Shown: one piece after another, positions 1-64,000 of the stretch
Numbering within the stretch: the first letter of the stretch is position 1
How the letters are laid out: every line of letters starts with the position of its first letter
DNA from: an uncultured Dehalococcoidales bacterium
GTDB taxonomy: Bacteria; Chloroflexota; Dehalococcoidia; Dehalococcoidales; BS750m-G39
Assembly: GCA_964505425.1 (NCBI GenBank)
Contig: CAZDHX010000004.1
Coordinates: 17,722-81,721 of the forward strand
DNA: 64,000 nt
Direction of reading: 5' to 3'
The notes under the pieces: model-generated
Told to the model about the DNA's origin: nothing
The model's input: only the letters and a program-made list of their open reading frames with translations
Databases searched by the model: none
Translations under genes and position numbers: made by a program

Positions 1-817
1 ACTCACAGTGTCTCATCCCTTCGTCTAGAAACTCAGCAACCACTACCCCCCCAGATTCTTCAATCAACTTGGGAACAACATAGTCGCCCACGCCTAATAC
101 GTGACCGGCCAGAAGTAGCCTGGGCGCCTCCTCAGGGAAAGGACTCTTGCCTTTTTGCAGCTCTTCATACAGCTCATTGAGTTTCGGCAGTAGCTTCTCC
201 GGGTCGCCATAGAAGGAATAGTGATTTAGCCGAATGAAGTCGGCACCGCCTATAGGTGGTGGCTGCTTCTTTCTTAACAGATTAATCTTGCTCAGGAGGT
301 CTCTAATCCTATTAATGGAGTCAGTTGATTCCTTGAGTTTTTGGTCTGATACTTTATTGCCGGTGAGGGCTTCCAGCTTCTGCTTCAGCTGAATTAGCCC
401 CTTATAATAGTAGTCCCGGGAGAGTGATTTTTCCCAGTCAGGTGGAATGCCCAGCCTTACCGTCGGTAATTTAAAGTATTCGAACAGGTCGGCTAACCTC
501 GACTCGTGACAATCACTGCATTGCACCACTATAAGGTCAAGCATTGGCACCACGGGGTCTATGCCTAAAAGGTGATATCCAATTTGCGACCTGGCATAAG
601 GGCTCGTGAAACGCAGCATGTAAGGTATTACTGCATCCGGGGGTTCAGGCTGTCCCCCTCTGCAGAGCAAATAGGGTAGTGCTCCAGAGGCGTAGATTAA
701 CTCCTCAGGAACAAACCTGCCTATATAGCCAACTATTTTAGCCCCCTTTTCCCTCCGTTCTTTTAGCTTTTCCGGTCGGGTGCGGGCAATTTGCGCCAGC
801 TCTCCGAGTGTATCCAA
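1..817 (-). CDS. 2-hydroxyacyl-CoA dehydratase / benzoyl-CoA reductase B-C subunit family protein. Only the N-terminal ~272 codons are present; the C-terminus runs off the left edge.
   Basis: This ORF is not in the supplied track because it runs off the edge. My own reverse-strand translation is LDTLGELAQIARTRPEKLKERREKGAKIVGYIGRFVPEELIYASGALPYLLCRGG...LLLAGHVLGVGDYVVPKLIEESGGVVVAEFLDEGMRHCE. It parallels the N-terminal half of the 58769..59923 product (KVVGYFCTYEPEEVLYAANVLPVRILGG ... FVIEDHCTGSRY). The start is tentative (TTG at 815-817); there is no in-frame ATG. Confidence 0.7.
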   Translation of the reverse strand, partial: MDTLGELAQIARTRPEKLKERREKGAKIVGYIGRFVPEELIYASGALPYLLCRGGQPEPPDAVIPYMLRFTSPYARSQIGYHLLGIDPVVPMLDLIVVQCSDCHESRLADLFEYFKLPTVRLGIPPDWEKSLSRDYYYKGLIQLKQKLEALTGNKVSDQKLKESTDSINRIRDLLSKINLLRKKQPPPIGGADFIRLNHYSFYGDPEKLLPKLNELYEELQKGKSPFPEEAPRLLLAGHVLGVGDYVVPKLIEESGGVVVAEFLDEGMRHCE

Positions 818-957
818 GGCTTTCGTCCCCCGTTTAGTAATATTGCTACTGGTTAAGTTAATACTTTCAGTCAGTCCTGTCAAAGGCGGCAAGAATAAGC
901 CCTTGTTGGGACAAGCGGATTTATGATAGTATCTTGTCAGTAAGACGGAGGTCAAGA

Positions 958-2919
958 ATGGAGCCTAGAATCGGAGTCTATATCTGCCATTGTGGCAGCA
1001 ACATCGCCGGCACGGTTGATACCGCGGAAGTCGCCCGTTTTGCCGGAGAGCTGGAGGGGGTGGTGGTTGCCCGTGATTATAAGTTTATGTGCTCCGACCC
1101 CGGTCAGGAATTAATCAAGAAGGACATCAAGGAGCTGGGGCTTAACCGGGTGGTGGTTGCCTCCTGCTCGCCGACAATGCATGAGCCGACCTTCCGCCGC
1201 GCCTGCCAGGAGGCGGGGGTAAACCCTTATTTCTTTGAGATGGCTAATATCCGGGAGCACGTCTCCTGGGTAACCGAGGACAGGGAGGCGGCTACCGAGA
1301 AAGCCAAGGCATTGGTCAGCGCCGCCGTGAGGCGGGTCTATTACCACCAGCCGCTGGAGGCGAGGGAGGTTCCGGTTAACCCAAATACCCTGGTGGTGGG
1401 CGGGGGGATTGCCGGCATTCAGGCGGCACTCAAAATTGCCGACTCGGAGCATAAGGTCTATCTGGTGGAGAGGACGCCCAGCATCGGGGGGCATATGGCA
1501 CAGCTGGACAAGACCTTCCCCACCCTGGACTGCTCGGCGTGCATCTTAACTCCTAAGATGACGCAGGTTGGCTCCCACCCCTTTATTGAGCTCTTGACCT
1601 ATAGCGAAATAGAAGAGATCTCCGGCTATATCGGCAATTTCAAGGTCAGGATAAAAAAGAAGGCACGGTATGTCGACGAAGACCTCTGTACCGGCTGCGG
1701 GGTGTGTCAGACCAAATGCCCGTGGAAGGTAGATAGCGAGTTTGAGGTCGGCTTGAGCAAGAGGAAGGCAATCTATACCCCCTTCCCCCAGGCGGTGCCC
1801 AATATTCCCGTCATTGATAAGGAGCACTGCGCCTATTTCTTGAGCGGCAAGTGCCGCGCCTGCGAAAAATTCTGTGAGGCGAAGGCGATTGATTTTGAGC
1901 AAAAAGATAAGATAATTGAGGTTGAGGTTGGCTCCATAATCTTAGCCACCGGCTTTAACCTGTTTGACCCTACGCCTATATATCCTTATGGATATAAGAG
2001 ACTGGACAATGTTATCACCAGCCTTGAGTTTGAGAGGATGGTCAACTCCTCCGGCCCCACCGATGGCAATATCGTCCTCAAGGACGGCTCAGCGCCGAGG
2101 AGCATCGGCATCATTCACTGCGTGGGCAGCCGGGACGAGAAGTACCACGAGTATTGCTCCCGTGTCTGCTGTATGCATTCCATGAAGTTTGCCCATCTGG
2201 TACGGGAGCATATGCCCGAGACCGAGGTCTATGAGTTCTATATTGACATAAGGAGCTTCGGCAAGGGCTATGAGGAATTTTATAATAGGGCTCTTAAGGA
2301 GGGGACGGTCTTTATCCGTGGGCGTCCTGCTGAGATAACCAATGTCGCCGAGATGCCGGAGGAGAAGGGCAAACTTATCGTCCAGTTTGAGGATACGCTC
2401 ATTGGGAAGAAGCGGCGACTGCCGGTGGATATGGTCGTTCTCAGTTGCGCCCTTGAGCCGCAGCCGGACGTTGAGGCGGTCGCTCGCCTGTTCAATATCA
2501 GCCGCAGCGCCGATGGCTTCTTCCTGGAGAGGCACCCCAAGCTGGAGCCGGTATCTACCATGACCGACGGCATATTTTTAGCCGGCTGCTGCCAGGGTCC
2601 CAAGGATATACCGGATACCGTTGCTCAGGCATCAGCGGCGGCGGCTGAGGCGCTGGCGATAATCAGCCGGGGGAGGGTGGAGATTGAGGCGGCTACCGCC
2701 GTAATTGATGAGAGAATCTGCTCTGGCTGCCAGGTCTGTAAGCTCGTCTGCCCCTATAATGCCATTGACTATGATGCCGAGAAGGGGGTTTGCCGGGTCA
2801 ACGAGGCGCTGTGCAAGGCTTGCGGCGCCTGTATCGCCGCCTGCTTCAGTCATGCGGTGAGCCTTGACCACTTCACCAATGAGCAAATCGTGGCTCAGAT
2901 GGAGGGGGCGCTGGTTTAA
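958..2919 (+). CDS. hdrA: Heterodisulfide reductase subunit A-like flavoprotein (HdrA)
   Basis: N-terminus RIGVYICHCGSNIAG, FAD fold LVVGGGIAGIQAAL, and several CxxCxxCxxxCP motifs (CTGCGVCQTKCP, CSGCQVCKLVCP, CKACGACIAAC). Length is about 654 aa. I prefer the ATG at 958 with GGAGG 7 nt upstream over the TTG at 934 used in the track. Confidence 0.85.
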   Translation: MEPRIGVYICHCGSNIAGTVDTAEVARFAGELEGVVVARDYKFMCSDPGQELIKKDIKELGLNRVVVASCSPTMHEPTFRRACQEAGVNPYFFEMANIREHVSWVTEDREAATEKAKALVSAAVRRVYYHQPLEAREVPVNPNTLVVGGGIAGIQAALKIADSEHKVYLVERTPSIGGHMAQLDKTFPTLDCSACILTPKMTQVGSHPFIELLTYSEIEEISGYIGNFKVRIKKKARYVDEDLCTGCGVCQTKCPWKVDSEFEVGLSKRKAIYTPFPQAVPNIPVIDKEHCAYFLSGKCRACEKFCEAKAIDFEQKDKIIEVEVGSIILATGFNLFDPTPIYPYGYKRLDNVITSLEFERMVNSSGPTDGNIVLKDGSAPRSIGIIHCVGSRDEKYHEYCSRVCCMHSMKFAHLVREHMPETEVYEFYIDIRSFGKGYEEFYNRALKEGTVFIRGRPAEITNVAEMPEEKGKLIVQFEDTLIGKKRRLPVDMVVLSCALEPQPDVEAVARLFNISRSADGFFLERHPKLEPVSTMTDGIFLAGCCQGPKDIPDTVAQASAAAAEALAIISRGRVEIEAATAVIDERICSGCQVCKLVCPYNAIDYDAEKGVCRVNEALCKACGACIAACFSHAVSLDHFTNEQIVAQMEGALV

Positions 2920-3785
2920 TACTCGCTGGAGACAAAATTTTTAATCTGAGCGTAGCTGAAAACCGGTCCGTCGCGGCAGACAAAGATATTGCCGATGTTG
3001 CACCGCCCGCACTTGCCGATGCCACACTTCATCCGCTTTTCTAAGGTGGTGAGCATCTGCTCCGGGGTAAAGCCCAGCTTTTCCAGCACGGGGAAGGTAA
3101 AGCGTATCATAATCGGCGGCCCGCAGACGATAGCCACCGCGTTATTGGCGGAGGGGGCTACCTCCTCCAGTATCTTGGGCACCACCCCCACCTTTCCCTT
3201 CCAGCTTTCATCCCCCCTATCAACGGTGGTGACGAATTTTATCGTCTTGTCCTTACCCCAGGCATCAAGGTCATACTTGAAGCACAGGTCAGCGGGGGTG
3301 CGGGCGCCATAGACAATATCTATATTTTTATATTTCTTCCGGTTATCTATCACATTCCAGATTAGAGAACGGAGTGGGGCAAGACCAATGCCGCCACCGA
3401 CGAAAACAAGATTTTTCCCCTGTAAGAAATCAAGGGGAAAACTGTTGCCGTAGGGTCCTCTAAAACCAATCTCGGCGCCGACGCCGAGGCGATGCAGGGC
3501 GTTGGTTACCCTGCCCACCCTCTGTACCACGAACTCCAGGTGGTCGCGGCGGGTGGGGCTGGAGGAGATGCAGAAGGGGGCTTCGCCGACGCCAAAGACG
3601 GAATACTCGCCGAACTGCCCTGACTCAAAGCTGAACTCCTTCTGCAGTTTCGTGTCCTTGAAATTAAAATGAAATGTCATGATGCCGGGCGTCTCTTCAA
3701 TTATCTTTTCTATAACCGCTACGTGAGGCAGATAGACATTATTCTGGGCTAAGAAATTGCTTGGCTTGATATTGGTGGTCGTCAT
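2916..3785 (-). CDS. FAD/NAD(P)-binding oxidoreductase with a C-terminal 2Fe-2S site (FlxA / AsrB / sulfhydrogenase-gamma-like)
   Basis: Ferredoxin-reductase-type fold (RxYS-like SSSPTR, GGGIGLAPL) and a C-terminal CGIGKCGRCNIGNIFVCRDGP motif. Its start overlaps the upstream gene's stop by 4 nt. Confidence 0.75.
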   Translation of the reverse strand: MTTTNIKPSNFLAQNNVYLPHVAVIEKIIEETPGIMTFHFNFKDTKLQKEFSFESGQFGEYSVFGVGEAPFCISSSPTRRDHLEFVVQRVGRVTNALHRLGVGAEIGFRGPYGNSFPLDFLQGKNLVFVGGGIGLAPLRSLIWNVIDNRKKYKNIDIVYGARTPADLCFKYDLDAWGKDKTIKFVTTVDRGDESWKGKVGVVPKILEEVAPSANNAVAIVCGPPIMIRFTFPVLEKLGFTPEQMLTTLEKRMKCGIGKCGRCNIGNIFVCRDGPVFSYAQIKNFVSSEY

Positions 3786-4813
3786 TTTTCTACCTTTGCC
3801 TTAGCCGGCACGCTATTTATTACCTGCGTAATATCCCAGTTCACCGGGCAGAGGCGGATGCACCTGCCGCAGCCGGTGCAGGCGATTACATCAAAATTCA
3901 TGGGGTAGAACTCGTATTTATGGCATACCTTCTGCCTTACCCGCCGCCATTTCTCGGCTCTGGGGTTCTCCATGGGCATCTTGGTATAGACGGAGAAGCC
4001 GCAGCTATCCCAGCTCCGGAACCTCGTTCCCTCCTGCCCGACCACCTCGTCGTTGATATCAAAGCAGTAGCAGGTGGGGCAGAGCAGGGTGCAGATGCCA
4101 CAGCTGATGCACTTGGCGGCTACCCTCTCCCAGAATTCCTGATCGTCAAAGCTGGCTTGCAGCTTATCCCCAATGCCCTCGGTGTTTATCTTTCGGCTGA
4201 CCTTATCGTAAGACGCCTTTCTGGCTTCTCTGGCTTTAGCCTCGTCGTTCTTGGTGGCTGCTTTCAAGCCGGTGGTCTTAGCCATTAGCTCCTTCCCCTT
4301 GGCGCTGATTTCGTTAATCAGGAACTCATCACCGATATCGGTGAGCATGAGGTCAACGTCCTCGGACTCTGCCGGGCTGATGCCCATTGAGGTACAGAAG
4401 CAGCTCTCGCTGGGGTTCATGCACCCCAGCCCGACCAGTACGGCACTATCCCTTCGGGAGAGGTAGTAGGGGTCCTTATATAAATCCTTAAAATTGGCGT
4501 CTATTATCTTCAATGCCCGGGCATCGCAGGGGCGTATGCCGAAGATTAACTGCTTGGCTCCGTCTTGAGGCAGTTCTATCTTATAGCCTTCCTTATCTTT
4601 CTGGAAGCGGAACATCTCCTCCATGGGGGGAAGAAAATTAGCCTTGGGGGGGACAACCGTGTTCCGGTACCAGTCCAAAAAGCCGGTGTCTTTGCCATCC
4701 CACTCGGCCATAGTAGCCACGCCACTCTCTCTTGACGGAACGAAAACGTCAAACTGCTGTGCCCACTGGTTGAGCAGTTTGGCTATATCCTTCTTATTTA
4801 TCTTCTTGGCCAT
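3782..4813 (-). CDS. 4Fe-4S dicluster protein (FlxB / AsrA / sulfhydrogenase-beta-like)
   Basis: Motifs CISCGICTLLCPTCYC and CTGCGRCIRLCP. The N-terminal region is typical of the AsrA/HydB family (PPKANFLPPMEEMFRF). 343 aa. Confidence 0.7.
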   Translation of the reverse strand: MAKKINKKDIAKLLNQWAQQFDVFVPSRESGVATMAEWDGKDTGFLDWYRNTVVPPKANFLPPMEEMFRFQKDKEGYKIELPQDGAKQLIFGIRPCDARALKIIDANFKDLYKDPYYLSRRDSAVLVGLGCMNPSESCFCTSMGISPAESEDVDLMLTDIGDEFLINEISAKGKELMAKTTGLKAATKNDEAKAREARKASYDKVSRKINTEGIGDKLQASFDDQEFWERVAAKCISCGICTLLCPTCYCFDINDEVVGQEGTRFRSWDSCGFSVYTKMPMENPRAEKWRRVRQKVCHKYEFYPMNFDVIACTGCGRCIRLCPVNWDITQVINSVPAKAKVEK

Positions 4814-4815
4814 TT

Positions 4816-5763
4816 CTACCTGAAGAACTCCTCAGCCTCTTCTTCTTCATAGTGGGTCATCAGAGGGAGGGCGTCCTTGTCCATGCCGGCTTTGAACTGG
4901 AAAAGCTCGCCGACAATATCGTACATTTCCCTGGTCAAGCTTCTCAGCGGGATATTCACCGGGCAGGCGCGCTCACACTCGCCGCAGTCAGTACACCTGC
5001 CGGCGACGTGGAGATTCCTTGTAATCTGGAATATCAGGTTGTCCTGCCAGCGCGGCGCCGGTAAAACCCACTGTGGCTCGGTCTCCTCAACGAAGCACCG
5101 CTGGCAAAAGCAGGCGGGGCAGACATTTCGGCAGGCGTAGCAGCGGATACAGCGGCTAAATTCCTTTTCCCAGAACGCCCACCTCTGCTCCGGGGTCATC
5201 TGCTTTAATTTTGCAATCCTCTCCTGAGCCACCGGGTTAGCTAGGGGAGGGCTTGGCTCGCCGAGAAGGATGTCATATTCTTTCGGGGTGGGGAACTCGC
5301 AGGCAAGGCAGTGGTCAAAGAGGACTTCTGTAACGGGGAAGTCCTTTTTCTGACCGTCGGTCTTTATGGTTACCTTATTCCCTTCCCGGGTAATATCGCC
5401 CAGCTCATCCCTGTCTTTACCCGCCAGCCTTTCTATCTTGCCGAGGTCGATAACGCCGGTGCAGGGGACGCCCAGAATGACCAGGTTTTCTCTGGCTACC
5501 TTGTTATCCTGTATCAGGCTGACCACGGAGCGGCTATCACAGCCCTTGACCACGATGCCGATTCTACCCTTTATCCCGATAAGGAAATCGGCTAGGTTAT
5601 TGGCGATAAAGGGATTGATTACCAGGCGTCCGGCGTCGTTTTTATACTTGGTGATGAGGGGGGTGGTGGTAAATTTCAGGCTCCCTGATTCAAAGCCAAT
5701 AATCCAGTCAACCTTGTCCTGCTCCAGTAGCGCCTTAGCCTCGCTTCTCAGTTTTTGCTCCAT
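4816..5763 (-). CDS. Iron-sulfur protein (FlxC-like, FrhB/HydB-related)
   Basis: Motifs CIRCYACRNVCPACFC and CTDCGECERACP. It sits between the MvhD-like and AsrA-like genes. Confidence 0.6.
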   Translation of the reverse strand: MEQKLRSEAKALLEQDKVDWIIGFESGSLKFTTTPLITKYKNDAGRLVINPFIANNLADFLIGIKGRIGIVVKGCDSRSVVSLIQDNKVARENLVILGVPCTGVIDLGKIERLAGKDRDELGDITREGNKVTIKTDGQKKDFPVTEVLFDHCLACEFPTPKEYDILLGEPSPPLANPVAQERIAKLKQMTPEQRWAFWEKEFSRCIRCYACRNVCPACFCQRCFVEETEPQWVLPAPRWQDNLIFQITRNLHVAGRCTDCGECERACPVNIPLRSLTREMYDIVGELFQFKAGMDKDALPLMTHYEEEEAEEFFR

Positions 5764-6214
5764 CTCCCTGTCTTTCTGCGAAAAGTTGATTAGGCCCGAC
5801 CTCTTTTACCCCCTTGGTCACCTCAGTGACGACATCAGCGAATTTTCCGGCTTCTGAGGCTGAGACCCAGCTTGCCTGGAGCCTCTGCGGCTTGACGCCG
5901 AGGTACTCAAGGAAACGCTTGGTTATGGCGATTCTTCTGCGGGCGCGGTAATTCCCCGTTTGATAGTGGCACTCGCCGGGATGGCACCCGGAGACGAGCA
6001 CGCCATCAAAGCCCAGACGCAGCGCCTTGAGGATAAACAGCGAGTCCACCCTGCCTGAGCAGGGCACCTTTATTATCCTTATGTTGGCGGGATACTTCTT
6101 GCGGCTGGTTCCAGCCAAATCAGCGCCGGCGTAGCTACACCACTTGCAGAGAAAGCCGACCAGCTTTGGTTCCCATTCTGTTTCTGGCTTCATAAAACCG
6201 AGCCATTTTATCAC
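5735..6214 (-). CDS. mvhD: MvhD/FlpD-like hydrogenase delta-subunit family iron-sulfur protein (FlxD-like)
   Basis: Motifs FLCKWCSYAGADLAG, VPCSGRVD and GCHPGECHY are typical of the MvhD family. The start may instead be the internal Met at 6193. Confidence 0.8.
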   Translation of the reverse strand: MIKWLGFMKPETEWEPKLVGFLCKWCSYAGADLAGTSRKKYPANIRIIKVPCSGRVDSLFILKALRLGFDGVLVSGCHPGECHYQTGNYRARRRIAITKRFLEYLGVKPQRLQASWVSASEAGKFADVVTEVTKGVKEVGPNQLFAERQGDGAKTEKRG

Positions 6215-6262
6215 AAGTGGTGGAGTAGCATCAAGGATGTGATATTGCTATACTGGAGTGGT

Positions 6263-7285
6263 ATGAAAACTGGCGATTTTGATTACGAGCTTCACCCTGA
6301 GCTTATTGCCCAGACCCCGCTTGAGCCGAGAGACCACTCCCGGCTCATGGTCATTAAGCGGGGCGATGGCTCAATAGAGCACCGCCGCTTTTTTGAACTC
6401 GTTGATTTTTTGCGCGCCGGAGACGTCCTGGTGTTTAACGATAGCCGTGTCATCCCGGCTCGGCTCAGCGGAAGGAAGGCGGATACCGGGGGTAAGGTCG
6501 AGCTTTTACTGCTCCACCGCCTTGGCGAGGCTCGCTGGGAGGCGCTGGTGAAGCCGGCGAAGAGAATCGCTGTCGGCACCAGGATTGAGATTGAGGGCGG
6601 GAATAAGACTCTGGCTGAGGTAATCGGGGTAGGGGAGGACGGGACAAGGCTTATAAATTTTTCTGACGAAGCACCGCTACCGCAGCTGGGCAGGGTGCCG
6701 CTACCGCCGTATATCAAGAGCCCTCTGGCTGACCCGGAGCGTTATCAGACAGTCTACGCCCGGGTTTCAGGCAGCGCCGCTGCCCCCACCGCCGGGCTTC
6801 ACTTTACCCCGGAGTTGCTTCAGGCGATAGAGCAGAAGGGGGTTCATATGCTCTTTGTTTCTCTCCATGTCGGGCTGGATACCTTCCGTCCCGTCAAGGA
6901 GGATGACCCCCTCAAGCACCCTATACATAAGGAATATGGAAATTTAAGCCCGGAGGTTGCCACCGAGCTTTCACAGGCTAAGGCTGAGGGGCGGAGGGTG
7001 ATTTGCGTCGGTACCACCACGGTAAGGCTGGTCGAAACTGCCGCCCAGGGCGGAGATTCGGCCAAAATTCAGCCCTTTGAGGGGTGGGCGGATTTGTTTA
7101 TCTTGCCTGGATATCAGTTCCGCATAGCTAGCGGCATGATAACCAACTTTCATCTCCCCCGCTCAACGGTGCTGATGCTGGCTTGCGCCTTTGCCGGCAG
7201 GGATTTTATAAAGAAGGCGTATCAGGAGGCTATCTCACAACGATACCGCTTCTATAGCTTTGGCGACGCCATGCTGATTTTATGA
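6263..7285 (+). CDS. queA: S-adenosylmethionine:tRNA ribosyltransferase-isomerase
   Basis: Motifs DFDYELHPELIAQTPLEPRDHSRLMV, PTAGLHFT, VGTTTVR and FYSFGDAMLI. I prefer the ATG at 6263 over the GTG at 6239. Confidence 0.9.
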   Translation: MKTGDFDYELHPELIAQTPLEPRDHSRLMVIKRGDGSIEHRRFFELVDFLRAGDVLVFNDSRVIPARLSGRKADTGGKVELLLLHRLGEARWEALVKPAKRIAVGTRIEIEGGNKTLAEVIGVGEDGTRLINFSDEAPLPQLGRVPLPPYIKSPLADPERYQTVYARVSGSAAAPTAGLHFTPELLQAIEQKGVHMLFVSLHVGLDTFRPVKEDDPLKHPIHKEYGNLSPEVATELSQAKAEGRRVICVGTTTVRLVETAAQGGDSAKIQPFEGWADLFILPGYQFRIASGMITNFHLPRSTVLMLACAFAGRDFIKKAYQEAISQRYRFYSFGDAMLIL

Positions 7286-7306
7286 TATATTAGACAAAGG
7301 GGCAGT

Positions 7307-8872
7307 ATGGAAAGGCAGTATAAATACCAGGCGGATATTTCCCCGCGTTATAATATAACCACCAAGCTGGTGGATGAGATGGTGGAAAAGGGGCTGGGCG
7401 ACAAGGTGGCGGTATACTACCAAGACAAGACCTATACCTACCGTGAAATGCAAAGCCTGATAAACAGGGTGGGCAACGCGCTAAAAATTCTTGGGGTGCA
7501 CGTGGAGGAGCGGGTAATCCTGGTCATGTATGATTCCCCGGAGGCGATGGCTAGCTTCTTCGCTGCCATAAAAATCGGGGCTATTCCAGTGCCGGTTAAC
7601 TACATGTACACCATGGACGACTATCGCTATCTGCTGAACAACAGCCGCGCCCGAACCGTTATTGCCAATGGGGATTTTATTGAGGAGATTGAAGGCTTTA
7701 AGGAGAAGTTCCTCTATCTTGAGAACACTATCGTCGTCGGCGAGAAGGGAAGGGCTTATCATATCCCTTTCCATGACATTGTTGACCGCTGTTCCGATAA
7801 ACTGGATGCCGCTTATACCATCTTTGAGGATGCCGCTTTCTGGAATTATACCTCCGGCAGTACCGGTGTTCCCAAGGCGGCAGTCCACCTTCAACATGAT
7901 GTTTTCACCTGCATTGACAGCTACGCCAAGGGTATCCTGGGCATTAACCAGGACGATATACTCTTTTCGGCATCAAAGTTCTTCTTTGCCTACGGATTGG
8001 GCAATAGCTTTATTTATCCCCTGGCTACCGGCGCATCGGTAGTCCTGCTCCCGGACAGACCCCGCCCCAAGACCATATTCTCCACCATCCAGCGCTACCG
8101 CCCCACGGTGTTTTTCGGCGTACCAACGCTCTATGCCAATATGCTGGAGGTAAAGGACGCTGAGAAAGAATACGACCTCTCCTCCCTGCGTATCTGTACC
8201 TCAGCCGGCGAAGCCCTGCCCAAGGAGATATTTTACGAGTTTAAGGAGAGATTTGGGCTGGAAATTTTGGATGGCATCGGCTCAACCGAGCTGTTGCACA
8301 TCTTTATCTCCAACCGCCCCAGCGACATCAAGCCGGGAAGCTCGGGTAAACTGGTGCCGGGATACCGCGCCCGGATTGTTGATGATAACGGCAAGGAAGT
8401 GCCCGATGGGAAGATCGGTACTCTGCAGGTAGAGGGAGAATCGGTGATGGCTTATTACTACCGCCATCACGATAAGACGAGGACCTCCATGTTAGGGGAG
8501 TGGTTTGATACCGGAGATAAGTATTACCGAGACGTGGATGGTTACTACTATTACCGCGGCAGGGCTGATGACATGCTCAAGGTGGGAGGGATATGGGTCT
8601 CACCTATCGAGGTTGAGGATACTCTGATTTCCCACCCGGCGGTGCTCGAAGCAGCAGTGGTGGCCAAACACGACGAGCATTACCTGATCAAGCCTAAGGC
8701 TTTCGTCGTGCTGAGAAAGGGTTATAAGCCATCCGAGGAACTGGCTAAGGATATTCAGGCCTTCGTCAAGAAGAGCATAGCACCTTATAAGTATCCTCGG
8801 TGGATAGAGTTCATTAAAAAACTTCCCAAGACCGCAACCGGCAAGATACAGCGTTACAAGCTAAGAGATTAG
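7307..8872 (+). CDS. Aromatic acid-CoA ligase of the benzoate / 4-hydroxybenzoate-CoA ligase family
   Basis: AMP-binding motifs YTSGSTGVPKAA, GEWFDTGDKY and PKTATGKIQR. The N-terminal region (NRVGNALKILGVHVEERVILVMYDSPE..FFAAIKIGAIPVPVN) resembles BadA/BclA/HbaA-type ligases. 521 aa. Confidence 0.75.
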   Translation: MERQYKYQADISPRYNITTKLVDEMVEKGLGDKVAVYYQDKTYTYREMQSLINRVGNALKILGVHVEERVILVMYDSPEAMASFFAAIKIGAIPVPVNYMYTMDDYRYLLNNSRARTVIANGDFIEEIEGFKEKFLYLENTIVVGEKGRAYHIPFHDIVDRCSDKLDAAYTIFEDAAFWNYTSGSTGVPKAAVHLQHDVFTCIDSYAKGILGINQDDILFSASKFFFAYGLGNSFIYPLATGASVVLLPDRPRPKTIFSTIQRYRPTVFFGVPTLYANMLEVKDAEKEYDLSSLRICTSAGEALPKEIFYEFKERFGLEILDGIGSTELLHIFISNRPSDIKPGSSGKLVPGYRARIVDDNGKEVPDGKIGTLQVEGESVMAYYYRHHDKTRTSMLGEWFDTGDKYYRDVDGYYYYRGRADDMLKVGGIWVSPIEVEDTLISHPAVLEAAVVAKHDEHYLIKPKAFVVLRKGYKPSEELAKDIQAFVKKSIAPYKYPRWIEFIKKLPKTATGKIQRYKLRD

Positions 8873-8936
8873 CGCTTTACTTTGGGCTCTACCCTTTGCA
8901 AAGGGCGGGCTTTCCAGCTAAAATAGGTATAATTGG

Positions 8937-9012
8937 GCGGGAGTAACTCAGTTGGCAGAGTCCCTGCCTTCCAAGCAGGTTGTCGCGGGTTCGAGTCCCG
9001 TCTCCCGCTCCA
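8937..9012 (+). tRNA. tRNA-Gly (anticodon UCC), CCA encoded
   Basis: Hand-folded cloverleaf: acceptor gcgggag/ctcccgc, D stem actc/gagt, anticodon stem cctgc/gcagg with loop cttccaa, T arm gcggg-ttcgagt-cccgt. 76 nt. Confidence 0.9.
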
Positions 9013-9105
9013 CTCCCCACAATTTATCCCTGATACAGTAGCTCGAACCACTAGCAGGTGTGCACTCTCAGATGTCTTGAAGGCTTAGAACTTCCTTTGC
9101 TTATG

Positions 9106-10428
9106 TTACTGACTCATTATGCTTGGGAGCCAGAGGGCTATGTGGGGAAAGGCGATAATCAATGCTATCGCTGCTGCGCTTAGCCCAACAAAGGGAAAGC
9201 TGGCTCGATAGATGTCACCCATCGTGGTCGAAGGCGAGGCTACGCCTTTCATCACAAACAGGCTCAGACCAAAGGGTGGTGATATTTCTGCCATCGTCAA
9301 ATTGATAAGCATTATTACCGCGAACCACACTAGGTTGAAGCCCAGGGCAGTCAAAATGGGCACAAATAGAGGAATAGTGATCATCATTATCGAGACCGCC
9401 TCCATAAAGCAACCCATTATCAATACCACAACCATCATAGAGATGACGACGACAACGGGCGCCAGATGTAAACCTACTGTAAATTCGGTCAAGCTTGCCA
9501 TAGCCTGGCTAAAGACCAAGATTTGGCTAAAGGCCTTCGCGCCTATCAGGATCGTGAATATCATGACTGTAATCCGAAGAGTACCGAAAAAAGATTTCTT
9601 CAGCACTTCGAGATTCAGTTTTCCATGGATGGCAACCAGAATGAAGCAGCCGACAGCCCCGGTGGCTGCCGCCTCACTCGGCGTGGCTATACCCATGAAG
9701 ATAAGGCCAATAACCAGAAAGATAATAATTCCTCCCGGCAACACATAATGTACTGTGTCTACTAACCTATTTAATAAAGGGGTAGTAGACGGCTTATAGC
9801 GGGGAGCGATGGAAGGCTGGAGCCAGCATCTAAGGATAATATAGGCGAAATAAAGCGAGGCCATCAAGACCCCAGGAATAATGATAGCCATCAAAATCTT
9901 TCCAATGGAGATCATGGCCAAGCTACCTAAAAGGACACCTAGGACACTGGGGGGAATCATTACAGCCAAGCCGCCGCTGCCCAGAATAGGTCCCAGACTT
10001 ATGGACTTTTTGTAGCCACGCTTTTCCATCTCTGGCCCTAGTGTCGACCCCAGCACAGCTACACTGGCCATGCTAACACCACATAATGTTGAAAACAGAG
10101 CTCCTGCAATTACCGCTAACAAACTCAACCTACCAGGCAAAGGCCCTAGCCATTTATCCAGGACGTCTATGATATTGAGGCCTATCCCTGAGTGCAACAT
10201 CACTTCCCCCATCAGGATAAACATGGGCACTGCCACCAGAGCAAAAGTGACCACAGAATCATAGATGCTGCAGACGAGTTGCTCTATACCTCCCAAGCCA
10301 CCCCAGAAGACAATTACTCCTATGACATTTATGAGCATGAAGCTAAAAGCCACAGGCAGCCCTGAGAGCATCAGAACAGCTAACCCGCCGAAAATGCACA
10401 GCAGTACAAAATACCACTCCAACGACAT
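9106..10428 (-). CDS. dctM: TRAP transporter large permease (DctM family)
   Basis: 440-aa polytopic membrane protein adjacent to DctQ- and DctP-type genes. The hydrophobic N-terminus is typical of the DctM family. Confidence 0.85.
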   Translation of the reverse strand: MSLEWYFVLLCIFGGLAVLMLSGLPVAFSFMLINVIGVIVFWGGLGGIEQLVCSIYDSVVTFALVAVPMFILMGEVMLHSGIGLNIIDVLDKWLGPLPGRLSLLAVIAGALFSTLCGVSMASVAVLGSTLGPEMEKRGYKKSISLGPILGSGGLAVMIPPSVLGVLLGSLAMISIGKILMAIIIPGVLMASLYFAYIILRCWLQPSIAPRYKPSTTPLLNRLVDTVHYVLPGGIIIFLVIGLIFMGIATPSEAAATGAVGCFILVAIHGKLNLEVLKKSFFGTLRITVMIFTILIGAKAFSQILVFSQAMASLTEFTVGLHLAPVVVVISMMVVVLIMGCFMEAVSIMMITIPLFVPILTALGFNLVWFAVIMLINLTMAEISPPFGLSLFVMKGVASPSTTMGDIYRASFPFVGLSAAAIALIIAFPHIALWLPSIMSQ

Positions 10429-10463
10429 TCCCTCCTGTTTGTATGCATCTAGTGCATTGAAGT

Positions 10464-10985
10464 TTACGGTTCCTTATCCGGTGACACTCTCCAACTCCTC
10501 AGGTAGCCAAAACTTCTTCTCAGGAATTGGATTGAAAGGAGTAAGCTGCCTACAGGAATACAAGCAAACATAGGCCATGTAGGGGGTCGCAAGAGCGTCG
10601 CCGCATACCAGCCAATCTGGAAATGGTAGTAAGTGACCTTTACCCCATAGAAAGTAATAATCAAGAAGATGATTGCGCCAAAAATGGAAGTAGTAATATT
10701 AAGCAGACTCTGAGTTCTTGGGTTTAAACGGTTAAACACCACGTCTATTTTTACGTGCCCCTCCTCCTTTAATACCCAAGCACTACTCGAAAGAGTCAGC
10801 CCCAGTAGACAGTATGTGCAGACTTCTAACATCCAGTATATTGGACACGAAAAAAAATACCTCAGGATAATATCTGCTGTTATACCAAGCAACAGAAAAA
10901 TAAGGATAGCAATTCCAAGAAGAGCTGGGAGAAAAACTGCGCGATCCGCAATAAGGTCAAATTTCCTTAGCAGCTTCATCCTCAC
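10464..10985 (-). CDS. dctQ: TRAP transporter small permease (DctQ family)
   Basis: 173 aa with four predicted TM segments, positioned between the dctP and dctM homologues. Confidence 0.8.
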   Translation of the reverse strand: MRMKLLRKFDLIADRAVFLPALLGIAILIFLLLGITADIILRYFFSCPIYWMLEVCTYCLLGLTLSSSAWVLKEEGHVKIDVVFNRLNPRTQSLLNITTSIFGAIIFLIITFYGVKVTYYHFQIGWYAATLLRPPTWPMFACIPVGSLLLSIQFLRRSFGYLRSWRVSPDKEP

Positions 10986-11024
10986 TTACTACCTTCACAT
11001 TCCTTTAACACATAAAAAGCCCTT

Positions 11025-11067
11025 TTGAGGAGAATCACCTACTTCCCAAGAATAGGTGATTCTCCTC
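11025..11067 (-). other. Intercistronic stem-loop between the dctP-like and dctQ-like genes
   Basis: Perfect 16-bp inverted repeat tgaggagaatcaccta / taggtgattctcctca with an 11-nt loop, 63 nt downstream of the dctP stop. Confidence 0.6.
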
Positions 11068-11129
11068 ACCATTCTGTGTAGCAAAGTTCACAAACCTTGC
11101 CACAAGGTATATAAAAGCAGCCGCTACGT

Positions 11130-12179
11130 TTATTTTGTCAACAGCTGCTGAATTTGGGGCCCGAGGTCTGGCGGCAATACCTCTAGAAGGTAAGCCCACT
11201 CGGAGTCATAGCAAACTTTGTCTAGCCAAGCAGCATCCTCTGGCGAGACAGGAATAGGCTCCATTCCGTAGTCTAGCATTGCTTGCCACTCCTCATCCGC
11301 TAGCTCACCATATCTGGCATCAAAGTCCTTTTCTACCTCCGCCTTGGTCTCATCGAGCAAAATTTGCAGATGCTCAGGAAGGCTGTTCCAGGTATCCAGA
11401 TTTACTAGGACTGAAAAATCAGCTGAGAGGAACTTATAATCAAGGACATACTTCTCCACCTCATGAAAGCCATAACCCATATTTCCTACTATGGTCATGG
11501 CCCATCCATCCACTGTCCCGTGTTCCAGAGCAGTATATGCTTCCGAATAGTCTATACGGACGGGGGTAATTCCCAGCGCCTCCATGAAGTGGCGGGCAAT
11601 CGTTCCGTCACCGCAGGTTAGTCCAGCTAGGTCCGTCTTGGGGTCCTCAACCTTTTTGTTAAGATATAGAACGAAATACTCACCCGTCTGACCTTCCTTC
11701 CCTAACCAGTACAAACCGGCCTTCTCGTGCTCTGCCCGTATTAAGTCATAAGCCCCATTCTCTCGCATCTCCCAGGGCGGAATCTGTGCCTTCTGAAGCG
11801 CCTCACCTACCGGCACTAGCCCGGCATAAGCTCCAGGAAAAACATAGCACATATCAAGAACACCCTCCTGCACCGCTGCAGCCTGGGAAAAGCCTTCGAT
11901 CACTTCCGATCCACCCATCCAGTCAAGGACAAGCTCTCCATTAGCTCGTTCATTGACCCTGTCAACAAACATTTGATAGGCGATCATAAGCTTATTATCC
12001 TTGGGAAAGAGAGAACAACTCTTAAGCACTATCGGTTCGACCGTTACCCCTTCTTCTGGTGGTGCTCCTTCTGGTGCTGCTTCTTCCGCAGGAGCGCAAG
12101 CAATGGTGATGGGTAGTGTTGCCAATATTGATATTACACATATAATACCCAGCAGTACGATTAATCTCCTCTTTCTCAT
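11130..12179 (-). CDS. dctP: TRAP transporter solute-binding protein (DctP family), lipoprotein-type
   Basis: Signal peptide with lipobox-like LPITIAC followed by a low-complexity APEEAAPEGAPPEEG linker. 349 aa, next to the permease genes. Confidence 0.8.
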   Translation of the reverse strand: MRKRRLIVLLGIICVISILATLPITIACAPAEEAAPEGAPPEEGVTVEPIVLKSCSLFPKDNKLMIAYQMFVDRVNERANGELVLDWMGGSEVIEGFSQAAAVQEGVLDMCYVFPGAYAGLVPVGEALQKAQIPPWEMRENGAYDLIRAEHEKAGLYWLGKEGQTGEYFVLYLNKKVEDPKTDLAGLTCGDGTIARHFMEALGITPVRIDYSEAYTALEHGTVDGWAMTIVGNMGYGFHEVEKYVLDYKFLSADFSVLVNLDTWNSLPEHLQILLDETKAEVEKDFDARYGELADEEWQAMLDYGMEPIPVSPEDAAWLDKVCYDSEWAYLLEVLPPDLGPQIQQLLTK

Positions 12180-12257
12180 TTAAACCCTCCCAATTTAATA
12201 ATGAATATGAATAAAGCAAATCACCTCATCATCCACTCATCATCTAGCACCTCCTCT

Positions 12258-13691
12258 CTACACGTTCGGTTTACTCAGACCGTATTCTTCCCATCTATCC
12301 AGAACGCGCTTCGTCATATCTTCGTCAAGCGCGATTAAGATGGGCTTCTCTTTCCATTCATAGGGAGTGGTCGCGTCCATAATAATTCTCGAGACAATGT
12401 CACGCTGTCCGATAGGAAGCGACGGGTCAAGGACGGTAGACCGTCCCCTCTTGATGAGTTCCGTATCCCGCAGGGGGTCGTACCTAACGGAAAGCGCCCA
12501 GAATAATCTTCCAATATCATCCGCCGGGATATCAGCATCGACGACGATGACACCCTTTAACCCGTAGTGTCCTGTGGTTGTAGCGATTACTGCGTTGCCT
12601 ACTTGGTTGGCATGTCCCGCATACATCGTTTTCACTGAGACAATAGCCCAAAATCTTCCCGCTGATTCGGGTGGAGTATATACTGACTGGATACCGGGGA
12701 TCTTCATGTTCTCCAAGTCAGTCCATAGTGTGGCGGTGCGGTTAAGGCATTGAATCATATGGGCATCTGTAACCGGGTAACCTACTGTTGTTGCCCACAA
12801 AACCGGATTCTTGCGGGTTAGTATACGCTTAACGTTCAAGCATGGTTTCGGCATTAACTTGCCGGCTTCACCTGAATAATAACCAGTATATTCCCCAAAG
12901 GGCCCCTCCGGTTTAAAATTAAACGGGTCAATTTCCCCTTCTATGATGATCTCCGCATTTGCCGGGAGTTTCAGCCCAGTTAAATCGCTTTTGATTATAT
13001 CAGTGGGTTCACCCCGTAATGCTCCAGAGAGGTCATATTCATCCACTCCAGCTGAAACCATGGTGCTGCCGACAAGGAAGTCAAGGGGGTCACCCCCGAC
13101 TACGGCTGCTGCCGGCATAGGTTTCTTCATCTTTTCATACTTCTTCAAGTGGAAGTCAGCATGTTTGCCTTTAAGAATCTGTATTCCTACATTCTTCTCA
13201 TCTAGTATCTGCATACGATACGTTCCAAGATTAGTCCAACCTGTCTCTGGATCCTGGGTAATCAAATAGCAGGCTGTACCTATGTAACGCCCACCGTCTT
13301 GCGGGTAAAATTGTGGCGCTGGAAAATCAAAAACATTAATATCTTTCCCCTCTATGACCTTTTCCATAACTGGGCCGTCTTTTACCTCGATAGGTTTTAG
13401 CAAGCCCTTTGTGGCAATCTTCATCCATTCCCTAGCCATAGAGCACATAGAGGAGGTCGGTGACATACCCAAGCAAATGGCTAGCCTTTGTGGAGTGGTC
13501 AAAGCACTAGCCAAAAGTGGAATTTTGTAGCCTTTAATGTTTTCGAATAGTAGGGCGGGACCATAGTTTAGTTCATTCAATTTGGCTATATGGGAAATTT
13601 CCAAATTCCAGTCTACTTCGGCCTTGATTCTCTTCAGCGCTCCAACTTCTTCACAAGCCTGAATGAATTCTCCAAGACTTTTTATAGCCAC
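12258..13691 (-). CDS. UbiD-family (prFMN-dependent) reversible decarboxylase/carboxylase
   Basis: 477 aa. The N-terminus LGEFIQACEEVGALKRIKAEVDWNLEISHIAK...GPALLFENIKGY matches the UbiD family pattern. Confidence 0.85.
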   Translation of the reverse strand: MAIKSLGEFIQACEEVGALKRIKAEVDWNLEISHIAKLNELNYGPALLFENIKGYKIPLLASALTTPQRLAICLGMSPTSSMCSMAREWMKIATKGLLKPIEVKDGPVMEKVIEGKDINVFDFPAPQFYPQDGGRYIGTACYLITQDPETGWTNLGTYRMQILDEKNVGIQILKGKHADFHLKKYEKMKKPMPAAAVVGGDPLDFLVGSTMVSAGVDEYDLSGALRGEPTDIIKSDLTGLKLPANAEIIIEGEIDPFNFKPEGPFGEYTGYYSGEAGKLMPKPCLNVKRILTRKNPVLWATTVGYPVTDAHMIQCLNRTATLWTDLENMKIPGIQSVYTPPESAGRFWAIVSVKTMYAGHANQVGNAVIATTTGHYGLKGVIVVDADIPADDIGRLFWALSVRYDPLRDTELIKRGRSTVLDPSLPIGQRDIVSRIIMDATTPYEWKEKPILIALDEDMTKRVLDRWEEYGLSKPNV

Positions 13692-13711
13692 GACTGCATA
13701 CCTCCTTGCTT

Positions 13712-15010
13712 CTATTTTTTATTCTTGGCTGTACCTTTAAATTGAGCCAGCACTTCTTCCAGAGCATCAACCATTACCGAGGCGAATTCATAAGTATTCA
13801 AGTACAAGTCAACCTCTCTGATTTCAACCACATCCGAGTTTATCTCCTTCTTTAGAGTATCAATAAGCAACTTGTTAATTTCAGGCTGATAGAGACTTTG
13901 TCCTGCTTGGTCTGCGATGTGCCAGCCTTTCAAGGGGACCAAGAACTTGACTGGGGCCTTAGCTCGATTCAGCTTACTCGCCACAGCTTTGGCTATCTCC
14001 ACTGCCTCTTCAGCAGATATCTTCGCCGAGACTCTGAGGTCATCCATTGACCATAGCTTTCTTTCCTTAAGCCGCCTTTTCTCCCAGAGCGGGTCTCCTT
14101 TGTCTTTCCGGCTCATTGGGCCGCAACTGATTATGTCCAAGGAGCAGGGTGTTAATATTTGCGGAATCCCCATCTTACCGGCTGCCTCAAGCCTGGTCGG
14201 TATAGCAGCGCGGTTACCCCCCATCAGATATTCGCTTAAACCAGCCACGCACACATCTAAGACAGCATCGAATTTTGTTCCTGATTCAATAAGTTCTTCC
14301 ATGACAGAGTCGCCAATACCAGTACCGTGGAAAGTTATCACCTCGTAGTTGCCCTTACTCTTAAGAATAGTAATTATGTTAGCGCAGCATTGGGCCGAGT
14401 TTAGCTGGGTCATGGCTATTACCTTAGTGCCTGCTTTTTTGAGGTCATCAGTTTCTTCCGAAATGGGTCTGGCTCCACTTTCAACTGCGGCACATATCAT
14501 ATGAGCGGCCCGGATTATGCTGTTCTTCAGGAAAAGGTTCATAGAGTCTGTGTCGACCACGGTGGCAAACAACGCTATGTCACTTCTGCCGATGTAATTG
14601 TACTTGCCCATACCAGCCGTACTTGAAAGTATTAGTTTTGGGAAGCCAAATGGCAATTTCTGACAAACGTTTGAAGCCACCAAAGTATTCGTTGCGCCCC
14701 CCAATGCCACCAAGCCGTCGATTTTGCCCTCGTTCAACAGATCGCTAGCTATTTTAGTTGCACCTTTGGTAAATATCTCTTGCCTTTTTGCTCTTTCACC
14801 AGTTTCTCCCCTGGTATCTGAAGCACTACCGCCTCCAGCAAGGGCGACTTCTAAAGAAGATATGTCCGCTTTTAACTTAGGTTCTTTCAACATACTCAAG
14901 TCCATTACTAGTGGCTTGTGTCCCAGCTGGACTATACATTCGATAAGAAACTTGGCTGCTTCTCCTTTGGTATCGAGGCTAGCCATTACAAGGATATTCT
15001 TCTGGCCCAT
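13712..15010 (-). CDS. UPF0261 / Tm-1-like ATP-binding domain protein
   Basis: N-terminus ILVMASLDTKGEAAKFL and later IDGLVALGGATNT..FGFPKLILSS fit the UPF0261 family as I recall it. 432 aa. No partner PEP-hydrolase-like gene is seen nearby. Confidence 0.65.
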   Translation of the reverse strand: MGQKNILVMASLDTKGEAAKFLIECIVQLGHKPLVMDLSMLKEPKLKADISSLEVALAGGGSASDTRGETGERAKRQEIFTKGATKIASDLLNEGKIDGLVALGGATNTLVASNVCQKLPFGFPKLILSSTAGMGKYNYIGRSDIALFATVVDTDSMNLFLKNSIIRAAHMICAAVESGARPISEETDDLKKAGTKVIAMTQLNSAQCCANIITILKSKGNYEVITFHGTGIGDSVMEELIESGTKFDAVLDVCVAGLSEYLMGGNRAAIPTRLEAAGKMGIPQILTPCSLDIISCGPMSRKDKGDPLWEKRRLKERKLWSMDDLRVSAKISAEEAVEIAKAVASKLNRAKAPVKFLVPLKGWHIADQAGQSLYQPEINKLLIDTLKKEINSDVVEIREVDLYLNTYEFASVMVDALEEVLAQFKGTAKNKK

Positions 15011-15025
15011 TTCCTCCCACCTTTC

Positions 15026-16084
15026 TCAAAGCTCAACTCCCTTTTCAAGGTCTTTGGCGATGTATTCCAATGGCGATAGAGTTGTCTCCTGTCGCTTCTT
15101 CCGGCTCCATATAGTCTCAGGCCTTGCTTGAACGATGAATATGTTATCAGGGAAACTGGCATTCGTTTCGAGAGCAAACTCGATATCCATGGGTCTCTTG
15201 TAATACTGCTCTATCTTCCGGCTCAGCTTGGCAAGTTCTACTACCTCTTCATCAGACACAGAGGGTTCACTTTGGCGGTCTTCTTTTATCTCAATTTTTT
15301 TTGTTCCTGTCTTTTCATCAATGACCCGCTCATGCAGCTTCTTCTTAATTTCTTTCTTGGTAATTCTGAAGAATATCTTGTCGACCAGGAAGCTGTCAGG
15401 GTCTACCTCGGAGCCAACCAGAGTCTCTCCCACACCCCAGACAGACTCTACAGCTATTCTTGACCTGTCCCCCGTAAGTGGATCAATGGTGAAAATCACC
15501 CCGGCTGACCTTGGTTTGACCATTTTTTGCACGCCTACAGATATGACTGCATCACTAAGCTTGAATCCCTTTGAAGTCCGGTATGATATATCTCTCTGAG
15601 TGTACAGACTGGAAAAACATTCAATTACTTTGGAAAGCAAATCGGTCGTTCCTCTGACCCACAGATAAGTCTCATGCTGACCGGCAAAGCTCGCGTCTGG
15701 TGCATCCTCTTCAACCGCACTGGAACGTACTGCGACCGGTATATTGTCATCACCACACTTTTTGGCTAATTCATGATAGGACTCGCAGATTTCAGTGCTC
15801 ACAAAGTCGGGGAACGATGCTGACCTGAATATCTGCCTGATCTGTTCGCTCACGGTTGCCGCTCTCTTGCTATCTTCAAGTCCTTCCTTACTTAGAAGCG
15901 GTTCAATTTCTTTTTGCAACTTGTTGAAGCTCACAAACTCTCTATAAGCTTCAACAGTTACCGCAAAACCTGGTGGTACTGGTACGCCAATGTTCAGCAG
16001 AATCCCTAGATTGGCGTTCTTTCCTCCAACCAAGCCTAGATGCTCTGCAGAACATTCCTCGAACGGAATTACATATTTACCCAT
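15026..16084 (-). CDS. PEP synthase N-terminal (ATP-grasp, PPDK_N) domain protein, phenylphosphate synthase beta (PpsB)-like
   Basis: N-terminus LGLVGGKNANLGILLNIGVPVPPGFAVT is typical of the nucleotide-binding domain of pyruvate,water dikinases. 352 aa with no phosphohistidine domain. Confidence 0.75.
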   Translation of the reverse strand: MGKYVIPFEECSAEHLGLVGGKNANLGILLNIGVPVPPGFAVTVEAYREFVSFNKLQKEIEPLLSKEGLEDSKRAATVSEQIRQIFRSASFPDFVSTEICESYHELAKKCGDDNIPVAVRSSAVEEDAPDASFAGQHETYLWVRGTTDLLSKVIECFSSLYTQRDISYRTSKGFKLSDAVISVGVQKMVKPRSAGVIFTIDPLTGDRSRIAVESVWGVGETLVGSEVDPDSFLVDKIFFRITKKEIKKKLHERVIDEKTGTKKIEIKEDRQSEPSVSDEEVVELAKLSRKIEQYYKRPMDIEFALETNASFPDNIFIVQARPETIWSRKKRQETTLSPLEYIAKDLEKGVEL

Positions 16085-16102
16085 GCTGCCACCTTATTAT
16101 GT

Positions 16103-17962
16103 CTATCCAAGTATTTTGACTATTCCTTCGTTTCCCCTGACTTCGATGGTCTGACCAGTCTTAATTACTCGAGTCCCCACCCCCACTCCAGTGACGGCAG
16201 GTAGTTCGTACTCCCGACACACTATCGCAGCGTGAGACATCACCCCTCCGATGTCTGTTACTGTTCCGGCAATCTTCACAAATACGTATGACCAGGACGG
16301 TTCGGTAGAAGGAGCAACTAGTATTTCCCCCTCTTGCAACTCGCCAAGTTCACTCACCTCCAACACCACCCTCGCTTTGCCTACCACTGTGCCCGGTGAA
16401 CTGGCAAAGCCCTTAAGGATATGACCCTCCTCTCCCGAGGCTACCCCCATTGACTCCTGCCATTTCCCCAAACTTTCCTTAGTGACGCCCCAGAGCATTC
16501 TGGTAAAAGGCTCAGTAACTCTTTCCGGCACGGGCCCTAGTGCCGGGGGTGGTTGCCAGGCCTCCAGTACTGATAAAATTTTCTTTCTTTTGGCTATCTT
16601 TGCTCGCCACCTGTTTCCATTGCTGACACGGTATCCCATGCCGTAGTTGAACATCATTTCAAAAACCAGGTCGGCAATCTCACCCCGTTTGAGACAGAAT
16701 AAGTCTTTGGAGTCATCTATCAGCCCGAAGTCTTTTATGGTGTTGCCTAACCTTTCAAGTGCATGGTACATGGCCTGATGGAACCAACTGTCTATGTAAA
16801 ACTGATGTCCCTCTATGAATGCATACGCTTTTAGGGCTATCTCGTGAAGTTTGTAGAATGTCTGCTTCTCATGCTCTGACTCCAGTAAGCTCCCGTAACC
16901 ATCAAGCAGGCTGCGCCGTTTTTCTTGGACCGTAGCCATAGGTCTCTCCACACTCTTACCTTCCTCGATCCGCCGAACATAATCTATAATTGTACCAATC
17001 GGTATGGATAGGTCATCCAGCCAGGTATATTCTGTACACACATAACCCCGCCCCGTGGCCACATTGAACCAGGGGTCTTTGATTTCGTTGAGTCTCTTTA
17101 ACCAAGTCTTCCCCTCTTTACTTTTCTCAAGTACGGAGAACAGCTCATTCACCTTTTCTCGCTTCAACCCGGCAAACCTCAGGAATGTGTCCTGGAGATT
17201 CAGCTTTATCACAAGTTCAGCCAACTCGATAAGATATTCCTGGGGTTTATACATTTCGACACTGACTCCGGCGGTCATGCTTGAGACTTCTACGTCGCTT
17301 ATATCAGGAAAATGCTCGTGACAAAAATCGTAGAAACTCATATATGCTGAATAACCTATGTTGCAGAATTCAAAGTGATAGCACCAAACTTCATAAAGAA
17401 ATTCGATTAGTTGGTAGTAGTTCAAAATAGGTCTGAGTCCTGGTGATACCTTCTTCTTACTCGTAATGTCGTGCACATATTTTTCAATTTCCTCTTCGTT
17501 GGGGAGGCTAAAATCCATTTTTTCTATAATTCTATTGACTTCATAGATTCTTTCTTTCCTCAGTTCAACAAGCTGTAGCCAATTTTCAAAATAGAATCCT
17601 GCCCTCTCTTGGAACAGCTCCATTCTTTGGGCTACAATCTTAGGGTCGTCGATTATACTTGGCGATGAGTAATAGTAACCGTTAACAATTCGGGTATCCA
17701 CACCAAGCGCGCTGGGTATATTAAATATAGAGCTGTTGTTCTCACCCAACGTCATACCTATAGTCTCTGGATCCCAAGCATCAAATGGATAAACGCACCT
17801 CGGCTTGTGTATGCTGTCCCTGAACCAGAGCCGGTTATCCTCCTCTTCTTTCAGTTCGCCAGGCACGTGAAAGCTAGCGTACATCTCCTCCCATCCCTCT
17901 GCCCCTGGCGGTGTCTCAATCTCGCTCATTTTAGAGAAACTGATCTTTTTGTCATCCATCAC
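16103..17962 (-). CDS. PEP-utilising enzyme with a C-terminal mobile phosphohistidine domain, phenylphosphate synthase alpha (PpsA)-like
   Basis: The C-terminus GTVTDIGGVMSHAAIVCREYELPAV is the swivel His domain. The large N-terminal region has no ATP-grasp domain, consistent with a dikinase split across this gene and 15026..16084. 619 aa. Confidence 0.75.
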   Translation of the reverse strand: MMDDKKISFSKMSEIETPPGAEGWEEMYASFHVPGELKEEEDNRLWFRDSIHKPRCVYPFDAWDPETIGMTLGENNSSIFNIPSALGVDTRIVNGYYYSSPSIIDDPKIVAQRMELFQERAGFYFENWLQLVELRKERIYEVNRIIEKMDFSLPNEEEIEKYVHDITSKKKVSPGLRPILNYYQLIEFLYEVWCYHFEFCNIGYSAYMSFYDFCHEHFPDISDVEVSSMTAGVSVEMYKPQEYLIELAELVIKLNLQDTFLRFAGLKREKVNELFSVLEKSKEGKTWLKRLNEIKDPWFNVATGRGYVCTEYTWLDDLSIPIGTIIDYVRRIEEGKSVERPMATVQEKRRSLLDGYGSLLESEHEKQTFYKLHEIALKAYAFIEGHQFYIDSWFHQAMYHALERLGNTIKDFGLIDDSKDLFCLKRGEIADLVFEMMFNYGMGYRVSNGNRWRAKIAKRKKILSVLEAWQPPPALGPVPERVTEPFTRMLWGVTKESLGKWQESMGVASGEEGHILKGFASSPGTVVGKARVVLEVSELGELQEGEILVAPSTEPSWSYVFVKIAGTVTDIGGVMSHAAIVCREYELPAVTGVGVGTRVIKTGQTIEVRGNEGIVKILG

Positions 17963-18039
17963 CTTTCTCCCAAAACAAGATTATGGTCTCTTTCCCTCGG
18001 CCGTCCTGTGGCAGACCGGGCAGGACAGCCAGCTAATTT

Positions 18040-19110
18040 CTACGTAGACAAGCTAGGACCGGGCTCTCGTAACAAAGGTAACGTTACACAGCGGGCTCCA
18101 TTGGTACCAACTTGCATGCCGGAAGAATCAAATTCAATCACTTCTATTCCCGCTTTACGCACCTTGTCTATGGTTTTCTTGGCTTGAGCGGGCATGATTA
18201 CTTTACCTGGTTCAAGAAGAACACAATTCGCCGGCGCGAATTTATGGTGCTCCTCGGCGTCGACTTCTATGAGCTTAAAGTCTCTAGCCTTGAGCCATCT
18301 GAAAATCTGGTAATCCAGGTACCCTGGATAGATTAGGGCTACCCGTAGGTCAAGCACGCCGAAAATCATATCAATATGGAAGTCACCGCCAGCCCTATAA
18401 TCTTGGTAGGTAGTTGTACAACTTGCAACCGGGATTTCCTTGTAACCGGCCCGCTGTAGGACAGGGACTATTTGAGCTAGCCCTTCCTCGTTACAGGCAC
18501 AAGACCTGTATGCCATAATAGCGTCCTCAGCAACTGGCACAAATACGCCAGCCTCACAAACGCCTTTACCGTGTATGGATAGGAGAATGGGGCAGTTTAT
18601 GTCGGTAAAGAACTTTTGCCAATTAACCTCAAGCCCTCGCATGAAAGACGCTTGTCCCTGCCGGGAGATTATAGCCCCACCTCTCACTACCAGGGGTAAG
18701 GCCAGCATAAATAGCTTCCTCATCGGCCCATATGCCCCCATCGTCTCTGGAGTATCCATCCAATAAACTTCCACACCTTCTCTGTTCAGCAGCTCAGCGT
18801 ACTGGTCCATTGTTCTCTGCAGACTATCGATATCTATCGTTTCTCTTCGCAAGAGATAAAAATCCCTATTCTTTTCCCACAGCGGATTACTCTCATGCTT
18901 CGTTGGTTTAGCTAAAGCAACTGCCCTTAGTTTACCAATGCCCTGGGCACCCCAGTTCTTACCCCAGATTCTCTCGACCTCATCCAGATAATCAATTTGC
19001 TCTATTATCTCGGTATTAGGCGCTTTCCCCGGCTCATAATCGGGATAATTCTCCAGTGGGTAATCCTCGACTTTGCCCCGGTATTCCTTTTTGGGATTCT
19101 GGAATATCAT
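18040..19110 (-). CDS. Guanidino-group-modifying enzyme fold protein (amidinotransferase / arginine deiminase / DDAH superfamily)
   Basis: The C-terminal GTNGARCVTLPLLRE resembles the catalytic-Cys motif that ends ADI/amidinotransferase family proteins. 356 aa. Assigned from motif recognition only. Confidence 0.5.
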   Translation of the reverse strand: MIFQNPKKEYRGKVEDYPLENYPDYEPGKAPNTEIIEQIDYLDEVERIWGKNWGAQGIGKLRAVALAKPTKHESNPLWEKNRDFYLLRRETIDIDSLQRTMDQYAELLNREGVEVYWMDTPETMGAYGPMRKLFMLALPLVVRGGAIISRQGQASFMRGLEVNWQKFFTDINCPILLSIHGKGVCEAGVFVPVAEDAIMAYRSCACNEEGLAQIVPVLQRAGYKEIPVASCTTTYQDYRAGGDFHIDMIFGVLDLRVALIYPGYLDYQIFRWLKARDFKLIEVDAEEHHKFAPANCVLLEPGKVIMPAQAKKTIDKVRKAGIEVIEFDSSGMQVGTNGARCVTLPLLREPGPSLST

Positions 19111-19156
19111 CCTAACCTCCTTATTGAAGCGAGAGAGTTGACACCTTGCTACCTAT

Positions 19157-20185
19157 TTAAGAAGATGGCCGTTTCGACTTTGCCTCCTCAATTTCCTTCA
19201 GGTTCAGTTTCATGATTCTCGCTACATTCTTGTAACACATTAAATCAGCCTCTTCCTGGCTAAAATCATAGCCATACCGACTGGCGATCTCGGGCAAGTT
19301 TCGGAACAGATCGCACCATTCTTTAAGGATCTCAGCGGGGAAAGTGGGCATATCGGTGCCAAAGAGGATGTTGGCACATCCGCCAATTAACGTATTACGC
19401 ATAACGTCGAGCATATCAATGAAATCGGGGGTATGATCCTTGTATTTGCCTTTGCTTCCACGGAACCCACCTTTTATAACTGTAGGTGCCACCTGCCCCA
19501 TTTCAAGATTGATATTCGGAATATACCTAGCGGCAACGCACATCTCCTGCCATAGCTCCCCAATGCCGCCACCGGCATGAGCAGCGATAAACTCTAACTC
19601 GGGAAAATCTAGGGCTGCTTCTTCAAGATGGACAGGGTTAGCATATTTCGAGTATCTAAAAATACCGGCTCCCGTATGGACATTGACCGGTACTCCAAGC
19701 TCAAGGCATTTTTCGTAAAGCGGATAACATATCCTATCATTTGGATAGAAGCCGGTATGGGGAAGCAGTTTTAATCCTAAAGCACCCCACTCTTTGACAC
19801 CCTTCTCAAGAAGCTCAACCGCTGCCTTTCCTCGTAACGGGTTCACACCAATAAACGTATAGAACTTACCCTTGAGCCTTTTCGACCATTGACAGTATTC
19901 GAAATTAATCTCCTCAACGGACATCGGAGCCTCGTCACCAGCAAATCCCTCAGCACTACCGAAGTCGTTTGTCACATTAACACAAGCATCAATGCCACAG
20001 CTCTCCATAATCTTGATCCATCGTTCTGCGCCGGGGTCGAAATAATGTGGACGCGACTTCGCAAGCCATTCGTCAATAGTACCGAAGGGTAACTCCTTTC
20101 TGGATTCTCTCCATGCCATCGAACGCAAGAACCAATTCGGGAGCATCTCGCGAATCCAGACATGGCAATGAGCATCAATTAACAT
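19157..20185 (-). CDS. Amidohydrolase_2-family metal-dependent hydrolase/decarboxylase
   Basis: N-terminal IDAHCHVW metal-binding motif and later HTGAG, AHAGGG and FGTDMP. 342 aa. Confidence 0.7.
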   Translation of the reverse strand: MLIDAHCHVWIREMLPNWFLRSMAWRESRKELPFGTIDEWLAKSRPHYFDPGAERWIKIMESCGIDACVNVTNDFGSAEGFAGDEAPMSVEEINFEYCQWSKRLKGKFYTFIGVNPLRGKAAVELLEKGVKEWGALGLKLLPHTGFYPNDRICYPLYEKCLELGVPVNVHTGAGIFRYSKYANPVHLEEAALDFPELEFIAAHAGGGIGELWQEMCVAARYIPNINLEMGQVAPTVIKGGFRGSKGKYKDHTPDFIDMLDVMRNTLIGGCANILFGTDMPTFPAEILKEWCDLFRNLPEIASRYGYDFSQEEADLMCYKNVARIMKLNLKEIEEAKSKRPSS

Positions 20186-20220
20186 CTTTACCTCCTAAGA
20201 TTTTGTCTCGCTCTCATTAC

Positions 20221-20688
20221 TTATTCTTGTTTCCCCACCACAGCCTGGATAGCCTCAACGATTTTGGCATAGCCGGTACAGCGGCAGATATTGCCCGAGA
20301 GTGCTTTCCTGATTTCAGCCTCGGTCGGGTTAGGGTTTTCCTCCAGAAATGCTTTGGTGAATAATATCATGCCCGGAGTACAAAAACCGCATTGCACAGC
20401 CCCATGGTCGATAAAGGCTTTTTGGATGGGATGTAGATCCCCATTCTTAGCCAGGCCTTCAATAGTCGTTATGTTCCTGTTCCTGACACTAACAGCTAAG
20501 GTCAGGCAGGACCGTATTGGTTTACCGTCGAGAAGGACAGTGCAAGCCCCACACTTTCCGGTATCACAGCCATGCTTGGTGCCAGTGAGCCCCAGCCTTT
20601 CCCTAAGCACAAACATTAGTGTGTCACTGGGCTTTACTGTAACCTCATAAGGTTGTTCGTTGACAATGAGGTTTATTATCTGTCTCAA
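20221..20688 (-). CDS. Molybdenum hydroxylase small subunit, two [2Fe-2S] (CoxS/HcrC-like)
   Basis: Motifs GCDTGKCGACTV and CGFCTPG...CRCTGY. 155 aa. Confidence 0.9.
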   Translation of the reverse strand: MRQIINLIVNEQPYEVTVKPSDTLMFVLRERLGLTGTKHGCDTGKCGACTVLLDGKPIRSCLTLAVSVRNRNITTIEGLAKNGDLHPIQKAFIDHGAVQCGFCTPGMILFTKAFLEENPNPTEAEIRKALSGNICRCTGYAKIVEAIQAVVGKQE

Positions 20689-20690
20689 GT

Positions 20691-21554
20691 TTATCCTCCT
20701 ACCTCGGTATTCATGCAGGACGTCAGGGCTCTCATTGTGAGGACATAGGCCATCTGTTTTCGGTACTCGGCACTCGCCCTGACATCTGATATCGGGCTGC
20801 AGTCTTCCATGGCGAGCCGTGCCGCCTTGTCTATCGTGGCTTCGCTGATAGCTTTGCCAATAAGGGCCTCCTCGGCTTTTTTAGCTCTCAAGGGCGTTGG
20901 AAATACTGAGCCCAGAGCTATACGAGCACTGTCGAATCGGCTATTCTTCATGCTGACTAATGTAGCTACCGACACCACGGCCAGGTCAGATATTGACCTT
21001 GTCCCGAACTTTATGTATCCCCATCGGGCAGTTGTTGAAGGTAAAGGTATTTGGACTTCAGTAAGTATCTCATTTGGTTTCATTACTGTGTTGCCGGGTC
21101 CGGTAAAGAACTCCTCTACCGGCACCGTCCTGGTGCCGCCCAGTCCCGCTATATTCACTCTTGCTGATAATGCAATAAGGGGCGCCGGGGTATCGGCTCC
21201 CGGTGAAGCATTGCACAGGTTGCCTCCCAGGGTAGCCATATTGCCTATGGTAATCGAGGCGAATTGCTCAGCAACTTGGACAATCTGGGGACATACCCGC
21301 TTAAGCTCCGTTGACTTGGCTATCGACTGCATGGTAGTGGTCGCCCCGATTCTTATCACGTCCTCACAGCTGATGTAGGCGAGTCCAGGTACAGCTTTAA
21401 GGTCTATAATGTGCTTGGGCTTTCTAGTGTTCATTATCATCCTTATCACCAGGTCGGTACCACCAGCCATTACCTTCACCGACTCCTTGTGCTTATCGAG
21501 CAGGGAGATGGCTTCACTGACGGTTTGGGGCTCAAGATACTCAAAATCCTGCAT
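20691..21554 (-). CDS. Molybdenum hydroxylase FAD-binding medium subunit (CoxM/HcrB-like)
   Basis: Motifs AGGTDL and ATLGGNL and the CO-dehydrogenase flavoprotein C-terminal region. 287 aa. No Cys-rich insertion is present. Confidence 0.85.
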   Translation of the reverse strand: MQDFEYLEPQTVSEAISLLDKHKESVKVMAGGTDLVIRMIMNTRKPKHIIDLKAVPGLAYISCEDVIRIGATTTMQSIAKSTELKRVCPQIVQVAEQFASITIGNMATLGGNLCNASPGADTPAPLIALSARVNIAGLGGTRTVPVEEFFTGPGNTVMKPNEILTEVQIPLPSTTARWGYIKFGTRSISDLAVVSVATLVSMKNSRFDSARIALGSVFPTPLRAKKAEEALIGKAISEATIDKAARLAMEDCSPISDVRASAEYRKQMAYVLTMRALTSCMNTEVGG

Positions 21555-21555
21555 G

Positions 21556-23964
21556 CTACTTCCCTTCCTTTACCGCTAGCGCTTTCAAGATGGGCTCGCC
21601 TGAGATGGGCGGTATCTTGATTCTGACACCGACCGCGTCATACACGGCGTTGGCTATTGCCGGTGCAACTGAGCCTATACCTGCCGATTCACCCCCTCCT
21701 TTACACCCGTAGGCAAATCCAGGCTCAATGGACTCGATAAAAATCTTCTGAATAGGAGGCACGTTGGTCGCTAGAGGCACTTTGTAGTCATCGAAGTTGG
21801 GGTTAATGATTTTACCCGTCTTGCCGTCGACCATTATTCCTTCCATCAGCGCGGCTCCGATGCCCTGGGTTGTGGCGCCGTCTACCTGGCCTTCGAGTTG
21901 TTGCCGGTCAATGACCTTGCCGCAGTCGTCGGCTACTACTACATTTAGCAGTTTCACCAGTCCGGTCTCTTTATCGACCTCAACCTCAGCTATTACTGCA
22001 TCGTAGTAAGTGGCGTCGACACCACGGCCGTAGTGGGTCGAATGGCTGCTCTTAAGAATGTACTCGGTTTCAAGCCGCTCCTCTACTCCCTTGCCTACAA
22101 TCATCGAGCCTTCCCGCCTATGAACAGCGTAGTTCCCAATTTCAGCTAAAGTAAGTGATTTCTTCGGCTCGCCAACAACACTCACTTTACCCTTTTTGAA
22201 CTCTAGCTTATCCGGTGCTATGCCCAACATTAGCGAGGCGGTCTCAATTATCTGTTTCTTGGTGTCCTGACAGGCTAAATATGTCGCATTTACCCCCTGT
22301 GACATGATTCTTGAGCCGTGAGCACCCCATCCCCAGGGGACCCGGTCCGTGTCCTGCGGTACTAACTCGATATTTTCCAATGGTACGCCAAGCTCTTCAG
22401 CAACCACCATGGCAAAGGCGTTATGCACTCCCTGGCCATACTCGGCCTCACCAACCAGCAACTGTACTCCGCCATCCTCAAGCAGCTTGACATGAGCGAC
22501 ACTTCCGTAGAAACCGTCCGACGCCCGGTCATCAGTTTCGTGGCACATGCAGCCGATGCCTATACCTATGTTAGCCTGCTTATTTGCCCTCTTTTCCTTC
22601 CATCCTGCCGCCTCGGTCGCCTTCTTGATGCAGTCAGTAAATCCGCAGCTCCTGATAAACCACCCGGCGGGCGTAATGTCACCGGTTTGCGTAGCGTTCT
22701 TGAGCCTCAACTCTGCTGGGTCCATCCCCAGCTTTTCAGCCAATATGTCCATGAGCGATTCACGTGCCCAGGACATCTGAGCATCCCCGAAGCTCCGATA
22801 CGTACCGGGAGGTGTCTTATTGGTATAAATATTCTTGAAGGTGTGTCTTACATTCTTAAACCTGTAAAGAGCATCATTGCGTTCAAGCATGTGAAGTGAC
22901 CGGCGGTGCATCAGGTACTGAAAGGCGCCATTGTCCACCAAAATATCGGTAATCTCGGTGGTTAAGGTACCATCTTTCTTAGCGCTGAGCTTCATCCGTA
23001 TCGTCATATCGCCACGCGAGCGAATCAGCATGAAATCTTCAGTGCGTGTCCTGATTAGTTTTACCGGTCTTGCCGTCTTCATCGAGAGCAGAGCGGCAAT
23101 ATGGTGTAACTGAAGTGCGGTGAATTTGGAGCCAAAAGCCCCACCCACCGCCTCCTGGATAACTCTGAGCTTGGAGAGAGGGAGCCTGAGGTTATGAGCA
23201 ATCACATCCCGTATGTTAGATGGCCACTGGTTGCCTACCCAGAGAGTCAACTTCCCTGTCCCGATGTCATAGTCAGCAACACACCCTTGCGGCTCCATGT
23301 AGGCCGCCACCACATTGGTATATTTGAACTCATCTTCGACAACAATGTCCGCTTCTTTTAAGCCTTGTTCTACATTGCCCCGGTCATAAGTGACCCCCCA
23401 TGCGATGTTGTTCTTGATTTTGACCGGCTGGTAGGTTATCTGGTCTTTGTTGAGTTCAAATATCTCGTCATGTACCTGCGGCGCCCCTGGTTTCATGGCA
23501 TCGTCTACATTGAATACGCCGGGCAGTTCTTCGTATTTGACCTTTATCAACTCCAGTGCTTGCTCGGCTATCGCTTCGTCCGTCGCAGCTACAGCAGCGA
23601 CCTCCTGACCAACAAATCTCACTTTGCCGTCCCAGGCTAATATCGGTTCGTCCTTGACATCAATGCCTGGGTTATACATTCCATGGACATCCTTGCCCGT
23701 TATAACCGCCTTGACGCCAGACAGTTGCTCTGCCTGACTGGTGTCGATGGAGAGGATTCTGGCATGAGCGTACGGCGACCTCAGCACTTTAGCATACAGC
23801 ATACTTGGTGACAACACATCATCAGTGTATCTGGCTTTCCCAGTCGTTTTGCTCTTGGCGTCAATCCTACTGACTCTTGTACCAATCACGCTATAAGTGT
23901 CTTTGCGTTGGGTCCAATAACTTATTCTGTCTTTAACTTCGTCAGTCAGTACTTTGTCGTCCAT
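21556..23964 (-). CDS. Molybdopterin-binding large subunit of a xanthine dehydrogenase / aldehyde oxidase family enzyme (CoxL/HcrA-like)
   Basis: 802 aa. N-terminal a/b-hammerhead pattern (VIGTRVSRIDAKSKTTGKARYTDD), GGAFGSK, and a C-terminal GGGESAG motif. Confidence 0.85.
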   Translation of the reverse strand: MDDKVLTDEVKDRISYWTQRKDTYSVIGTRVSRIDAKSKTTGKARYTDDVLSPSMLYAKVLRSPYAHARILSIDTSQAEQLSGVKAVITGKDVHGMYNPGIDVKDEPILAWDGKVRFVGQEVAAVAATDEAIAEQALELIKVKYEELPGVFNVDDAMKPGAPQVHDEIFELNKDQITYQPVKIKNNIAWGVTYDRGNVEQGLKEADIVVEDEFKYTNVVAAYMEPQGCVADYDIGTGKLTLWVGNQWPSNIRDVIAHNLRLPLSKLRVIQEAVGGAFGSKFTALQLHHIAALLSMKTARPVKLIRTRTEDFMLIRSRGDMTIRMKLSAKKDGTLTTEITDILVDNGAFQYLMHRRSLHMLERNDALYRFKNVRHTFKNIYTNKTPPGTYRSFGDAQMSWARESLMDILAEKLGMDPAELRLKNATQTGDITPAGWFIRSCGFTDCIKKATEAAGWKEKRANKQANIGIGIGCMCHETDDRASDGFYGSVAHVKLLEDGGVQLLVGEAEYGQGVHNAFAMVVAEELGVPLENIELVPQDTDRVPWGWGAHGSRIMSQGVNATYLACQDTKKQIIETASLMLGIAPDKLEFKKGKVSVVGEPKKSLTLAEIGNYAVHRREGSMIVGKGVEERLETEYILKSSHSTHYGRGVDATYYDAVIAEVEVDKETGLVKLLNVVVADDCGKVIDRQQLEGQVDGATTQGIGAALMEGIMVDGKTGKIINPNFDDYKVPLATNVPPIQKIFIESIEPGFAYGCKGGGESAGIGSVAPAIANAVYDAVGVRIKIPPISGEPILKALAVKEGK

Positions 23965-24001
23965 TTTCTCCTCAATTCTACTTTTAACTGCACCTCACCT
24001 T

Positions 24002-24040
24002 CCGAAAAAGAATAGAGCCAATTGCATAATTGGCTCTATT
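24002..24040 (-). terminator. Intrinsic-terminator-like hairpin (or palindromic operator) in the leader of the Mo-hydroxylase operon
   Basis: Perfect 13-bp arms aatagagccaatt / aattggctctatt (24011-24023 and 24028-24040) with a 4-nt loop. On the minus strand the hairpin is followed by CTTTTTCGG, and it ends 47 nt upstream of the start codon at 23964. Confidence 0.55.
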
Positions 24041-24121
24041 CACCATAGGGTATATCCGTTCATGTTCTTTTGCTGTATCATAATGATAATCAGATAAGAA
24101 TATCACAAATGCTTAGCATCC

Positions 24122-24149
24122 ATTCTACCACACTATCGGGCATTGTCAA
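24122..24149 (-). promoter_or_regulatory. Sigma-70-type promoter for the 23964..9106 operon
   Basis: Minus strand reads TTGACA (24149-24144), a 16-nt spacer, then TAGAAT (24127-22) preceded by TGg (extended -10). Confidence 0.6.
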
Positions 24150-24519
24150 GCCCCTAGCGTATCGAATCTAATCACTTACTTAACAAAGAGACGAGTTCCT
24201 GGGGAGTAGGGAATTCTTTTGAGGGGACAACATGTCTTCCCGGTGAAGTCGTTGTCGTTGCAGCCGAAGTTATCGGCATACGCATCGATCAGACCTTTGC
24301 TAATATACATAATAGCATAGGCATAGCGGATAGCAATACTCTCCCTACTTTGCGGAATACTCACCAAGATATGCCGGAACAGTGGGGGAGGTTAATACTC
24401 ACGAGTATATTCTTATTTGACAAAAGATTAAGATTTTTATAAAGAATTTTATGAACCAGTGGAAAATGCTTCTATGAAGTGCTAAAATGAAATATTACAA
24501 TAAATGGTGGGAAATGTAT

Positions 24520-25011
24520 ATGGTAAAAACTGTATTTGATGCAGATGACGATTTGATGGTGTGGTGGTTAATACTACAGACAAGGGAAATTATGTATAAA
24601 GCCAGAACCAAGGAACTGTTTCAATATAGGGTTACGCCCCAAGAGTCTCAGGTTTTATGGGTTATTAAAGGTCTGGGCCACGCGCCAACGCCGACTGAGA
24701 TATCGCGATGGCTCTTGCGCGAACCACACGCAATCAGCACTATCTTGAAGAGAATGGAAAAGAAAGGCTTGGTGAGAAGAGAGTGTGATCCGCATAAAAA
24801 GAATGTGTTAAGAGTCTTTATCACGAAAAAGGGACTAGAACTGTACCCTAAGTTGGCAACGAGAGAGGTAGTCCACCAGGTAATGTCTGTAGTAACTGAA
24901 AAAGAGCGCCAGCAAATAAGGCCAATATTAAAGAAGATACGGGATAAATCAATAGACGTGCTGGCAACGTATAATAAAAAACTTATATCACCAGATTTTC
25001 TGGTTGGGTGA
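24520..25011 (+). CDS. MarR-family transcriptional regulator
   Basis: Winged-helix region LWVIKGLGHAPTPTEISRWLLREPHAISTILKRMEKKGLVRRECDPHKKNVLRVFITKKG. I prefer the ATG at 24520 (GGTGGG 8 nt upstream) over 24487. Confidence 0.8.
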   Translation: MVKTVFDADDDLMVWWLILQTREIMYKARTKELFQYRVTPQESQVLWVIKGLGHAPTPTEISRWLLREPHAISTILKRMEKKGLVRRECDPHKKNVLRVFITKKGLELYPKLATREVVHQVMSVVTEKERQQIRPILKKIRDKSIDVLATYNKKLISPDFLVG

Positions 25012-25975
25012 TAGATAGAATCTGCCCATTTTCCTCGAACCACCGCAGTGTATCCACCAGGGTTTCCTGAAACGGACGCGGATGATAGTCAAGTTCCCGA
25101 CTGGCCCTCTGGTGGCTTACGTTCCGGTGGCCGCGCAGTGCCCTGAGAGAAACGCTGGTATAGAGTGGTCGTCTGCCGGCTAGGCGGTCAAAGCCAGTGA
25201 TGAACGGGGCGCCAACGCGAGCCAGCCACATAGGGCAGACAAAACTGGGTGCGGGCACACCGCTTATCTCTGCAACCAGCCTGGCTAGGTCAGGTAGCGA
25301 TACCCAGTGGCCGGAAAGGATATACTTGGCACCGCTTGGCGCTCGTTCTTCGGCTCGTATTGCTGCTTGGGCAACATCGCGGACATCCACCCAGTCGAAT
25401 CCGCCAGCAACCAGGGCAGGCAATTTACCGTTCGCCATTCTCAACAGTGCCTCGCCGAGGTGTGACGGCTTGTAGTCATGGGGACCGATAACCGCCGTTG
25501 GGCTGACGATAATAGCGCCCAGCCCCCTTTTTATCCCCTGTAGTATTTCTCTCTCGGCGGCTGCTTTGGAGCGGTCGTAGGATGGGTAATTCCGGGATTC
25601 GCTGCGCATGATGACGGCAGGCTCTGATGCCATGGTGTAGATGGTGCTGAAGTGAACGAGGCGGCGTACTCTGCAACGCAGGCAAGCCTCAACCACGTTT
25701 CGGGTGCCGATAACATTGACCGATTCAAGCAGGGGCCATTCGTCCTTGAAGATGGAGATATGAGCCGCCAGGTGGTAGACCGCCTCGGCACCATCAAAGG
25801 CGTTAGCTAAGGACTCTGGGTCACGGATATCGCCTTTGATAACCTCAACGTCTAGCCCCTTGATGGCTCTTTGGTCTTCATGGACCAGGACACGCGTCCG
25901 CCGACCTTTGTCAAGCAGGGCACGTACCAGATTGGCCCCAACGTGTCCGGCGGCGCCGGTTACTGCTACCGTCAT
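24983..25975 (-). CDS. NAD-dependent epimerase/dehydratase family protein (SDR, dihydroflavonol-reductase/HpnA-like)
   Basis: N-terminal VTGAAGHVGANLVRAL Rossmann motif and YDRSK catalytic motif. 330 aa. Confidence 0.8.
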   Translation of the reverse strand: MTVAVTGAAGHVGANLVRALLDKGRRTRVLVHEDQRAIKGLDVEVIKGDIRDPESLANAFDGAEAVYHLAAHISIFKDEWPLLESVNVIGTRNVVEACLRCRVRRLVHFSTIYTMASEPAVIMRSESRNYPSYDRSKAAAEREILQGIKRGLGAIIVSPTAVIGPHDYKPSHLGEALLRMANGKLPALVAGGFDWVDVRDVAQAAIRAEERAPSGAKYILSGHWVSLPDLARLVAEISGVPAPSFVCPMWLARVGAPFITGFDRLAGRRPLYTSVSLRALRGHRNVSHQRASRELDYHPRPFQETLVDTLRWFEENGQILSITQPENLVI

Positions 25976-26062
25976 TTACCCCTTATTCTACATAAATGTT
26001 CCCCGGCTGTAAATGAGCGGTGGTTTTTTCCGTAATCCCCCAAATTTACCTCTGTCAACGTA

Positions 26063-26091
26063 TTGACATTGTGTAAAAGGTGGTTTATTAT
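26063..26091 (+). promoter_or_regulatory. Sigma-70-type promoter for the small zinc-ribbon gene
   Basis: TTGACA (26063-68), a 17-nt spacer, then TATTAT (26086-91), 20 nt upstream of the ATG at 26112. Confidence 0.6.
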
Positions 26092-26111
26092 CATACTCAA
26101 AAAGGGGGTGT

Positions 26112-26255
26112 ATGATGCAAGCCTATTGTGTCAAATGTCGAGCCAAAAGGGAAATGAAGGACGCTCAGACGATAAAGATGAAAAACGGTAGGCCGGCAAC
26201 AAAGGGAGTATGCCCGGTCTGCGGCACCAAGATGTTCCGAATAGGTAAAAGCTAG
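26112..26255 (+). CDS. Small zinc-ribbon protein (47 aa; resembles the family I recall as DUF5679)
   Basis: Not in the supplied track. My translation is MMQAYCVKCRAKREMKDAQTIKMKNGRPATKGVCPVCGTKMFRIGKS, with CxxC...CxxC, RBS AAGGGGG, its own promoter and a strong terminator. Confidence 0.75.
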   Translation: MMQAYCVKCRAKREMKDAQTIKMKNGRPATKGVCPVCGTKMFRIGKS

Positions 26256-26304
26256 GCCTGTAGCTATACTATTATAACTTTTATAACTTTGAGAATTGGG
26301 GGCA

Positions 26305-26346
26305 GGGCTAAACATTCCTTGGCCCAAGGAATGTTTAGCCCTTTTT
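26305..26346 (+). terminator. Rho-independent terminator
   Basis: 18-bp perfect arms gggctaaacattccttgg / ccaaggaatgtttagccc followed by TTTTT. Confidence 0.85.
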
Positions 26347-26489
26347 GTTATCGTGGCTGGGTATTGCCGCTGCATGAGTAGAGTGAAAATTTCGGCGGAA
26401 AAGTTAACATAAAAAAGCGTTAAAAAATTGAAAAGATGGTTTATAATGTGAAGTAATAACGGTGCCGAAGAGGTAGTTGCCAACATAGT

Positions 26490-26756
26490 ATGGAGCAGGC
26501 CAAGACAGCGCGAGAGTTAGGTTTTGAAGAGCCAGAGGTCGGCTACGAATGGGATGCCGGCAGTACCCCGCCCGGTGATTCGGTGCCAGGGCGTTGGCTG
26601 GTGAGGAGGGAGGGGGGTAACTGGGTTGTCTTATTCCATGCCTCCAATGGCATTGAATACATTATTCACGCTTTCCCACCAGACGAAGATGGCGAGAGGG
26701 AAGCAAAGACCATGGCGCTCAAGCTGGTGGACTTTGCTTGGGGAAAGCGGCAATAA
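26490..26756 (+). CDS. Hypothetical protein (88 aa)
   Basis: ORF only; no motif recognised. Confidence 0.4.
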   Translation: MEQAKTARELGFEEPEVGYEWDAGSTPPGDSVPGRWLVRREGGNWVVLFHASNGIEYIIHAFPPDEDGEREAKTMALKLVDFAWGKRQ

Positions 26757-26777
26757 AGAAGCTTAGCTTTGGGGGGC

Positions 26778-28787
26778 TTAATCCCCCTGCCTCTCCTTAA
26801 CCAGGGTGTTAACCACTGATGGGTCAGCCAGGGTACTGGTATCACCCAAGTTTTTAACGTCACCGGCGGCAATCTTGGTCAGTATGCGCCTCATAATCTT
26901 GCCGCTCCTTGTTTTGGGCAGACCGTCAGCAAACTGAATCTTATCCGGGGTGGCTATAGGGCCAATCTCCTGACGGACATGAGCTATAAGCTCCTTCTTC
27001 AGCTCGTCGGACTTTTTTAATCCCGCTTTCAGGGTAACAAAGGCGTATATCCCCTGCCCCTTAATATCATGGGGCATACCAACGACTGCCGCCTCAGCCA
27101 CTGATTTGTTGGATACCAGGGCGCTTTCCACCTCGGCAGTACCGATACGGTGACCGGAGACATTGATGACATCGTCTATTCGCCCCATTAGCCAGTAGTA
27201 GCCGTCCTTATCCACCCTTGCCCCGTCCCCGCTATTGTATACCCCAGGGAAGCGAACAAAGTAGGTATTCTTAAACCTCTTTGGCTCCTTGTAGACCCCG
27301 CGCATTAGCCCGGGCCACGGTCTTTTAATTACCAGGTAGCCACCCTCGTTAATATCGACTGGAGAACCATCTTCCCTTAGCACCGCCGGCTCAATACCGG
27401 GGAAGGGGAATGTCGCTGAGGCCGGTTTAAGCGGGGTTGCTCCGGGCAGGGGGGTAATCAGAATGCCCCCGGTCTCGGTCTGCCACCAGGTGTCAACGAT
27501 GGGACAGTTACCCTTACCAATTACGTTGTAATACCACATCCAGGCTTCAGGGTTAATTGGCTCACCAACTGAACCAAGGATGCGCAAGCTGCTCAAGTCA
27601 TGCTTATCAGCCCATGTCTCCCCCTCCTTCATCAGGGCGCGGAGGGCGGTGGGGGCAGTATAGAAGATATTGACGCGGTACTTTTCCACAATGTTCCAGA
27701 ACCTATCGGGGTGGGGGTAGGTGGGCACCCCTTCGAACATAAGACTGGTCGCCCCAAAGGCTAGCGGTCCATAGACAATATAGCTATGCCCGGTTACCCA
27801 GCCGATGTCGGCGGTGCACCAGAAGGTATCCTCCTCCTTGACATCAAATATCCACTTGAATGTCTGGTAGACAAAGAGGAGGTAGCCAGCCTGGGTATGC
27901 AAGACTCCCTTTGGTTTCCCGGTGCTGCCGCTAGTATAGAGGATAAACAACGGGTCTTCGGCATCCATAACCTTTGGTTCGCAGTACGGCTTTATATCTT
28001 CAGCCGCCATCTCCTCATGCCACCAGTAGTCACGACCACGCTGCATATTTATTCCAATATTGGCTCTCTTGACCACAATCACGTCTTTTACCCCACGGCA
28101 TTCTTGGAGGGCAACATCAGGATTATCCTTGCTCCTGATAATTCTGCCGCCGCGGTAGTAGCCATCGGCGCAGATAAGCATTTTAGCCCCGCAGCCCAGT
28201 ATCCTGTCCCTCAGTGCCTCAGCGCTGAAGCCGCCGAAGACGACGCTGTGGATAGCACCAATCCGGGCGCAGGCAAGCATGGCGATTGGCAGTTCAAGAA
28301 TCATCGGCAGGTAGATAGCAACACGGTCACCTTTCTTAATTCCGTGTTTCTTCAGGACATTGGCAAACTTACACACCAGGTGGTAAAGCTCCTGGTAGGT
28401 CAGGGTCTTGCTCTCACCACCGTCCCCCTCCCAGATTAGTGCCGCTTTATTCTTTCTCCATGTCTTGAGGTGGCGGTCCAGGCAGTTATAGCTGACATTG
28501 AGCTTACCGCCAACAAACCACTCGTGCTTGGCTTCTTTGAAATCCTCCACCAGCACCTTGTCCCACTTCTTATACCAGTCAATTTGCTTTGCCATCTCTC
28601 CCCAGAAGCCCTTGGGGTCTTTGATAGAGCGTTCATAAATCCGCTTATATTCGCTAAGGCTTTTTATATATGCCCCTTGCTGACTCTCTTTACTGGGCTT
28701 CAATACCCGCTTTTCCTCCATCATGGAGGTAATTGTTTTTATCTCTCCCGTCTTCACCTTTGTTTTTTGGTTGGACCCTTTTTTCAC
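26778..28787 (-). CDS. acs: Acetyl-CoA synthetase (AMP-forming)
   Basis: Motifs [39 protein letters not shown] and [14 protein letters not shown] start with an AAGGGAG RBS. Confidence 0.9.
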
Positions 28788-28882
28788 TCTAAACTCCCTT
28801 TCTAATTCCGTAGTGATATAGCGCTAATCGATTAAGCCTGAAATCGAATCGTAGAGAGGCCTGCCGTTAGAGGCAACCAGAG

Positions 28883-29338
28883 TCAATCCTGGTAGGCAAC
28901 ACCCATCAGTTGGGTAAACGCCGCCCGCAGCCTTTGTGAAATCACATAGGCTACGCCGCCGGCGATCTCGGCGCAAAGCTTGGGGTTGGTGGAGACTAGA
29001 TTGCGCAGTTCCTTCCCATTGAATGCCAATACCTTTGTCTTCTCCAAGGCTTTTGCCGTAGAAGTGCAGCGGAAGGGCGGTATCGTCGCTGACCAGCCAA
29101 AACACTCAAAGTTGGTGGCGGTCTGGATTTGGCGCTTATCCGTGGGCCCTAGCTCGATGATAATGGACACCAGCCCCTCTTCAATAACATATATGTTCTC
29201 CTGCTCCACATCCTGCCGGCATATAAATGTTCCAGCTTCAAATGTCATGGGGGTGCACATCTTTTCCACTGCCTTGAGTTCATTCTCTTCCAGGTAGTGG
29301 AAGACATCAGACCTTCTCAGTACTTCTATGGTCTCCAT
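28883..29338 (-). CDS. Stand-alone cyclic-nucleotide-binding domain protein
   Basis: 151 aa. Beta-roll pattern VFHYLEENELKAVEKMCTPMTFEAGTFICRQ..ENIYVIEEG and FG..A...PFRCTSTAKA (phosphate-binding-cassette-like Arg). Confidence 0.65.
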   Translation of the reverse strand: METIEVLRRSDVFHYLEENELKAVEKMCTPMTFEAGTFICRQDVEQENIYVIEEGLVSIIIELGPTDKRQIQTATNFECFGWSATIPPFRCTSTAKALEKTKVLAFNGKELRNLVSTNPKLCAEIAGGVAYVISQRLRAAFTQLMGVAYQD

Positions 29339-29420
29339 TCTAACCTCCGTAGCTTTTATATCTTATGCCCACCAGATAGTTATTATACACTGCCGATTTC
29401 ATATTTTTCAAATAAAAGTA

Positions 29421-29449
29421 TTGCTACCAGCGAAACATCGGTGTAAAAT
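29421..29449 (+). promoter_or_regulatory. Sigma-70-type promoter upstream of glnA
   Basis: TTGCTA (29421-26), a 17-nt spacer, then TAAAAT (29444-49). Confidence 0.5.
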
Positions 29450-29493
29450 GAGTGAAATTCAATTCATTGCCTTAAACTTGCGGAGGGAGTCCT

Positions 29494-30822
29494 ATGGAAG
29501 CTCAGGAGATTTTGGAACGAGCCCAAAAAGACGGTGTGGGCTTTATAAGCCTGCAGTTCACCGATTTACTGGGGGTGCTGAAGGAGGTCGTCATACCAGT
29601 TGAGAAGCTGGGGGAGGCACTGGCTAACGGGGTATGGTTTGATGGCTCCTCAATCGAAGGCTTTGCCCGAATCCAGGAAAGTGACCTCTTTTTAAAGCCA
29701 GACCTGTCAACCTACTCGGTCGTTCCCTGGCTAACCGAAAACGGTAAGACAGCACGGCTAATCTGCAATATCTACGGGGCAAATGGGCAACCTTACGAAG
29801 GAGACCCTAGATTTATTCTTAGCAAGATGATTGCCGAGGCAGCTGAGGCGGGCTTCCGCTATGACGTTGGACCGGAACCGGAGTTTTACCTGTTCAGGAA
29901 GGATGAGCTAGCCGCCGAGACGCCGATAGATTATGGCAGCTATTTTGAGCTTTCCTCATTTGAGGGCTACCAGGTTATGAAGGGAATAATTGCCGCCCTT
30001 AAGACCTTTGGCATCAATGTTGAGGCATCACATCACGAGGTAGGGCAGGGTCAATATGAGATAGACCTTAATTACGGGCACTGCCTAGCGATGGCTGACG
30101 AGCTGCTTACCCTGAAATATACCGCCAAGAAAATCGCCCAGATGTATGACCTGGAGGCAACCTTCATGCCCAAGCCGGCAATGGGTATCGCTGGCTCCGG
30201 TATGCATATTCACCAGAGCCTGTTTGATATCAAGGCAAAAAGAAACGCCTTTTACGATAAAAACGATAAATACGGGTTATCCAAGACTGCCTACAGCTTT
30301 ATCGCCGGTCAGATGAAGCATATTAAGGCGATGTGTGTTATTCTTTGCCCCACGGTAAACTCTTACAAGAGGCTGGTTTCCGGGTTTGAGGCTCCGGTCT
30401 ATATCACCTGGGCGGGTATGAACCGCTCCGCCCTTATTAGAGTGCCCAAATGGTTTAAGCAGAGGCAAGAGTCGGCGAGGATTGAGCTGAGATGCCCCGA
30501 CCCAACCTGCAATCCATATCTGGCATTTGCGGTTATGCTAAAAGCCGGTCTGGATGGGGTTAAGAATAAGCTAGTGCCGCCCCCGCCGGTGGAAGAAAAC
30601 GTGTATCAGCTTGAAAAGGAAAGCCTGCTAAGCAAGAAGGTTGATGTCCTACCGGCGTCATTATGGGAAGCACTGAACAAGCTGAAGAAGAGTAAGCTTG
30701 TCCAGGAAGTCCTCGGGGGGCATCTGCTGGAGAGGTATATCACCATAAAAACAAAGGAGTGGGACGAGTTTAAGACGCAGGTCACACCCTGGGAGATAGA
30801 TAAATACCTGGACGTTTATTAG
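29494..30822 (+). CDS. glnA: Glutamine synthetase, type I
   Basis: Motifs FTDLLGVLK, GPEPEFYLF, HHEVGQGQYEI and NSYKRL. 442 aa. Confidence 0.9.
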   Translation: MEAQEILERAQKDGVGFISLQFTDLLGVLKEVVIPVEKLGEALANGVWFDGSSIEGFARIQESDLFLKPDLSTYSVVPWLTENGKTARLICNIYGANGQPYEGDPRFILSKMIAEAAEAGFRYDVGPEPEFYLFRKDELAAETPIDYGSYFELSSFEGYQVMKGIIAALKTFGINVEASHHEVGQGQYEIDLNYGHCLAMADELLTLKYTAKKIAQMYDLEATFMPKPAMGIAGSGMHIHQSLFDIKAKRNAFYDKNDKYGLSKTAYSFIAGQMKHIKAMCVILCPTVNSYKRLVSGFEAPVYITWAGMNRSALIRVPKWFKQRQESARIELRCPDPTCNPYLAFAVMLKAGLDGVKNKLVPPPPVEENVYQLEKESLLSKKVDVLPASLWEALNKLKKSKLVQEVLGGHLLERYITIKTKEWDEFKTQVTPWEIDKYLDVY

Positions 30823-31202
30823 GTTTTCGGCGGGGAGTAGGCAATACAGTCTATCTCAATAAGCATGCTCGGTAGGGCGAGGTCGGCTATTACCGTTGAG
30901 CGGGCGGGGCGGTCTTCAGTAAAATAGCTCTGATAAATCTCGTTCATCCTGGCAAAATCAGCCTCGTTGCGCAGAAAGATGGTCACCTTTACCACCTCGT
31001 CCAGGGACGACCCAGCCGCCGCCAGCACCTTCTTCATGTTCTCCAGGCACTGCCTTACCTGCCTCTCTATCCCCTTGACCTCTTTGCCCCCCGCATCAGT
31101 ATGCCCAATCTGACCCGAGACAAAGATGTAATCACCAGCCCTTATTGCTGCGGAGAAGGGGAGCTTAGGAGCATCAGGCAGGGTGATAACCCTTTTTAGC
31201 AT
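30819..31202 (-). CDS. ridA: RidA/YjgF-family reactive intermediate deaminase
   Basis: 127 aa with GDYIFVSGQIG, ARSTV and IEIDCIA. Confidence 0.85.
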   Translation of the reverse strand: MLKRVITLPDAPKLPFSAAIRAGDYIFVSGQIGHTDAGGKEVKGIERQVRQCLENMKKVLAAAGSSLDEVVKVTIFLRNEADFARMNEIYQSYFTEDRPARSTVIADLALPSMLIEIDCIAYSPPKT

Positions 31203-31280
31203 GGCAAAATCTCCTCCTTTCTCGGATTATACGCCATCTCAATTGATGTATGCTATTATTAGGATAGAAGGAGGTAGATT

Positions 31281-31784
31281 ATGGGCACAACTAATGACAA
31301 TTTGCAGGCTGCCTTCGCTGGAGAAAGCCAGGCTAACCGCAAGTACCTATTCTTTGCCGAGAAGGCGGTGGAGGAGGGGTATAAACAGGTAGCCCGCTTG
31401 TTCCGCGCCACCGCTGATGCCGAGACGGTGCATGCCCGAAATCACTTTAAGGTTATGCAGGGGGTGAAATCAACCAGGGAAAACCTGATGGCGGCCAAAG
31501 ACGGTGAGAACTACGAATTTGAAGAGATGTACCCTGCCTTTATCAAGCAGGCTGAGGCGGAGGGCGCTGATAAAGCCAGGGACAGCTTTGCGCTGGCTAA
31601 TAAGGTGGAACGGATTCACCACCGCCTCTTTGAGACCGTCCTCGGTAAGCTGGGGAAGGGTGAGACTGTTGCCGAGCACCCGATTTACGTCTGCCAGGTC
31701 TGCGGCAATACCGTGGTGGGTGAGGCACCGGAAAAATGTCCCATCTGCGGGGCGACAAGAAAGATGTTCAAGCTTATAGAGTAG
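31281..31784 (+). CDS. rbr: Rubrerythrin
   Basis: Di-iron ExxH helices (FAGESQANRKY, ETVHARNH, EFEEMYP, ERIHHRLF) and a C-terminal rubredoxin-like CQVCG...CPICG. Confidence 0.9.
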   Translation: MGTTNDNLQAAFAGESQANRKYLFFAEKAVEEGYKQVARLFRATADAETVHARNHFKVMQGVKSTRENLMAAKDGENYEFEEMYPAFIKQAEAEGADKARDSFALANKVERIHHRLFETVLGKLGKGETVAEHPIYVCQVCGNTVVGEAPEKCPICGATRKMFKLIE

Positions 31785-31860
31785 GGGAAAGTTGTTCCAC
31801 AATCCCGATGACAGGCAGCGATAAACCAGCTATAATAGAGGACATTGATGGAGGGCGAGC

Positions 31861-32367
31861 TTGGATAGCAACAGGAAAATCAAGGCGATTATCCGGCAGA
31901 TGGAGATAGATGACGTCAGTGCGGTGTACCGCCTGGGCGAGAAACTCTTTAGCAGCGAGGAGTTTCCCATACTCTATCGGACCTGGGACCCTTATGAGGT
32001 AACTGAGTATTTTAGCTCCGAGCCGGATTACTGCCTGGTGGCGGAGACCGAGACGGGCAAAATCGCCGGCTTCGTACTGGCAACCACCGTTGAGAAGGAA
32101 GGCACGGCGTGGAAGAAATACGGCTACCTGAGCTGGATAGGGGTGGATGAGGCTTTTCAAGGGACCAAGCTGGGTCACCGCCTCTATAGAGAGCTGGAGA
32201 AGAGGTTGTTGGAGGACGGGGTAAGGATGGTCATAGCTGACACTGAGGCTGAAAATGAGAAGGCAATCGCCTTCTTTAAGGGGTTGGACTTCTCCAATAG
32301 CAGTCAGCATGTCTGGTTGGCTAAGACCCTGCGCCGACCAAAACCTGAGCAGAACAAGGGGCGTTAA
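31861..32367 (+). CDS. GNAT-family N-acetyltransferase
   Basis: Motif A-like WIGVDEAFQGTKLGHRLYRELEKRL. TTG start. 168 aa. Confidence 0.75.
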   Translation: MDSNRKIKAIIRQMEIDDVSAVYRLGEKLFSSEEFPILYRTWDPYEVTEYFSSEPDYCLVAETETGKIAGFVLATTVEKEGTAWKKYGYLSWIGVDEAFQGTKLGHRLYRELEKRLLEDGVRMVIADTEAENEKAIAFFKGLDFSNSSQHVWLAKTLRRPKPEQNKGR

Positions 32368-32443
32368 CATAATAGGGGATAAAGTTGACATAAAGTTTTT
32401 CTTGCCTATCCTCTAATGGTCAATATCTTCACTGGTAACCCTT

Positions 32444-33757
32444 ATGAACTACCAGGCGGCATTGGATTACGTCTTAAGCTTCGCTGATTATGAGCGAGCC
32501 TCACGCTCAGCGGTTGTCTTTGACTTAAGGCGCATGGAGATGCTGCTGGAAAGATTGGGCAGTCCTGATGTAGGGGCAATACCGATTCACGTAGCGGGCA
32601 CGAAGGGCAAGGGGAGCACCTCCGCCATGATTGCCTCCATCCTGACCAGGGCTGGCTATAAAACTGGGCTTTATACTTCACCTCACCTCCATTCTTTCAC
32701 CGAGAGGATACAGGTGGACAGGGTGCCAATCGCCGAAGGTGAATTCGCCCATTTGGTGGAAGTTCTAAAACCTGAGGTTGAGGCGGTAAATGAGTTCGGT
32801 GCCTTCGGACAGCTCACCACCTTTGAATTGCTGACCGCATTAGCCTTTGCCTATTTCAAGGGGAGGGGAGTGGATTTTCAGGTGCTGGAGACGGGGTTGG
32901 GAGGGCGTCTTGATGCCACCAATGTGGTCAAACCAGGAGTCTGCGTTATCACCTCCATAAGCTTTGACCATACTGAGGTTCTGGGCAACACCCTTGCCCA
33001 GATAGCCAGGGAGAAGGCGGGGATTATCAAGCCGGGGCGTACCGTGGTATCCTCCCCCCAGCCCCCCGAGGCAATGGCAGTGATAGAAAGGGTATGCCGG
33101 GAGCAGGTGGCAAGACTAGTCAAGGTGGGCGGTGATGTCACCTGGGAACGGAGAGCCTTTAGCAATGAAGGGCAGTCGTTTCAACTAAAGGGGCTAAAAG
33201 GCGACTATAGCCTCAGCCTTACTTTACTTGGTGAGTATCAATTGGAAAATGCGGCTACGGCGGTGACCGCGGTGGAGGTCTTGGGGGAAAGGGGAGTGGT
33301 GGTTGGTGCCGAAAACATTGCTTCGGGGCTGATGCAGGTGCACTGGCTGGGGCGACTGCAGGTCCTGAGACAGGAGCCGTGGTTTATCGTCGATTGCGCC
33401 CATAACGCCTACTCGGCAAAGAGGCTGGCTGAGGCGCTCAGGCAATATTTTGATTTTGAGCAGGCGGTTCTTATCCTCGGTGTTTCCTCAGACAAGGACA
33501 TAGATGGCATGGTTGCTGAGCTTATGCCTCTTGCCGGTACGGTTATTGTTACTTCTACCCAGCACCCCCGCGCCCTGGAGCCAGCCAAACTTGCTGCTAA
33601 ATTCTCCAGGCGGGGGATAACCCCTGAAGTGGTAGGAGATGTTACCTCAGCCGTGAACCTGGCACTGGCCAGGGCAAGACCTGAAGACCTCATTTGTGCC
33701 ACTGGCTCAATCTTTGTTGTTGCTGAGGTAATGGAATACCTGCCAAAGCTCGCTTAA
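32444..33757 (+). CDS. folC: Bifunctional folylpolyglutamate synthase / dihydrofolate synthase
   Basis: Mur-ligase P-loop VAGTKGKGST, TSPHL, and ETGLGGRLDATN. Confidence 0.9.
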   Translation: MNYQAALDYVLSFADYERASRSAVVFDLRRMEMLLERLGSPDVGAIPIHVAGTKGKGSTSAMIASILTRAGYKTGLYTSPHLHSFTERIQVDRVPIAEGEFAHLVEVLKPEVEAVNEFGAFGQLTTFELLTALAFAYFKGRGVDFQVLETGLGGRLDATNVVKPGVCVITSISFDHTEVLGNTLAQIAREKAGIIKPGRTVVSSPQPPEAMAVIERVCREQVARLVKVGGDVTWERRAFSNEGQSFQLKGLKGDYSLSLTLLGEYQLENAATAVTAVEVLGERGVVVGAENIASGLMQVHWLGRLQVLRQEPWFIVDCAHNAYSAKRLAEALRQYFDFEQAVLILGVSSDKDIDGMVAELMPLAGTVIVTSTQHPRALEPAKLAAKFSRRGITPEVVGDVTSAVNLALARARPEDLICATGSIFVVAEVMEYLPKLA

Positions 33758-33763
33758 GCTGGT

Positions 33764-34429
33764 TTATCGCTTGCCTTTAACCAGGCTCCGCGCCAGCAAT
33801 TTGTCAAAGGCCTCAAACCATTTTAGCTTGACTTCATCGGACCAGCTTGGGTCAAAGGTGGGGAATTTCGCTGTCAGCTCATCTACGACTTCATGTGGAA
33901 TTACTAAATTCCGATTTAGCTTGGTACTCTTTCTTTTGGCTTTAGTTCCGGAACTAGCGGTCAGTGTTCTTACCCGCTTAGTTATGAACGTTGACAGTGG
34001 AATTCCGGCGTCGTTGGCGAGGGCGACAAAAAACTTGATGCACTTGCGGTTGACATCATCGGCTAACTCAAAGTTACGATGAAAGACCTCTTCCAGCTGG
34101 GCATAGGTGGCAATGTGGAAGTCAAATGACCCGCCCAGGACAAATCCATACGATTCACTGGCTATCTGTCGGAGGAGCTCTGCCCTCTTTTCACCCTTGG
34201 CGGAAACAAGCTGCCTTAATTGGCTGGTTGGTACGCCGTTGGCATCAACAAGACTGAGAAAGCGCAGGGCTCCCATAAGCTGAGTGCCAGTAGAACCGGC
34301 TAGCCTATCACTCCAGTAACTACGGTCAATCCGGGCTGGCATTTCCCGTTCCAATCGCTCAGCGAAGTTCAGGAAGGTGCGGTAAGAGACATAGGGTGGC
34401 AGGCGCTTTCGCCCTCTCTCGTCAACCAT
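33764..34429 (-). CDS. Hypothetical protein (resembles the family I recall as DUF5343)
   Basis: N-terminus LPPYVSYRTFLNFAERL...ARIDRSYW..GSTGTQLMGALRFLSLVD. I prefer the ATG at 34429 (GAGGT 7 nt upstream), because the GTG at 34447 lies upstream of the predicted transcription start. Confidence 0.55.
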   Translation of the reverse strand: MVDERGRKRLPPYVSYRTFLNFAERLEREMPARIDRSYWSDRLAGSTGTQLMGALRFLSLVDANGVPTSQLRQLVSAKGEKRAELLRQIASESYGFVLGGSFDFHIATYAQLEEVFHRNFELADDVNRKCIKFFVALANDAGIPLSTFITKRVRTLTASSGTKAKRKSTKLNRNLVIPHEVVDELTAKFPTFDPSWSDEVKLKWFEAFDKLLARSLVKGKR

Positions 34430-34444
34430 TTCGGCTACCTCATT

Positions 34445-34571
34445 CACTAATTATAATGGAATGGAACTGGAATTTCAAGCGGCACTAATTTTTCAGCCAT
34501 TTTTTCACCATAATTTATGCACTAAATTTGGTATGGAATTTACACTAATTTGAAGTGGAACTTTTTGGAAT
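34445..34571. repeat. Cluster of short direct repeats in a divergent promoter region
   Basis: TGGAAY occurs six times (34457, 34462, 34468, 34534, 34556, 34566). CACTAA(A)TT occurs four times (34445, 34483, 34520, 34543). The composite TGGAATTT-N(1-7)-CACTAATTT occurs twice. Confidence 0.7.
34450..34478 (-). promoter_or_regulatory. Sigma-70-type promoter for the 33764..34429 gene
   Basis: Minus strand reads TTGAAA (34478-73), a 17-nt spacer, then TATAAT (34455-50). The spacer is made up of three tandem TGGAAY complements. Confidence 0.6.
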
Positions 34572-34606
34572 TTTAAAGGACAGGCACGGATTGCAAGAGA
34601 CAAAAG

Positions 34607-34636
34607 TTGACGCATGCTTTCAACGGCAAGTAGGAT
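34607..34636 (+). promoter_or_regulatory. Sigma-70-type promoter for the small ORF and ftsA-ftsZ
   Basis: TTGACG (34607-12), an 18-nt spacer, then TAGGAT (34631-36). Confidence 0.45.
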
Positions 34637-34669
34637 ATACGGCATATCGTTAAAAAGGAGGGGTATTTT

Positions 34670-34885
34670 ATGGGCACATCAATCGAGTTCCAGAAGCTGT
34701 TGACGGAGATAATCTACGTCAACCTGCCTGGACCCGAAGAGCCGACCCCGGGAATGAGTGGCGGAGAGCTACTGCATGGTTTCTTGGCAGACCTTCATCG
34801 TCCGACCAACCCTGAGATAAGGAGCTGCGTTAATGCCTTGTGCAACAAGTGGAACATCCGCTACCGAGACCACCGGGGACAGTGA
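34670..34885 (+). CDS. Hypothetical small protein (71 aa) upstream of ftsA
   Basis: Strong RBS AAGGAGG 8 nt upstream of the ATG. No motif recognised. Confidence 0.5.
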   Translation: MGTSIEFQKLLTEIIYVNLPGPEEPTPGMSGGELLHGFLADLHRPTNPEIRSCVNALCNKWNIRYRDHRGQ

Positions 34886-34913
34886 GTCGGCCTAAGTTAG
34901 AAAGGAGGAAACA

Positions 34914-36119
34914 ATGAAAAGGACTAAGTTTGCAGCAATAGATGTTGGTTCAACTAAAGTATGTACGGTTATGGCTGATATTAATGGTGATGAGCTGCCC
35001 CGCATTCTCGGCGTAGGTGTAAGCACCACCCAGGGGCTGCAGAATGGCCTGGTGGTTAATTTCAATGAAGCCAAGCAGTCAATCCTGGACTCGGTGAGAG
35101 AAGCGGAACAGACTGCCGGACACAAGCTGGAAACAGCCATCATCGGCGTTACCGGTAGGCATATCACCTCGGTAAATAACCGAGGGGTCGTTAGCATTAG
35201 CCGCAATGACAAGATAGTGCACCCCGATGACCTAAAACGCGTCCATGAAGTAGTTCGTAATATCAAGGTTCCGAGTGACCGAGAGCTGCTTCATATTATT
35301 CCTCGTGGTTACACCGTTGATGGTCAAGAAGGAGTAAAAAACCCCGTCGGCATGCACGGCTTTCGCCTTGATGTTGAAGCACATATTATTACTGCCGCCG
35401 CAACTTCAATACAGACCCTGACCAGGTGCATTCGTGGCATTGGTGTTGAGATTGAGGATGTTATCCTGGAACCGCTGGCCAGCGCTGAAGCTGTCCTCGT
35501 GGACGAGGAAAGGCAAAATGGTGTCCTCGTCGCTGATATTGGTGGTGGCACCACTGACCTTGCTATGTACAAGGACAATAGTGTCTGCTTTACCTCTGTC
35601 CTGCCCGTAGCCGGTTTCCAGATCAGCCGGGATATTTCCATTGGTCTGGGACTTCCCCTCGAGCTTGCCGAGCAGATGAAGAAGAGGTATGGCAATGTGA
35701 CACCATCCCCGGAGAAAGGCAGGAGAATGCCCGATAAGAACATCACCCAAAACGGGCATAATATTTCCTACGCCGACCTTTCCGAGATTATCCGCGTTCG
35801 CGTTGAGGAGCTTCTGCGGCTTATCGTACTGCAGTTGCAACAAAGCGACTATCTCAAGACTCTCCCCTCCGGCCTGGTACTCACTGGGGGCAGCGCTAAC
35901 CTTCTTGGCATTGCCGAGCTGGGAAGCAGGATAACCCGCCTTCCGGTGAGGATTGGCGTGCCGAACCACCTGAGTGGTGTTACCGACATGCTGCACGACC
36001 CGGCCTATGCCACCAGTGTTGGTCTTCTTCTGTGGAGGGGGAGGAGTGGAGGCATAAAGAGCTGGCGACCTAAGGGTGTTGGCCGTGTTCTTTCCGGAGT
36101 TTTCCGGATCTTTGACTAG
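34914..36119 (+). CDS. ftsA: Cell division protein FtsA
   Basis: Actin-fold motifs AAIDVGSTKVC and ADIGGGTTDL. Adjacent to ftsZ. 401 aa. Confidence 0.9.
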   Translation: MKRTKFAAIDVGSTKVCTVMADINGDELPRILGVGVSTTQGLQNGLVVNFNEAKQSILDSVREAEQTAGHKLETAIIGVTGRHITSVNNRGVVSISRNDKIVHPDDLKRVHEVVRNIKVPSDRELLHIIPRGYTVDGQEGVKNPVGMHGFRLDVEAHIITAAATSIQTLTRCIRGIGVEIEDVILEPLASAEAVLVDEERQNGVLVADIGGGTTDLAMYKDNSVCFTSVLPVAGFQISRDISIGLGLPLELAEQMKKRYGNVTPSPEKGRRMPDKNITQNGHNISYADLSEIIRVRVEELLRLIVLQLQQSDYLKTLPSGLVLTGGSANLLGIAELGSRITRLPVRIGVPNHLSGVTDMLHDPAYATSVGLLLWRGRSGGIKSWRPKGVGRVLSGVFRIFD

Positions 36120-36144
36120 AAACCAGTAAAAGGAGAAAGGGAAA

Positions 36145-37224
36145 ATGTCAAGATCAAGTTATGTCCCCAGTGGGGCAAATATCAAGGTTATCGGGTTGGG
36201 TGGTGCTGGTTGTAATGCCATCACCCGGATGGTCCGGGAGCAGATACGCGGCGTCGAGTTCATTGCCATGAATACTGACGCCCAGCATCTGGCAGTTACC
36301 GAAGCTGCGGTACGCATCCAGCTTGGTGAGCAGTCTACCCGTGGTCTGGGTGCCGGTGGTGACCATCTGGTAGGCAAGAAGGCTGCTGAGGAGAGCATTG
36401 AGCAGATTAAGCAGGCTGTTGCCGGAGCAGATATGACGTTCATCACCGCCGGCATGGGAGGCGGTACCGGCACCGGCTCAGCGCCAGTGGTGGCTGAGGC
36501 TGTCAAGCTAACTGGTGCCCTCAATATTGCCGTGGTCACCTGCCCCTTTGATTTTGAGGGAAACCACCGCAACGAGGTTGCTGAGAAAGGGGTTATGGAG
36601 CTGATGGAGAAGGTGGACACCCTGGTTATTATCCCTAACGACCGTCTGTTCGACCTCTGCGATCAGAGGTTGGGTGTTGATGGCGCCTTCAGGATGGCTG
36701 ATGATATCCTCTGCCATGCGGTGCAGGCAATCGCCGAGGTGGTCACTGTCCCCGGGCTCATTAACCTTGACTTTGCCGATATCAGAACGGTGATGAAAAA
36801 CGCTGGTCCGGCATGGATGTCTATCGGTCGGGGTTCAGGGACGAACCGGGCAATAGATGCCGCCAAAGATGCCCTGTCTAGCCCACTCCTGGATGTATCT
36901 ATGGAAGGGGCAAAGGGGGTCTTATTCAATGTCGCCGGTGGTAGCGATCTCTCCCTGTATGAGGTTAACGATGCCGCTGAGGTTATCCGGCAAGCGGTTG
37001 ACCCGGATGCGATTGTCATCTTTGGGGTTGTCCTTGACCAGCACATGGGCAATGATATCAGGCTGACCCTCGTCGCTACCGGCTTTGCTTCCAAGGATTC
37101 TCTTTCTGGCGTATCCTGGGAGAGTCGGATGATGAGGACCCTTAAGGGAGTGAAAAGCGAGGAGGAGCTGGGGATTCCCGCCTTCATGCGGTACCGGCGT
37201 GTTCTCCCCGGACAAAAGACTTAA
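36145..37224 (+). CDS. ftsZ: Cell division protein FtsZ
   Basis: Motifs GLGGAGCNA, GMGGGTGTGSAPV and NLDFADI. Confidence 0.95.
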   Translation: MSRSSYVPSGANIKVIGLGGAGCNAITRMVREQIRGVEFIAMNTDAQHLAVTEAAVRIQLGEQSTRGLGAGGDHLVGKKAAEESIEQIKQAVAGADMTFITAGMGGGTGTGSAPVVAEAVKLTGALNIAVVTCPFDFEGNHRNEVAEKGVMELMEKVDTLVIIPNDRLFDLCDQRLGVDGAFRMADDILCHAVQAIAEVVTVPGLINLDFADIRTVMKNAGPAWMSIGRGSGTNRAIDAAKDALSSPLLDVSMEGAKGVLFNVAGGSDLSLYEVNDAAEVIRQAVDPDAIVIFGVVLDQHMGNDIRLTLVATGFASKDSLSGVSWESRMMRTLKGVKSEEELGIPAFMRYRRVLPGQKT

Positions 37225-37253
37225 CGTAAGAAATTATGCATCGCCCCCACTCT

Positions 37254-37290
37254 AAGCTACCGCTGGTTTTTTAACCAGCGGTAGCTTTTA
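37254..37290 (+). terminator. Rho-independent terminator after ftsZ
   Basis: 15-bp arms aagctaccgctggtt / aaccagcggtagctt with loop tttt and a trailing TTT. Confidence 0.8.
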
Positions 37291-37291
37291 C

Positions 37292-37320
37292 TTGACTACA
37301 CAACCCGACCCTCCTATGAT
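37292..37320 (+). promoter_or_regulatory. Sigma-70-type promoter for the ACT-like gene
   Basis: TTGACT (37292-97), a 17-nt spacer, then TATGAT (37315-20). Confidence 0.5.
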
Positions 37321-37366
37321 AAGCTAAGATAAATCAAGCGGAATTTCTTAATAGGAGGTACATGCC

Positions 37367-37792
37367 ATGGAAGGCCCCATACAGCGTATTGAGCGTGTTG
37401 AATACTACTATACTGTGGTTCCCGACAAGGCTGGGGCGGGTGCTAAGGTTTTCAATGAGCTTAAGGCACAACATGTCAACCTGCTTGCTTTCAATGGTTT
37501 CCCGTTGAGCGAGCAGCGTAGTCAGCTTGACCTCGTGCCGTCCAGCGGAGCTGCCCTCGTGGCAGCAGCAAAAAAGGCAGGAATCAAGCTGGTGGGTCCA
37601 AAGGTTGCTTTCCTAATCTCGGAGTGGGAGCACATAGGTGCTGTCGCCGATATACTTAACGAACTAGGACAAGCCGGGGTCAACGTCACCGCCATGCAAG
37701 CCATCGAAACCGGCGACTGGCGTTATGGAGCTATCCTCTGGGTTAAGCCAGGCGACATCGACAAAGCTTCTCAGGCATTGGGTATCTCTTAA
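37367..37792 (+). CDS. ACT-domain-like small-molecule-binding protein (tentative)
   Basis: 141 aa with two beta-alpha-beta-like halves (YYYTVVPDKAGAGAKVFNELK.., FLISEWEHIGAVADILNELGQAGVNV). RBS GGAGGT. Confidence 0.45.
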   Translation: MEGPIQRIERVEYYYTVVPDKAGAGAKVFNELKAQHVNLLAFNGFPLSEQRSQLDLVPSSGAALVAAAKKAGIKLVGPKVAFLISEWEHIGAVADILNELGQAGVNVTAMQAIETGDWRYGAILWVKPGDIDKASQALGIS

Positions 37793-37806
37793 TCTGAGGA
37801 GTTAGC

Positions 37807-37882
37807 TGGTAGGCCGTACAGGTCTCGAACCTGTGACACCCTGATTAAAAGTCAGGTGCTCTGCCAACTGAGCTAACGGCCC
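37807..37882 (-). tRNA. tRNA-Lys (anticodon UUU), CCA encoded
   Basis: Reverse complement gggccgt-ta-gctc...gagc-a-cctga-cttttaa-tcagg-gtgtc-acagg-ttcgaga-cctgt-acggcct-a-cca. 76 nt. Confidence 0.9.
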
Positions 37883-37963
37883 CTAGATTTAATTAGTTTA
37901 GCAAATCTAAGCCCCCCGTGCAACCAAGACAAGGCTAGACTCTCCCCCCATGTCCACTATATA

Positions 37964-38533
37964 ATGGGGAATATGATGGAGAGACAAGCCAGGGAAGTTA
38001 CCATTAACCAGGCAAGGTTAGCCATAGTCCAGGGGGATATTACCAAGCAGGCTACCGATGCCATAGTTAATGCGGCTAATTCCGGGCTGATGGGCGGGGG
38101 CGGTGTTGACGGCGCCATCCACCGCGCTGGAGGTCCGGCTATCCTGGAGGAGTGCCAGCAGATTGTGGCCAGTCAGGGACGCCTGCCTACCGGTAAGGCG
38201 GTCATCACCACCGGAGGAAACCTGAGGGCAAAACATGTTATTCACACCGTTGGGCCTGTCTGGCAGGGAGGGAATAAGGGTGAAGTAGCTCTGCTGGCGA
38301 GCGCCTATAAAGAGAGCCTGAAGCTGGCAGCCACCCATAACCTGACCAGTGTCTCCTTTCCCTCAATAAGCACCGGTGCCTATGGCTATCCGCTAGCTGA
38401 GGCGGCAGGGGTGGCACTTAAAGCCGTAGTCTCATTTCTCGGAGAGGTCACCTCGGTAAGGGAGGTGGTCTTTGTCCTCTTTGACTCCAGGACCTATGAG
38501 GCTTACTCCTCCGCCCTTGGGGAAGTGGCATGA
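37964..38533 (+). CDS. Macro domain protein (O-acetyl-ADP-ribose deacetylase, YmdB-like)
   Basis: Motifs IVNAANSGLMGGGGVDGAIHRAGG and ISTGAYGYP. Confidence 0.85.
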   Translation: MGNMMERQAREVTINQARLAIVQGDITKQATDAIVNAANSGLMGGGGVDGAIHRAGGPAILEECQQIVASQGRLPTGKAVITTGGNLRAKHVIHTVGPVWQGGNKGEVALLASAYKESLKLAATHNLTSVSFPSISTGAYGYPLAEAAGVALKAVVSFLGEVTSVREVVFVLFDSRTYEAYSSALGEVA

Positions 38534-38985
38534 GGATAGGGGTAATCTCTGACACTCATGTAACCTCGCTCGCCGAAATTCCGGAGCGGATACTGGCGGT
38601 GCTAGCCAAGGTGGACTTGATAGTCCATACCGGAGATTTTGTGGCTAAGGGTGTACTCGAAGGACTAAAGCGGCTTGGAGAGGTAAAAGCGGTGCGGGGT
38701 AACATGGATTCCGAGGAGCTTAAGCGTATTCTCCCGGAAAAGGAACTGCTTGAGATAGAGGGAAAAAGAATCGGCATTATCCATGGCTGGGGCGCTCCCT
38801 ACGGCATAGAGGATAGGGTAGGGGGAATGTTTGAAGACGTTGATATTATTATCTTCGGGCACTCTCATGAGGCAAAGAATGAGGTAAAGAATGGTACCCT
38901 TTTCTTTAATCCCGGCCGGGCGAGAGACTCCTTCGGCGTTTTAACCATTGGTGAAGAGGTCAGGGGGGAAATAATAAGCCTGTAA
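38530..38985 (+). CDS. YfcE/MJ0936-family metallophosphoesterase
   Basis: Motifs ISDTH, HTGDF, GNMD and FGHSH. Its start overlaps the macro-domain stop (ATGA). Confidence 0.85.
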   Translation: MRIGVISDTHVTSLAEIPERILAVLAKVDLIVHTGDFVAKGVLEGLKRLGEVKAVRGNMDSEELKRILPEKELLEIEGKRIGIIHGWGAPYGIEDRVGGMFEDVDIIIFGHSHEAKNEVKNGTLFFNPGRARDSFGVLTIGEEVRGEIISL

Positions 38986-39002
38986 GTTATTAAGGGGGTT
39001 AT

Positions 39003-39566
39003 ATGAGATATAGAGGCTTTGGTCTGACTGCGGTCTGGATTTTAATCGGCATAAACCTGCTACTGTTTGTCGCTACCTCTGTTAATAGAGACCTTCTCTT
39101 CCTCCTTGGACTCTACCCGGCAGGCTTTTTAGGTAGACCGTGGACTCTGGTGACCAACATGTTTGTCCACGCTGGTATATGGCATATCTTAGCCAACATG
39201 ATAACCCTGTTCTTCTTCGGGAGTTTCCTCTGCCGTTTGATCGGGTCAAAAAATTTCCTTATCACCTACTTTGGCGGGGGGATACTGGGGGGTATTTTGT
39301 ATCTCCTTCTTGGCAATCCCTATACCGTGGCCGTAGGCGCTTCGGGGGCTGTTTATGCCCTGGCGGGGGCATTGGTGGTGATGATGCCCAATTTAAGAGT
39401 CCTGGTGTACTTTATCGTCCCGATGCGCCTGTGGATGGTGATTTTGGTCTTTTTTGTTCTCTGGTCTTTTATACCTGGCGTCGCCTGGCAGGCTCATCTT
39501 GGCGGCCTCGTCTTTGGGCTGATTATGGGCTTTTTCTTCCGAAGGAGGGGACGCTATTACTACTAA
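39003..39566 (+). CDS. Rhomboid-family intramembrane serine protease
   Basis: Six predicted TM segments, GASGAVYALAG (catalytic Ser) and AHLGG (His). 187 aa. Confidence 0.85.
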   Translation: MRYRGFGLTAVWILIGINLLLFVATSVNRDLLFLLGLYPAGFLGRPWTLVTNMFVHAGIWHILANMITLFFFGSFLCRLIGSKNFLITYFGGGILGGILYLLLGNPYTVAVGASGAVYALAGALVVMMPNLRVLVYFIVPMRLWMVILVFFVLWSFIPGVAWQAHLGGLVFGLIMGFFFRRRGRYYY

Positions 39567-39614
39567 GCTGAACAAACTGTAATCTAGCGCTAAGCACTGG
39601 CTACTGGCTACTAG

Positions 39615-40478
39615 TCACTTCCAGCCGAGATCGCGCAGTATCTCGGTTACCGTTTTGCTGCGGTTTAGGGTATAAAAGTGGAAGTAGCGGACGCCGTTCT
39701 GCCATAGGTCCTGGCACTGATTGACGGCAAAGTCCACGCCAATCCGCTGGGCTTCATCAGCCGAAGCTGCCTTCTCCATTGGCCCGACAAGGGACGGCGG
39801 TAGGGTGGCGCCAGACATCTGGCTGAAGCGCTTTATCTTCTCAATGTCAGTGACGGGCATAATGCCCGGTATTATGGGAATGTTGATGCCCGCCTTTTCC
39901 GCCCGCTCCAGGAAATCGTAGAAGAAGTGGGTGTCAAAGAACATCTGGGTGATGGCAAAGTCAGCCCCGGCGTCAATTTTCTGCTTGGTGTAGAACATAT
40001 CCCTTCCCAGGCTTGGCGACTCCTTATGCCCTTCGGGATATACCGCCACCCCGATAGAGTAGCCGCCGACGGAGACGGCTAATTTTACCAGGTCAATGGC
40101 ATAGCAGAAGCCATCCTTAGGGGTAATGAATTTTTCGGCGCCCTTGGGCGGGTCCCCCCTGAGGGCGAGGATATTCTCAACGCCCTGCCCCTTATAGCCC
40201 TCCAAAATATCTTTTAGCTCGCCCGCGCTCTGGTCAACACAGGTGAGGTGGGGCAGGGGGGTGAGGGAGGTCTCCCTCTTCAGACGCGCCACCACATTGC
40301 TGGTATTTTTCAGGGTGCCGCCACCAGCGCCGTAGGTTACCGAGACAAAGGTGGGCTTTAGCGCCTCCAGCTTGGCTATCGTCTCAAAGAGCCGACCTTC
40401 GTCCTCGCTGGTCTTAGGCGGGAAGAACTCAAAGGAGACGTGCCTTCCCGGCTGCGCAATAAGCTCCTTTATCCTCAC
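39615..40478 (-). CDS. metF: Methylenetetrahydrofolate reductase
   Basis: Motifs VSFEFFPPKT, VTYGAGG, HLTC and LALRGDPP. GTG start overlaps the sod stop by 1 nt. No metV is adjacent. Confidence 0.9.
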   Translation of the reverse strand: MRIKELIAQPGRHVSFEFFPPKTSEDEGRLFETIAKLEALKPTFVSVTYGAGGGTLKNTSNVVARLKRETSLTPLPHLTCVDQSAGELKDILEGYKGQGVENILALRGDPPKGAEKFITPKDGFCYAIDLVKLAVSVGGYSIGVAVYPEGHKESPSLGRDMFYTKQKIDAGADFAITQMFFDTHFFYDFLERAEKAGINIPIIPGIMPVTDIEKIKRFSQMSGATLPPSLVGPMEKAASADEAQRIGVDFAVNQCQDLWQNGVRYFHFYTLNRSKTVTEILRDLGWK

Positions 40479-41056
40479 TACTTCACCCGACTCTCCACCA
40501 CCTTCCAGTTTACGTTCTTGAAAAAGGCAGCGATGTAGTCAGCTCGCTTCAGCCCGTAATCAGTCATGAAGGCATGCTCAAAGACATCCATTACCAGGAT
40601 GGGGCGACAGCCAGCCAGATGCCCAACCTCGTGCTCGTTAATCCACTGGTTAAAAAGCCAGCCGCTCACATTATCCTGGTAGAGTATCACCCAACCGATG
40701 CCGCGCATCGCTCCGGTAGCCCTGAAATCCTGCTCCCAGGCGTCGTAGCTGCCACAGGCATCAGCCAGCTTTTTGGCCGAAGCCCCGGACTTATCCAGGG
40801 GCGTCTTACCCCCCAGGTTTTCAAAGTAGTATTCGTGGAGGCGCATACCGTTGAACTCAAAACCAAAGCGGCGTTTAAGCTCAGAGTATTCCGGGGTGCC
40901 TGTCTTGCCCTCTTTAAGCATACCGGTGAGCAAGTCAGAGAGCTTGTTAGTATTGGTCACGTAGCCCTGGTAGAGGGTAAAGTGATTGGTGAGTAAGGTC
41001 TGGCTGAAGCCCTCCATTCCGATAAGACTAGTATAGTCCTTTGCCGAGTAGGTCAT
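40478..41056 (-). CDS. Fe/Mn superoxide dismutase family protein (atypical N-terminal motif)
   Basis: C-terminal DVFEHAF (Asp and His ligands) and LHEYYF (His ligand). The N-terminal helix reads NHFTLYQGYV instead of the canonical HHxKHHxxYV. Confidence 0.8.
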   Translation of the reverse strand: MTYSAKDYTSLIGMEGFSQTLLTNHFTLYQGYVTNTNKLSDLLTGMLKEGKTGTPEYSELKRRFGFEFNGMRLHEYYFENLGGKTPLDKSGASAKKLADACGSYDAWEQDFRATGAMRGIGWVILYQDNVSGWLFNQWINEHEVGHLAGCRPILVMDVFEHAFMTDYGLKRADYIAAFFKNVNWKVVESRVK

Positions 41057-41057
41057 T

Positions 41058-41744
41058 TTACCTCCTCCTTTCCTTTTTTTGTTCTCCCATCCTCACCAGC
41101 ACCTTGCTCAGAAATCCCTGTTCACCCAGCCAACTGCCGATGATAGAGGCTAGCGCCATTAAGCCATAAATGCAAAAAGAAGCAATGGGGCTGATAAAGG
41201 AAACGCCCATGGCAAGCAGAAAAAAGAAGGCGCTAATGAGAAACATAAACTTGGTACGCCTCACCAGCTTGGGGTCAATGTCCCTATCCACCAGGCGGTA
41301 TCTGCCGGTGGCGTATGCCCAGAGGGTAAAGCCCATGATAAGGCAGAGGAGGATATTGGCTCCGTAGGCGACAATCGCCGTCTGCGTCTCTCCATATTCC
41401 CCAAGGAGGGATGTGGAAAAGGGTACCAGCGCCACAAACATCAGCATAATGATATTTATCCACACCAGCTTGTTGTCAGCCCGCCTGATGTGATGAGACA
41501 TGAGGTGATGGTTAATCCAGATGACGCCCAGTACCAGAAAACTCACCCCATAGGCGAGGAATTTGAGCCACATCTCAAGCAGCTTGTGGAGTAGCTCGGT
41601 ATTGGCTGAGGTTCCGGTTATCAAGGGGACACCGAGCTCCAGCACGAGGATGGTCATCACGATGGCAAACACACCGTCAGATAAGGCTTCAAGGCGACTT
41701 GTAGTAAATATACCGACTGGCTTATTACCCCTGGCTGGCTTCAT
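41058..41744 (-). CDS. TMEM175-family (DUF1211) potassium channel-like membrane protein
   Basis: Signature RLEALSDGVFAIVMTILVLEL in TM1, six predicted TM segments. 228 aa. Confidence 0.75.
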   Translation of the reverse strand: MKPARGNKPVGIFTTSRLEALSDGVFAIVMTILVLELGVPLITGTSANTELLHKLLEMWLKFLAYGVSFLVLGVIWINHHLMSHHIRRADNKLVWINIIMLMFVALVPFSTSLLGEYGETQTAIVAYGANILLCLIMGFTLWAYATGRYRLVDRDIDPKLVRRTKFMFLISAFFFLLAMGVSFISPIASFCIYGLMALASIIGSWLGEQGFLSKVLVRMGEQKKERRR

Positions 41745-41795
41745 ATCTCACTCTCCTCCGCTCGTTCACAGGGCGGATTGAGATAAACAAAAAAG

Positions 41796-41868
41796 TGGAG
41801 CCGAGGGGATTCGAACCCCTTACCTCCTGAATGCAAATCAGGCGTTCTCCCAACTGAACTACGGCCCC
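41796..41868 (-). tRNA. tRNA-Cys (anticodon GCA), CCA not encoded
   Basis: Reverse complement ggggccg-ta-gttc...gaac-g-cctga-tttgcat-tcagg-aggta-agggg-ttcgaat-cccct-cggctcc-a. 73 nt. Confidence 0.9.
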
Positions 41869-41963
41869 AAATCATACGATATTATAGCAACAAGGGGTCT
41901 CCCTTCGCAATTTGCTGAACATGGTTGGGGTGGTAAAACTGTGGAAGAGGTGCTTGGTTAGAC

Positions 41964-42040
41964 TGGCGTCCCTGGAGGGATTCGAACCCACGACCCGCTG
42001 CTTAGAAGGCAGCCGCTCTATCCAGCTGAGCTACAGGGAC
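41964..42040 (-). tRNA. tRNA-Arg (anticodon UCU), CCA encoded
   Basis: Reverse complement gtccctg-ta-gctc...gagc-g-gctgc-cttctaa-gcagc-gggtc-gtggg-ttcgaat-ccctc-cagggac-g-cca. There is one U-U mismatch in the T stem. 77 nt. Confidence 0.85.
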
Positions 42041-42140
42041 GAGCTGTCATTCCAATGTAACACGAGAGCCGAGGATAGGTCAAGATGGTTTTTTAGCTTG
42101 ACAATAGCTTTGCCGCATTGCTAGTATGAGGTTGATTTTA

Positions 42141-44018
42141 ATGCCTAGGTTATTAGATAAAGTAGATAGCCCCGCCGACTTGAAGAGACTGACAAAGCCG
42201 CAGCTTGAGCAACTGGCATCCGAACTCAGGCAGGAGCTGGTGACCAGGGTAAGTGCTAATGGCGGTCATCTGGCTTCTAATCTGGGTGTAGTTGAGCTGA
42301 CCATAGCTTTGCATCGGACGTTTGATAGCCCCCGGGACAAGATTATCTGGGACGTGGGGCATCAAAGCTACGTCCATAAACTGCTCACCGGCCGGAGAAA
42401 AGCCTTTGCCTCTCTCCGCCAGTATAGGGGACTATCAGGCTTTACCTCCCGCAGTGAGAGTGAGCATGACCCCTTTGGCACTGGTCACGCCAGCACCTCA
42501 GTCTCGGCAGCGCTTGGTATGGCTATTGCCCGTGACCTTTCCGGCGATGACTACAACGTGATTGCCGTTATCGGCGACGGGGCGATAACCGGTGGGATGG
42601 CACTTGAGGCGCTGAACCAGGCGGGGCATCTGGGCTCAAAGATTTGCCTCGTTTTGAATGATAACGGGATGTCAATCTCGCCCACCGTTGGCGCCTTTGC
42701 CAAGCTCCTGAGCCGGGTGCGGTTTGACTACCGCTACCGCTGGGCAGAGGCGGAGGGCAAGCGGCTCCTGGACTCTTTCCCCTTAGGTAAGCAGATGCAG
42801 CAAATAGGACGGCGGATTAGTAACGTATTCAAGGGGCTGATTATGCCCACCGTGCTCTGGGAGGAGCTTGGCTTTACCTATATCGGTCCTATTGATGGGC
42901 ATAACATTAGTGAGCTTGAGATAGCGCTTACCCAGGCACGTGACTACTGCCCAAAACCAGCCTTTGTCCACGTTATCACCACCAAGGGTAAGGGCTATCG
43001 TCCTGCTGAGGGTGATGCCGTTTACTTTCACGGCGTACCGCCTAAGGGCGCTGACACCGAGAAGGCGCCCGCTTATAGCGAGGTTTTCGCTCAAACGGTG
43101 CTTCGTCTGGCTCGGGAAAATCCGAAGCTGGTGGCAATTACCCCGGCAATGCCCGAGGGAAACTATTTGAGCATAGTTGCCGCCGAATTTCCAGAGCGGG
43201 TTTTTGACGTGGGAATCTGCGAGCAGCATGCGGTTACCTTTGCCGCCGGGCTGGCGACACAGGGTTTTAAGCCTGTTGTGGCCATATATTCCACCTTTTT
43301 GCAGCGTGCCTTTGACCAAGTAATACACGATGTCTGTCTCCAGGATTTGCCCGTTGTCTTTGCCATTGACCGCAGCGGCATTGTCGGTGATGATGGTAAG
43401 ACACACCAGGGGACCTTTGACATCTCTTACCTGACATTAATCCCTAATTTGATAGTAGCGGCACCCAAGGACGAGAATGAGCTCCAGCATTTGCTCCACA
43501 CTGCGGTGAGGTCAAAACACCCTATGGCAGTACGCTACCCCCGGGGCTCGGGGCTGGGTGTGAAATTAGACGCCGAGCTTCACAAGATTCCCATCGGTAA
43601 GGGAGAGATACTAAGGCATGGCAAAGACGTAGTCATATTAGCCATGGGGACTATGGTGGCTCCAGCCCTTGAAGCCGCCGAAGAGCTAGCCTCAAGCGGA
43701 ATTGAGGCTACAGTGGTTAATGCTCGCTTTGCCAAGCCACTGGACGCTGAACTTATATTAGCTCTGGCTGAAGATATTAAGCGCCTGGTCACGGTTGAGG
43801 AGAATGCCCTCAGCGGTGGCTTTGGTAGCAGCGTAGTCAGCCTTCTTAAGGAAGCCAGCGTCAGTAATATTCAGGTAAAAAGCATTGGCATCCCTGATGA
43901 GTTTGTTGACCAGGGCAGCCAAGCCATCCTCCGTTCCGGTTACGGGCTTGATGCCCCGGGAATAGCCAGCCAGGTCCTGAAACTATTCCCCAGTCACTCG
44001 TTAATTAGGGAAAAATGA
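42141..44018 (+). CDS. dxs: 1-deoxy-D-xylulose-5-phosphate synthase
   Basis: Motifs LLDKVDSPADLKRL, GGHLASNLG, DVGHQSYVHKLLTGRR and GDGAITGGMA. I prefer the ATG at 42141 over 42126. Confidence 0.9.
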   Translation: MPRLLDKVDSPADLKRLTKPQLEQLASELRQELVTRVSANGGHLASNLGVVELTIALHRTFDSPRDKIIWDVGHQSYVHKLLTGRRKAFASLRQYRGLSGFTSRSESEHDPFGTGHASTSVSAALGMAIARDLSGDDYNVIAVIGDGAITGGMALEALNQAGHLGSKICLVLNDNGMSISPTVGAFAKLLSRVRFDYRYRWAEAEGKRLLDSFPLGKQMQQIGRRISNVFKGLIMPTVLWEELGFTYIGPIDGHNISELEIALTQARDYCPKPAFVHVITTKGKGYRPAEGDAVYFHGVPPKGADTEKAPAYSEVFAQTVLRLARENPKLVAITPAMPEGNYLSIVAAEFPERVFDVGICEQHAVTFAAGLATQGFKPVVAIYSTFLQRAFDQVIHDVCLQDLPVVFAIDRSGIVGDDGKTHQGTFDISYLTLIPNLIVAAPKDENELQHLLHTAVRSKHPMAVRYPRGSGLGVKLDAELHKIPIGKGEILRHGKDVVILAMGTMVAPALEAAEELASSGIEATVVNARFAKPLDAELILALAEDIKRLVTVEENALSGGFGSSVVSLLKEASVSNIQVKSIGIPDEFVDQGSQAILRSGYGLDAPGIASQVLKLFPSHSLIREK

Positions 44019-45211
44019 ATAAGCTGACGGTCAGAGATATAGACGTTACCGGGAAAAGGGTTCTGGTCAGGGCTGACTTTAACGTCCCCTTGAATGAAAC
44101 CAGCGGGGTCATTACCGATGACAGCCGCATCCGGGCTACGCTGCCCACCATCAAATACCTTATCGAGCGGAAAGCCAGGGTTATTCTATGCTCCCATCTC
44201 GGCAGGCCAGGGGGAAAAGTTGTGGAAACGCTGCGGCTGGCTCCGGTTGCCCGGCGTCTCTCAGAGCTCCTGGGGCAGAGGGTGGAGGTTGCTCCCCACG
44301 CTAGCCTTGGACCCGAGGTGAAGAAGGAGGTAGAAAGCCTGAAGGGGGGTGACGTGCTGCTCCTGGAGAACCTCCGTTTTCAGCCCGGGGAGACCGAGAA
44401 CACTGCCTCCTTTGCTCAAGCCTTAGCCGGGCTGGCTGATATCTATGTAAACGATGCCTTTGGCGCCAGTCATCGGGCTCATGCTTCGATAGTAGGCGTG
44501 GCCAACTATCTGCCGGCGGTGGCTGGTCTTTTGCTGGAGAAAGAAATCAACGTCCTAGAGGATATTCTGGCTAAGCCGGCTCACCCCTTCGCTTTGCTTG
44601 CCGGCGGTGCCAAGGTAAGCGACAAGATTGCCGTATTTGAAAATACCCTGGACAAGGTGGACTGCCTTCTCATTGGTGGCGGCATGGCGGCTACCTTTCT
44701 GAAGGCTAAATCCTACGAAGTAGGCTCGTCACTGGTAGAGGATGATAAGCTGGGCTTTGCCGCTGGGTTGATAAAGAACGCTGCTGAGCGAGGGGTACAC
44801 TTGCTGTTGCCGGTTGATGTGGTCATCGCCGATAAAATCAGCACTGAAGCCGAGGTTAAGGTAGTACCGGTGGAAGGGATACTGCCGGGCTGGGGGATTG
44901 TTGATATAGGGCCTCAGACTATAAGTAATTTTTCTGAGGAACTGCGCCGCTGCCAGACAGTCTTCTGGAACGGGCCCATGGGTGTATATGAGATAGCCGA
45001 ATTTGCTCAGGGGACACAGGCTATGGCTAAGCTTCTGGCTAGCCTCAAGGCGACCACCGTTGTCGGCGGCGGTTCTACCGCTGAGGTTGTCACCGCCATG
45101 AAGCTGGCGGATAAGATGAGCTTTGTCTCTACCGGCGGTGGTGCTTCGCTAAGGTTTTTGGGTGGTGAGAAGTTGCCTGGTGTGGAGGTTCTACTCGAGC
45201 GGGGAGGCTGA
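44015..45211 (+). CDS. pgk: Phosphoglycerate kinase
   Basis: Motifs [25 protein letters not shown] and STGGGA. Confidence 0.95.
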
Positions 45212-45213
45212 CT

Positions 45214-46422
45214 ATGATAGATAAGCTGGATTTAATAAAGGAACTCTCAATAGCTTCACCGAGCAAGATCGTGCTACTGGTCATTGATGGTCTGGGTGGA
45301 CTGCCCCATCCCAAAACGGGCAAGACTGAGCTGGAGACGGCGAAGACGCCCAACCTTGACCGGCTGGCAGGTAAAGGTATATGCGGTCTTGTTGACCCGG
45401 TTAGCCCTGGAATAACCCCCGGCAGTACCCCGGGTCACCTTGCCCTGTTTGGTTATGACCCTCTTAAATTTAACGTCGGGCGGGGGGTGGTGGAGGCAAT
45501 AGGGATAGATTTTGAGCTGAAACCGGCGGACATCGCCGCCCGGGGCAATTTTTGTACCGTGGATGAAAGGGGGCTGGTCACTGACCGCCGGGCGGGGCGT
45601 ATCTCTACCGAGAAATGCGCCGAGCTATGCCAGCTGCTTGACGGTCTGGTAATAGACGGGGTTAAGCTCGTTGTTCGCCCGGTCAAGGGGCACCGCTTTA
45701 TCGCTGTCTTTCGTGGTGAGGGGTTATCGCCCGAGGTCAGCGACTCCGACCCCCAGCAGGTGGGGATAGCGCCAAAGGCGGTTAAGGCTCAAAAGGCGAA
45801 GGCTGCTAAGACGGCCGAAACCGCCAACGAGTTCGTCGCTCAAGCCAGAAAGGTCTTAGCCAAGCATCGCCCGGCCAATATGTTGCTCCTGCGCGGCTTC
45901 TCCAGCCGACCCAATATTCCCACCATGCCCGAGGTCTATAAATTAAAGCCAGCCGCCGTTGCCAGCTACCCGATGTATCGGGGGCTGGCTAAACTGGTCG
46001 GGATGCAGGTTCTGGAGACCGCCGCCGGCATCAAAGAGGAGTTTAATACCCTCAAGCAGAACTATAAGTCATATGACTTCTTCTTCGTGCATATAAAGGA
46101 GACCGATTCCGCCGGTGAGGACGGCGATTTTGAGCGCAAGGTAGGGATTATAGAGGAGCTTGACAAGTCTCTGCCCACCCTGCTCGACCTTGCCCCCGAT
46201 GTCATTGTGGTCACCGGTGACCACTCCACCCCCGCCTTGCTCAAGGGGCATAGCTGGCACCCGGTGCCAATACTTTTATATTCCCCGTGGTGCCGCCCCG
46301 ATAGGGTAGAGGAACTTTCGGAGTCAGCCTGCATTCCGGGTGGGCTGGGAAGATTCTCAGCGACCGAGATTATGCCACTGGCAATGGCTAATGCCCTGAA
46401 ACTCGCCAAATTTGGTGCTTAG
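45214..46422 (+). CDS. apgM: 2,3-bisphosphoglycerate-independent phosphoglycerate mutase, archaeal type
   Basis: Motifs VIDGLGG, TDSAGEDG and TGDHSTP. 402 aa, between pgk and tpiA. Confidence 0.8.
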   Translation: MIDKLDLIKELSIASPSKIVLLVIDGLGGLPHPKTGKTELETAKTPNLDRLAGKGICGLVDPVSPGITPGSTPGHLALFGYDPLKFNVGRGVVEAIGIDFELKPADIAARGNFCTVDERGLVTDRRAGRISTEKCAELCQLLDGLVIDGVKLVVRPVKGHRFIAVFRGEGLSPEVSDSDPQQVGIAPKAVKAQKAKAAKTAETANEFVAQARKVLAKHRPANMLLLRGFSSRPNIPTMPEVYKLKPAAVASYPMYRGLAKLVGMQVLETAAGIKEEFNTLKQNYKSYDFFFVHIKETDSAGEDGDFERKVGIIEELDKSLPTLLDLAPDVIVVTGDHSTPALLKGHSWHPVPILLYSPWCRPDRVEELSESACIPGGLGRFSATEIMPLAMANALKLAKFGA

Positions 46423-46431
46423 GAGACCGAG

Positions 46432-47196
46432 ATGCGTATCCCATTAATTGCTGGTAACTGGAAGATGAATACCACGCTAAGCGAGGCAGTAGAATTAGTC
46501 AAGAAGATGCGTCATGAACTTGACGGGATAAAAGACGTGGAAAAGGTAATATGCCCCCCCTTTACCTCCCTAGTCCTGATAAAAGGGCTGACCGAGGAAA
46601 GCTCGATAAAACTGGGGGCGCAGAATATGTACTTTGAGGAAAAGGGGGCATACACCGGTGAGATTTCACCACTGATGCTGGCTGAGCTCTGTGATTTTGT
46701 TATTATTGGGCACTCCGAGCGCCGGCACTATTTTAATGAGACCGAGGAGCTTATAGATAAAAAGGTCAAGGTGGCGCTAAAGGTCGGTCTAACACCGATT
46801 CTGTGTATCGGCGAAACCCCTGAGGAAAACGAGGCGGGGAAGACAAAGGAGGTCTTGAGTAAGCAGCTAAGCTCGTCTTCAAGTCGGATATATTATCTCG
46901 GCGGCTTGGTCTTAGCCTACGAGCCGGTCTGGGCTATCGGCACCGGGCGGGCGGCTAGCGGCGAGCAGGCAAATGATACCATCGGTTTTATCCGCCAGCT
47001 CGTCTCCAAGCAATGCGGCAAGGAGATTGCCCAAGAGGCGCGTATCCTCTACGGGGGCAGTGTCAATGCGGGTAATATTGCCGAATTTATAAACCAGCCT
47101 GAGATTGACGGTGCCCTTGTCGGTGGTGCCAGTTTAAAGCCAGACGAGTTTCTGGACATAGTGAGGCAGACCTCAGAGATTAAGCGATTGAAATGA
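46432..47196 (+). CDS. tpiA: Triosephosphate isomerase
   Basis: Motifs AGNWKMN, IGHSERR, AYEPVWAIGTG and YGGSV. Confidence 0.95.
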   Translation: MRIPLIAGNWKMNTTLSEAVELVKKMRHELDGIKDVEKVICPPFTSLVLIKGLTEESSIKLGAQNMYFEEKGAYTGEISPLMLAELCDFVIIGHSERRHYFNETEELIDKKVKVALKVGLTPILCIGETPEENEAGKTKEVLSKQLSSSSSRIYYLGGLVLAYEPVWAIGTGRAASGEQANDTIGFIRQLVSKQCGKEIAQEARILYGGSVNAGNIAEFINQPEIDGALVGGASLKPDEFLDIVRQTSEIKRLK

Positions 47197-48134
47197 ATCG
47201 TCTAGTAGCTATAGTTGGACCAACCGGTGCTGGTAAGAGCCGGCTTGCTCTTGATTTGGCCCGGGCTTTTGACGGGGAGATAGTGAGTGCCGACAGCCGA
47301 CAGGTTTACCGTTATATGGATATCGGCACGGCTAAACCAGGTCGGCAAGAGTTATCCCTTATTCGCCATCACCTCGTTGATATCTTGAGCCCTGATGAAG
47401 ATTTTGGTCTGGCTCAATATCAGCAGCTTGCCTACGAGGCTATCGAAGATATCCAAAAGAGAGGCAAGCTGGCAATACTGGTCGGCGGCAGCGGGCTATA
47501 CGTCTGGGCGGTGCTGGATGGCTGGAGGATACCTAAGGCAGCCCCTGACCTCAAGTTGAGGCGTGAGCTGGAGAAGGTGGAGAGTAGCGAGCTTTATCGG
47601 GAGCTGGCGAAAGTTGACCCGGTGGCGGCACAGAGGATTGACCCCCGCAACGTCCGCCGCATAATAAGAGCGCTTGAGGTCTATAGAGACAACGAGGTTC
47701 CCTTCTCTCAGCTCCAGCTTAAGGCAAAACCACTACCCAATATCCTGATAATAGGTCTGACGGCTGATAGGGCGGAGCTATACCGCCGCATTGACCAGAG
47801 GGTGGAGGAGATGATAGAGCGGGGGCTGGTTGATGAGGTCAAGGGACTGCTGGATAAGGGCTATGATTTGGCTCTGCCGGCCATGTCGGGCATAGGCTAT
47901 AAGCAAATTGCTATGTATCTCAAGGGAGAACTAAGCCTGGCTGATGCCATCCAGCAGATAAAGTTCGAAACGCACCGGCTCGTCCGCCACCAATATAGCT
48001 GGTTCAGGTTGAAAGATGATAGAATAAGGTGGTTTGATATAGAGAAAGAGGCAGATTCTGAAATCAAGTCACTGGTGACTAGGTCTACAGGTGATCGCTA
48101 TGAAGTTCACCAAGCTACAGGGCTCAGGAAATGA
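47193..48134 (+). CDS. miaA: tRNA dimethylallyltransferase
   Basis: Motifs GPTGAGKS, SADSRQVYRYMDIGTAKP and GGSGLY. Confidence 0.9.
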   Translation: MNRLVAIVGPTGAGKSRLALDLARAFDGEIVSADSRQVYRYMDIGTAKPGRQELSLIRHHLVDILSPDEDFGLAQYQQLAYEAIEDIQKRGKLAILVGGSGLYVWAVLDGWRIPKAAPDLKLRRELEKVESSELYRELAKVDPVAAQRIDPRNVRRIIRALEVYRDNEVPFSQLQLKAKPLPNILIIGLTADRAELYRRIDQRVEEMIERGLVDEVKGLLDKGYDLALPAMSGIGYKQIAMYLKGELSLADAIQQIKFETHRLVRHQYSWFRLKDDRIRWFDIEKEADSEIKSLVTRSTGDRYEVHQATGLRK

Positions 48135-48972
48135 TTTCGTACTAGTTGAAGCTGATGAAGCCCGGCGCGACTGGTCGCGGCTGGCGGTAGCGATGTGCGA
48201 CCGCCACTTCGGCATCGGCGCTGACGGCCTGTTATTGGTCTCACCCTCAAAGGTCGCCGACTTTAAGATGCGAATCTTTGACCCTGATGGCTCTGAGGCT
48301 AGAGCCTGCGGCAACGGACTGAGATGCCTGGTCAAATATGCTCTGCAAAAGGGGCTGGTTAAGGCAGCCCCCAGGATGTCAGTGGAAACAATATCAGGCA
48401 TAAGAAAGGTTGAGCTTCAGGGGATAGGTGATAATGCCGCTAATATTAAGGTCGACATGGGAGAGCCAAAATTCGAAGCCAGTGATATCCCGGTAGTAGT
48501 AGAGTCGGGTAGGGACTTAGTTGACATAAAGTCAATGCTGGGCTATCCTGTTACTGTGGAAGGTACCGAACTCCTGCTCAACCTTGTCTCAATGGGAAAT
48601 CCACATGCCGTTTATTTCTGGCAACGCCCGGTATCTGATTTCCCATTATCCCAGCTGGGGCCAAAGGTAGAACACCTGTCAATATTTCCCGACCGGGTAA
48701 ATTTTGAGGTCGCCAGGGTAGTGAACCAGAATCAGATAGAAGCCCGCGTCTGGGAGAGGGGAGTAGGGGAGACATTGGCTTGCGGCAGTGGTGCCTGCGC
48801 GATAACTGTCGCTGCCCAGCTATACGGCTATATCAGCAATAAGGCTGATATAAAATTACCCGGCGGTGTACTGCAGGTGACCTGGTATGGAGCAGGAGAG
48901 GTGTTCCTCAGCGGTCCCGCCGAAATAATCTTTGAGGGAGAATGGCCCGATGAAACTGTCAAGACGGATTGA
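48100..48972 (+). CDS. dapF: Diaminopimelate epimerase
   Basis: Motifs FTKLQGSGNDF, ACGNG, SMGNPH and ACGSGA. I prefer the ATG at 48100 over the GTG at 48091. Confidence 0.9.
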   Translation: MKFTKLQGSGNDFVLVEADEARRDWSRLAVAMCDRHFGIGADGLLLVSPSKVADFKMRIFDPDGSEARACGNGLRCLVKYALQKGLVKAAPRMSVETISGIRKVELQGIGDNAANIKVDMGEPKFEASDIPVVVESGRDLVDIKSMLGYPVTVEGTELLLNLVSMGNPHAVYFWQRPVSDFPLSQLGPKVEHLSIFPDRVNFEVARVVNQNQIEARVWERGVGETLACGSGACAITVAAQLYGYISNKADIKLPGGVLQVTWYGAGEVFLSGPAEIIFEGEWPDETVKTD

Positions 48973-50149
48973 ACATTTACCCCCTTATCTCTTCGTGGAG
49001 ATAAACAGAACGATTGCTGAAAAGAGGGCTAGAGGCGAGGAGATAGTTAGTTTTGCCATAGGTGACCCTGATATTCCCACACCCCCTCATATAATTGAGA
49101 GGCTGTGCCAGGCAGCAAAAGACCCGGTTAATCATCGTTACCCAGAGACGGAGGGGCTACCTGAATTGCACCAGGCGATAGCCGAGTGGTATAAAAAGCG
49201 CTTTGGTGTTTCCCTGGATGCTGACAAAGAGGTTTTACCCCTCATTGGCTCAAAGGATGGCATTGCTCACATTGCCTTTTGCCTTATTGACTACCGGGAT
49301 GTTGCTCTGGTAACTGACCCGGCGTATCCCGTTTATTCAGTAAGCACCATGTTAGCCAGTGGCAATCCTTACTATCTACCACTTACTGAGGAAAATAATT
49401 TCCTGCCCGATTTAAACGCCATACCGGCTTATATCCTGAAGAGGGCTAAGTTATTGTGGATAAACTATCCTAATAACCCCACCAGCGCGGTGGCTGAACT
49501 TGATTTCTTCAACCGGGTAGTTGAATTCGCCCGGAAGCATAAGCTAGCTGTCTGCCATGACGGACCATATTCAGAGGTTGCCTTTGACGGCTACCAGCCG
49601 GTTAGCTTTATGCAGGCGGATGGAGCCAAGGAAGTAGGGATGGAGTTTCACTCCCTGTCTAAGACCTACAATATGACCGGATGGCGGATAGGGATGGCGG
49701 TGGGTAATGGGATAATGATAGATGCCCTGGAAAGGCTTAAGTCAAACGTAGATTCAGGGATTCCGCAGGCTATTCAACTGGCGGCTATTGCCGCTCTGAC
49801 CGGTCCTCAGGACTGTGTCAAGGAGCATAACGCCGTCTATCAAAGACGCCGCGATTTGATTATCGACGTGCTGAATAATATCGGGCTAAAAGCTAGTCCC
49901 CCCAAAGCAAGTCTGTATATATGGGCTAAGGTTCCCACGGGCTATACCTCGGTGGAATTTGCCACCGATTTACTGGAGCAGGTCGGGGTAGCAGTTACTC
50001 CCGGGGTAGCCTATGGCAAGCATGGCGAGGGTTATGTGCGCCTGTCGCTAACCGTCCCCGACGCCACCATAGTGAAGGGGCTATCAAAGCTATCATCGTG
50101 GCGGGATACCAAGAGAAACGTGAGAATGGGGACTAAGTTTACTAAGTAG
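48950..50149 (+). CDS. dapL: LL-diaminopimelate aminotransferase (class I/II PLP aminotransferase)
   Basis: Motifs LPPYLF, NYPNNPT and SLSKTYNMTGWRIG (PLP Lys). Adjacent to dapF. I prefer the ATG at 48950 over the TTG at 48932. The DapL versus generic aminotransferase call is inferred from context. Confidence 0.7.
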   Translation: MKLSRRIEHLPPYLFVEINRTIAEKRARGEEIVSFAIGDPDIPTPPHIIERLCQAAKDPVNHRYPETEGLPELHQAIAEWYKKRFGVSLDADKEVLPLIGSKDGIAHIAFCLIDYRDVALVTDPAYPVYSVSTMLASGNPYYLPLTEENNFLPDLNAIPAYILKRAKLLWINYPNNPTSAVAELDFFNRVVEFARKHKLAVCHDGPYSEVAFDGYQPVSFMQADGAKEVGMEFHSLSKTYNMTGWRIGMAVGNGIMIDALERLKSNVDSGIPQAIQLAAIAALTGPQDCVKEHNAVYQRRRDLIIDVLNNIGLKASPPKASLYIWAKVPTGYTSVEFATDLLEQVGVAVTPGVAYGKHGEGYVRLSLTVPDATIVKGLSKLSSWRDTKRNVRMGTKFTK

Positions 50150-50202
50150 GAGGGGCTATTACTAAAGCGACAGTTGCCACCCGAGTACCGGAACGGGCAC
50201 TC

Positions 50203-51324
50203 TTGGCGGCGGTAGTCAGCAAGCGGGATGCCGGCAGCTGGTCGGCAGAGGACTCGCTGGCGGAGTTGGCTCAGTTAGCCAATACGGCGGGGGCGGAGGT
50301 GGTGGGGAGGCTCACCCAGCGCTTGCCGGTGGCATCAAAAACTCACTACCTGGGCAAGGGCAAGCTGACTGAGTTGCTGTCGCTAAAGGATAGCACCGGG
50401 TACAATGTCGTCATCTTTGACGATGAGCTCTCACCACTACAGCAGCGAAATCTGGAAGAAGCCCTCCAGGTAAAGGTGATTGACCGCGTAGCCTTGATTC
50501 TGGATATCTTCGGCAGAAGGGCTAGGACCAGGGAGGGGCAGTTGCAGGTCGAGCTTGCCCAGCACCAATACCTTTTTCCGCGCCTTGCCGGACAGTGGAG
50601 CCACCTGGAAAGATTAGGCGGTGGCATCGGCACCAGGGGTCCCGGCGAAACTCAGCTTGAGACCGATAAGCGCCTTATTCAGCGGAGGATAAAACGGCTT
50701 GAGACGCAGATTGAGGATATAAGAAAGCGCCGCCAGTTGTACTGGCAACAGCGCCGCAAGAGCGGCATCCCAATAGTCACCCTGGTCGGCTATACCAACG
50801 CCGGCAAGAGCACCCTGATGAATGCCCTCACCCATGCCGGCATCTTCGCTGAGAATAAGCTGTTTTCCACCCTGGACCCCACCACCAGACGGCTAACCCT
50901 TCCTGACGGGAGGGGAGTCTTACTGAGCGATACCGTCGGCTTCATCCGCAAGCTGCCGCCCACCATCGTCTCCGCATTCAAGGCAACCCTTGAAGAACTG
51001 GACGAAGCCAGTATGCTCCTGCACGTAGTTGACATAACATCTCACACCGCTTCAGAGCAGTGCCAGATAGTAGAGGGCATTCTGGCGGACCTCGGGCTCG
51101 AGGACAAGCCCCGGATTACGGCGCTGAATAAGATTGACCTGTTACTCAGCGGTAATGGTGAAAGCCAGGACTGGGATGAAGACACGGCGCTAGGGTATCT
51201 TTCCCACCAGTTTGGGCCGGCAGAGGAGAACACGGTGCTGGTTTCGGCAACCAGGGGCTGGGGACTGAGAAGGCTTCTAGCGGCAATCAGCCACACGCTG
51301 AGCCAAACGACACAGGCAGTCTAA
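50203..51324 (+). CDS. hflX: GTPase HflX
   Basis: Motifs GYTNAGKSTL, DTVGFI and NKID. The 5' boundary is uncertain; see findings. Confidence 0.85.
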   Translation: MAAVVSKRDAGSWSAEDSLAELAQLANTAGAEVVGRLTQRLPVASKTHYLGKGKLTELLSLKDSTGYNVVIFDDELSPLQQRNLEEALQVKVIDRVALILDIFGRRARTREGQLQVELAQHQYLFPRLAGQWSHLERLGGGIGTRGPGETQLETDKRLIQRRIKRLETQIEDIRKRRQLYWQQRRKSGIPIVTLVGYTNAGKSTLMNALTHAGIFAENKLFSTLDPTTRRLTLPDGRGVLLSDTVGFIRKLPPTIVSAFKATLEELDEASMLLHVVDITSHTASEQCQIVEGILADLGLEDKPRITALNKIDLLLSGNGESQDWDEDTALGYLSHQFGPAEENTVLVSATRGWGLRRLLAAISHTLSQTTQAV

Positions 51325-51413
51325 TATGACGCTCTGTAGTCAAAATCTAGGCGTCTAAGCGTTCCTACGAGTATCTAACCCCTAGCCTGAGCGCCTCTGG
51401 ATAGGCGTTTCAG

Positions 51414-51647
51414 ATGGCTAATACCCCTTTTTGTGCTATACTTAAACTAGGCGAAGGAACCATGGCGATAAGGGGTAAAATGTACAGGGTTAGATGCCGT
51501 AGCTGCGGGAAGGTCTTCACCGTGCCCGGTGTAGCGTCGCCGGTACCGGAGCATCCCGTTGAAGCTAAGAAAACAGATTTTAGCGTCTACCTGCCGTGCC
51601 CGGGTTCAGGTCACTCCGATATTCTCGTGGAAACTGTGTATCAGTGA
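51414..51647 (+). CDS. Hypothetical small Cys-containing protein
   Basis: YRVRCRSCGKVF ... LPCPGSGH. The start could be the internal ATG at 51462. Confidence 0.35.
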   Translation: MANTPFCAILKLGEGTMAIRGKMYRVRCRSCGKVFTVPGVASPVPEHPVEAKKTDFSVYLPCPGSGHSDILVETVYQ

Positions 51648-51756
51648 ATCGAGGAGAGTGCCCCCACCCCCCGAAGCTAAATGTTGGGGCGCACTATATA
51701 TGTTATGTAGAATTAGCTAGGCTTTGAGGTCTTTTCCCACTCCCCCAACTCATAGC

Positions 51757-52059
51757 CTAAGGTTTTACGAATCCCATTCTGCTCTTAGTAACTGGCTCCG
51801 GCGCTTCCACAATCTTGCCAAACTGCTGCTCGTATTTCTTCATGTTATCCTGGAGGGCAGATACGGTCCTTTTCGTATGGCCCGGGCTCATTATTACACG
51901 AGCCGTAACGGTCGGTTCTGGCGCCGCCGCCAGTATAAAGTCCATAATGAACTCTTCCTTAGTATGGGTAACGACCATCATATTGCAATAAGCGCCACGT
52001 CTAATTTCGTCAGTTAGCCTGATTTTTATCCCCTGCGGTGGTTTAGGTTGCTCTGCCAT
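51757..52059 (-). CDS. DUF3467-like protein
   Basis: IKIRLTDEIRRGAYCNMMVVTHTKEEFIMDFI...ARVIMSPGHTKR..ALQDNMKKYE. I prefer the ATG at 52059 (GGAGGTGG upstream) over 52146. Confidence 0.65.
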   Translation of the reverse strand: MAEQPKPPQGIKIRLTDEIRRGAYCNMMVVTHTKEEFIMDFILAAAPEPTVTARVIMSPGHTKRTVSALQDNMKKYEQQFGKIVEAPEPVTKSRMGFVKP

Positions 52060-52215
52060 ACTTCCACCTCCATTCAAGGCTATTGTATCGCTAAATAAAT
52101 GGAAGTCAATAGGTAACATAATTGCTATTGGTGCTTGTTGGGGCAATGAGAAGAGGACTTATGTTAAGAACGGGCTATATTATGTCAACTGCACTATTTT
52201 GGCGGGCAATAAAGA

Positions 52216-52235
52216 GGGATTTTAGCTAAAATCCC
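52216..52235 (-). terminator. Weak terminator-like hairpin after the 52244..52777 gene
   Basis: gggatttta / taaaatccc arms. The trailing T-tract on the minus strand is only partial (CTCTTTATTG). Confidence 0.3.
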
Positions 52236-52243
52236 CTACTGGC

Positions 52244-52777
52244 TCAGCTGAACTGTAGCCATAAAGTAAATAAACTGATTGTTAACGCGCCCAGAGCAAA
52301 TGAGGCTGTTGCCCACACCACCTCGATAGTCGCCATATCCCGGAAATGCCGGGCGTAGTCTTCATATCTCTCCATGAGCTCGTTCATGGATGTCTGAAAC
52401 TCCTTCAGGTTTAGGGTCTCCCTAGCTAGCTTCTTGGCGTCCTTCTCAACGCATTTTATAGCTTCCTCAAGTGGGAGTGACGCCCAGCTTGAAATATCCC
52501 TAACGTGCTGAGGCCACAGCCACCTGGCCGCTTTCTGGAAGCGCTCTATTCTCTTCTGCATCCCCGCTTGCAGCGTTTTAGCCCTTTCTGCAATCTTGCA
52601 CTTTTTGCCATCTGTTATTGCCACTGGGCCAGCCTCAAAATCATGCATTGCATAATGTATAGCGCCTCGAGCTCCATCACTCATCCAGACCATTCTCATC
52701 CAAGCCAGATAACGGAAAATCCGGACCAGCCCGAAAAGCCCCAGGGCTACACCTACAGCAAATATGATCCAGTACAA
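52244..52777 (-). CDS. Hypothetical membrane protein with N- and C-terminal TM helices
   Basis: 177 aa. Hydrophobic ends (YWIIFAVGVALGLFGLV; WATASFALGALTISLFTLWL) flank a charged helical middle. It lies 18 nt downstream of the oxidoreductase gene. Confidence 0.5.
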   Translation of the reverse strand: MYWIIFAVGVALGLFGLVRIFRYLAWMRMVWMSDGARGAIHYAMHDFEAGPVAITDGKKCKIAERAKTLQAGMQKRIERFQKAARWLWPQHVRDISSWASLPLEEAIKCVEKDAKKLARETLNLKEFQTSMNELMERYEDYARHFRDMATIEVVWATASFALGALTISLFTLWLQFS

Positions 52778-52795
52778 TTTACAGAGTTCCCCCTC

Positions 52796-55294
52796 TTAGA
52801 ACAGGTCTTCTAACTCCCGATTGCCCTCGGGCATCTGGCCGTGCCGGGCACTATACTGCTGGAGGAGCTCACTCTCCCGCTTGGTATACATCGGCTCCTC
52901 TTCATACATAAAGTAACGAGCTTTCTGCTGCGTTTTTAGCTGCTCCCCTAGCTCCCGGCACAGGTTCATTGCCCCCTTAATATAAATAACGTTCTTATCG
53001 GCGTCCAGCAACTGGTAGACGCCCTCTGTTTCGGGGGCTTGCCCCACGTTTTCAGCGGTGAATTCCAGCCAGAGTTCCTCTTTCGGCACCATAATGGGCT
53101 TTGAGATGAGAAGCCTGAGGTCGCACCGGAGGCAGCGCCCGGCTTCACCGGTAGCTTCTTCCTTGCCAAAGCCCAGCTCCACGGTGTTGAAGTTAGCCAC
53201 GCGCTCCTTAACGGGTATACACGGCACGGGAACCCTGGGCTTGTCGGCAAACCCCTCCTCACGCCCCAGGCAGGGACTGGCTGGCTCGGCATCAACCAGC
53301 GTCTCCTCTATCTTCCCCTCCCCTCCCAGGTAGCTATCAATAGAGCCAGCCGCCTTTCTGCCGGCAGCAATAGCCTCAACGACCGAAGCCGTCCCGCTCA
53401 CAGCGTCACCGGCGGCGAAGACCCCCGCCCTGCCGGTAGCCAGTGTAGCCTCATCAACCTCAAGGGTACGCCTCTTGCCGGTCTTAATAGCGCTGATTCC
53501 CTCAACCAGCTCCAGTTCGGGCAGCTGACCTATGGCAAAGATAACGGTATCTGCCGGTAAAACGTGCTCCGAAGCCTCAATACACTCAACGCTGAGCTTG
53601 CCTTCTTTATCAAAGCTAAAGCTCTTGACATCAAGGCACTCAACGCCGCTGACATGCCCGTTATCGCCCACAATGCGGCTAAAGCTCTGCGAGTTATGTA
53701 AGGTAATCCCCTCCTCACCACCCCAGCTGCACTCTTCGGGGGTAGCTAACATACCACTAGCCTCTTCAAGGCAGGCTATATGGACATCCTCGGCCCCCAG
53801 CCTCAGCGCGGTGCGGGCGCAGTCAAAGGCGACATTACCACCGCCGAGAACGACCACCCTACTGCCCACCTTGACCTCTTCGCCCAGATTAACCTCCCGG
53901 AGAAACTCAGTGTTGAGCAGAACGCCGTCAAGCTCAGCGCCGGGGATGGGCAGCGTCTGCCCCCGGTGGGCGCCGACGGCTATCAATACCACATCGTAGC
54001 CCTCCTCCAGGAGTTTAGCCACCGATTCAACCCTGGTATCGGTCTTAATCTCAACACCGACGCTCTTTATGTCATCTATTTCTTTGTCCAGCACCTCTGA
54101 GGGCAGGCGGTGTCTGGGGATGCCGACTCGCATCATGCCGCCGACTACGGGCAGGGCTTCGAAAACGACCACGCCATGCCCCAGCTTAGCTAGATAGTAG
54201 GCGGCGGTCAGCCCCGCCGGTCCTGAGCCGACGATAGCCACCCGTTTACCAGTAGCCGGCATCTTCTTGACCTTCTGCCTCCAGAGACCGGTATCATTCT
54301 CGGCGGCAAAGCGTTTAAGAGCTCTTATGGCTATCGCTTCGTTCACATCGCGGCGCCGGCATTCCTCCTCACAGAAGTGAAGGCAGATATACCCCAGGAC
54401 GGCGGGGAAAGGGGCCTTCTCCCGGATTACAGCTACCGCCTCAGGGTATTTCCCCTCTTTTATGAGGCGTATATAGCGGGGCACGTCTATCCCCGCCGGA
54501 CAGGCGCCTGTACAGGGAACTTCCTTAAACGGCTCTGTATCCGCCAGGGCACCCGTGGGGCAGACCTCGACGCAGGCGGTACAGAAGCGGCAGGCTGATT
54601 CTCTAAGCGTCGGGCTGACACTGCCCACTATCACCCTGCCCGCCTCGTCAAAGACGAAATCAATAGCCTCCACCCCCCGTAAATCCCGGCAGGCACGAAT
54701 GCAGCGCGTGCAGCCGATACAGAGGTTGTAATCGCGCTCAAATAGAGGCTCTTTGATAACCGGCAGGTCTTCAAAGACATAGCGTGGGGTCTCCTGCTTA
54801 ATGCCGATGTACTCCACCAGCCTCTGGAACTCGCAGTTGCCGAACTTGGGGCAGCACCGCTCGTTCTCTGGGATGTTCATCGAGCAGGGAAAGCGGGCGC
54901 AGCCCTCCTTCTGGGCACAGGTCAGGCAGGCATGGGGGTGCTTGGCGAGAAGGAACATAAGCTTATCACGGCGGTACTCCTCAAGCTCAGGGGTATTGGT
55001 GCTAACCACCATACCCTCAGCTACCTTTGTGGAGCAGGCCCGGTGAAACCCTTCCCTCCCCTCAATCGCCACCACGCAGAGCTGGCAGCCCTCATAGGCA
55101 AGCTCAGGCTTTTTATTATCTATGCGTTTGCCTTCACGATAGACAGCCTGAGTTGGTTTAAGCTTTTCTATGGGGGGAAGGTCGGGGTGGGAACAGAGGT
55201 GGGGGATATAAATCTCCGCCTGCTGGGCAGCATCCAGTATCGTTGTCCCTTCTGGTACGGTGACTTCAGCGTTGTCAATAGTTAGCTTAGCCAT
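52796..55294 (-). CDS. Multi-domain NAD(P)H oxidoreductase: N-terminal 2Fe-2S and 4Fe-4S (NuoG/HndD-like), GltD/SudA-like FAD-NAD(P) module, and a C-terminal GIY-YIG-like extension
   Basis: N-terminus KLTIDNAEVTVPEGTTILDAA..IPHLCSH. Fe-S motifs CIGCTRCIRACR and CRFCTACVEVCP. Dinucleotide folds VAIVGSGPAGLTAAYYL and VVVLGGGNVAFDCA. The last 96 aa read GVYQLLDADKNVIYIKGAMNLCRELG...KRESELL...MPEGN. Confidence 0.75.
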   Translation of the reverse strand: MAKLTIDNAEVTVPEGTTILDAAQQAEIYIPHLCSHPDLPPIEKLKPTQAVYREGKRIDNKKPELAYEGCQLCVVAIEGREGFHRACSTKVAEGMVVSTNTPELEEYRRDKLMFLLAKHPHACLTCAQKEGCARFPCSMNIPENERCCPKFGNCEFQRLVEYIGIKQETPRYVFEDLPVIKEPLFERDYNLCIGCTRCIRACRDLRGVEAIDFVFDEAGRVIVGSVSPTLRESACRFCTACVEVCPTGALADTEPFKEVPCTGACPAGIDVPRYIRLIKEGKYPEAVAVIREKAPFPAVLGYICLHFCEEECRRRDVNEAIAIRALKRFAAENDTGLWRQKVKKMPATGKRVAIVGSGPAGLTAAYYLAKLGHGVVVFEALPVVGGMMRVGIPRHRLPSEVLDKEIDDIKSVGVEIKTDTRVESVAKLLEEGYDVVLIAVGAHRGQTLPIPGAELDGVLLNTEFLREVNLGEEVKVGSRVVVLGGGNVAFDCARTALRLGAEDVHIACLEEASGMLATPEECSWGGEEGITLHNSQSFSRIVGDNGHVSGVECLDVKSFSFDKEGKLSVECIEASEHVLPADTVIFAIGQLPELELVEGISAIKTGKRRTLEVDEATLATGRAGVFAAGDAVSGTASVVEAIAAGRKAAGSIDSYLGGEGKIEETLVDAEPASPCLGREEGFADKPRVPVPCIPVKERVANFNTVELGFGKEEATGEAGRCLRCDLRLLISKPIMVPKEELWLEFTAENVGQAPETEGVYQLLDADKNVIYIKGAMNLCRELGEQLKTQQKARYFMYEEEPMYTKRESELLQQYSARHGQMPEGNRELEDLF

Positions 55295-55613
55295 TTAGGG
55301 AGTTCTGCCCATAGAGGAGCTTCCAGCCATCGGAGTGGGAGATAGCGCCAAACTCGCAGGCGGCAGCACAGGGTGCGGGGTTCTCTCCAAAACCAGGCTT
55401 GCAGGGGGCGCAGGTGTACCTCAGCTTCTTGCGCTCCCCGGCAACTACCTTGACCACCGGCTCTTCGCGGAAGGGGTCATATTCATCCTCACCGACCTCA
55501 AGTGCCTTCATTGGGCAGACCTCCACGCACTTGCCGCAGCCGTTGCACTTGTCGGTGTCAACGCTCAGAAACCAGTCCCCCGACCCGTCTTTGAAACCGT
55601 AATTAGCTAACAA
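55287..55613 (-). CDS. 2x[4Fe-4S] ferredoxin (BzdM/Fdx-like)
   Basis: CNGCGKCVEVCP plus CAPCKPGFGENPAPCAAACE (Cx2Cx11Cx3C, a long spacing reminiscent of Alvin-type low-potential ferredoxins). TTG start. 108 aa. Confidence 0.75.
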   Translation of the reverse strand: MLANYGFKDGSGDWFLSVDTDKCNGCGKCVEVCPMKALEVGEDEYDPFREEPVVKVVAGERKKLRYTCAPCKPGFGENPAPCAAACEFGAISHSDGWKLLYGQNSLNG

Positions 55614-55625
55614 CTTCGCCTCGCT

Positions 55626-56558
55626 TCACGCTTTTCTGGCGCTTTGCGCCTTGCCTCTCTCCAGCATGGCAAAGGCAAAGAGGGCAGCGCCAATTCCGCC
55701 AGCAATCTGGGTGTCAAAGGGGAGACCCTTGTCCTTCATCTTGGGGTCATGCCAGGCCTTCTCCATAGATTTGACGCCCAATTCCTTCTCCAGCCGCTTC
55801 ACTACCCCCTCATTCTTGGCGATGCCGCCGGTGATGGCAAATTTCTCCTCCATACCCAGGCGGTTTAATAGCTCGGTTATGCGATGAGCCATAGCCGCGC
55901 AATAAGCCGCCATAATATCGTTCTCGGGCACCCCCTCCTGGAGCAAGCCAACGACCTCGGTCTTGGCAAATACCACGCAGGTGCTACTTATCATCGGCGG
56001 TTCCTTTTCAATCTGGAAGGAGCGAGGGCCAATCTCCCAGACCGGGACCCGGATGAGGTCAGCAAATACCTCCATACCCCGCCCGGTGCCGGCGGCGCAC
56101 TTATCATTCATCATGAACTTCATCACCTTACCCCGCTCGTCGCAGCGGATAGCCTTACAGTCCTGACCACCCATATCCAGCACCGTCCGTATCTCCGGAC
56201 CGTACATGAAGTTAGCTCCCCGGGCATGGCAGGCGATTTCGGTTATTGTTTGCTGAGCCATAGGGACATTTACCCTACCGTAGCCCGTCCCGATGCAATA
56301 GTCAATGGTATCGACCTTCAGGTCGCTTTCCTTCAATGCCATGTTCACGCACTTCAAAGCGCTGTCAGGGCTATTGGAGCCGGTGCGGGTATTGCTATAG
56401 GCATAGAGCTGACCATCAACCATGATTACTGCCTGTGAGCTAACGGAACCAACGTCAACCCCGGCAGTAACAAACTTACCCTTTTTCCAGTCTACGTCGG
56501 GGTTCACCCACGAGGTCTCGGGCCACCTCCAGAATTCTACCTTCTTGGCCTCAACCAT
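55626..56558 (-). CDS. Benzoyl-CoA reductase ATPase subunit-like protein (BcrA/BzdQ-like; BcrAD_BadFG family)
   Basis: Acetate/sugar-kinase fold GVDVGSVSSQ and cluster-bridging Cys motifs NDKCAAGTGRG and STCVVFAKTEV. 310 aa. Confidence 0.75.
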   Translation of the reverse strand: MVEAKKVEFWRWPETSWVNPDVDWKKGKFVTAGVDVGSVSSQAVIMVDGQLYAYSNTRTGSNSPDSALKCVNMALKESDLKVDTIDYCIGTGYGRVNVPMAQQTITEIACHARGANFMYGPEIRTVLDMGGQDCKAIRCDERGKVMKFMMNDKCAAGTGRGMEVFADLIRVPVWEIGPRSFQIEKEPPMISSTCVVFAKTEVVGLLQEGVPENDIMAAYCAAMAHRITELLNRLGMEEKFAITGGIAKNEGVVKRLEKELGVKSMEKAWHDPKMKDKGLPFDTQIAGGIGAALFAFAMLERGKAQSARKA

Positions 56559-56576
56559 TGCTCATCCCTCCTTTTA

Positions 56577-57407
56577 TTAAGCCTTCCCCTCTTCAATCTG
56601 CTCTTTTTCCACGACCTTAGCCTCTACCTTCTCCTCAAGCACGCCGGCAGCGGCGGCAGTAGCTGCCCCTAGGGCGCTAACGAAATCGGGGTCGTCGGGC
56701 ACCTTCACCTCCATGCCAAGGTCCCTCTTCAGAGACTCGATAAACCCCGGGTTCTTAGCCACTCCGCCAATCATGACCACATCCTTCTCCAGCCCGACGA
56801 TGCGGGCTACAGAGCCAATCCTGCCGGCGATGGCGTCGTGGACAGCACGGGCGATATCGTGCTTTGGCGTCTTCTGATGAATCAAGGAGACCACCTCAGA
56901 CTCGCCAAAGACGGCGCACTGGGCATTCATGGGGATAGATTGTGTGGACTTGAGTGACAGCTTTGCCATTTCCTCTATTGGCACCTCCAGTGCCCGGGAC
57001 ATAGTATCAACAAAGGTGCCGGTACCGGCAGCACACCTCTCATTGATGGCAAAGTCCAAAACCTTGCCCTCGGGGCTGATCTTCATTGCCCGACCTTCCT
57101 CACCCCCAACGTCAATGATGGTTCTGGCTGAGGGGATAAGCTTAATCACCCCTCTGGCATCAGCAGCAGCATCAGGGATGACACCGTCAGCGAAGGTAAC
57201 CCTTGCCCCGGAGCTACCGGTAGCTACCACCCGGCTAATATCCTCGCGCTTGAGTCCAGCCTGCTCGAGTGCCTCCGCATACAGTTTCTCCGCCGCCTCC
57301 GCCTTACTAATCCCGGTGGGTCCTCCAACCTTAGCTAATATGGTGCCATTCTTGGTGATAATAATATGTACATTCTTACCACCAACGTCTATTCCGGCAG
57401 ATATCAT
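56577..57407 (-). CDS. Benzoyl-CoA reductase ATPase subunit-like protein (BcrD/BzdP-like; BcrAD_BadFG family)
   Basis: Motifs GIDVGGKNVH, NERCAAGTGTF and AQCAVFGESEV. 276 aa. It is a paralogue of, not identical to, the 55626..56558 product. Confidence 0.75.
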   Translation of the reverse strand: MISAGIDVGGKNVHIIITKNGTILAKVGGPTGISKAEAAEKLYAEALEQAGLKREDISRVVATGSSGARVTFADGVIPDAAADARGVIKLIPSARTIIDVGGEEGRAMKISPEGKVLDFAINERCAAGTGTFVDTMSRALEVPIEEMAKLSLKSTQSIPMNAQCAVFGESEVVSLIHQKTPKHDIARAVHDAIAGRIGSVARIVGLEKDVVMIGGVAKNPGFIESLKRDLGMEVKVPDDPDFVSALGAATAAAAGVLEEKVEAKVVEKEQIEEGKA

Positions 57408-57430
57408 GCTGTCCCCCTTTCTAGGCCTTG

Positions 57431-58750
57431 TTAATCGGCTACTTTCTTGAGCCCCAGGGTCTCAGTAACGAAGAGGTCAATAAATCGCTTCGTCCGACCC
57501 TCGTCAAACTCTCTCTCGTCAGCCATGTTGCCTTCAAAGGTCATTACCGGCAACCCCAGCTTTTGCACCGCTATCTTCATCTCCATCTGGTGCTGGGCAG
57601 TGCCTTCGCAACCGCGGTTAAGGTGTATTATTGACGCATCGCATTTCCACTGCTGGGCAATCTTGGTTATAATATCGTTCTTGTACTTGGCTCCATAAAA
57701 CGGCGCCCACATCAGCTTGCCCTTAAGCTCACCTTCAGCTAAAAGTTTCAGGGCATGGTCACGGTCCTTGATGGTTATGCCCTGTTCCTCAAGGGTGGGA
57801 TAGGGCACGAGCTTCCCCGCCTTGTTTATCTTCCACCAGCCGATGAGGGAGAAGGTGTAAAGGCTGGCTACCGAGACGATGCCATACTTCTCCAGATAGC
57901 GGAAGATGCGGAGAAAGCCCCAGGGTGGCTGGCTATCACCCAGCACACGGCATTGCTCGTCAGCTACCGCCGCAATCTTATTAGCCACCCGGTCCTTCAC
58001 CTCAGGATAGAGCAGGTTCTTATAAAAGTCAGCGATGTCCTTGTTTGACTTTTCCAGGGTTCCAAGAACGTATAAGGAGAACATCGTCTTCTCATCAAGA
58101 GGCGCCGGGACAGCCTGGTTAAGCTCGCATGCCTTTGCCCAGTAGCAGGCAGAATCATAGGTATTTTTGACATTCTGAATCAGCTTCTCGTCAACAATCT
58201 TCCTCTTGGTGACCTTCTCCAGGAAGTCAATACCATCGTGAAGCTGCTCCACCACATAGTTTATCTGGCGCTCCCCTATCTTGTCGTAGGCGCCAGCCCC
58301 GACGTCAAAGCAGAAGAAGGGAATATCGCCGCCTTCAATCTCATCGGCTACCTGAAGCCACTTTGCGTGGGAGCAGCAGATATGGTTCTGAAAGATGAAG
58401 TCCACCTTGGGCCACTCCCCACCGAAGGCGAATTCATTGAGGACTATAGAGCCCCAGTAGTTGCGCAGGTAGGCGCACAGGTCTCGAGCACAGCCCCACT
58501 TACCTTCAGCCGCCTCCTGATACTTGACCTGTAGCTCGGGGTTAGCCCCCACGCTGGCTCCATAGGGCTCTTCAGTAAGCCCATGCACCTCACCCTCAAG
58601 CGCCTGGGGAATGGCATCAAAACTCCAGGCTCCCCCCTCCCAACGCAAAGCCCCCCGGTCATGCGCCTCCTTATAGTCCTTATAATAATTTGCCCTCAGT
58701 TCCTTAGCCCTGTTCCAGCAATCTAGGCCCTTTGTTTTATACTTTGCCAT
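57431..58750 (-). CDS. Benzoyl-CoA reductase / 2-hydroxyacyl-CoA dehydratase catalytic subunit family (BcrB/BzdO-like)
   Basis: 439 aa, HgdA/BcrB-family size with matching Cys content (HICCSHAKW, LNRGCEG). Placed between the C-like subunit and the ATPases. Confidence 0.7.
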   Translation of the reverse strand: MAKYKTKGLDCWNRAKELRANYYKDYKEAHDRGALRWEGGAWSFDAIPQALEGEVHGLTEEPYGASVGANPELQVKYQEAAEGKWGCARDLCAYLRNYWGSIVLNEFAFGGEWPKVDFIFQNHICCSHAKWLQVADEIEGGDIPFFCFDVGAGAYDKIGERQINYVVEQLHDGIDFLEKVTKRKIVDEKLIQNVKNTYDSACYWAKACELNQAVPAPLDEKTMFSLYVLGTLEKSNKDIADFYKNLLYPEVKDRVANKIAAVADEQCRVLGDSQPPWGFLRIFRYLEKYGIVSVASLYTFSLIGWWKINKAGKLVPYPTLEEQGITIKDRDHALKLLAEGELKGKLMWAPFYGAKYKNDIITKIAQQWKCDASIIHLNRGCEGTAQHQMEMKIAVQKLGLPVMTFEGNMADEREFDEGRTKRFIDLFVTETLGLKKVAD

Positions 58751-58768
58751 CTTTCCCCCCTAATCTTT

Positions 58769-59923
58769 TTAGACAAATAGTTCCTCAGCCTGTATCTGCT
58801 CCAGGAACGCTTCCACACGGATACGGAACTGACCTACGGGAACAGTAACCTCAAATTCAAGGAAGTAACAAGGGATGCCGTTGCTCTCCAGAAACCGCCT
58901 CAGGCTTGGGATATCAAGCTCATGGGGGTCACAGAACTTCTGCTGAATCAGGATTACCCCCTGAACGCGGTAGTCCTTAGCCAGCTGCAGGATATGTCCG
59001 AAGCGCTTCCTTGAGATATCCTCCATCCCCCAGTCCTTATTGGGACAGGGCACCCGGTCGCAGTAGCGGTTGGCAATAGCCTGAAGCCGGTTCTTATCCG
59101 GGACGACCTCATCCCAGAAATACCTTGAGCCGGTACAGTGGTCCTCAATAACAAAGGTGCCCCCTATTGACTCCACCATCTCCATAAAGGGACGGTCATC
59201 ATTCTCGCTGCCAACAATCATCAGGCGGACACCGGTATCGCGCTCAAGCTTCCGCTGGGGCAAGGTGGCGACTAGCTGCTTTAGCAGGTCATTCTGCTCT
59301 CTCTTATCCATAAGCTGGCTTGCCCAGACCATGGTCATGGCTTCGGTGCCGGTAAGCGGCGGATTGTCCGCTTTACGCAGTTCGTAGACCTGCTTCATCA
59401 AGCGCCGGTTGGTATTCATAATGTCTATGCCCTCGTCCAGCTCTTTATCGGTGATTTTTGCTCCTGTCCATTCCTCTATCGCCTTCTTAAAATCTTCCAA
59501 CTCCCCTCTCAAGAACTTCTTGGCTCTAGGGCTGCGCACGGCATTGGGCATAGCAAACCAGTAATTCCACGGGGTTGGCACATGAATTGTCCAGGCACCA
59601 AAAGCCTGGCGTGGGTGGAGACAACAGTTAGTCGCCATTATCCCATCCAGGTAGTCATATTTCCCCTGCAGCCCCTGATTCAGGCAGTCGCGGGAGAAAG
59701 GACACCACATGTCAAACATGTGTGGCGTAGCCAGGGTAGGTGCCTCATGACCACCCAGTATGCGGACGGGAAGGACATTAGCGGCATACAGGACCTCCTC
59801 CGGCTCATAGGTACAGAAGTAACCTACTACCTTGCCCCCTGTTCTCCGCTTCCAATCCTTAGCATATTCATGCCGTAATTCCCAGACATCACCGAACTGC
59901 TTTAGGATTTCAGATGCTTCCAT
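58769..59923 (-). CDS. Benzoyl-CoA reductase / 2-hydroxyacyl-CoA dehydratase catalytic subunit family (BcrC/BzdN-like)
   Basis: 384 aa with KVVGYFCTYEPEEVLYAANVLPVRILGG, MWCPFSRDC and IEDHCTGSRYFW. Confidence 0.7.
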   Translation of the reverse strand: MEASEILKQFGDVWELRHEYAKDWKRRTGGKVVGYFCTYEPEEVLYAANVLPVRILGGHEAPTLATPHMFDMWCPFSRDCLNQGLQGKYDYLDGIMATNCCLHPRQAFGAWTIHVPTPWNYWFAMPNAVRSPRAKKFLRGELEDFKKAIEEWTGAKITDKELDEGIDIMNTNRRLMKQVYELRKADNPPLTGTEAMTMVWASQLMDKREQNDLLKQLVATLPQRKLERDTGVRLMIVGSENDDRPFMEMVESIGGTFVIEDHCTGSRYFWDEVVPDKNRLQAIANRYCDRVPCPNKDWGMEDISRKRFGHILQLAKDYRVQGVILIQQKFCDPHELDIPSLRRFLESNGIPCYFLEFEVTVPVGQFRIRVEAFLEQIQAEELFV

Positions 59924-59957
59924 ATCTTCCCCCCTTAATTAACTGTGCTCTGGGTTC

Positions 59958-60818
59958 TTAATACTCACTGAATACCGAGTCAAAATACTTATTAGCTTTA
60001 TCAGCGAGCAGGTCATGATATTCGCGGAATAAGGCTGCCGCCCTGGGTCGCAGCCAGTACTCAGGCAAAAGCTCCACCGGCAGGTCAGGGTCAAAGAAGG
60101 GTAGCTTGCGGTATTCATGGATTAACCCAAACCTCTCGACAAAGCACTCGCTGGGTTCAATGGTCTCACCGGCACGAGTGCGTCTCAGGTGATCATCAAG
60201 CTTGGGCTCATATTTCTGGGTGAAACTGGCATATTTCTGGTGTATCCGGCTTAAGTCCCAAACAAGGGATACCATCTTTTTCGGGTCGGTAAAGCCCTGG
60301 TCTCTAGCCTGAAATACCTGAATATAATCCCTGATATTAAGCCTTTCCCCCAGCTCCTCCACTTCCTTGGTTAAGTCATAGGGTGAAATCCAGGTAGCCT
60401 CAGTAAGAGCGCCGTAACCCATCCAACTCAGCTCAAGGCGCAACCTGTCCCTCGCCTCGCGTTTTTGCTCGGGAATAGAGTAAGTAACAATATTCCAGCT
60501 GCCGTCCCAGTGGGAGTTCTTCCGCTCAAAGATGCGCTTGGCGCCCTTGGTCAGCAGCTGGTGGCCATCCTCAGTCAAGGAGTAGTAGCTCCTCCGCCCT
60601 ACCCGCCTCACCTTCAACAGCCCGGCACGGCACATCCTGGATACTGCCGAGCGTACTGCCTGCTGGGACAGACCAAGATTACCAAGCAGCTCTATCAGGC
60701 TACCGATTCCAATCTCACCTCCACGTTTAAGGAGATAATCGCCATAAAGGGTGAGAATAGCCGCCTGGGGGCGAAATGTAAATGTAACTCCTAACAAGTG
60801 CTTGCCTCCATATGTCAC
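59958..60818 (-). CDS. paaX: PaaX-family transcriptional regulator
   Basis: LTLYGDYLLKRGGEIGIGSLIELLGNLGLSQQAVRSAVSRMCRAGLLKVRRVGRRSYYSLTEDG closely follows the E. coli PaaX N-terminal pattern as I recall it. The likely true start is the TTG at 60797 (GGAGG 7 nt upstream) rather than the GTG at 60818. Confidence 0.85.
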   Translation of the reverse strand: MTYGGKHLLGVTFTFRPQAAILTLYGDYLLKRGGEIGIGSLIELLGNLGLSQQAVRSAVSRMCRAGLLKVRRVGRRSYYSLTEDGHQLLTKGAKRIFERKNSHWDGSWNIVTYSIPEQKREARDRLRLELSWMGYGALTEATWISPYDLTKEVEELGERLNIRDYIQVFQARDQGFTDPKKMVSLVWDLSRIHQKYASFTQKYEPKLDDHLRRTRAGETIEPSECFVERFGLIHEYRKLPFFDPDLPVELLPEYWLRPRAAALFREYHDLLADKANKYFDSVFSEY

Positions 60819-60825
60819 TTTATCT

Positions 60826-60850
60826 TTATGGCGTATTTTTTACGCCATAA
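60826..60850. promoter_or_regulatory. Inverted repeat at the predicted paaX transcription start (candidate operator or 5'-UTR hairpin)
   Basis: ttatggcgta-ttttt-tacgccataa: 10-bp perfect arms with a 5-nt spacer. Confidence 0.5.
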
Positions 60851-60853
60851 AAA

Positions 60854-60882
60854 ATTTTACCATATTAAGATGGCATTGTCAA
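60854..60882 (-). promoter_or_regulatory. Sigma-70-type promoter for the paaX-led operon
   Basis: Minus strand reads TTGACA (60882-77), a 17-nt spacer, then TAAAAT (60859-54). Confidence 0.6.
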
Positions 60883-61032
60883 TACTCTTTGGGTAACTTA
60901 AGTGAGATTAGATGTGGTTAAGTGAGCTCGGGTGACTATTGCATCTTTAACGCCTTGGTGCTATTATATTTGGAATACGAATGATTTCTATGCCGTTCAA
61001 GTCATATGCCTTCAACAAATAGAGGTACCAAA

Positions 61033-61764
61033 ATGAAGCTATTTGTCATCTTTCCTGCTCGGAATGAGAGCAAGACTATAGCTCAGTGCATTGAAACCGC
61101 CAAGAAAAGCAAATATGAGCCGGAGGTACTGGTGGTTGACGGTTTCTCATCAGATACCACCAAGAAAGAGGCTACTAATGCTGGTGCCATAGTCATAGAC
61201 CAGAGCGAAGGCGTCTACCCGGGTAAGGGTAGAGCCCTTAAGGACGGTATAAGGGAGGTAATTAGGAGGGGGGCGGATTACATCCTGTTTCTGGATGCCG
61301 ATATTGTCAATCTGACGCCGGAATGGGTCAACAAATTAGCTGAGCCCGTGATTGAAAAAGACTTTGATATGTCACGGGGCTATTACCGAAGAGCCGAATA
61401 TGACGGTGCCGTTACCAAGCTGGTAGCCAGGCCGCTTTCCTGGGTCTTCTTCCCTGAGATTTCTCACTTTGAACAGCCGCTCTCCGGCGAAATATGTGCC
61501 ACCACTGAACTGTTCAAGAGCCTGCTTGATAGCCGAGACTGGCCCGATGGCTGGGGCATAGATATCTGGCTATTAGTAGAGTCTGCCATGAAGGACTACC
61601 AGATTGTTGAGGTATATTTAGGGACCAAGGTGCACACCTCCAGACAGGACTACCTGGCTGATGTGGTCAGACTGGCCAAGATGGCAGAGCAGGTATCGCT
61701 GACGACCTTCAAGGAAGCGATAAAATACAAACGGGTAGATAACGTAAAAAAGGTCCAACTGTAG
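61033..61764 (+). CDS. Family-2-type glycosyltransferase (glucosyl-3-phosphoglycerate synthase-like)
   Basis: Motifs VIFPARNESKTI, LFLDADI (DxD) and QPLSGE. I prefer the ATG at 61033 over 61006. Confidence 0.7.
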   Translation: MKLFVIFPARNESKTIAQCIETAKKSKYEPEVLVVDGFSSDTTKKEATNAGAIVIDQSEGVYPGKGRALKDGIREVIRRGADYILFLDADIVNLTPEWVNKLAEPVIEKDFDMSRGYYRRAEYDGAVTKLVARPLSWVFFPEISHFEQPLSGEICATTELFKSLLDSRDWPDGWGIDIWLLVESAMKDYQIVEVYLGTKVHTSRQDYLADVVRLAKMAEQVSLTTFKEAIKYKRVDNVKKVQL

Positions 61765-61779
61765 CCACTTGGTATTTTA

Positions 61780-61854
61780 TGGTGGGCTCGGTAGGACTCG
61801 AACCTACGACCAAGCGGTTATGAGCCGCCCGCTCTGCCACTGAGCTACGAGCCC
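61780..61854 (-). tRNA. tRNA with CAU anticodon (elongator Met or Ile2), CCA encoded
   Basis: Reverse complement gggctcg-ta-gctc...gagc-g-ggcgg-ctcataa-ccgct-tggtc-gtagg-ttcgagt-cctac-cgagccc-a-cca. It has a G1-C72 pair and lacks the GGG/CCC anticodon stem, so it is not an initiator tRNA. Confidence 0.85.
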
Positions 61855-61908
61855 GCATAGGCAGAGGAAATTATACTACTTCGGGGCGCGGCTAACAAGC
61901 CAGAGGAC

Positions 61909-64000
61909 CTACGCTCTCTCCACCCTAACCGCACAGACTTTATACTCCGGTATCTTGGCTACCGGGTCAACTACCGGGTTGGTCAACATGTTTGCCGGGC
62001 TCTCGGCAAAGTGGAAGGTCATAAATACCACCCCCACCGGCGAGGTCTCAGTTACTCTGGCTTTGGTTTTTACCTCTCCCCGTCTGGAGACGACCTTAAC
62101 CGTCTCACCATCCTTTACCCCTAAAGCCTTAGCATCAGCCGGGTTTACCTCTATCCCCTCCCCTTTCAGCATATTAAGTCCCTCTACCCTCCGTGTCATA
62201 GTGCCGGTATGAAAATGATACAGGCTCCGCCCCGTGGTCAGCACCAGGGGATATTCTTTATCCGGCAGCTCCGCCGGCGGCTTATACTCAAGGGGGATAA
62301 ACTTGCCCTTACCCCGGGTGAACTGCCTGCTATGAAGGATGGGCGTCCCGGGGTGGTCTCTGGTCGGGCATGGCCACTGCAGTCCGCCTTTTTCCAGACG
62401 TTTATAGCCGATACCGCCGTAGCTGGGGGTGAGTGAGGCTATCTCATCCATTATCTGGGAGGGATTTCTAAAATCAAAGCCCTTCCCCATCCTCTTCCCA
62501 AGCTGACAGGTAATCCACCAATCGGGCTTGGAGCTGCCTATCGGCTCTATCGCCTTTCTTACCCTCTGCACCCTTCTTTCGGTATTGGTGAAGGTGCCAT
62601 CTTTTTCGGCAAAGCTCGCCCCGGCTAAGACGACATCAGCCAGCTGGGCAGTCTCGGAGGGAAATATGTCCTGGACGACAAGAAATTCAAGTTTTGCCAG
62701 CGCCTCACGGGCGTGGCTAATGTCAGGCTCACTGAGCGAGGGGTTTTCGCCGATAATGTAGAGCGCCTTTATCTTGCCACGGTAGGCGGCATCAAATATC
62801 TCGGTTATGGTCAGCCCAGGGGTCGGATTTAGCTTGCCGCCCCAGGCTTGCTCAAACTTCTTCCTGACATCAGGGTCACCGACCGCCTGATAGCCGGGAT
62901 AGACGCTAGGCAGGGCGCCCACGTCACAGGCACCCTGGACATTGTTCTGACCGCGGAGGGGGTTTACCCCGGTTGACGGCTTGCCGACATTGCCGGTGAG
63001 CATGGCTAAATTAGCGGTAGCAATGACGTTGTCGGTGCCGTGGGAGTGCTGAGTGATGCCCATAGAATATAGAATAGAGGACGGCTTGCTGGTAGCATAT
63101 ACTCTGGCGGCTTCAACGAGCTTCTCTTTGGGCACACCGGTAGTACGCTCCACAAAGTCAAGGTCAAAGCCCTTCAGCAAGCGCTTAAAGGCCTCAAAAT
63201 TTTCACACCTCTCCTTGATAAAGCCGAGGTCAAGGAGCTTTTCATCAACGATGACCTTCGCCATCCCCATGAGCAGGGCGACATCGCTCCCCGGCTTGTG
63301 CCGGAGCCAGGTATGGCTGAAGCGCACCAGGTCAATCTCCCTGGGGTTGGCAACAATTAGCTTTGCTCCGTTGTTTACCGCCCGCTTTACCTCAAGCCCG
63401 ATTATGGGGTGGGCTTCGGTGGTGTTGGTGCCGATAGCCAGGATGCACCCGGCGTCTCTTATCTCGTTTATGGAGTTGGTCATCGCCCCGCTACCAAAAC
63501 TCTGCGCCAGACCGGCGACAGTTGGGGCGTGGCAGAGGCGGGCGCAGTGGTCAACATTGTTTGTCCCCAGAACAGCCCGGGCGAACTTCTGGGCAATATA
63601 GTTTTCTTCATTGGTGCCCTTGGCTGAGGTAATCACCGCTACCTCTTCTGGTTTATAACCGCCAAGCCTCTGGGCAACAAGCTCCAAAGCCTCATCCCAG
63701 CCTGCCTCGGTAAACTCACCGTCTTTCTTGATAAGGGGGGATTTCAGGCGGTCGGGGTGGTGAACAAAGTCAAAGCCATACCTCCCCTTGACACATAGCC
63801 AGCCGTTATTAACGGTGCCATCTCTCTTGCCGCGGACACCTACTAACTGCCCGTGACGGGTGCCCAGATAAATTCCACAGCCAACCCCACAATAGGGACA
63901 GGTGGATGCCACTTCTTCTACCGGTCGCTCAGCTTTTTTAGGCATAAGGGCAGCCACCGGGCAATGGGCAACGCACTCCCCGCAGGAGACGCAATTTGAC
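61909..64000 (-). CDS. Formate dehydrogenase alpha-subunit-like molybdopterin oxidoreductase, Cys-type. The N-terminus lies beyond the right edge.
   Basis: Motifs TCPYCGVGCG and DHCARLCHAPTVAGL (Cys where Sec-type enzymes have U). The frame stays open upstream of the track's GTG at 63957 and encodes ...NCVSCGECVAHCPVAAL, a 4Fe-4S motif, so the gene continues past 64000. Confidence 0.85.
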   Translation of the reverse strand, partial: SNCVSCGECVAHCPVAALMPKKAERPVEEVASTCPYCGVGCGIYLGTRHGQLVGVRGKRDGTVNNGWLCVKGRYGFDFVHHPDRLKSPLIKKDGEFTEAGWDEALELVAQRLGGYKPEEVAVITSAKGTNEENYIAQKFARAVLGTNNVDHCARLCHAPTVAGLAQSFGSGAMTNSINEIRDAGCILAIGTNTTEAHPIIGLEVKRAVNNGAKLIVANPREIDLVRFSHTWLRHKPGSDVALLMGMAKVIVDEKLLDLGFIKERCENFEAFKRLLKGFDLDFVERTTGVPKEKLVEAARVYATSKPSSILYSMGITQHSHGTDNVIATANLAMLTGNVGKPSTGVNPLRGQNNVQGACDVGALPSVYPGYQAVGDPDVRKKFEQAWGGKLNPTPGLTITEIFDAAYRGKIKALYIIGENPSLSEPDISHAREALAKLEFLVVQDIFPSETAQLADVVLAGASFAEKDGTFTNTERRVQRVRKAIEPIGSSKPDWWITCQLGKRMGKGFDFRNPSQIMDEIASLTPSYGGIGYKRLEKGGLQWPCPTRDHPGTPILHSRQFTRGKGKFIPLEYKPPAELPDKEYPLVLTTGRSLYHFHTGTMTRRVEGLNMLKGEGIEVNPADAKALGVKDGETVKVVSRRGEVKTKARVTETSPVGVVFMTFHFAESPANMLTNPVVDPVAKIPEYKVCAVRVERA

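Follow-up and report, generated by a model that had tools for sequence, protein, structure and literature searches.

The locus studied here raises the question of which reaction is catalysed by a four-subunit enzyme encoded, together with a ferredoxin, an oxidoreductase and a regulator, in the genome of an uncultured Dehalococcoidia (Chloroflexota) bacterium, and of how this enzyme is supplied with electrons and controlled. Within the window, by which the whole analysed stretch of 64 kb is meant, all seven ORFs lie on the minus strand, in the order promoter, paaX-like gene, bzdN, bzdO, bzdP, bzdQ, the gene of a 2x[4Fe-4S] ferredoxin and that of an 832-aa Fe-S/FAD/NAD(P)H protein (V832), and they are packed as a single operon. 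The intergenic gaps from the paaX-like gene through orf177 measure 34, 18, 23, 18, 12, -8 and 18 nt, and a G-rich ribosome-binding site is found before most of the genes, the exceptions being the ferredoxin gene and V832. The operon probably extends past the end assigned to it in the original prediction, through orf177 (52244-52777, minus strand) to a terminator-like hairpin. Probably the last gene, orf177 starts 18 nt behind the V832 gene, is preceded by a GGGGG ribosome-binding site and encodes a lineage-specific, two-TM protein of 177 aa, whose translation, read by eye, has one hydrophobic stretch at either end. It matched no family in the domain and family model searches, and no homologue was detected by tblastn among loci L001-L086; in L087, which is another contig from this organism, the gene is again found 3' of V. 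The hairpin (52215-52236, minus strand), a consensus match only, lies 8 nt past the stop codon and shows a stem of 9 bp followed by a T-rich tail.

The original prediction described an ATP-dependent aryl-CoA reductase of the bzd type, made of four subunits and accompanied by its ferredoxin, an NAD(P)H oxidoreductase and a PaaX-family regulator leading the operon, and every available test supports this core reading. The coordinates and sizes of the seven ORFs were reproduced almost to the base, all on the minus strand, and the 34-nt gap between paaX and N, the consensus promoter at 60882-60854, the two cluster-bridging Cys motifs in each ATPase, the 108-aa 2x[4Fe-4S] ferredoxin and a repeat placed at 60826-60850 were all recovered, with the details given below. 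The explanation that we hold with good confidence is that a single operon combines the genes of a class I (ATP-dependent) benzoyl-CoA reductase of the Bzd type with those for its electron supply and a repressor of its own. NAD(P)H would be oxidised at the FAD of an NfnB-like module in the 832-aa protein, whose Fe-S chain would hand the electrons to the 108-aa ferredoxin, and the ferredoxin would reduce the cluster of BzdPQ. MgATP hydrolysis would then lower the potential of this cluster, and the electrons would pass via BzdN to BzdO, where benzoyl-CoA would be converted to cyclohexa-1,5-diene-1-carbonyl-CoA. A PaaX-family dimer bound to a 23-bp palindrome overlapping the transcription start would repress the whole operon, its own gene included, and would be released upon binding an aryl-CoA, most likely benzoyl-CoA.

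The identity of N, O and Q was judged by the NCBIfam bzd-type equivalog cut-offs, which all three pass. The gene bzdN (58769-59923, minus strand; 384 aa; TIGR03190, 475.9 against a cut-off of 453.8) encodes the subunit of the catalytic dimer that holds the [8Fe-9S] double cubane, and bzdO (57431-58750, minus strand; 439 aa; TIGR03191, 503.7 against 448.6) encodes the active-site subunit, which holds the [4Fe-4S]-OH2 cluster. Both belong to the Pfam family HGD-D, and they are 53% (N, 462 bits) and 52% (O, 460 bits) identical to the crystallised Aromatoleum BzdN (8s02_B) and BzdO (8s02_A). With residue roles taken from PMC11971306, BzdN keeps all six Cys of the [8Fe-9S] cluster plus R53, R267, R290 and H330. 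BzdO keeps the three [4Fe-4S] Cys (C92, C125, C381), the catalytic-site Glu and His (given as E61, H128 and as Glu65, His131) and W42, Y94, Y298, Q274 and L302, among them residues that bind the substrate ring and the thioester. The sole change among the checked active-site residues of BzdO is Ser44 to Gly, and Gly is found in all 85 environmental sequences, including that of the window itself. The two electron-activating subunits are BcrAD_BadFG ATPases of the acyl-CoA-dehydratase-activator type, and each has two Cys, the number for one bridging [4Fe-4S] cluster. In BzdP (56577-57407, minus strand; 276 aa) the motifs are CAAGTG at C125 and CAVF at C164, and in BzdQ (55626-56558, minus strand; 310 aa; TIGR03192, 397.4 against 380.2) CAAGTG at C154 and CVVF at C194. 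No bzdP-specific model appeared among the family-model hits of P, which gave 194 bits with TIGR00241 and is as close by score to the HadI dehydratase activator (190 bits) as to MbdQ (180 bits). Orthologues of P at the same position in related loci share 50-94% identity with it.

The ferredoxin gene (55287-55613, minus strand) encodes a BzdM-like protein of 108 aa that matches the Fer4 families. Its eight Cys are arranged as CxxCxxCxxxC (C23, C26, C29, C33) and as an atypical CxxCx10CxxxC (C68, C71, C82, C86), and almost every related locus has the gene 3' of Q, with 43-90% identity. The gene of the BzdV/ThnG-like V832 (52796-55294, minus strand) overlaps it by 8 nt at its start. The domains of V832 are Fer2_4, NADH-G_4Fe-4S_3, two 4Fe-4S motifs, Fer4_20, Pyr_redox_2 and DUF7508. 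Its N-terminal part is NuoG/HydA-like, with a [2Fe-2S], a His-ligated [4Fe-4S] and 2x[4Fe-4S]; it is followed by an NfnB/GltD-like module with 2x[4Fe-4S], FAD and NAD(P)H sites and by the C-terminal DUF7508. A 57%-identical relative is named 'BzdV protein' by NCBI, and the likeness to Aromatoleum BzdV is one of database names and published annotations. NADPH has a potential of about -320 mV, and its use in reducing a low-potential ferredoxin is an uphill reaction. For this reason, the role of a plain NADPH:ferredoxin reductase is thermodynamically awkward, and V832 may require a second acceptor, as in bifurcation, or another donor.

V832 could accordingly be a flavin-based bifurcating unit or a hub fed by another donor, or it could serve the formate dehydrogenase next to it as beta subunit; taken together, we regard these proposals as unlikely while granting them some weight. 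In the bifurcation version, the NfnB-like FAD would split electrons between ferredoxin and a second acceptor of higher potential. The closest solved relatives of the flavin module do come from bifurcating enzymes, namely NfnB and the NADPH-binding modules in the large subunits of NfnABC and StnC (9bov_A, 425 bits), and relatives of the L001 type carry BamD-like, HdrA-like and MvhD-like genes inserted between the ferredoxin gene and V. The match of the flavin module to NADPH-binding modules, and the loss from V of exactly the NAD(P)H subdomain in the relatives with inserted Hdr-like genes, speak for a role with NAD(P)H. The domain search made visible no second flavin or NAD site in V for a high-potential branch. 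As to formate, relatives of V are named 'formate dehydrogenase beta subunit' by JGI, and an FdhA gene located 1.1 kb upstream of paaX clears the TIGR01591 cut-off of 666 with a score of 864. However, this FdhA has its own N-terminal Fe-S domain, a glycosyltransferase gene on the opposite strand separates it from paaX, and L088, a near-identical contig whose FdhA shares 96% identity, carries upstream a separate gene fragment similar to the C-terminal part of V832. Of 56 informative species loci, 46 have a V homologue directly 3' of the ferredoxin gene, and FdhA is nearby in almost none of these. The formate dehydrogenase is a separate unit, running off the window end. In extracts of N47, NADH or NADPH alone sufficed for the homologous Thn reductase, whose operon also includes genes for a ferredoxin (thnF) and an oxidoreductase (thnG) (PMC12016498).

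The substrate of the Bzd-type reductase was left open in the original prediction, with an aromatic or even a non-aromatic CoA ester considered, and the evidence now points to benzoyl-CoA, because the BzdO residues that touch the ring and the thioester in the Aromatoleum enzyme do not vary among 86 sequences and because the same PaaX and operator head class II bamB operons. In six PaaX-anchored loci (PaaX 60-87% identical), paaX is followed by bamB, and by bamBCD where the contig reaches that far, and the palindromic box described below is present in five of the six. The encoded BamB and BamC homologues give 1091 and 259 bits to their counterparts in G. metallireducens. The tungsten-type class II benzoyl-CoA reductase is an unrelated enzyme, yet in these close relatives it is headed by a related PaaX and operator, and benzoyl-CoA is therefore also the likely effector of the PaaX-like protein.

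A Bzd-type class I reductase acting on a substituted or bicyclic aryl-CoA, with the PaaX-like protein sensing that ester, appears improbable. The candidates would be 5,6,7,8-tetrahydro-2-naphthoyl-CoA, as for ThnBCDE-ThnF-ThnG of N47/NaphS2, and hydroxy- or methyl-benzoyl-CoA. The Thn genes, compared with the operon by layout, have the same order of N-O-P-Q-like genes, ferredoxin and oxidoreductase, occur in strict anaerobes and are annotated 'bzd-type' and 'BzdV protein' (PMC6849830, PMC12016498). The window also holds a cluster of phenylphosphate-carboxylase-like, PEP-utiliser and XDH-family genes, and so substituted aromatics are dealt with nearby. Moreover, a tblastn search of the 64-kb window with the dch, had and oah proteins of related loci gave no match, and the window holds no benzoate-CoA ligase gene. 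The original prediction had called the module self-contained and had seen no dch/had/oah; the absence from the window stands, but it is the arrangement of this lineage only. Chloroflexota relatives with BzdO 74-80% identical carry, directly upstream of paaX, equivalogs of the benzoyl-CoA-pathway genes had and oah (L005, L013, L015, L017), in two cases with a dch-like gene (L005, L017). Against another aryl-CoA also stand the invariant BzdO contacts, the sharing of the PaaX/operator cassette with BamBC homologues, and the lack of thn-type MaoC hydratase or thiolase genes flanking the module in the window.

The control proposed for the benzoyl-CoA reductase operon begins with the PaaX-like gene. 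Its longest ORF runs from a GTG at 60818 (59958-60818, minus strand; 286 aa maximum), but the true start is probably the TTG at 60797, amending the earlier assignment; GGAGG lies 7 nt upstream of this codon, and the resulting 279 aa (59958-60797) is the length called in close relatives. The protein has all three Pfam domains, PaaX, PaaX_M and PaaX_C; it scores 246.5 with TIGR02277, below the cut-off of 264.55, and 127.7 bits against E. coli PaaX (8a39). The sigma-70-type promoter (60854-60882, minus strand) is TTGACA, 17 nt and TG-n-TAAAAT, TG extension included; it matches at 11/12 positions and is the best-scoring site of the 9-kb region scanned (52000-61100). A TTGACA/TAnAAT promoter is kept before paaX in 18 related loci. 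Starting 4 nt past the -10 hexamer is a strand-neutral 23-bp palindrome, TATGGCGTA-N5-TACGCCATA, perfect as 9+9 at 60827-60849 and 11+11 when extended to 60825-60851, which we infer to be the operator bound by the PaaX-like protein. It occurs once in the window, where 0 matches are expected by chance, and the consensus TATRGCGTW-N5-WACGCYATA (at most 2 mismatches) is found at these promoters only in 1.36 Mb of loci. This putative operator differs from the E. coli PaaX box. It precedes 16 of 17 PaaX-anchored metagenome loci, heads thiolase-had-oah-dch-paaX-bzdNOPQ in L017 and lies directly 5' of bzdN in L014. GCGT and ACG are invariant across the aligned palindromes. A second motif, TGACATA (60811-60817, minus strand), lies 9 nt past the palindrome and shortly before the Shine-Dalgarno sequence; across 18/18 aligned promoters, four of its positions (G, A, A and T) never vary and the others are at least 90% conserved. 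It was rejected as coding sequence, as the reading frame is not kept among the loci, and, on comparison, as a mirror partner of the -10 region.

It is very unlikely that the palindrome acts instead in the mRNA, as a stem-loop at the 5' end that makes the transcript more stable or tunes its translation, with the PaaX-like protein binding elsewhere or regulating other genes. A leader starting near 60847 would still form a hairpin of 7 bp (-12.6 kcal/mol, z = -3.2), and the element could be partly active as a 5' RNA hairpin. Several of the differences in the arms are compatible with G-U pairing, and the leader holds the conserved TGACATA as well. However, the left arm is probably untranscribed in part, because the box starts so close to the -10 hexamer. 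The arms show mostly conservation and weak covariation, and the site survives mismatches (five cells at one pair position, six at another), which fit half-site recognition better than pairing. The box accompanies paaX to non-homologous operons (bzd, bam and thiolase-had-oah), with only one case lacking paaX, and the wHTH PaaX N-domain of the regulator is intact.

A reading of the four subunits as a 2-hydroxyacyl-CoA dehydratase whose activators were duplicated, and not as a ring reductase, can practically be dismissed: Pfam alone gives no more than HGD-D and BcrAD_BadFG, and P does score slightly higher against HadI than against MbdQ, but N and O reach just 147 bits to HadC and 90 to HadB, the dehydratase models fall short of their cut-offs (HadB, 121 against 750; HadC, 169 against 700) where the bzd-type cut-offs are passed, the six double-cubane Cys are all present in N, and P and Q are only 32% identical, each with its own orthologues across phyla (50-69% identity). 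Neither of the findings named beforehand as speaking against the reductase was obtained: the subunits are closer to BzdN and BzdO than to the dehydratases, and the ATPase genes are, from their divergence, old paralogues and not recent duplicates.

The order N-O-P-Q-Fd-V is kept in 46 (plus 4 more distant) of the 56 informative species loci and forms a module of six genes that is conserved in both bacteria and archaea. Relatives are encoded in at least 563 GTDB species, and class I Bzd-type enzymes have been described from single-cell genomes of the Chloroflexi, from Hermodarchaeota and from N47/NaphS2 (PMC5736913, PMC8163825, PMC12016498). The premise of the original prediction that class I enzymes are unusual in strict anaerobes is thus out of date. 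The enzyme itself is an ordinary, known kind of ATP-driven benzoyl-CoA reductase. What is new here is the regulatory part, a PaaX-type repressor with a conserved putative operator, common to bzd and bam operons.

The seven minus-strand reading frames that the original prediction had placed at 52796-60882 are all present, and their lengths are as it stated. In the Pfam search, three PaaX domains were matched on the 286-aa frame, HGD-D on the 384- and 439-aa proteins (N and O), BcrAD_BadFG on the 276- and 310-aa proteins (P and Q), and Fer4 families on the 108-aa ferredoxin. The 832-aa protein (V832) matched Fer2_4, NADH-G_4Fe-4S_3, two 4Fe-4S motifs, Fer4_20, Pyr_redox_2, and DUF7508. The promoter, TTGACA-17-(TG)n-TAAAAT, lies on the minus strand at 60882-60854; 11 of its 12 positions are matched, and it was the top site in the scanned 9-kb region. 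The gaps along the operon are, in order, 34, 18, 23, 18, 12, -8, and 18 nt, and a G-rich ribosome-binding site precedes most of the genes, with the exceptions of the ferredoxin gene and V832. The regulator gene most likely begins at the TTG at 60797, which has GGAGG 7 nt upstream and gives a product of 279 aa, as long as those called in close relatives. The last 18-nt gap leads from V832 into a 177-aa frame (52244-52777, minus strand), in which a hydrophobic stretch can be seen by eye at each end, and then comes a terminator-like hairpin (52215-52236), so that the transcription unit probably reaches about 580 nt past the end that was originally proposed. A Logan contig of the same organism (L087) was reached by a look-up with the 832-aa protein.

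The enzyme encoded by this operon is very probably a Bzd-type class I aryl-CoA reductase, as had been proposed. Equivalog models were passed by N (TIGR03190, bzdN, 475.9 against a cut-off of 453.8), O (TIGR03191, bzdO, 503.7 against 448.6), and Q (TIGR03192, bzdQ, 397.4 against 380.2). A P-specific model was absent among the model matches, and P was assigned from its position and family. In the PDB search, the best matches were the two chains of the 2025 BzdNO structure from Aromatoleum sp. CIB (8S02, PMC11971306): 462 bits and 53% identity for N with BzdN (8s02_B), and 460 bits and 52% identity for O with BzdO (8s02_A). The next matches were much weaker, with HadC at 147 bits (N), HadB at 90 (O), MbdN at 115, and MbdO at 31. 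Plasmids were also searched by tblastn for an annotated bzd cluster of the Aromatoleum type, and only distant dehydratase-family matches were obtained.

The residues whose functions are given in the structure paper (PMC11971306) are almost completely kept. All six cysteines of the double-cubane [8Fe-9S] cluster are present in N (C36, C73, C100, C263, C293, and C327, the counterparts of BzdN C37, C74, C101, C263, C293, and C331). The surrounding Arg/His shell is also kept, with R53, R267, R290, and H330 of N corresponding to R54, R267, R290, and H334 of BzdN. O keeps the cysteine trio of the [4Fe-4S]-OH2 cluster (C92, C125, and C381), the acid/base pair Glu65/His131 of BzdO (E61 and H128), and the residues that hold the benzoyl thioester, Trp46, Tyr97, Tyr298, Gln274, and Leu302 (W42, Y94, Y298, Q274, and L302). 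Among the residues checked, the sole difference from Aromatoleum BzdNO is Ser44 to Gly in O. Position 44 is Gly in 85 of 86 aligned sequences, all of them environmental and including the one studied here, and Ser only in Aromatoleum. The pocket positions are invariant across the 86-sequence alignment, and variation occurs only at the second-shell positions Ala45 and Gln124.

The two ATPases, which both carry the CAAGTG and C-[AV]-V-F cysteines, are only 32% identical to each other. When the related loci were searched by tblastn, orthologues from different phyla were 50–59% identical for P and 60–69% for Q, and the cross-matches between P and Q were 34–39% identical. This pattern argues that the duplication is ancient, so the proposed identity does not founder on recently duplicated ATPases. 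A 2-hydroxyacyl-CoA dehydratase with one homodimeric activator can be dismissed, since the scores with the HadB and HadC models are 121 and 169, where the cut-offs are 750 and 700, the two ATPases are divergent, and the BzdNO matches lie far above HadBC.

The module itself is widespread. The protein search with BzdO returned 1660 relatives at E <= 1e-20. The nearest of them, 74–96% identical, belong to Dehalococcoidia and other Chloroflexi MAGs, and many near relatives are already named 'benzoyl-CoA reductase, bzd-type, subunit O'. A scan with one genome per species found relatives in at least 563 GTDB species. By a tally of record titles, the best 80 of these at least 563 relatives include about 18 Chloroflexota, 17 Asgard archaea, and about 12 other archaea (Bathyarchaeia, Thermoplasmata, and others), together with Aminicenantes, Planctomycetota, Ignavibacteria, Zixibacteria, and Gemmatimonadota. 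The order N-O-P-Q-ferredoxin is the same in the related loci wherever the contig extends that far (tblastn with the proteins of the window). Of 56 informative species loci, 46 have a homologue of V832 directly after the ferredoxin gene, and another 4 have one further downstream. The genes bzdNOPQ-bzdM-bzdV have been published for strictly anaerobic Chloroflexi single cells (PMC5736913) and for Hermodarchaeota (PMC8163825). The homologous thnBCDE-thnF-thnG genes, which encode a tetrahydronaphthoyl-CoA reductase, its ferredoxin, and an oxidoreductase, are known from the sulfate reducers N47 and NaphS2 (PMC12016498, PMC6849830). In view of these published anaerobe clusters and the GTDB species, it is no longer up to date to regard a class I enzyme as surprising in a strict anaerobe. 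With its catalytic module, the operon adds another ordinary member to the Bzd-type class I family. At one locus (L099:3970-5340), a decayed copy was seen, in which the putative operator and promoter are intact, paaX is split into frames of 96 and 154 aa, bzdN is shortened to 141 aa, and the unrelated genes tsaC and ilvD follow directly.

A candidate electron supply for the reductase is encoded by the ferredoxin gene and V832. Of the two cysteine motifs in the 108-aa ferredoxin, one is canonical (CxxCxxCxxxC) and the other reads CxxCx10CxxxC; the start of V832 overlaps the ferredoxin gene by 8 nt. The N-terminus of V832 is NuoG/HydA-like, with a [2Fe-2S] cluster site, a His-ligated [4Fe-4S] site, and two more [4Fe-4S] sites. 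It is followed by an NfnB/GltD-like module for FAD and NAD(P)H, in which Pyr_redox_2 and Fer4_20 were matched. This flavin module resembles solved NADPH-binding modules (NfnABC 9bov_A, 425 bits; NfnB 4ylf_B, 257 bits), and other structural matches of the second part of the protein are 9n5u_A (NfnABC) and StnC 8oh5_C. The name BzdV comes from published annotations and from a 57%-identical Dehalococcoidia protein, which is called 'BzdV protein' at NCBI. At the C-terminus, the DUF7508 region (52847-53077, residues 740-816) contains GVYQLLDADKNVIYIKG, which by eye is like the GIY-(x9-11)-YIG motif of GIY-YIG nucleases, a putative likeness.

Variant clusters in six related loci (L001-L004, L008, and L015; e.g., L001:13473-20298) are informative with regard to the electron donor. 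Extra genes lie between the ferredoxin gene and V, encoding MvhD-like, FrhB-like, BamD-like, and HdrA-like proteins; the BamD-like protein is 60% identical to a BamD that adjoins true BamBC. In these clusters, V is only 716–719 aa long. Exactly the second Rossmann subdomain, that for NAD(P)H (approximately residues 440–640), is gone and the rest is kept; DUF7508 is present in this 716-aa form too. The same subdomain is present in V832. The pairing of its loss with the gain of Hdr-like genes supports NAD(P)H as the donor of V832, and there is good circumstantial evidence from these comparisons that the full-length form takes its electrons from there, while the short form is suggested to be fed by the Hdr-like unit. 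In the L001-type arrangement, a class I reductase appears to be connected to an Hdr-type electron module in the style of class II enzymes.

Other roles of V832 have to be weighed against this donor function. It is possible that its NfnB-like flavin is electron-bifurcating, but this is unsupported because a second acceptor site is not visible in the protein. It was also considered that V832 is the beta subunit of an adjacent formate dehydrogenase, and JGI does name relatives of V that way. A Cys-type FdhA gene (61909-64000, minus strand; TIGR01591, 864 against a cut-off of 666) is indeed close, with a glycosyltransferase gene on the opposite strand (61006-61764) between it and paaX. However, FdhA is listed as a 682-aa frame that is open to the window edge, so the gene runs off the end. 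A 96%-identical copy in a related locus (L088) has its own further N-terminal Fer2/4Fe-4S domain, and a separate gene fragment upstream of that copy resembles the C-terminal part of V832. Across species, moreover, V co-occurs with the reductase and not with FdhA. A split StnC-like enzyme, in which V832 supplies an N-terminal Fe-S domain that FdhA lacks, was rejected on the open frame, the domain carried by the L088 copy, and the V832-like fragment upstream of it. An NAD(P)H-driven supply of the reductase by V832 is the more likely reading.

Comparison with described systems places the operon more closely. In Aromatoleum (Azoarcus) sp. CIB, BzdNOPQ, BzdM, and BzdV share with the window the N-O-P-Q order, the ferredoxin gene next to it, and an oxidoreductase annotated as BzdV, to which V832 is likened by annotation names and not by sequence. 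Strain CIB is a denitrifier, whereas the host studied here belongs to a strictly anaerobic Chloroflexota lineage. In CIB, bzdS, bzdT, and bzdU lie between the ferredoxin gene and V, which are directly adjacent here. The CIB regulator is the separately encoded, XRE-type BzdR, in contrast to the PaaX-family regulator inside the present operon, and the bzdA ligase and bzdWXY (dch/had/oah) genes have no counterpart in the latter. The Thn system of N47 and NaphS2, which we liken to the window by description only, occurs in strict anaerobes. Its four-subunit reductase is of the Bzd type, with a ferredoxin and then a 'BzdV-like' oxidoreductase encoded behind it, and a regulator gene heads its operon. 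Extracts of N47 support the homologous Thn reductase with both NADH and NADPH (PMC12016498), so that NAD(P)H can serve as donor there. The thn operon consists of 22 genes including MaoC hydratases, a thiolase, and ring-cleavage enzymes, none of which is in the operon described here, and the partners found in relatives of the window are had and oah of the benzoyl-CoA pathway as well as BamBC. These partners and the invariant pocket of O hint indirectly that the present enzyme may lie outside the Thn branch.

The published clusters of the marine Chloroflexi DscP3, Dsc4, and DEH-J10 (PMC5736913) and of Hermodarchaeota (PMC8163825) share this gene order, bzdM and bzdV included, and were read as class I enzymes of obligate anaerobes; the three Chloroflexi are of the same phylum-level lineage. 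The Hdr-type genes downstream of the reductase in those clusters match the L001-type variant, whereas the window has the plain ferredoxin-V arrangement without an Hdr-like insert and without adjacent dch, had, or oah. Neither paper mentions a PaaX-type regulator or operator (0 occurrences of PaaX).

The regulator was recognized by its wHTH, PaaX_M, and PaaX_C domains (PF07848, 82.8; PF20803, 100.4; PF08223, 85.2; all above their cut-offs). The PaaX equivalog model TIGR02277 gives 246.5, below its cut-off of 264.55, and E. coli PaaX (8A39) is matched with 127.7 bits over about 250 residues. Judged from these scores, it is a PaaX-family member and not an orthologue of the regulator of paa operons. 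PaaX of E. coli and Pseudomonas is a phenylacetyl-CoA-responsive repressor of the paa genes with the same three-domain architecture. By analogy, a similar logic is likely here, in which a repressor released by an aryl-CoA would act over the promoter and regulate its own gene. The differences concern both the site and the setting. In E. coli, paaXY forms a separate unit and the pathway is the aerobic epoxidase route, whereas window-type paaX genes precede what appear from their sequences to be anaerobic ring reductases, class I or class II, and paaX is here the first gene of the catabolic operon.

The putative operator is also different. The E. coli site is TGATTC-N27-GAATCA (PMC9493321). When as many as 3 mismatches are allowed, boxes of this type number 23, where 23.35 are expected by chance, and 60819-61005 contains none. 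Instead, a 9-N5-9 palindrome, TATGGCGTA-AAAAA-TACGCCATA, is found at 60827-60849, four nt after the -10 hexamer. It is unique in the window, with a chance expectation of 0. Promoter and palindrome are kept before paaX in all close relatives, and in 1.36 Mb of fetched loci the consensus TATRGCGTW-N5-WACGCYATA, with up to 2 mismatches, occurs exclusively at these promoters. In one related locus (L017), the palindrome heads the series thiolase-had-oah-dch-paaX-bzdNOPQ-ferredoxin-V. In a Dehalococcoidales locus (L014:1-650), palindrome and promoter stand directly before bzdN without paaX between them. Upstream in that locus there is a divergent HTH gene, MarR-like by eye, and a second, unrelated perfect palindrome, TAGTCCTATATAGGA...TCCTATATAGGACTA.

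A second conserved element, (A/G)TGACATA, is located at 60811-60817 (alignment A2, columns 45-51). It lies 9 nt downstream of the palindrome and closely precedes the Shine-Dalgarno sequence. In all 18 promoters, bzd-linked and bam-linked alike, TGACATA is fully or almost fully invariant. The motif is not part of a coding sequence, nor does it mirror the -10 region. Anaerolineae loci, too, have a TGACA(C)ATA-like string ahead of paaX. In four of these (L036, L044, L054, and L081), paaX-bzdNOPQ-ferredoxin-V are linked, PaaX is 50–54% identical to that of the window, and the Dehalococcoidia palindrome is absent; three of the four (L036, L044, and L054) share AAGGTGCGGTG approximately 60 nt upstream of paaX and downstream of a TTGC..-TATAA promoter. 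The palindrome could also act partly as a hairpin in the 5' RNA. Covariation of the two arms was sought, and the pattern is mostly one of conservation, with 2 pairs changing on both sides and 21 of 500 shuffles scoring as high. A larger symmetric operator centered on the palindrome and including TGACATA was discarded, since complementarity outside the 23 bp is at background. Taken as a whole, the mechanistic statement, namely a reductase with its electron supply and its own repressor, is likely to be correct.

The same regulator and palindrome are not restricted to bzd operons. A PaaX-anchored scan gave 17 metagenome loci, and the palindrome lies about 30–60 nt upstream of paaX in 16 of them. 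The gene after paaX is bzdN in ten loci, and a different operon follows in six (L094, L098, L100, L101, L102, and L104). In those six, of which five have the palindrome, PaaX is 60–87% identical to that of the window and bamB follows, with bamC and bamD too where the contig extends (e.g., L100:3935-8650). The L100 proteins match those of G. metallireducens with 1091 bits for BamB (4Z3W_A) and 259 bits for BamC (4Z3W_E), and a BamD-like gene is next. BamBCDEFGHI of G. metallireducens is the class II, tungsten-containing enzyme (4Z3W); it has the same substrate and product as the Bzd enzyme, but it works without ATP, shares no homology with BzdNOPQ, and is not encoded in the window. The link to Bam is made by close relatives, which carry bamB(CD) behind the same promoter, operator, and paaX, and by the L001-type loci, which combine BamD-like, HdrA-like, and MvhD-like genes with bzdNOPQ. 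With one regulator/operator cassette before two non-homologous reductases, the simplest candidate for a common signal would be benzoyl-CoA, or possibly the shared product dienoyl-CoA. The shared cassette also supports benzoyl-CoA as the substrate of the enzyme studied here.

Genes for later steps of the pathway are present in relatives and not in the window. As had been noted originally, no dch, had, or oah gene was found in the 64 kb when they were searched by tblastn with proteins of related loci. Directly upstream of paaX, L005 carries genes passing the had (463 against 339) and oah (472 against 464) equivalogs and a dch-like gene, and L017 carries a thiolase gene, then had (478), oah (445), and a dch-like gene. 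In L013 and L015, had and oah are directly upstream of paaX, and a had-like gene stands directly before bzdN in many Asgard loci. Separate from the bzd operon, the window holds a second aromatic-looking cluster (9106-23964, minus strand). Its UbiD enzyme scores above the equivalog cut-off for 'phenylphosphate carboxylase subunit beta' (612.5 against 468.95), and it includes a two-subunit PEP-utiliser pair with a phenylphosphate-synthase-like architecture, an amidohydrolase, an ADI-like protein, a UPF0261 protein, and a TRAP transporter. A role of this cluster may be to channel phenolic compounds towards benzoyl-CoA. Its XDH-family trio (20221-23964) was rejected as a 4-hydroxybenzoyl-CoA reductase, as the best model, that of the alpha subunit, reaches 534.8 against a cut-off of 994.55.

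The variant features of this family member are the PaaX-family repressor with its own putative operator at the head of the operon, the cassette in common with class II operons, and the direct coupling of ferredoxin and V without dch, had, and oah. On balance, we lean towards the view that in Dehalococcoidia a distinct PaaX subfamily and a 23-bp putative operator form a portable benzoyl-CoA-sensing cassette placed before BzdNOPQ, BamBCD, and had-oah-dch. The known regulators of anaerobic benzoyl-CoA pathways are BzdR/BoxR, BadR/BadM, BamVW, BgeR, and MbdR (PMC4424350), and our literature search found no report that ties PaaX to a benzoyl-CoA reductase. If the cassette is as proposed, it would be the first case of a PaaX-type protein regulating anaerobic ring reduction, and also the first of one regulator common to class I and class II enzymes. 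Comparative data provide a candidate benzoyl-CoA regulator in Chloroflexota together with its exact predicted DNA target. To our knowledge, no regulator of aromatic catabolism has been studied in this phylum. Biosensors are a further possible use for a compact repressor/operator pair that responds to aryl-CoA.

In strict anaerobes, the 832-aa partner may be what had been missing for a class I reductase to be fed from NAD(P)H. The conservation of N-O-P-Q-ferredoxin-V across bacteria and archaea, together with the Hdr-gaining variant that has no NAD(P)H subdomain, gives a clear biochemical target for studying the route of low-potential electrons to class I reductases in organisms other than denitrifiers. 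As one cassette is found before enzymes of class I and of class II in near-identical genetic backgrounds, these organisms seem to treat the two as alternative solutions to one step. Such interchangeable reductases are relevant to the old question of why a strict anaerobe should spend ATP on reducing the ring.
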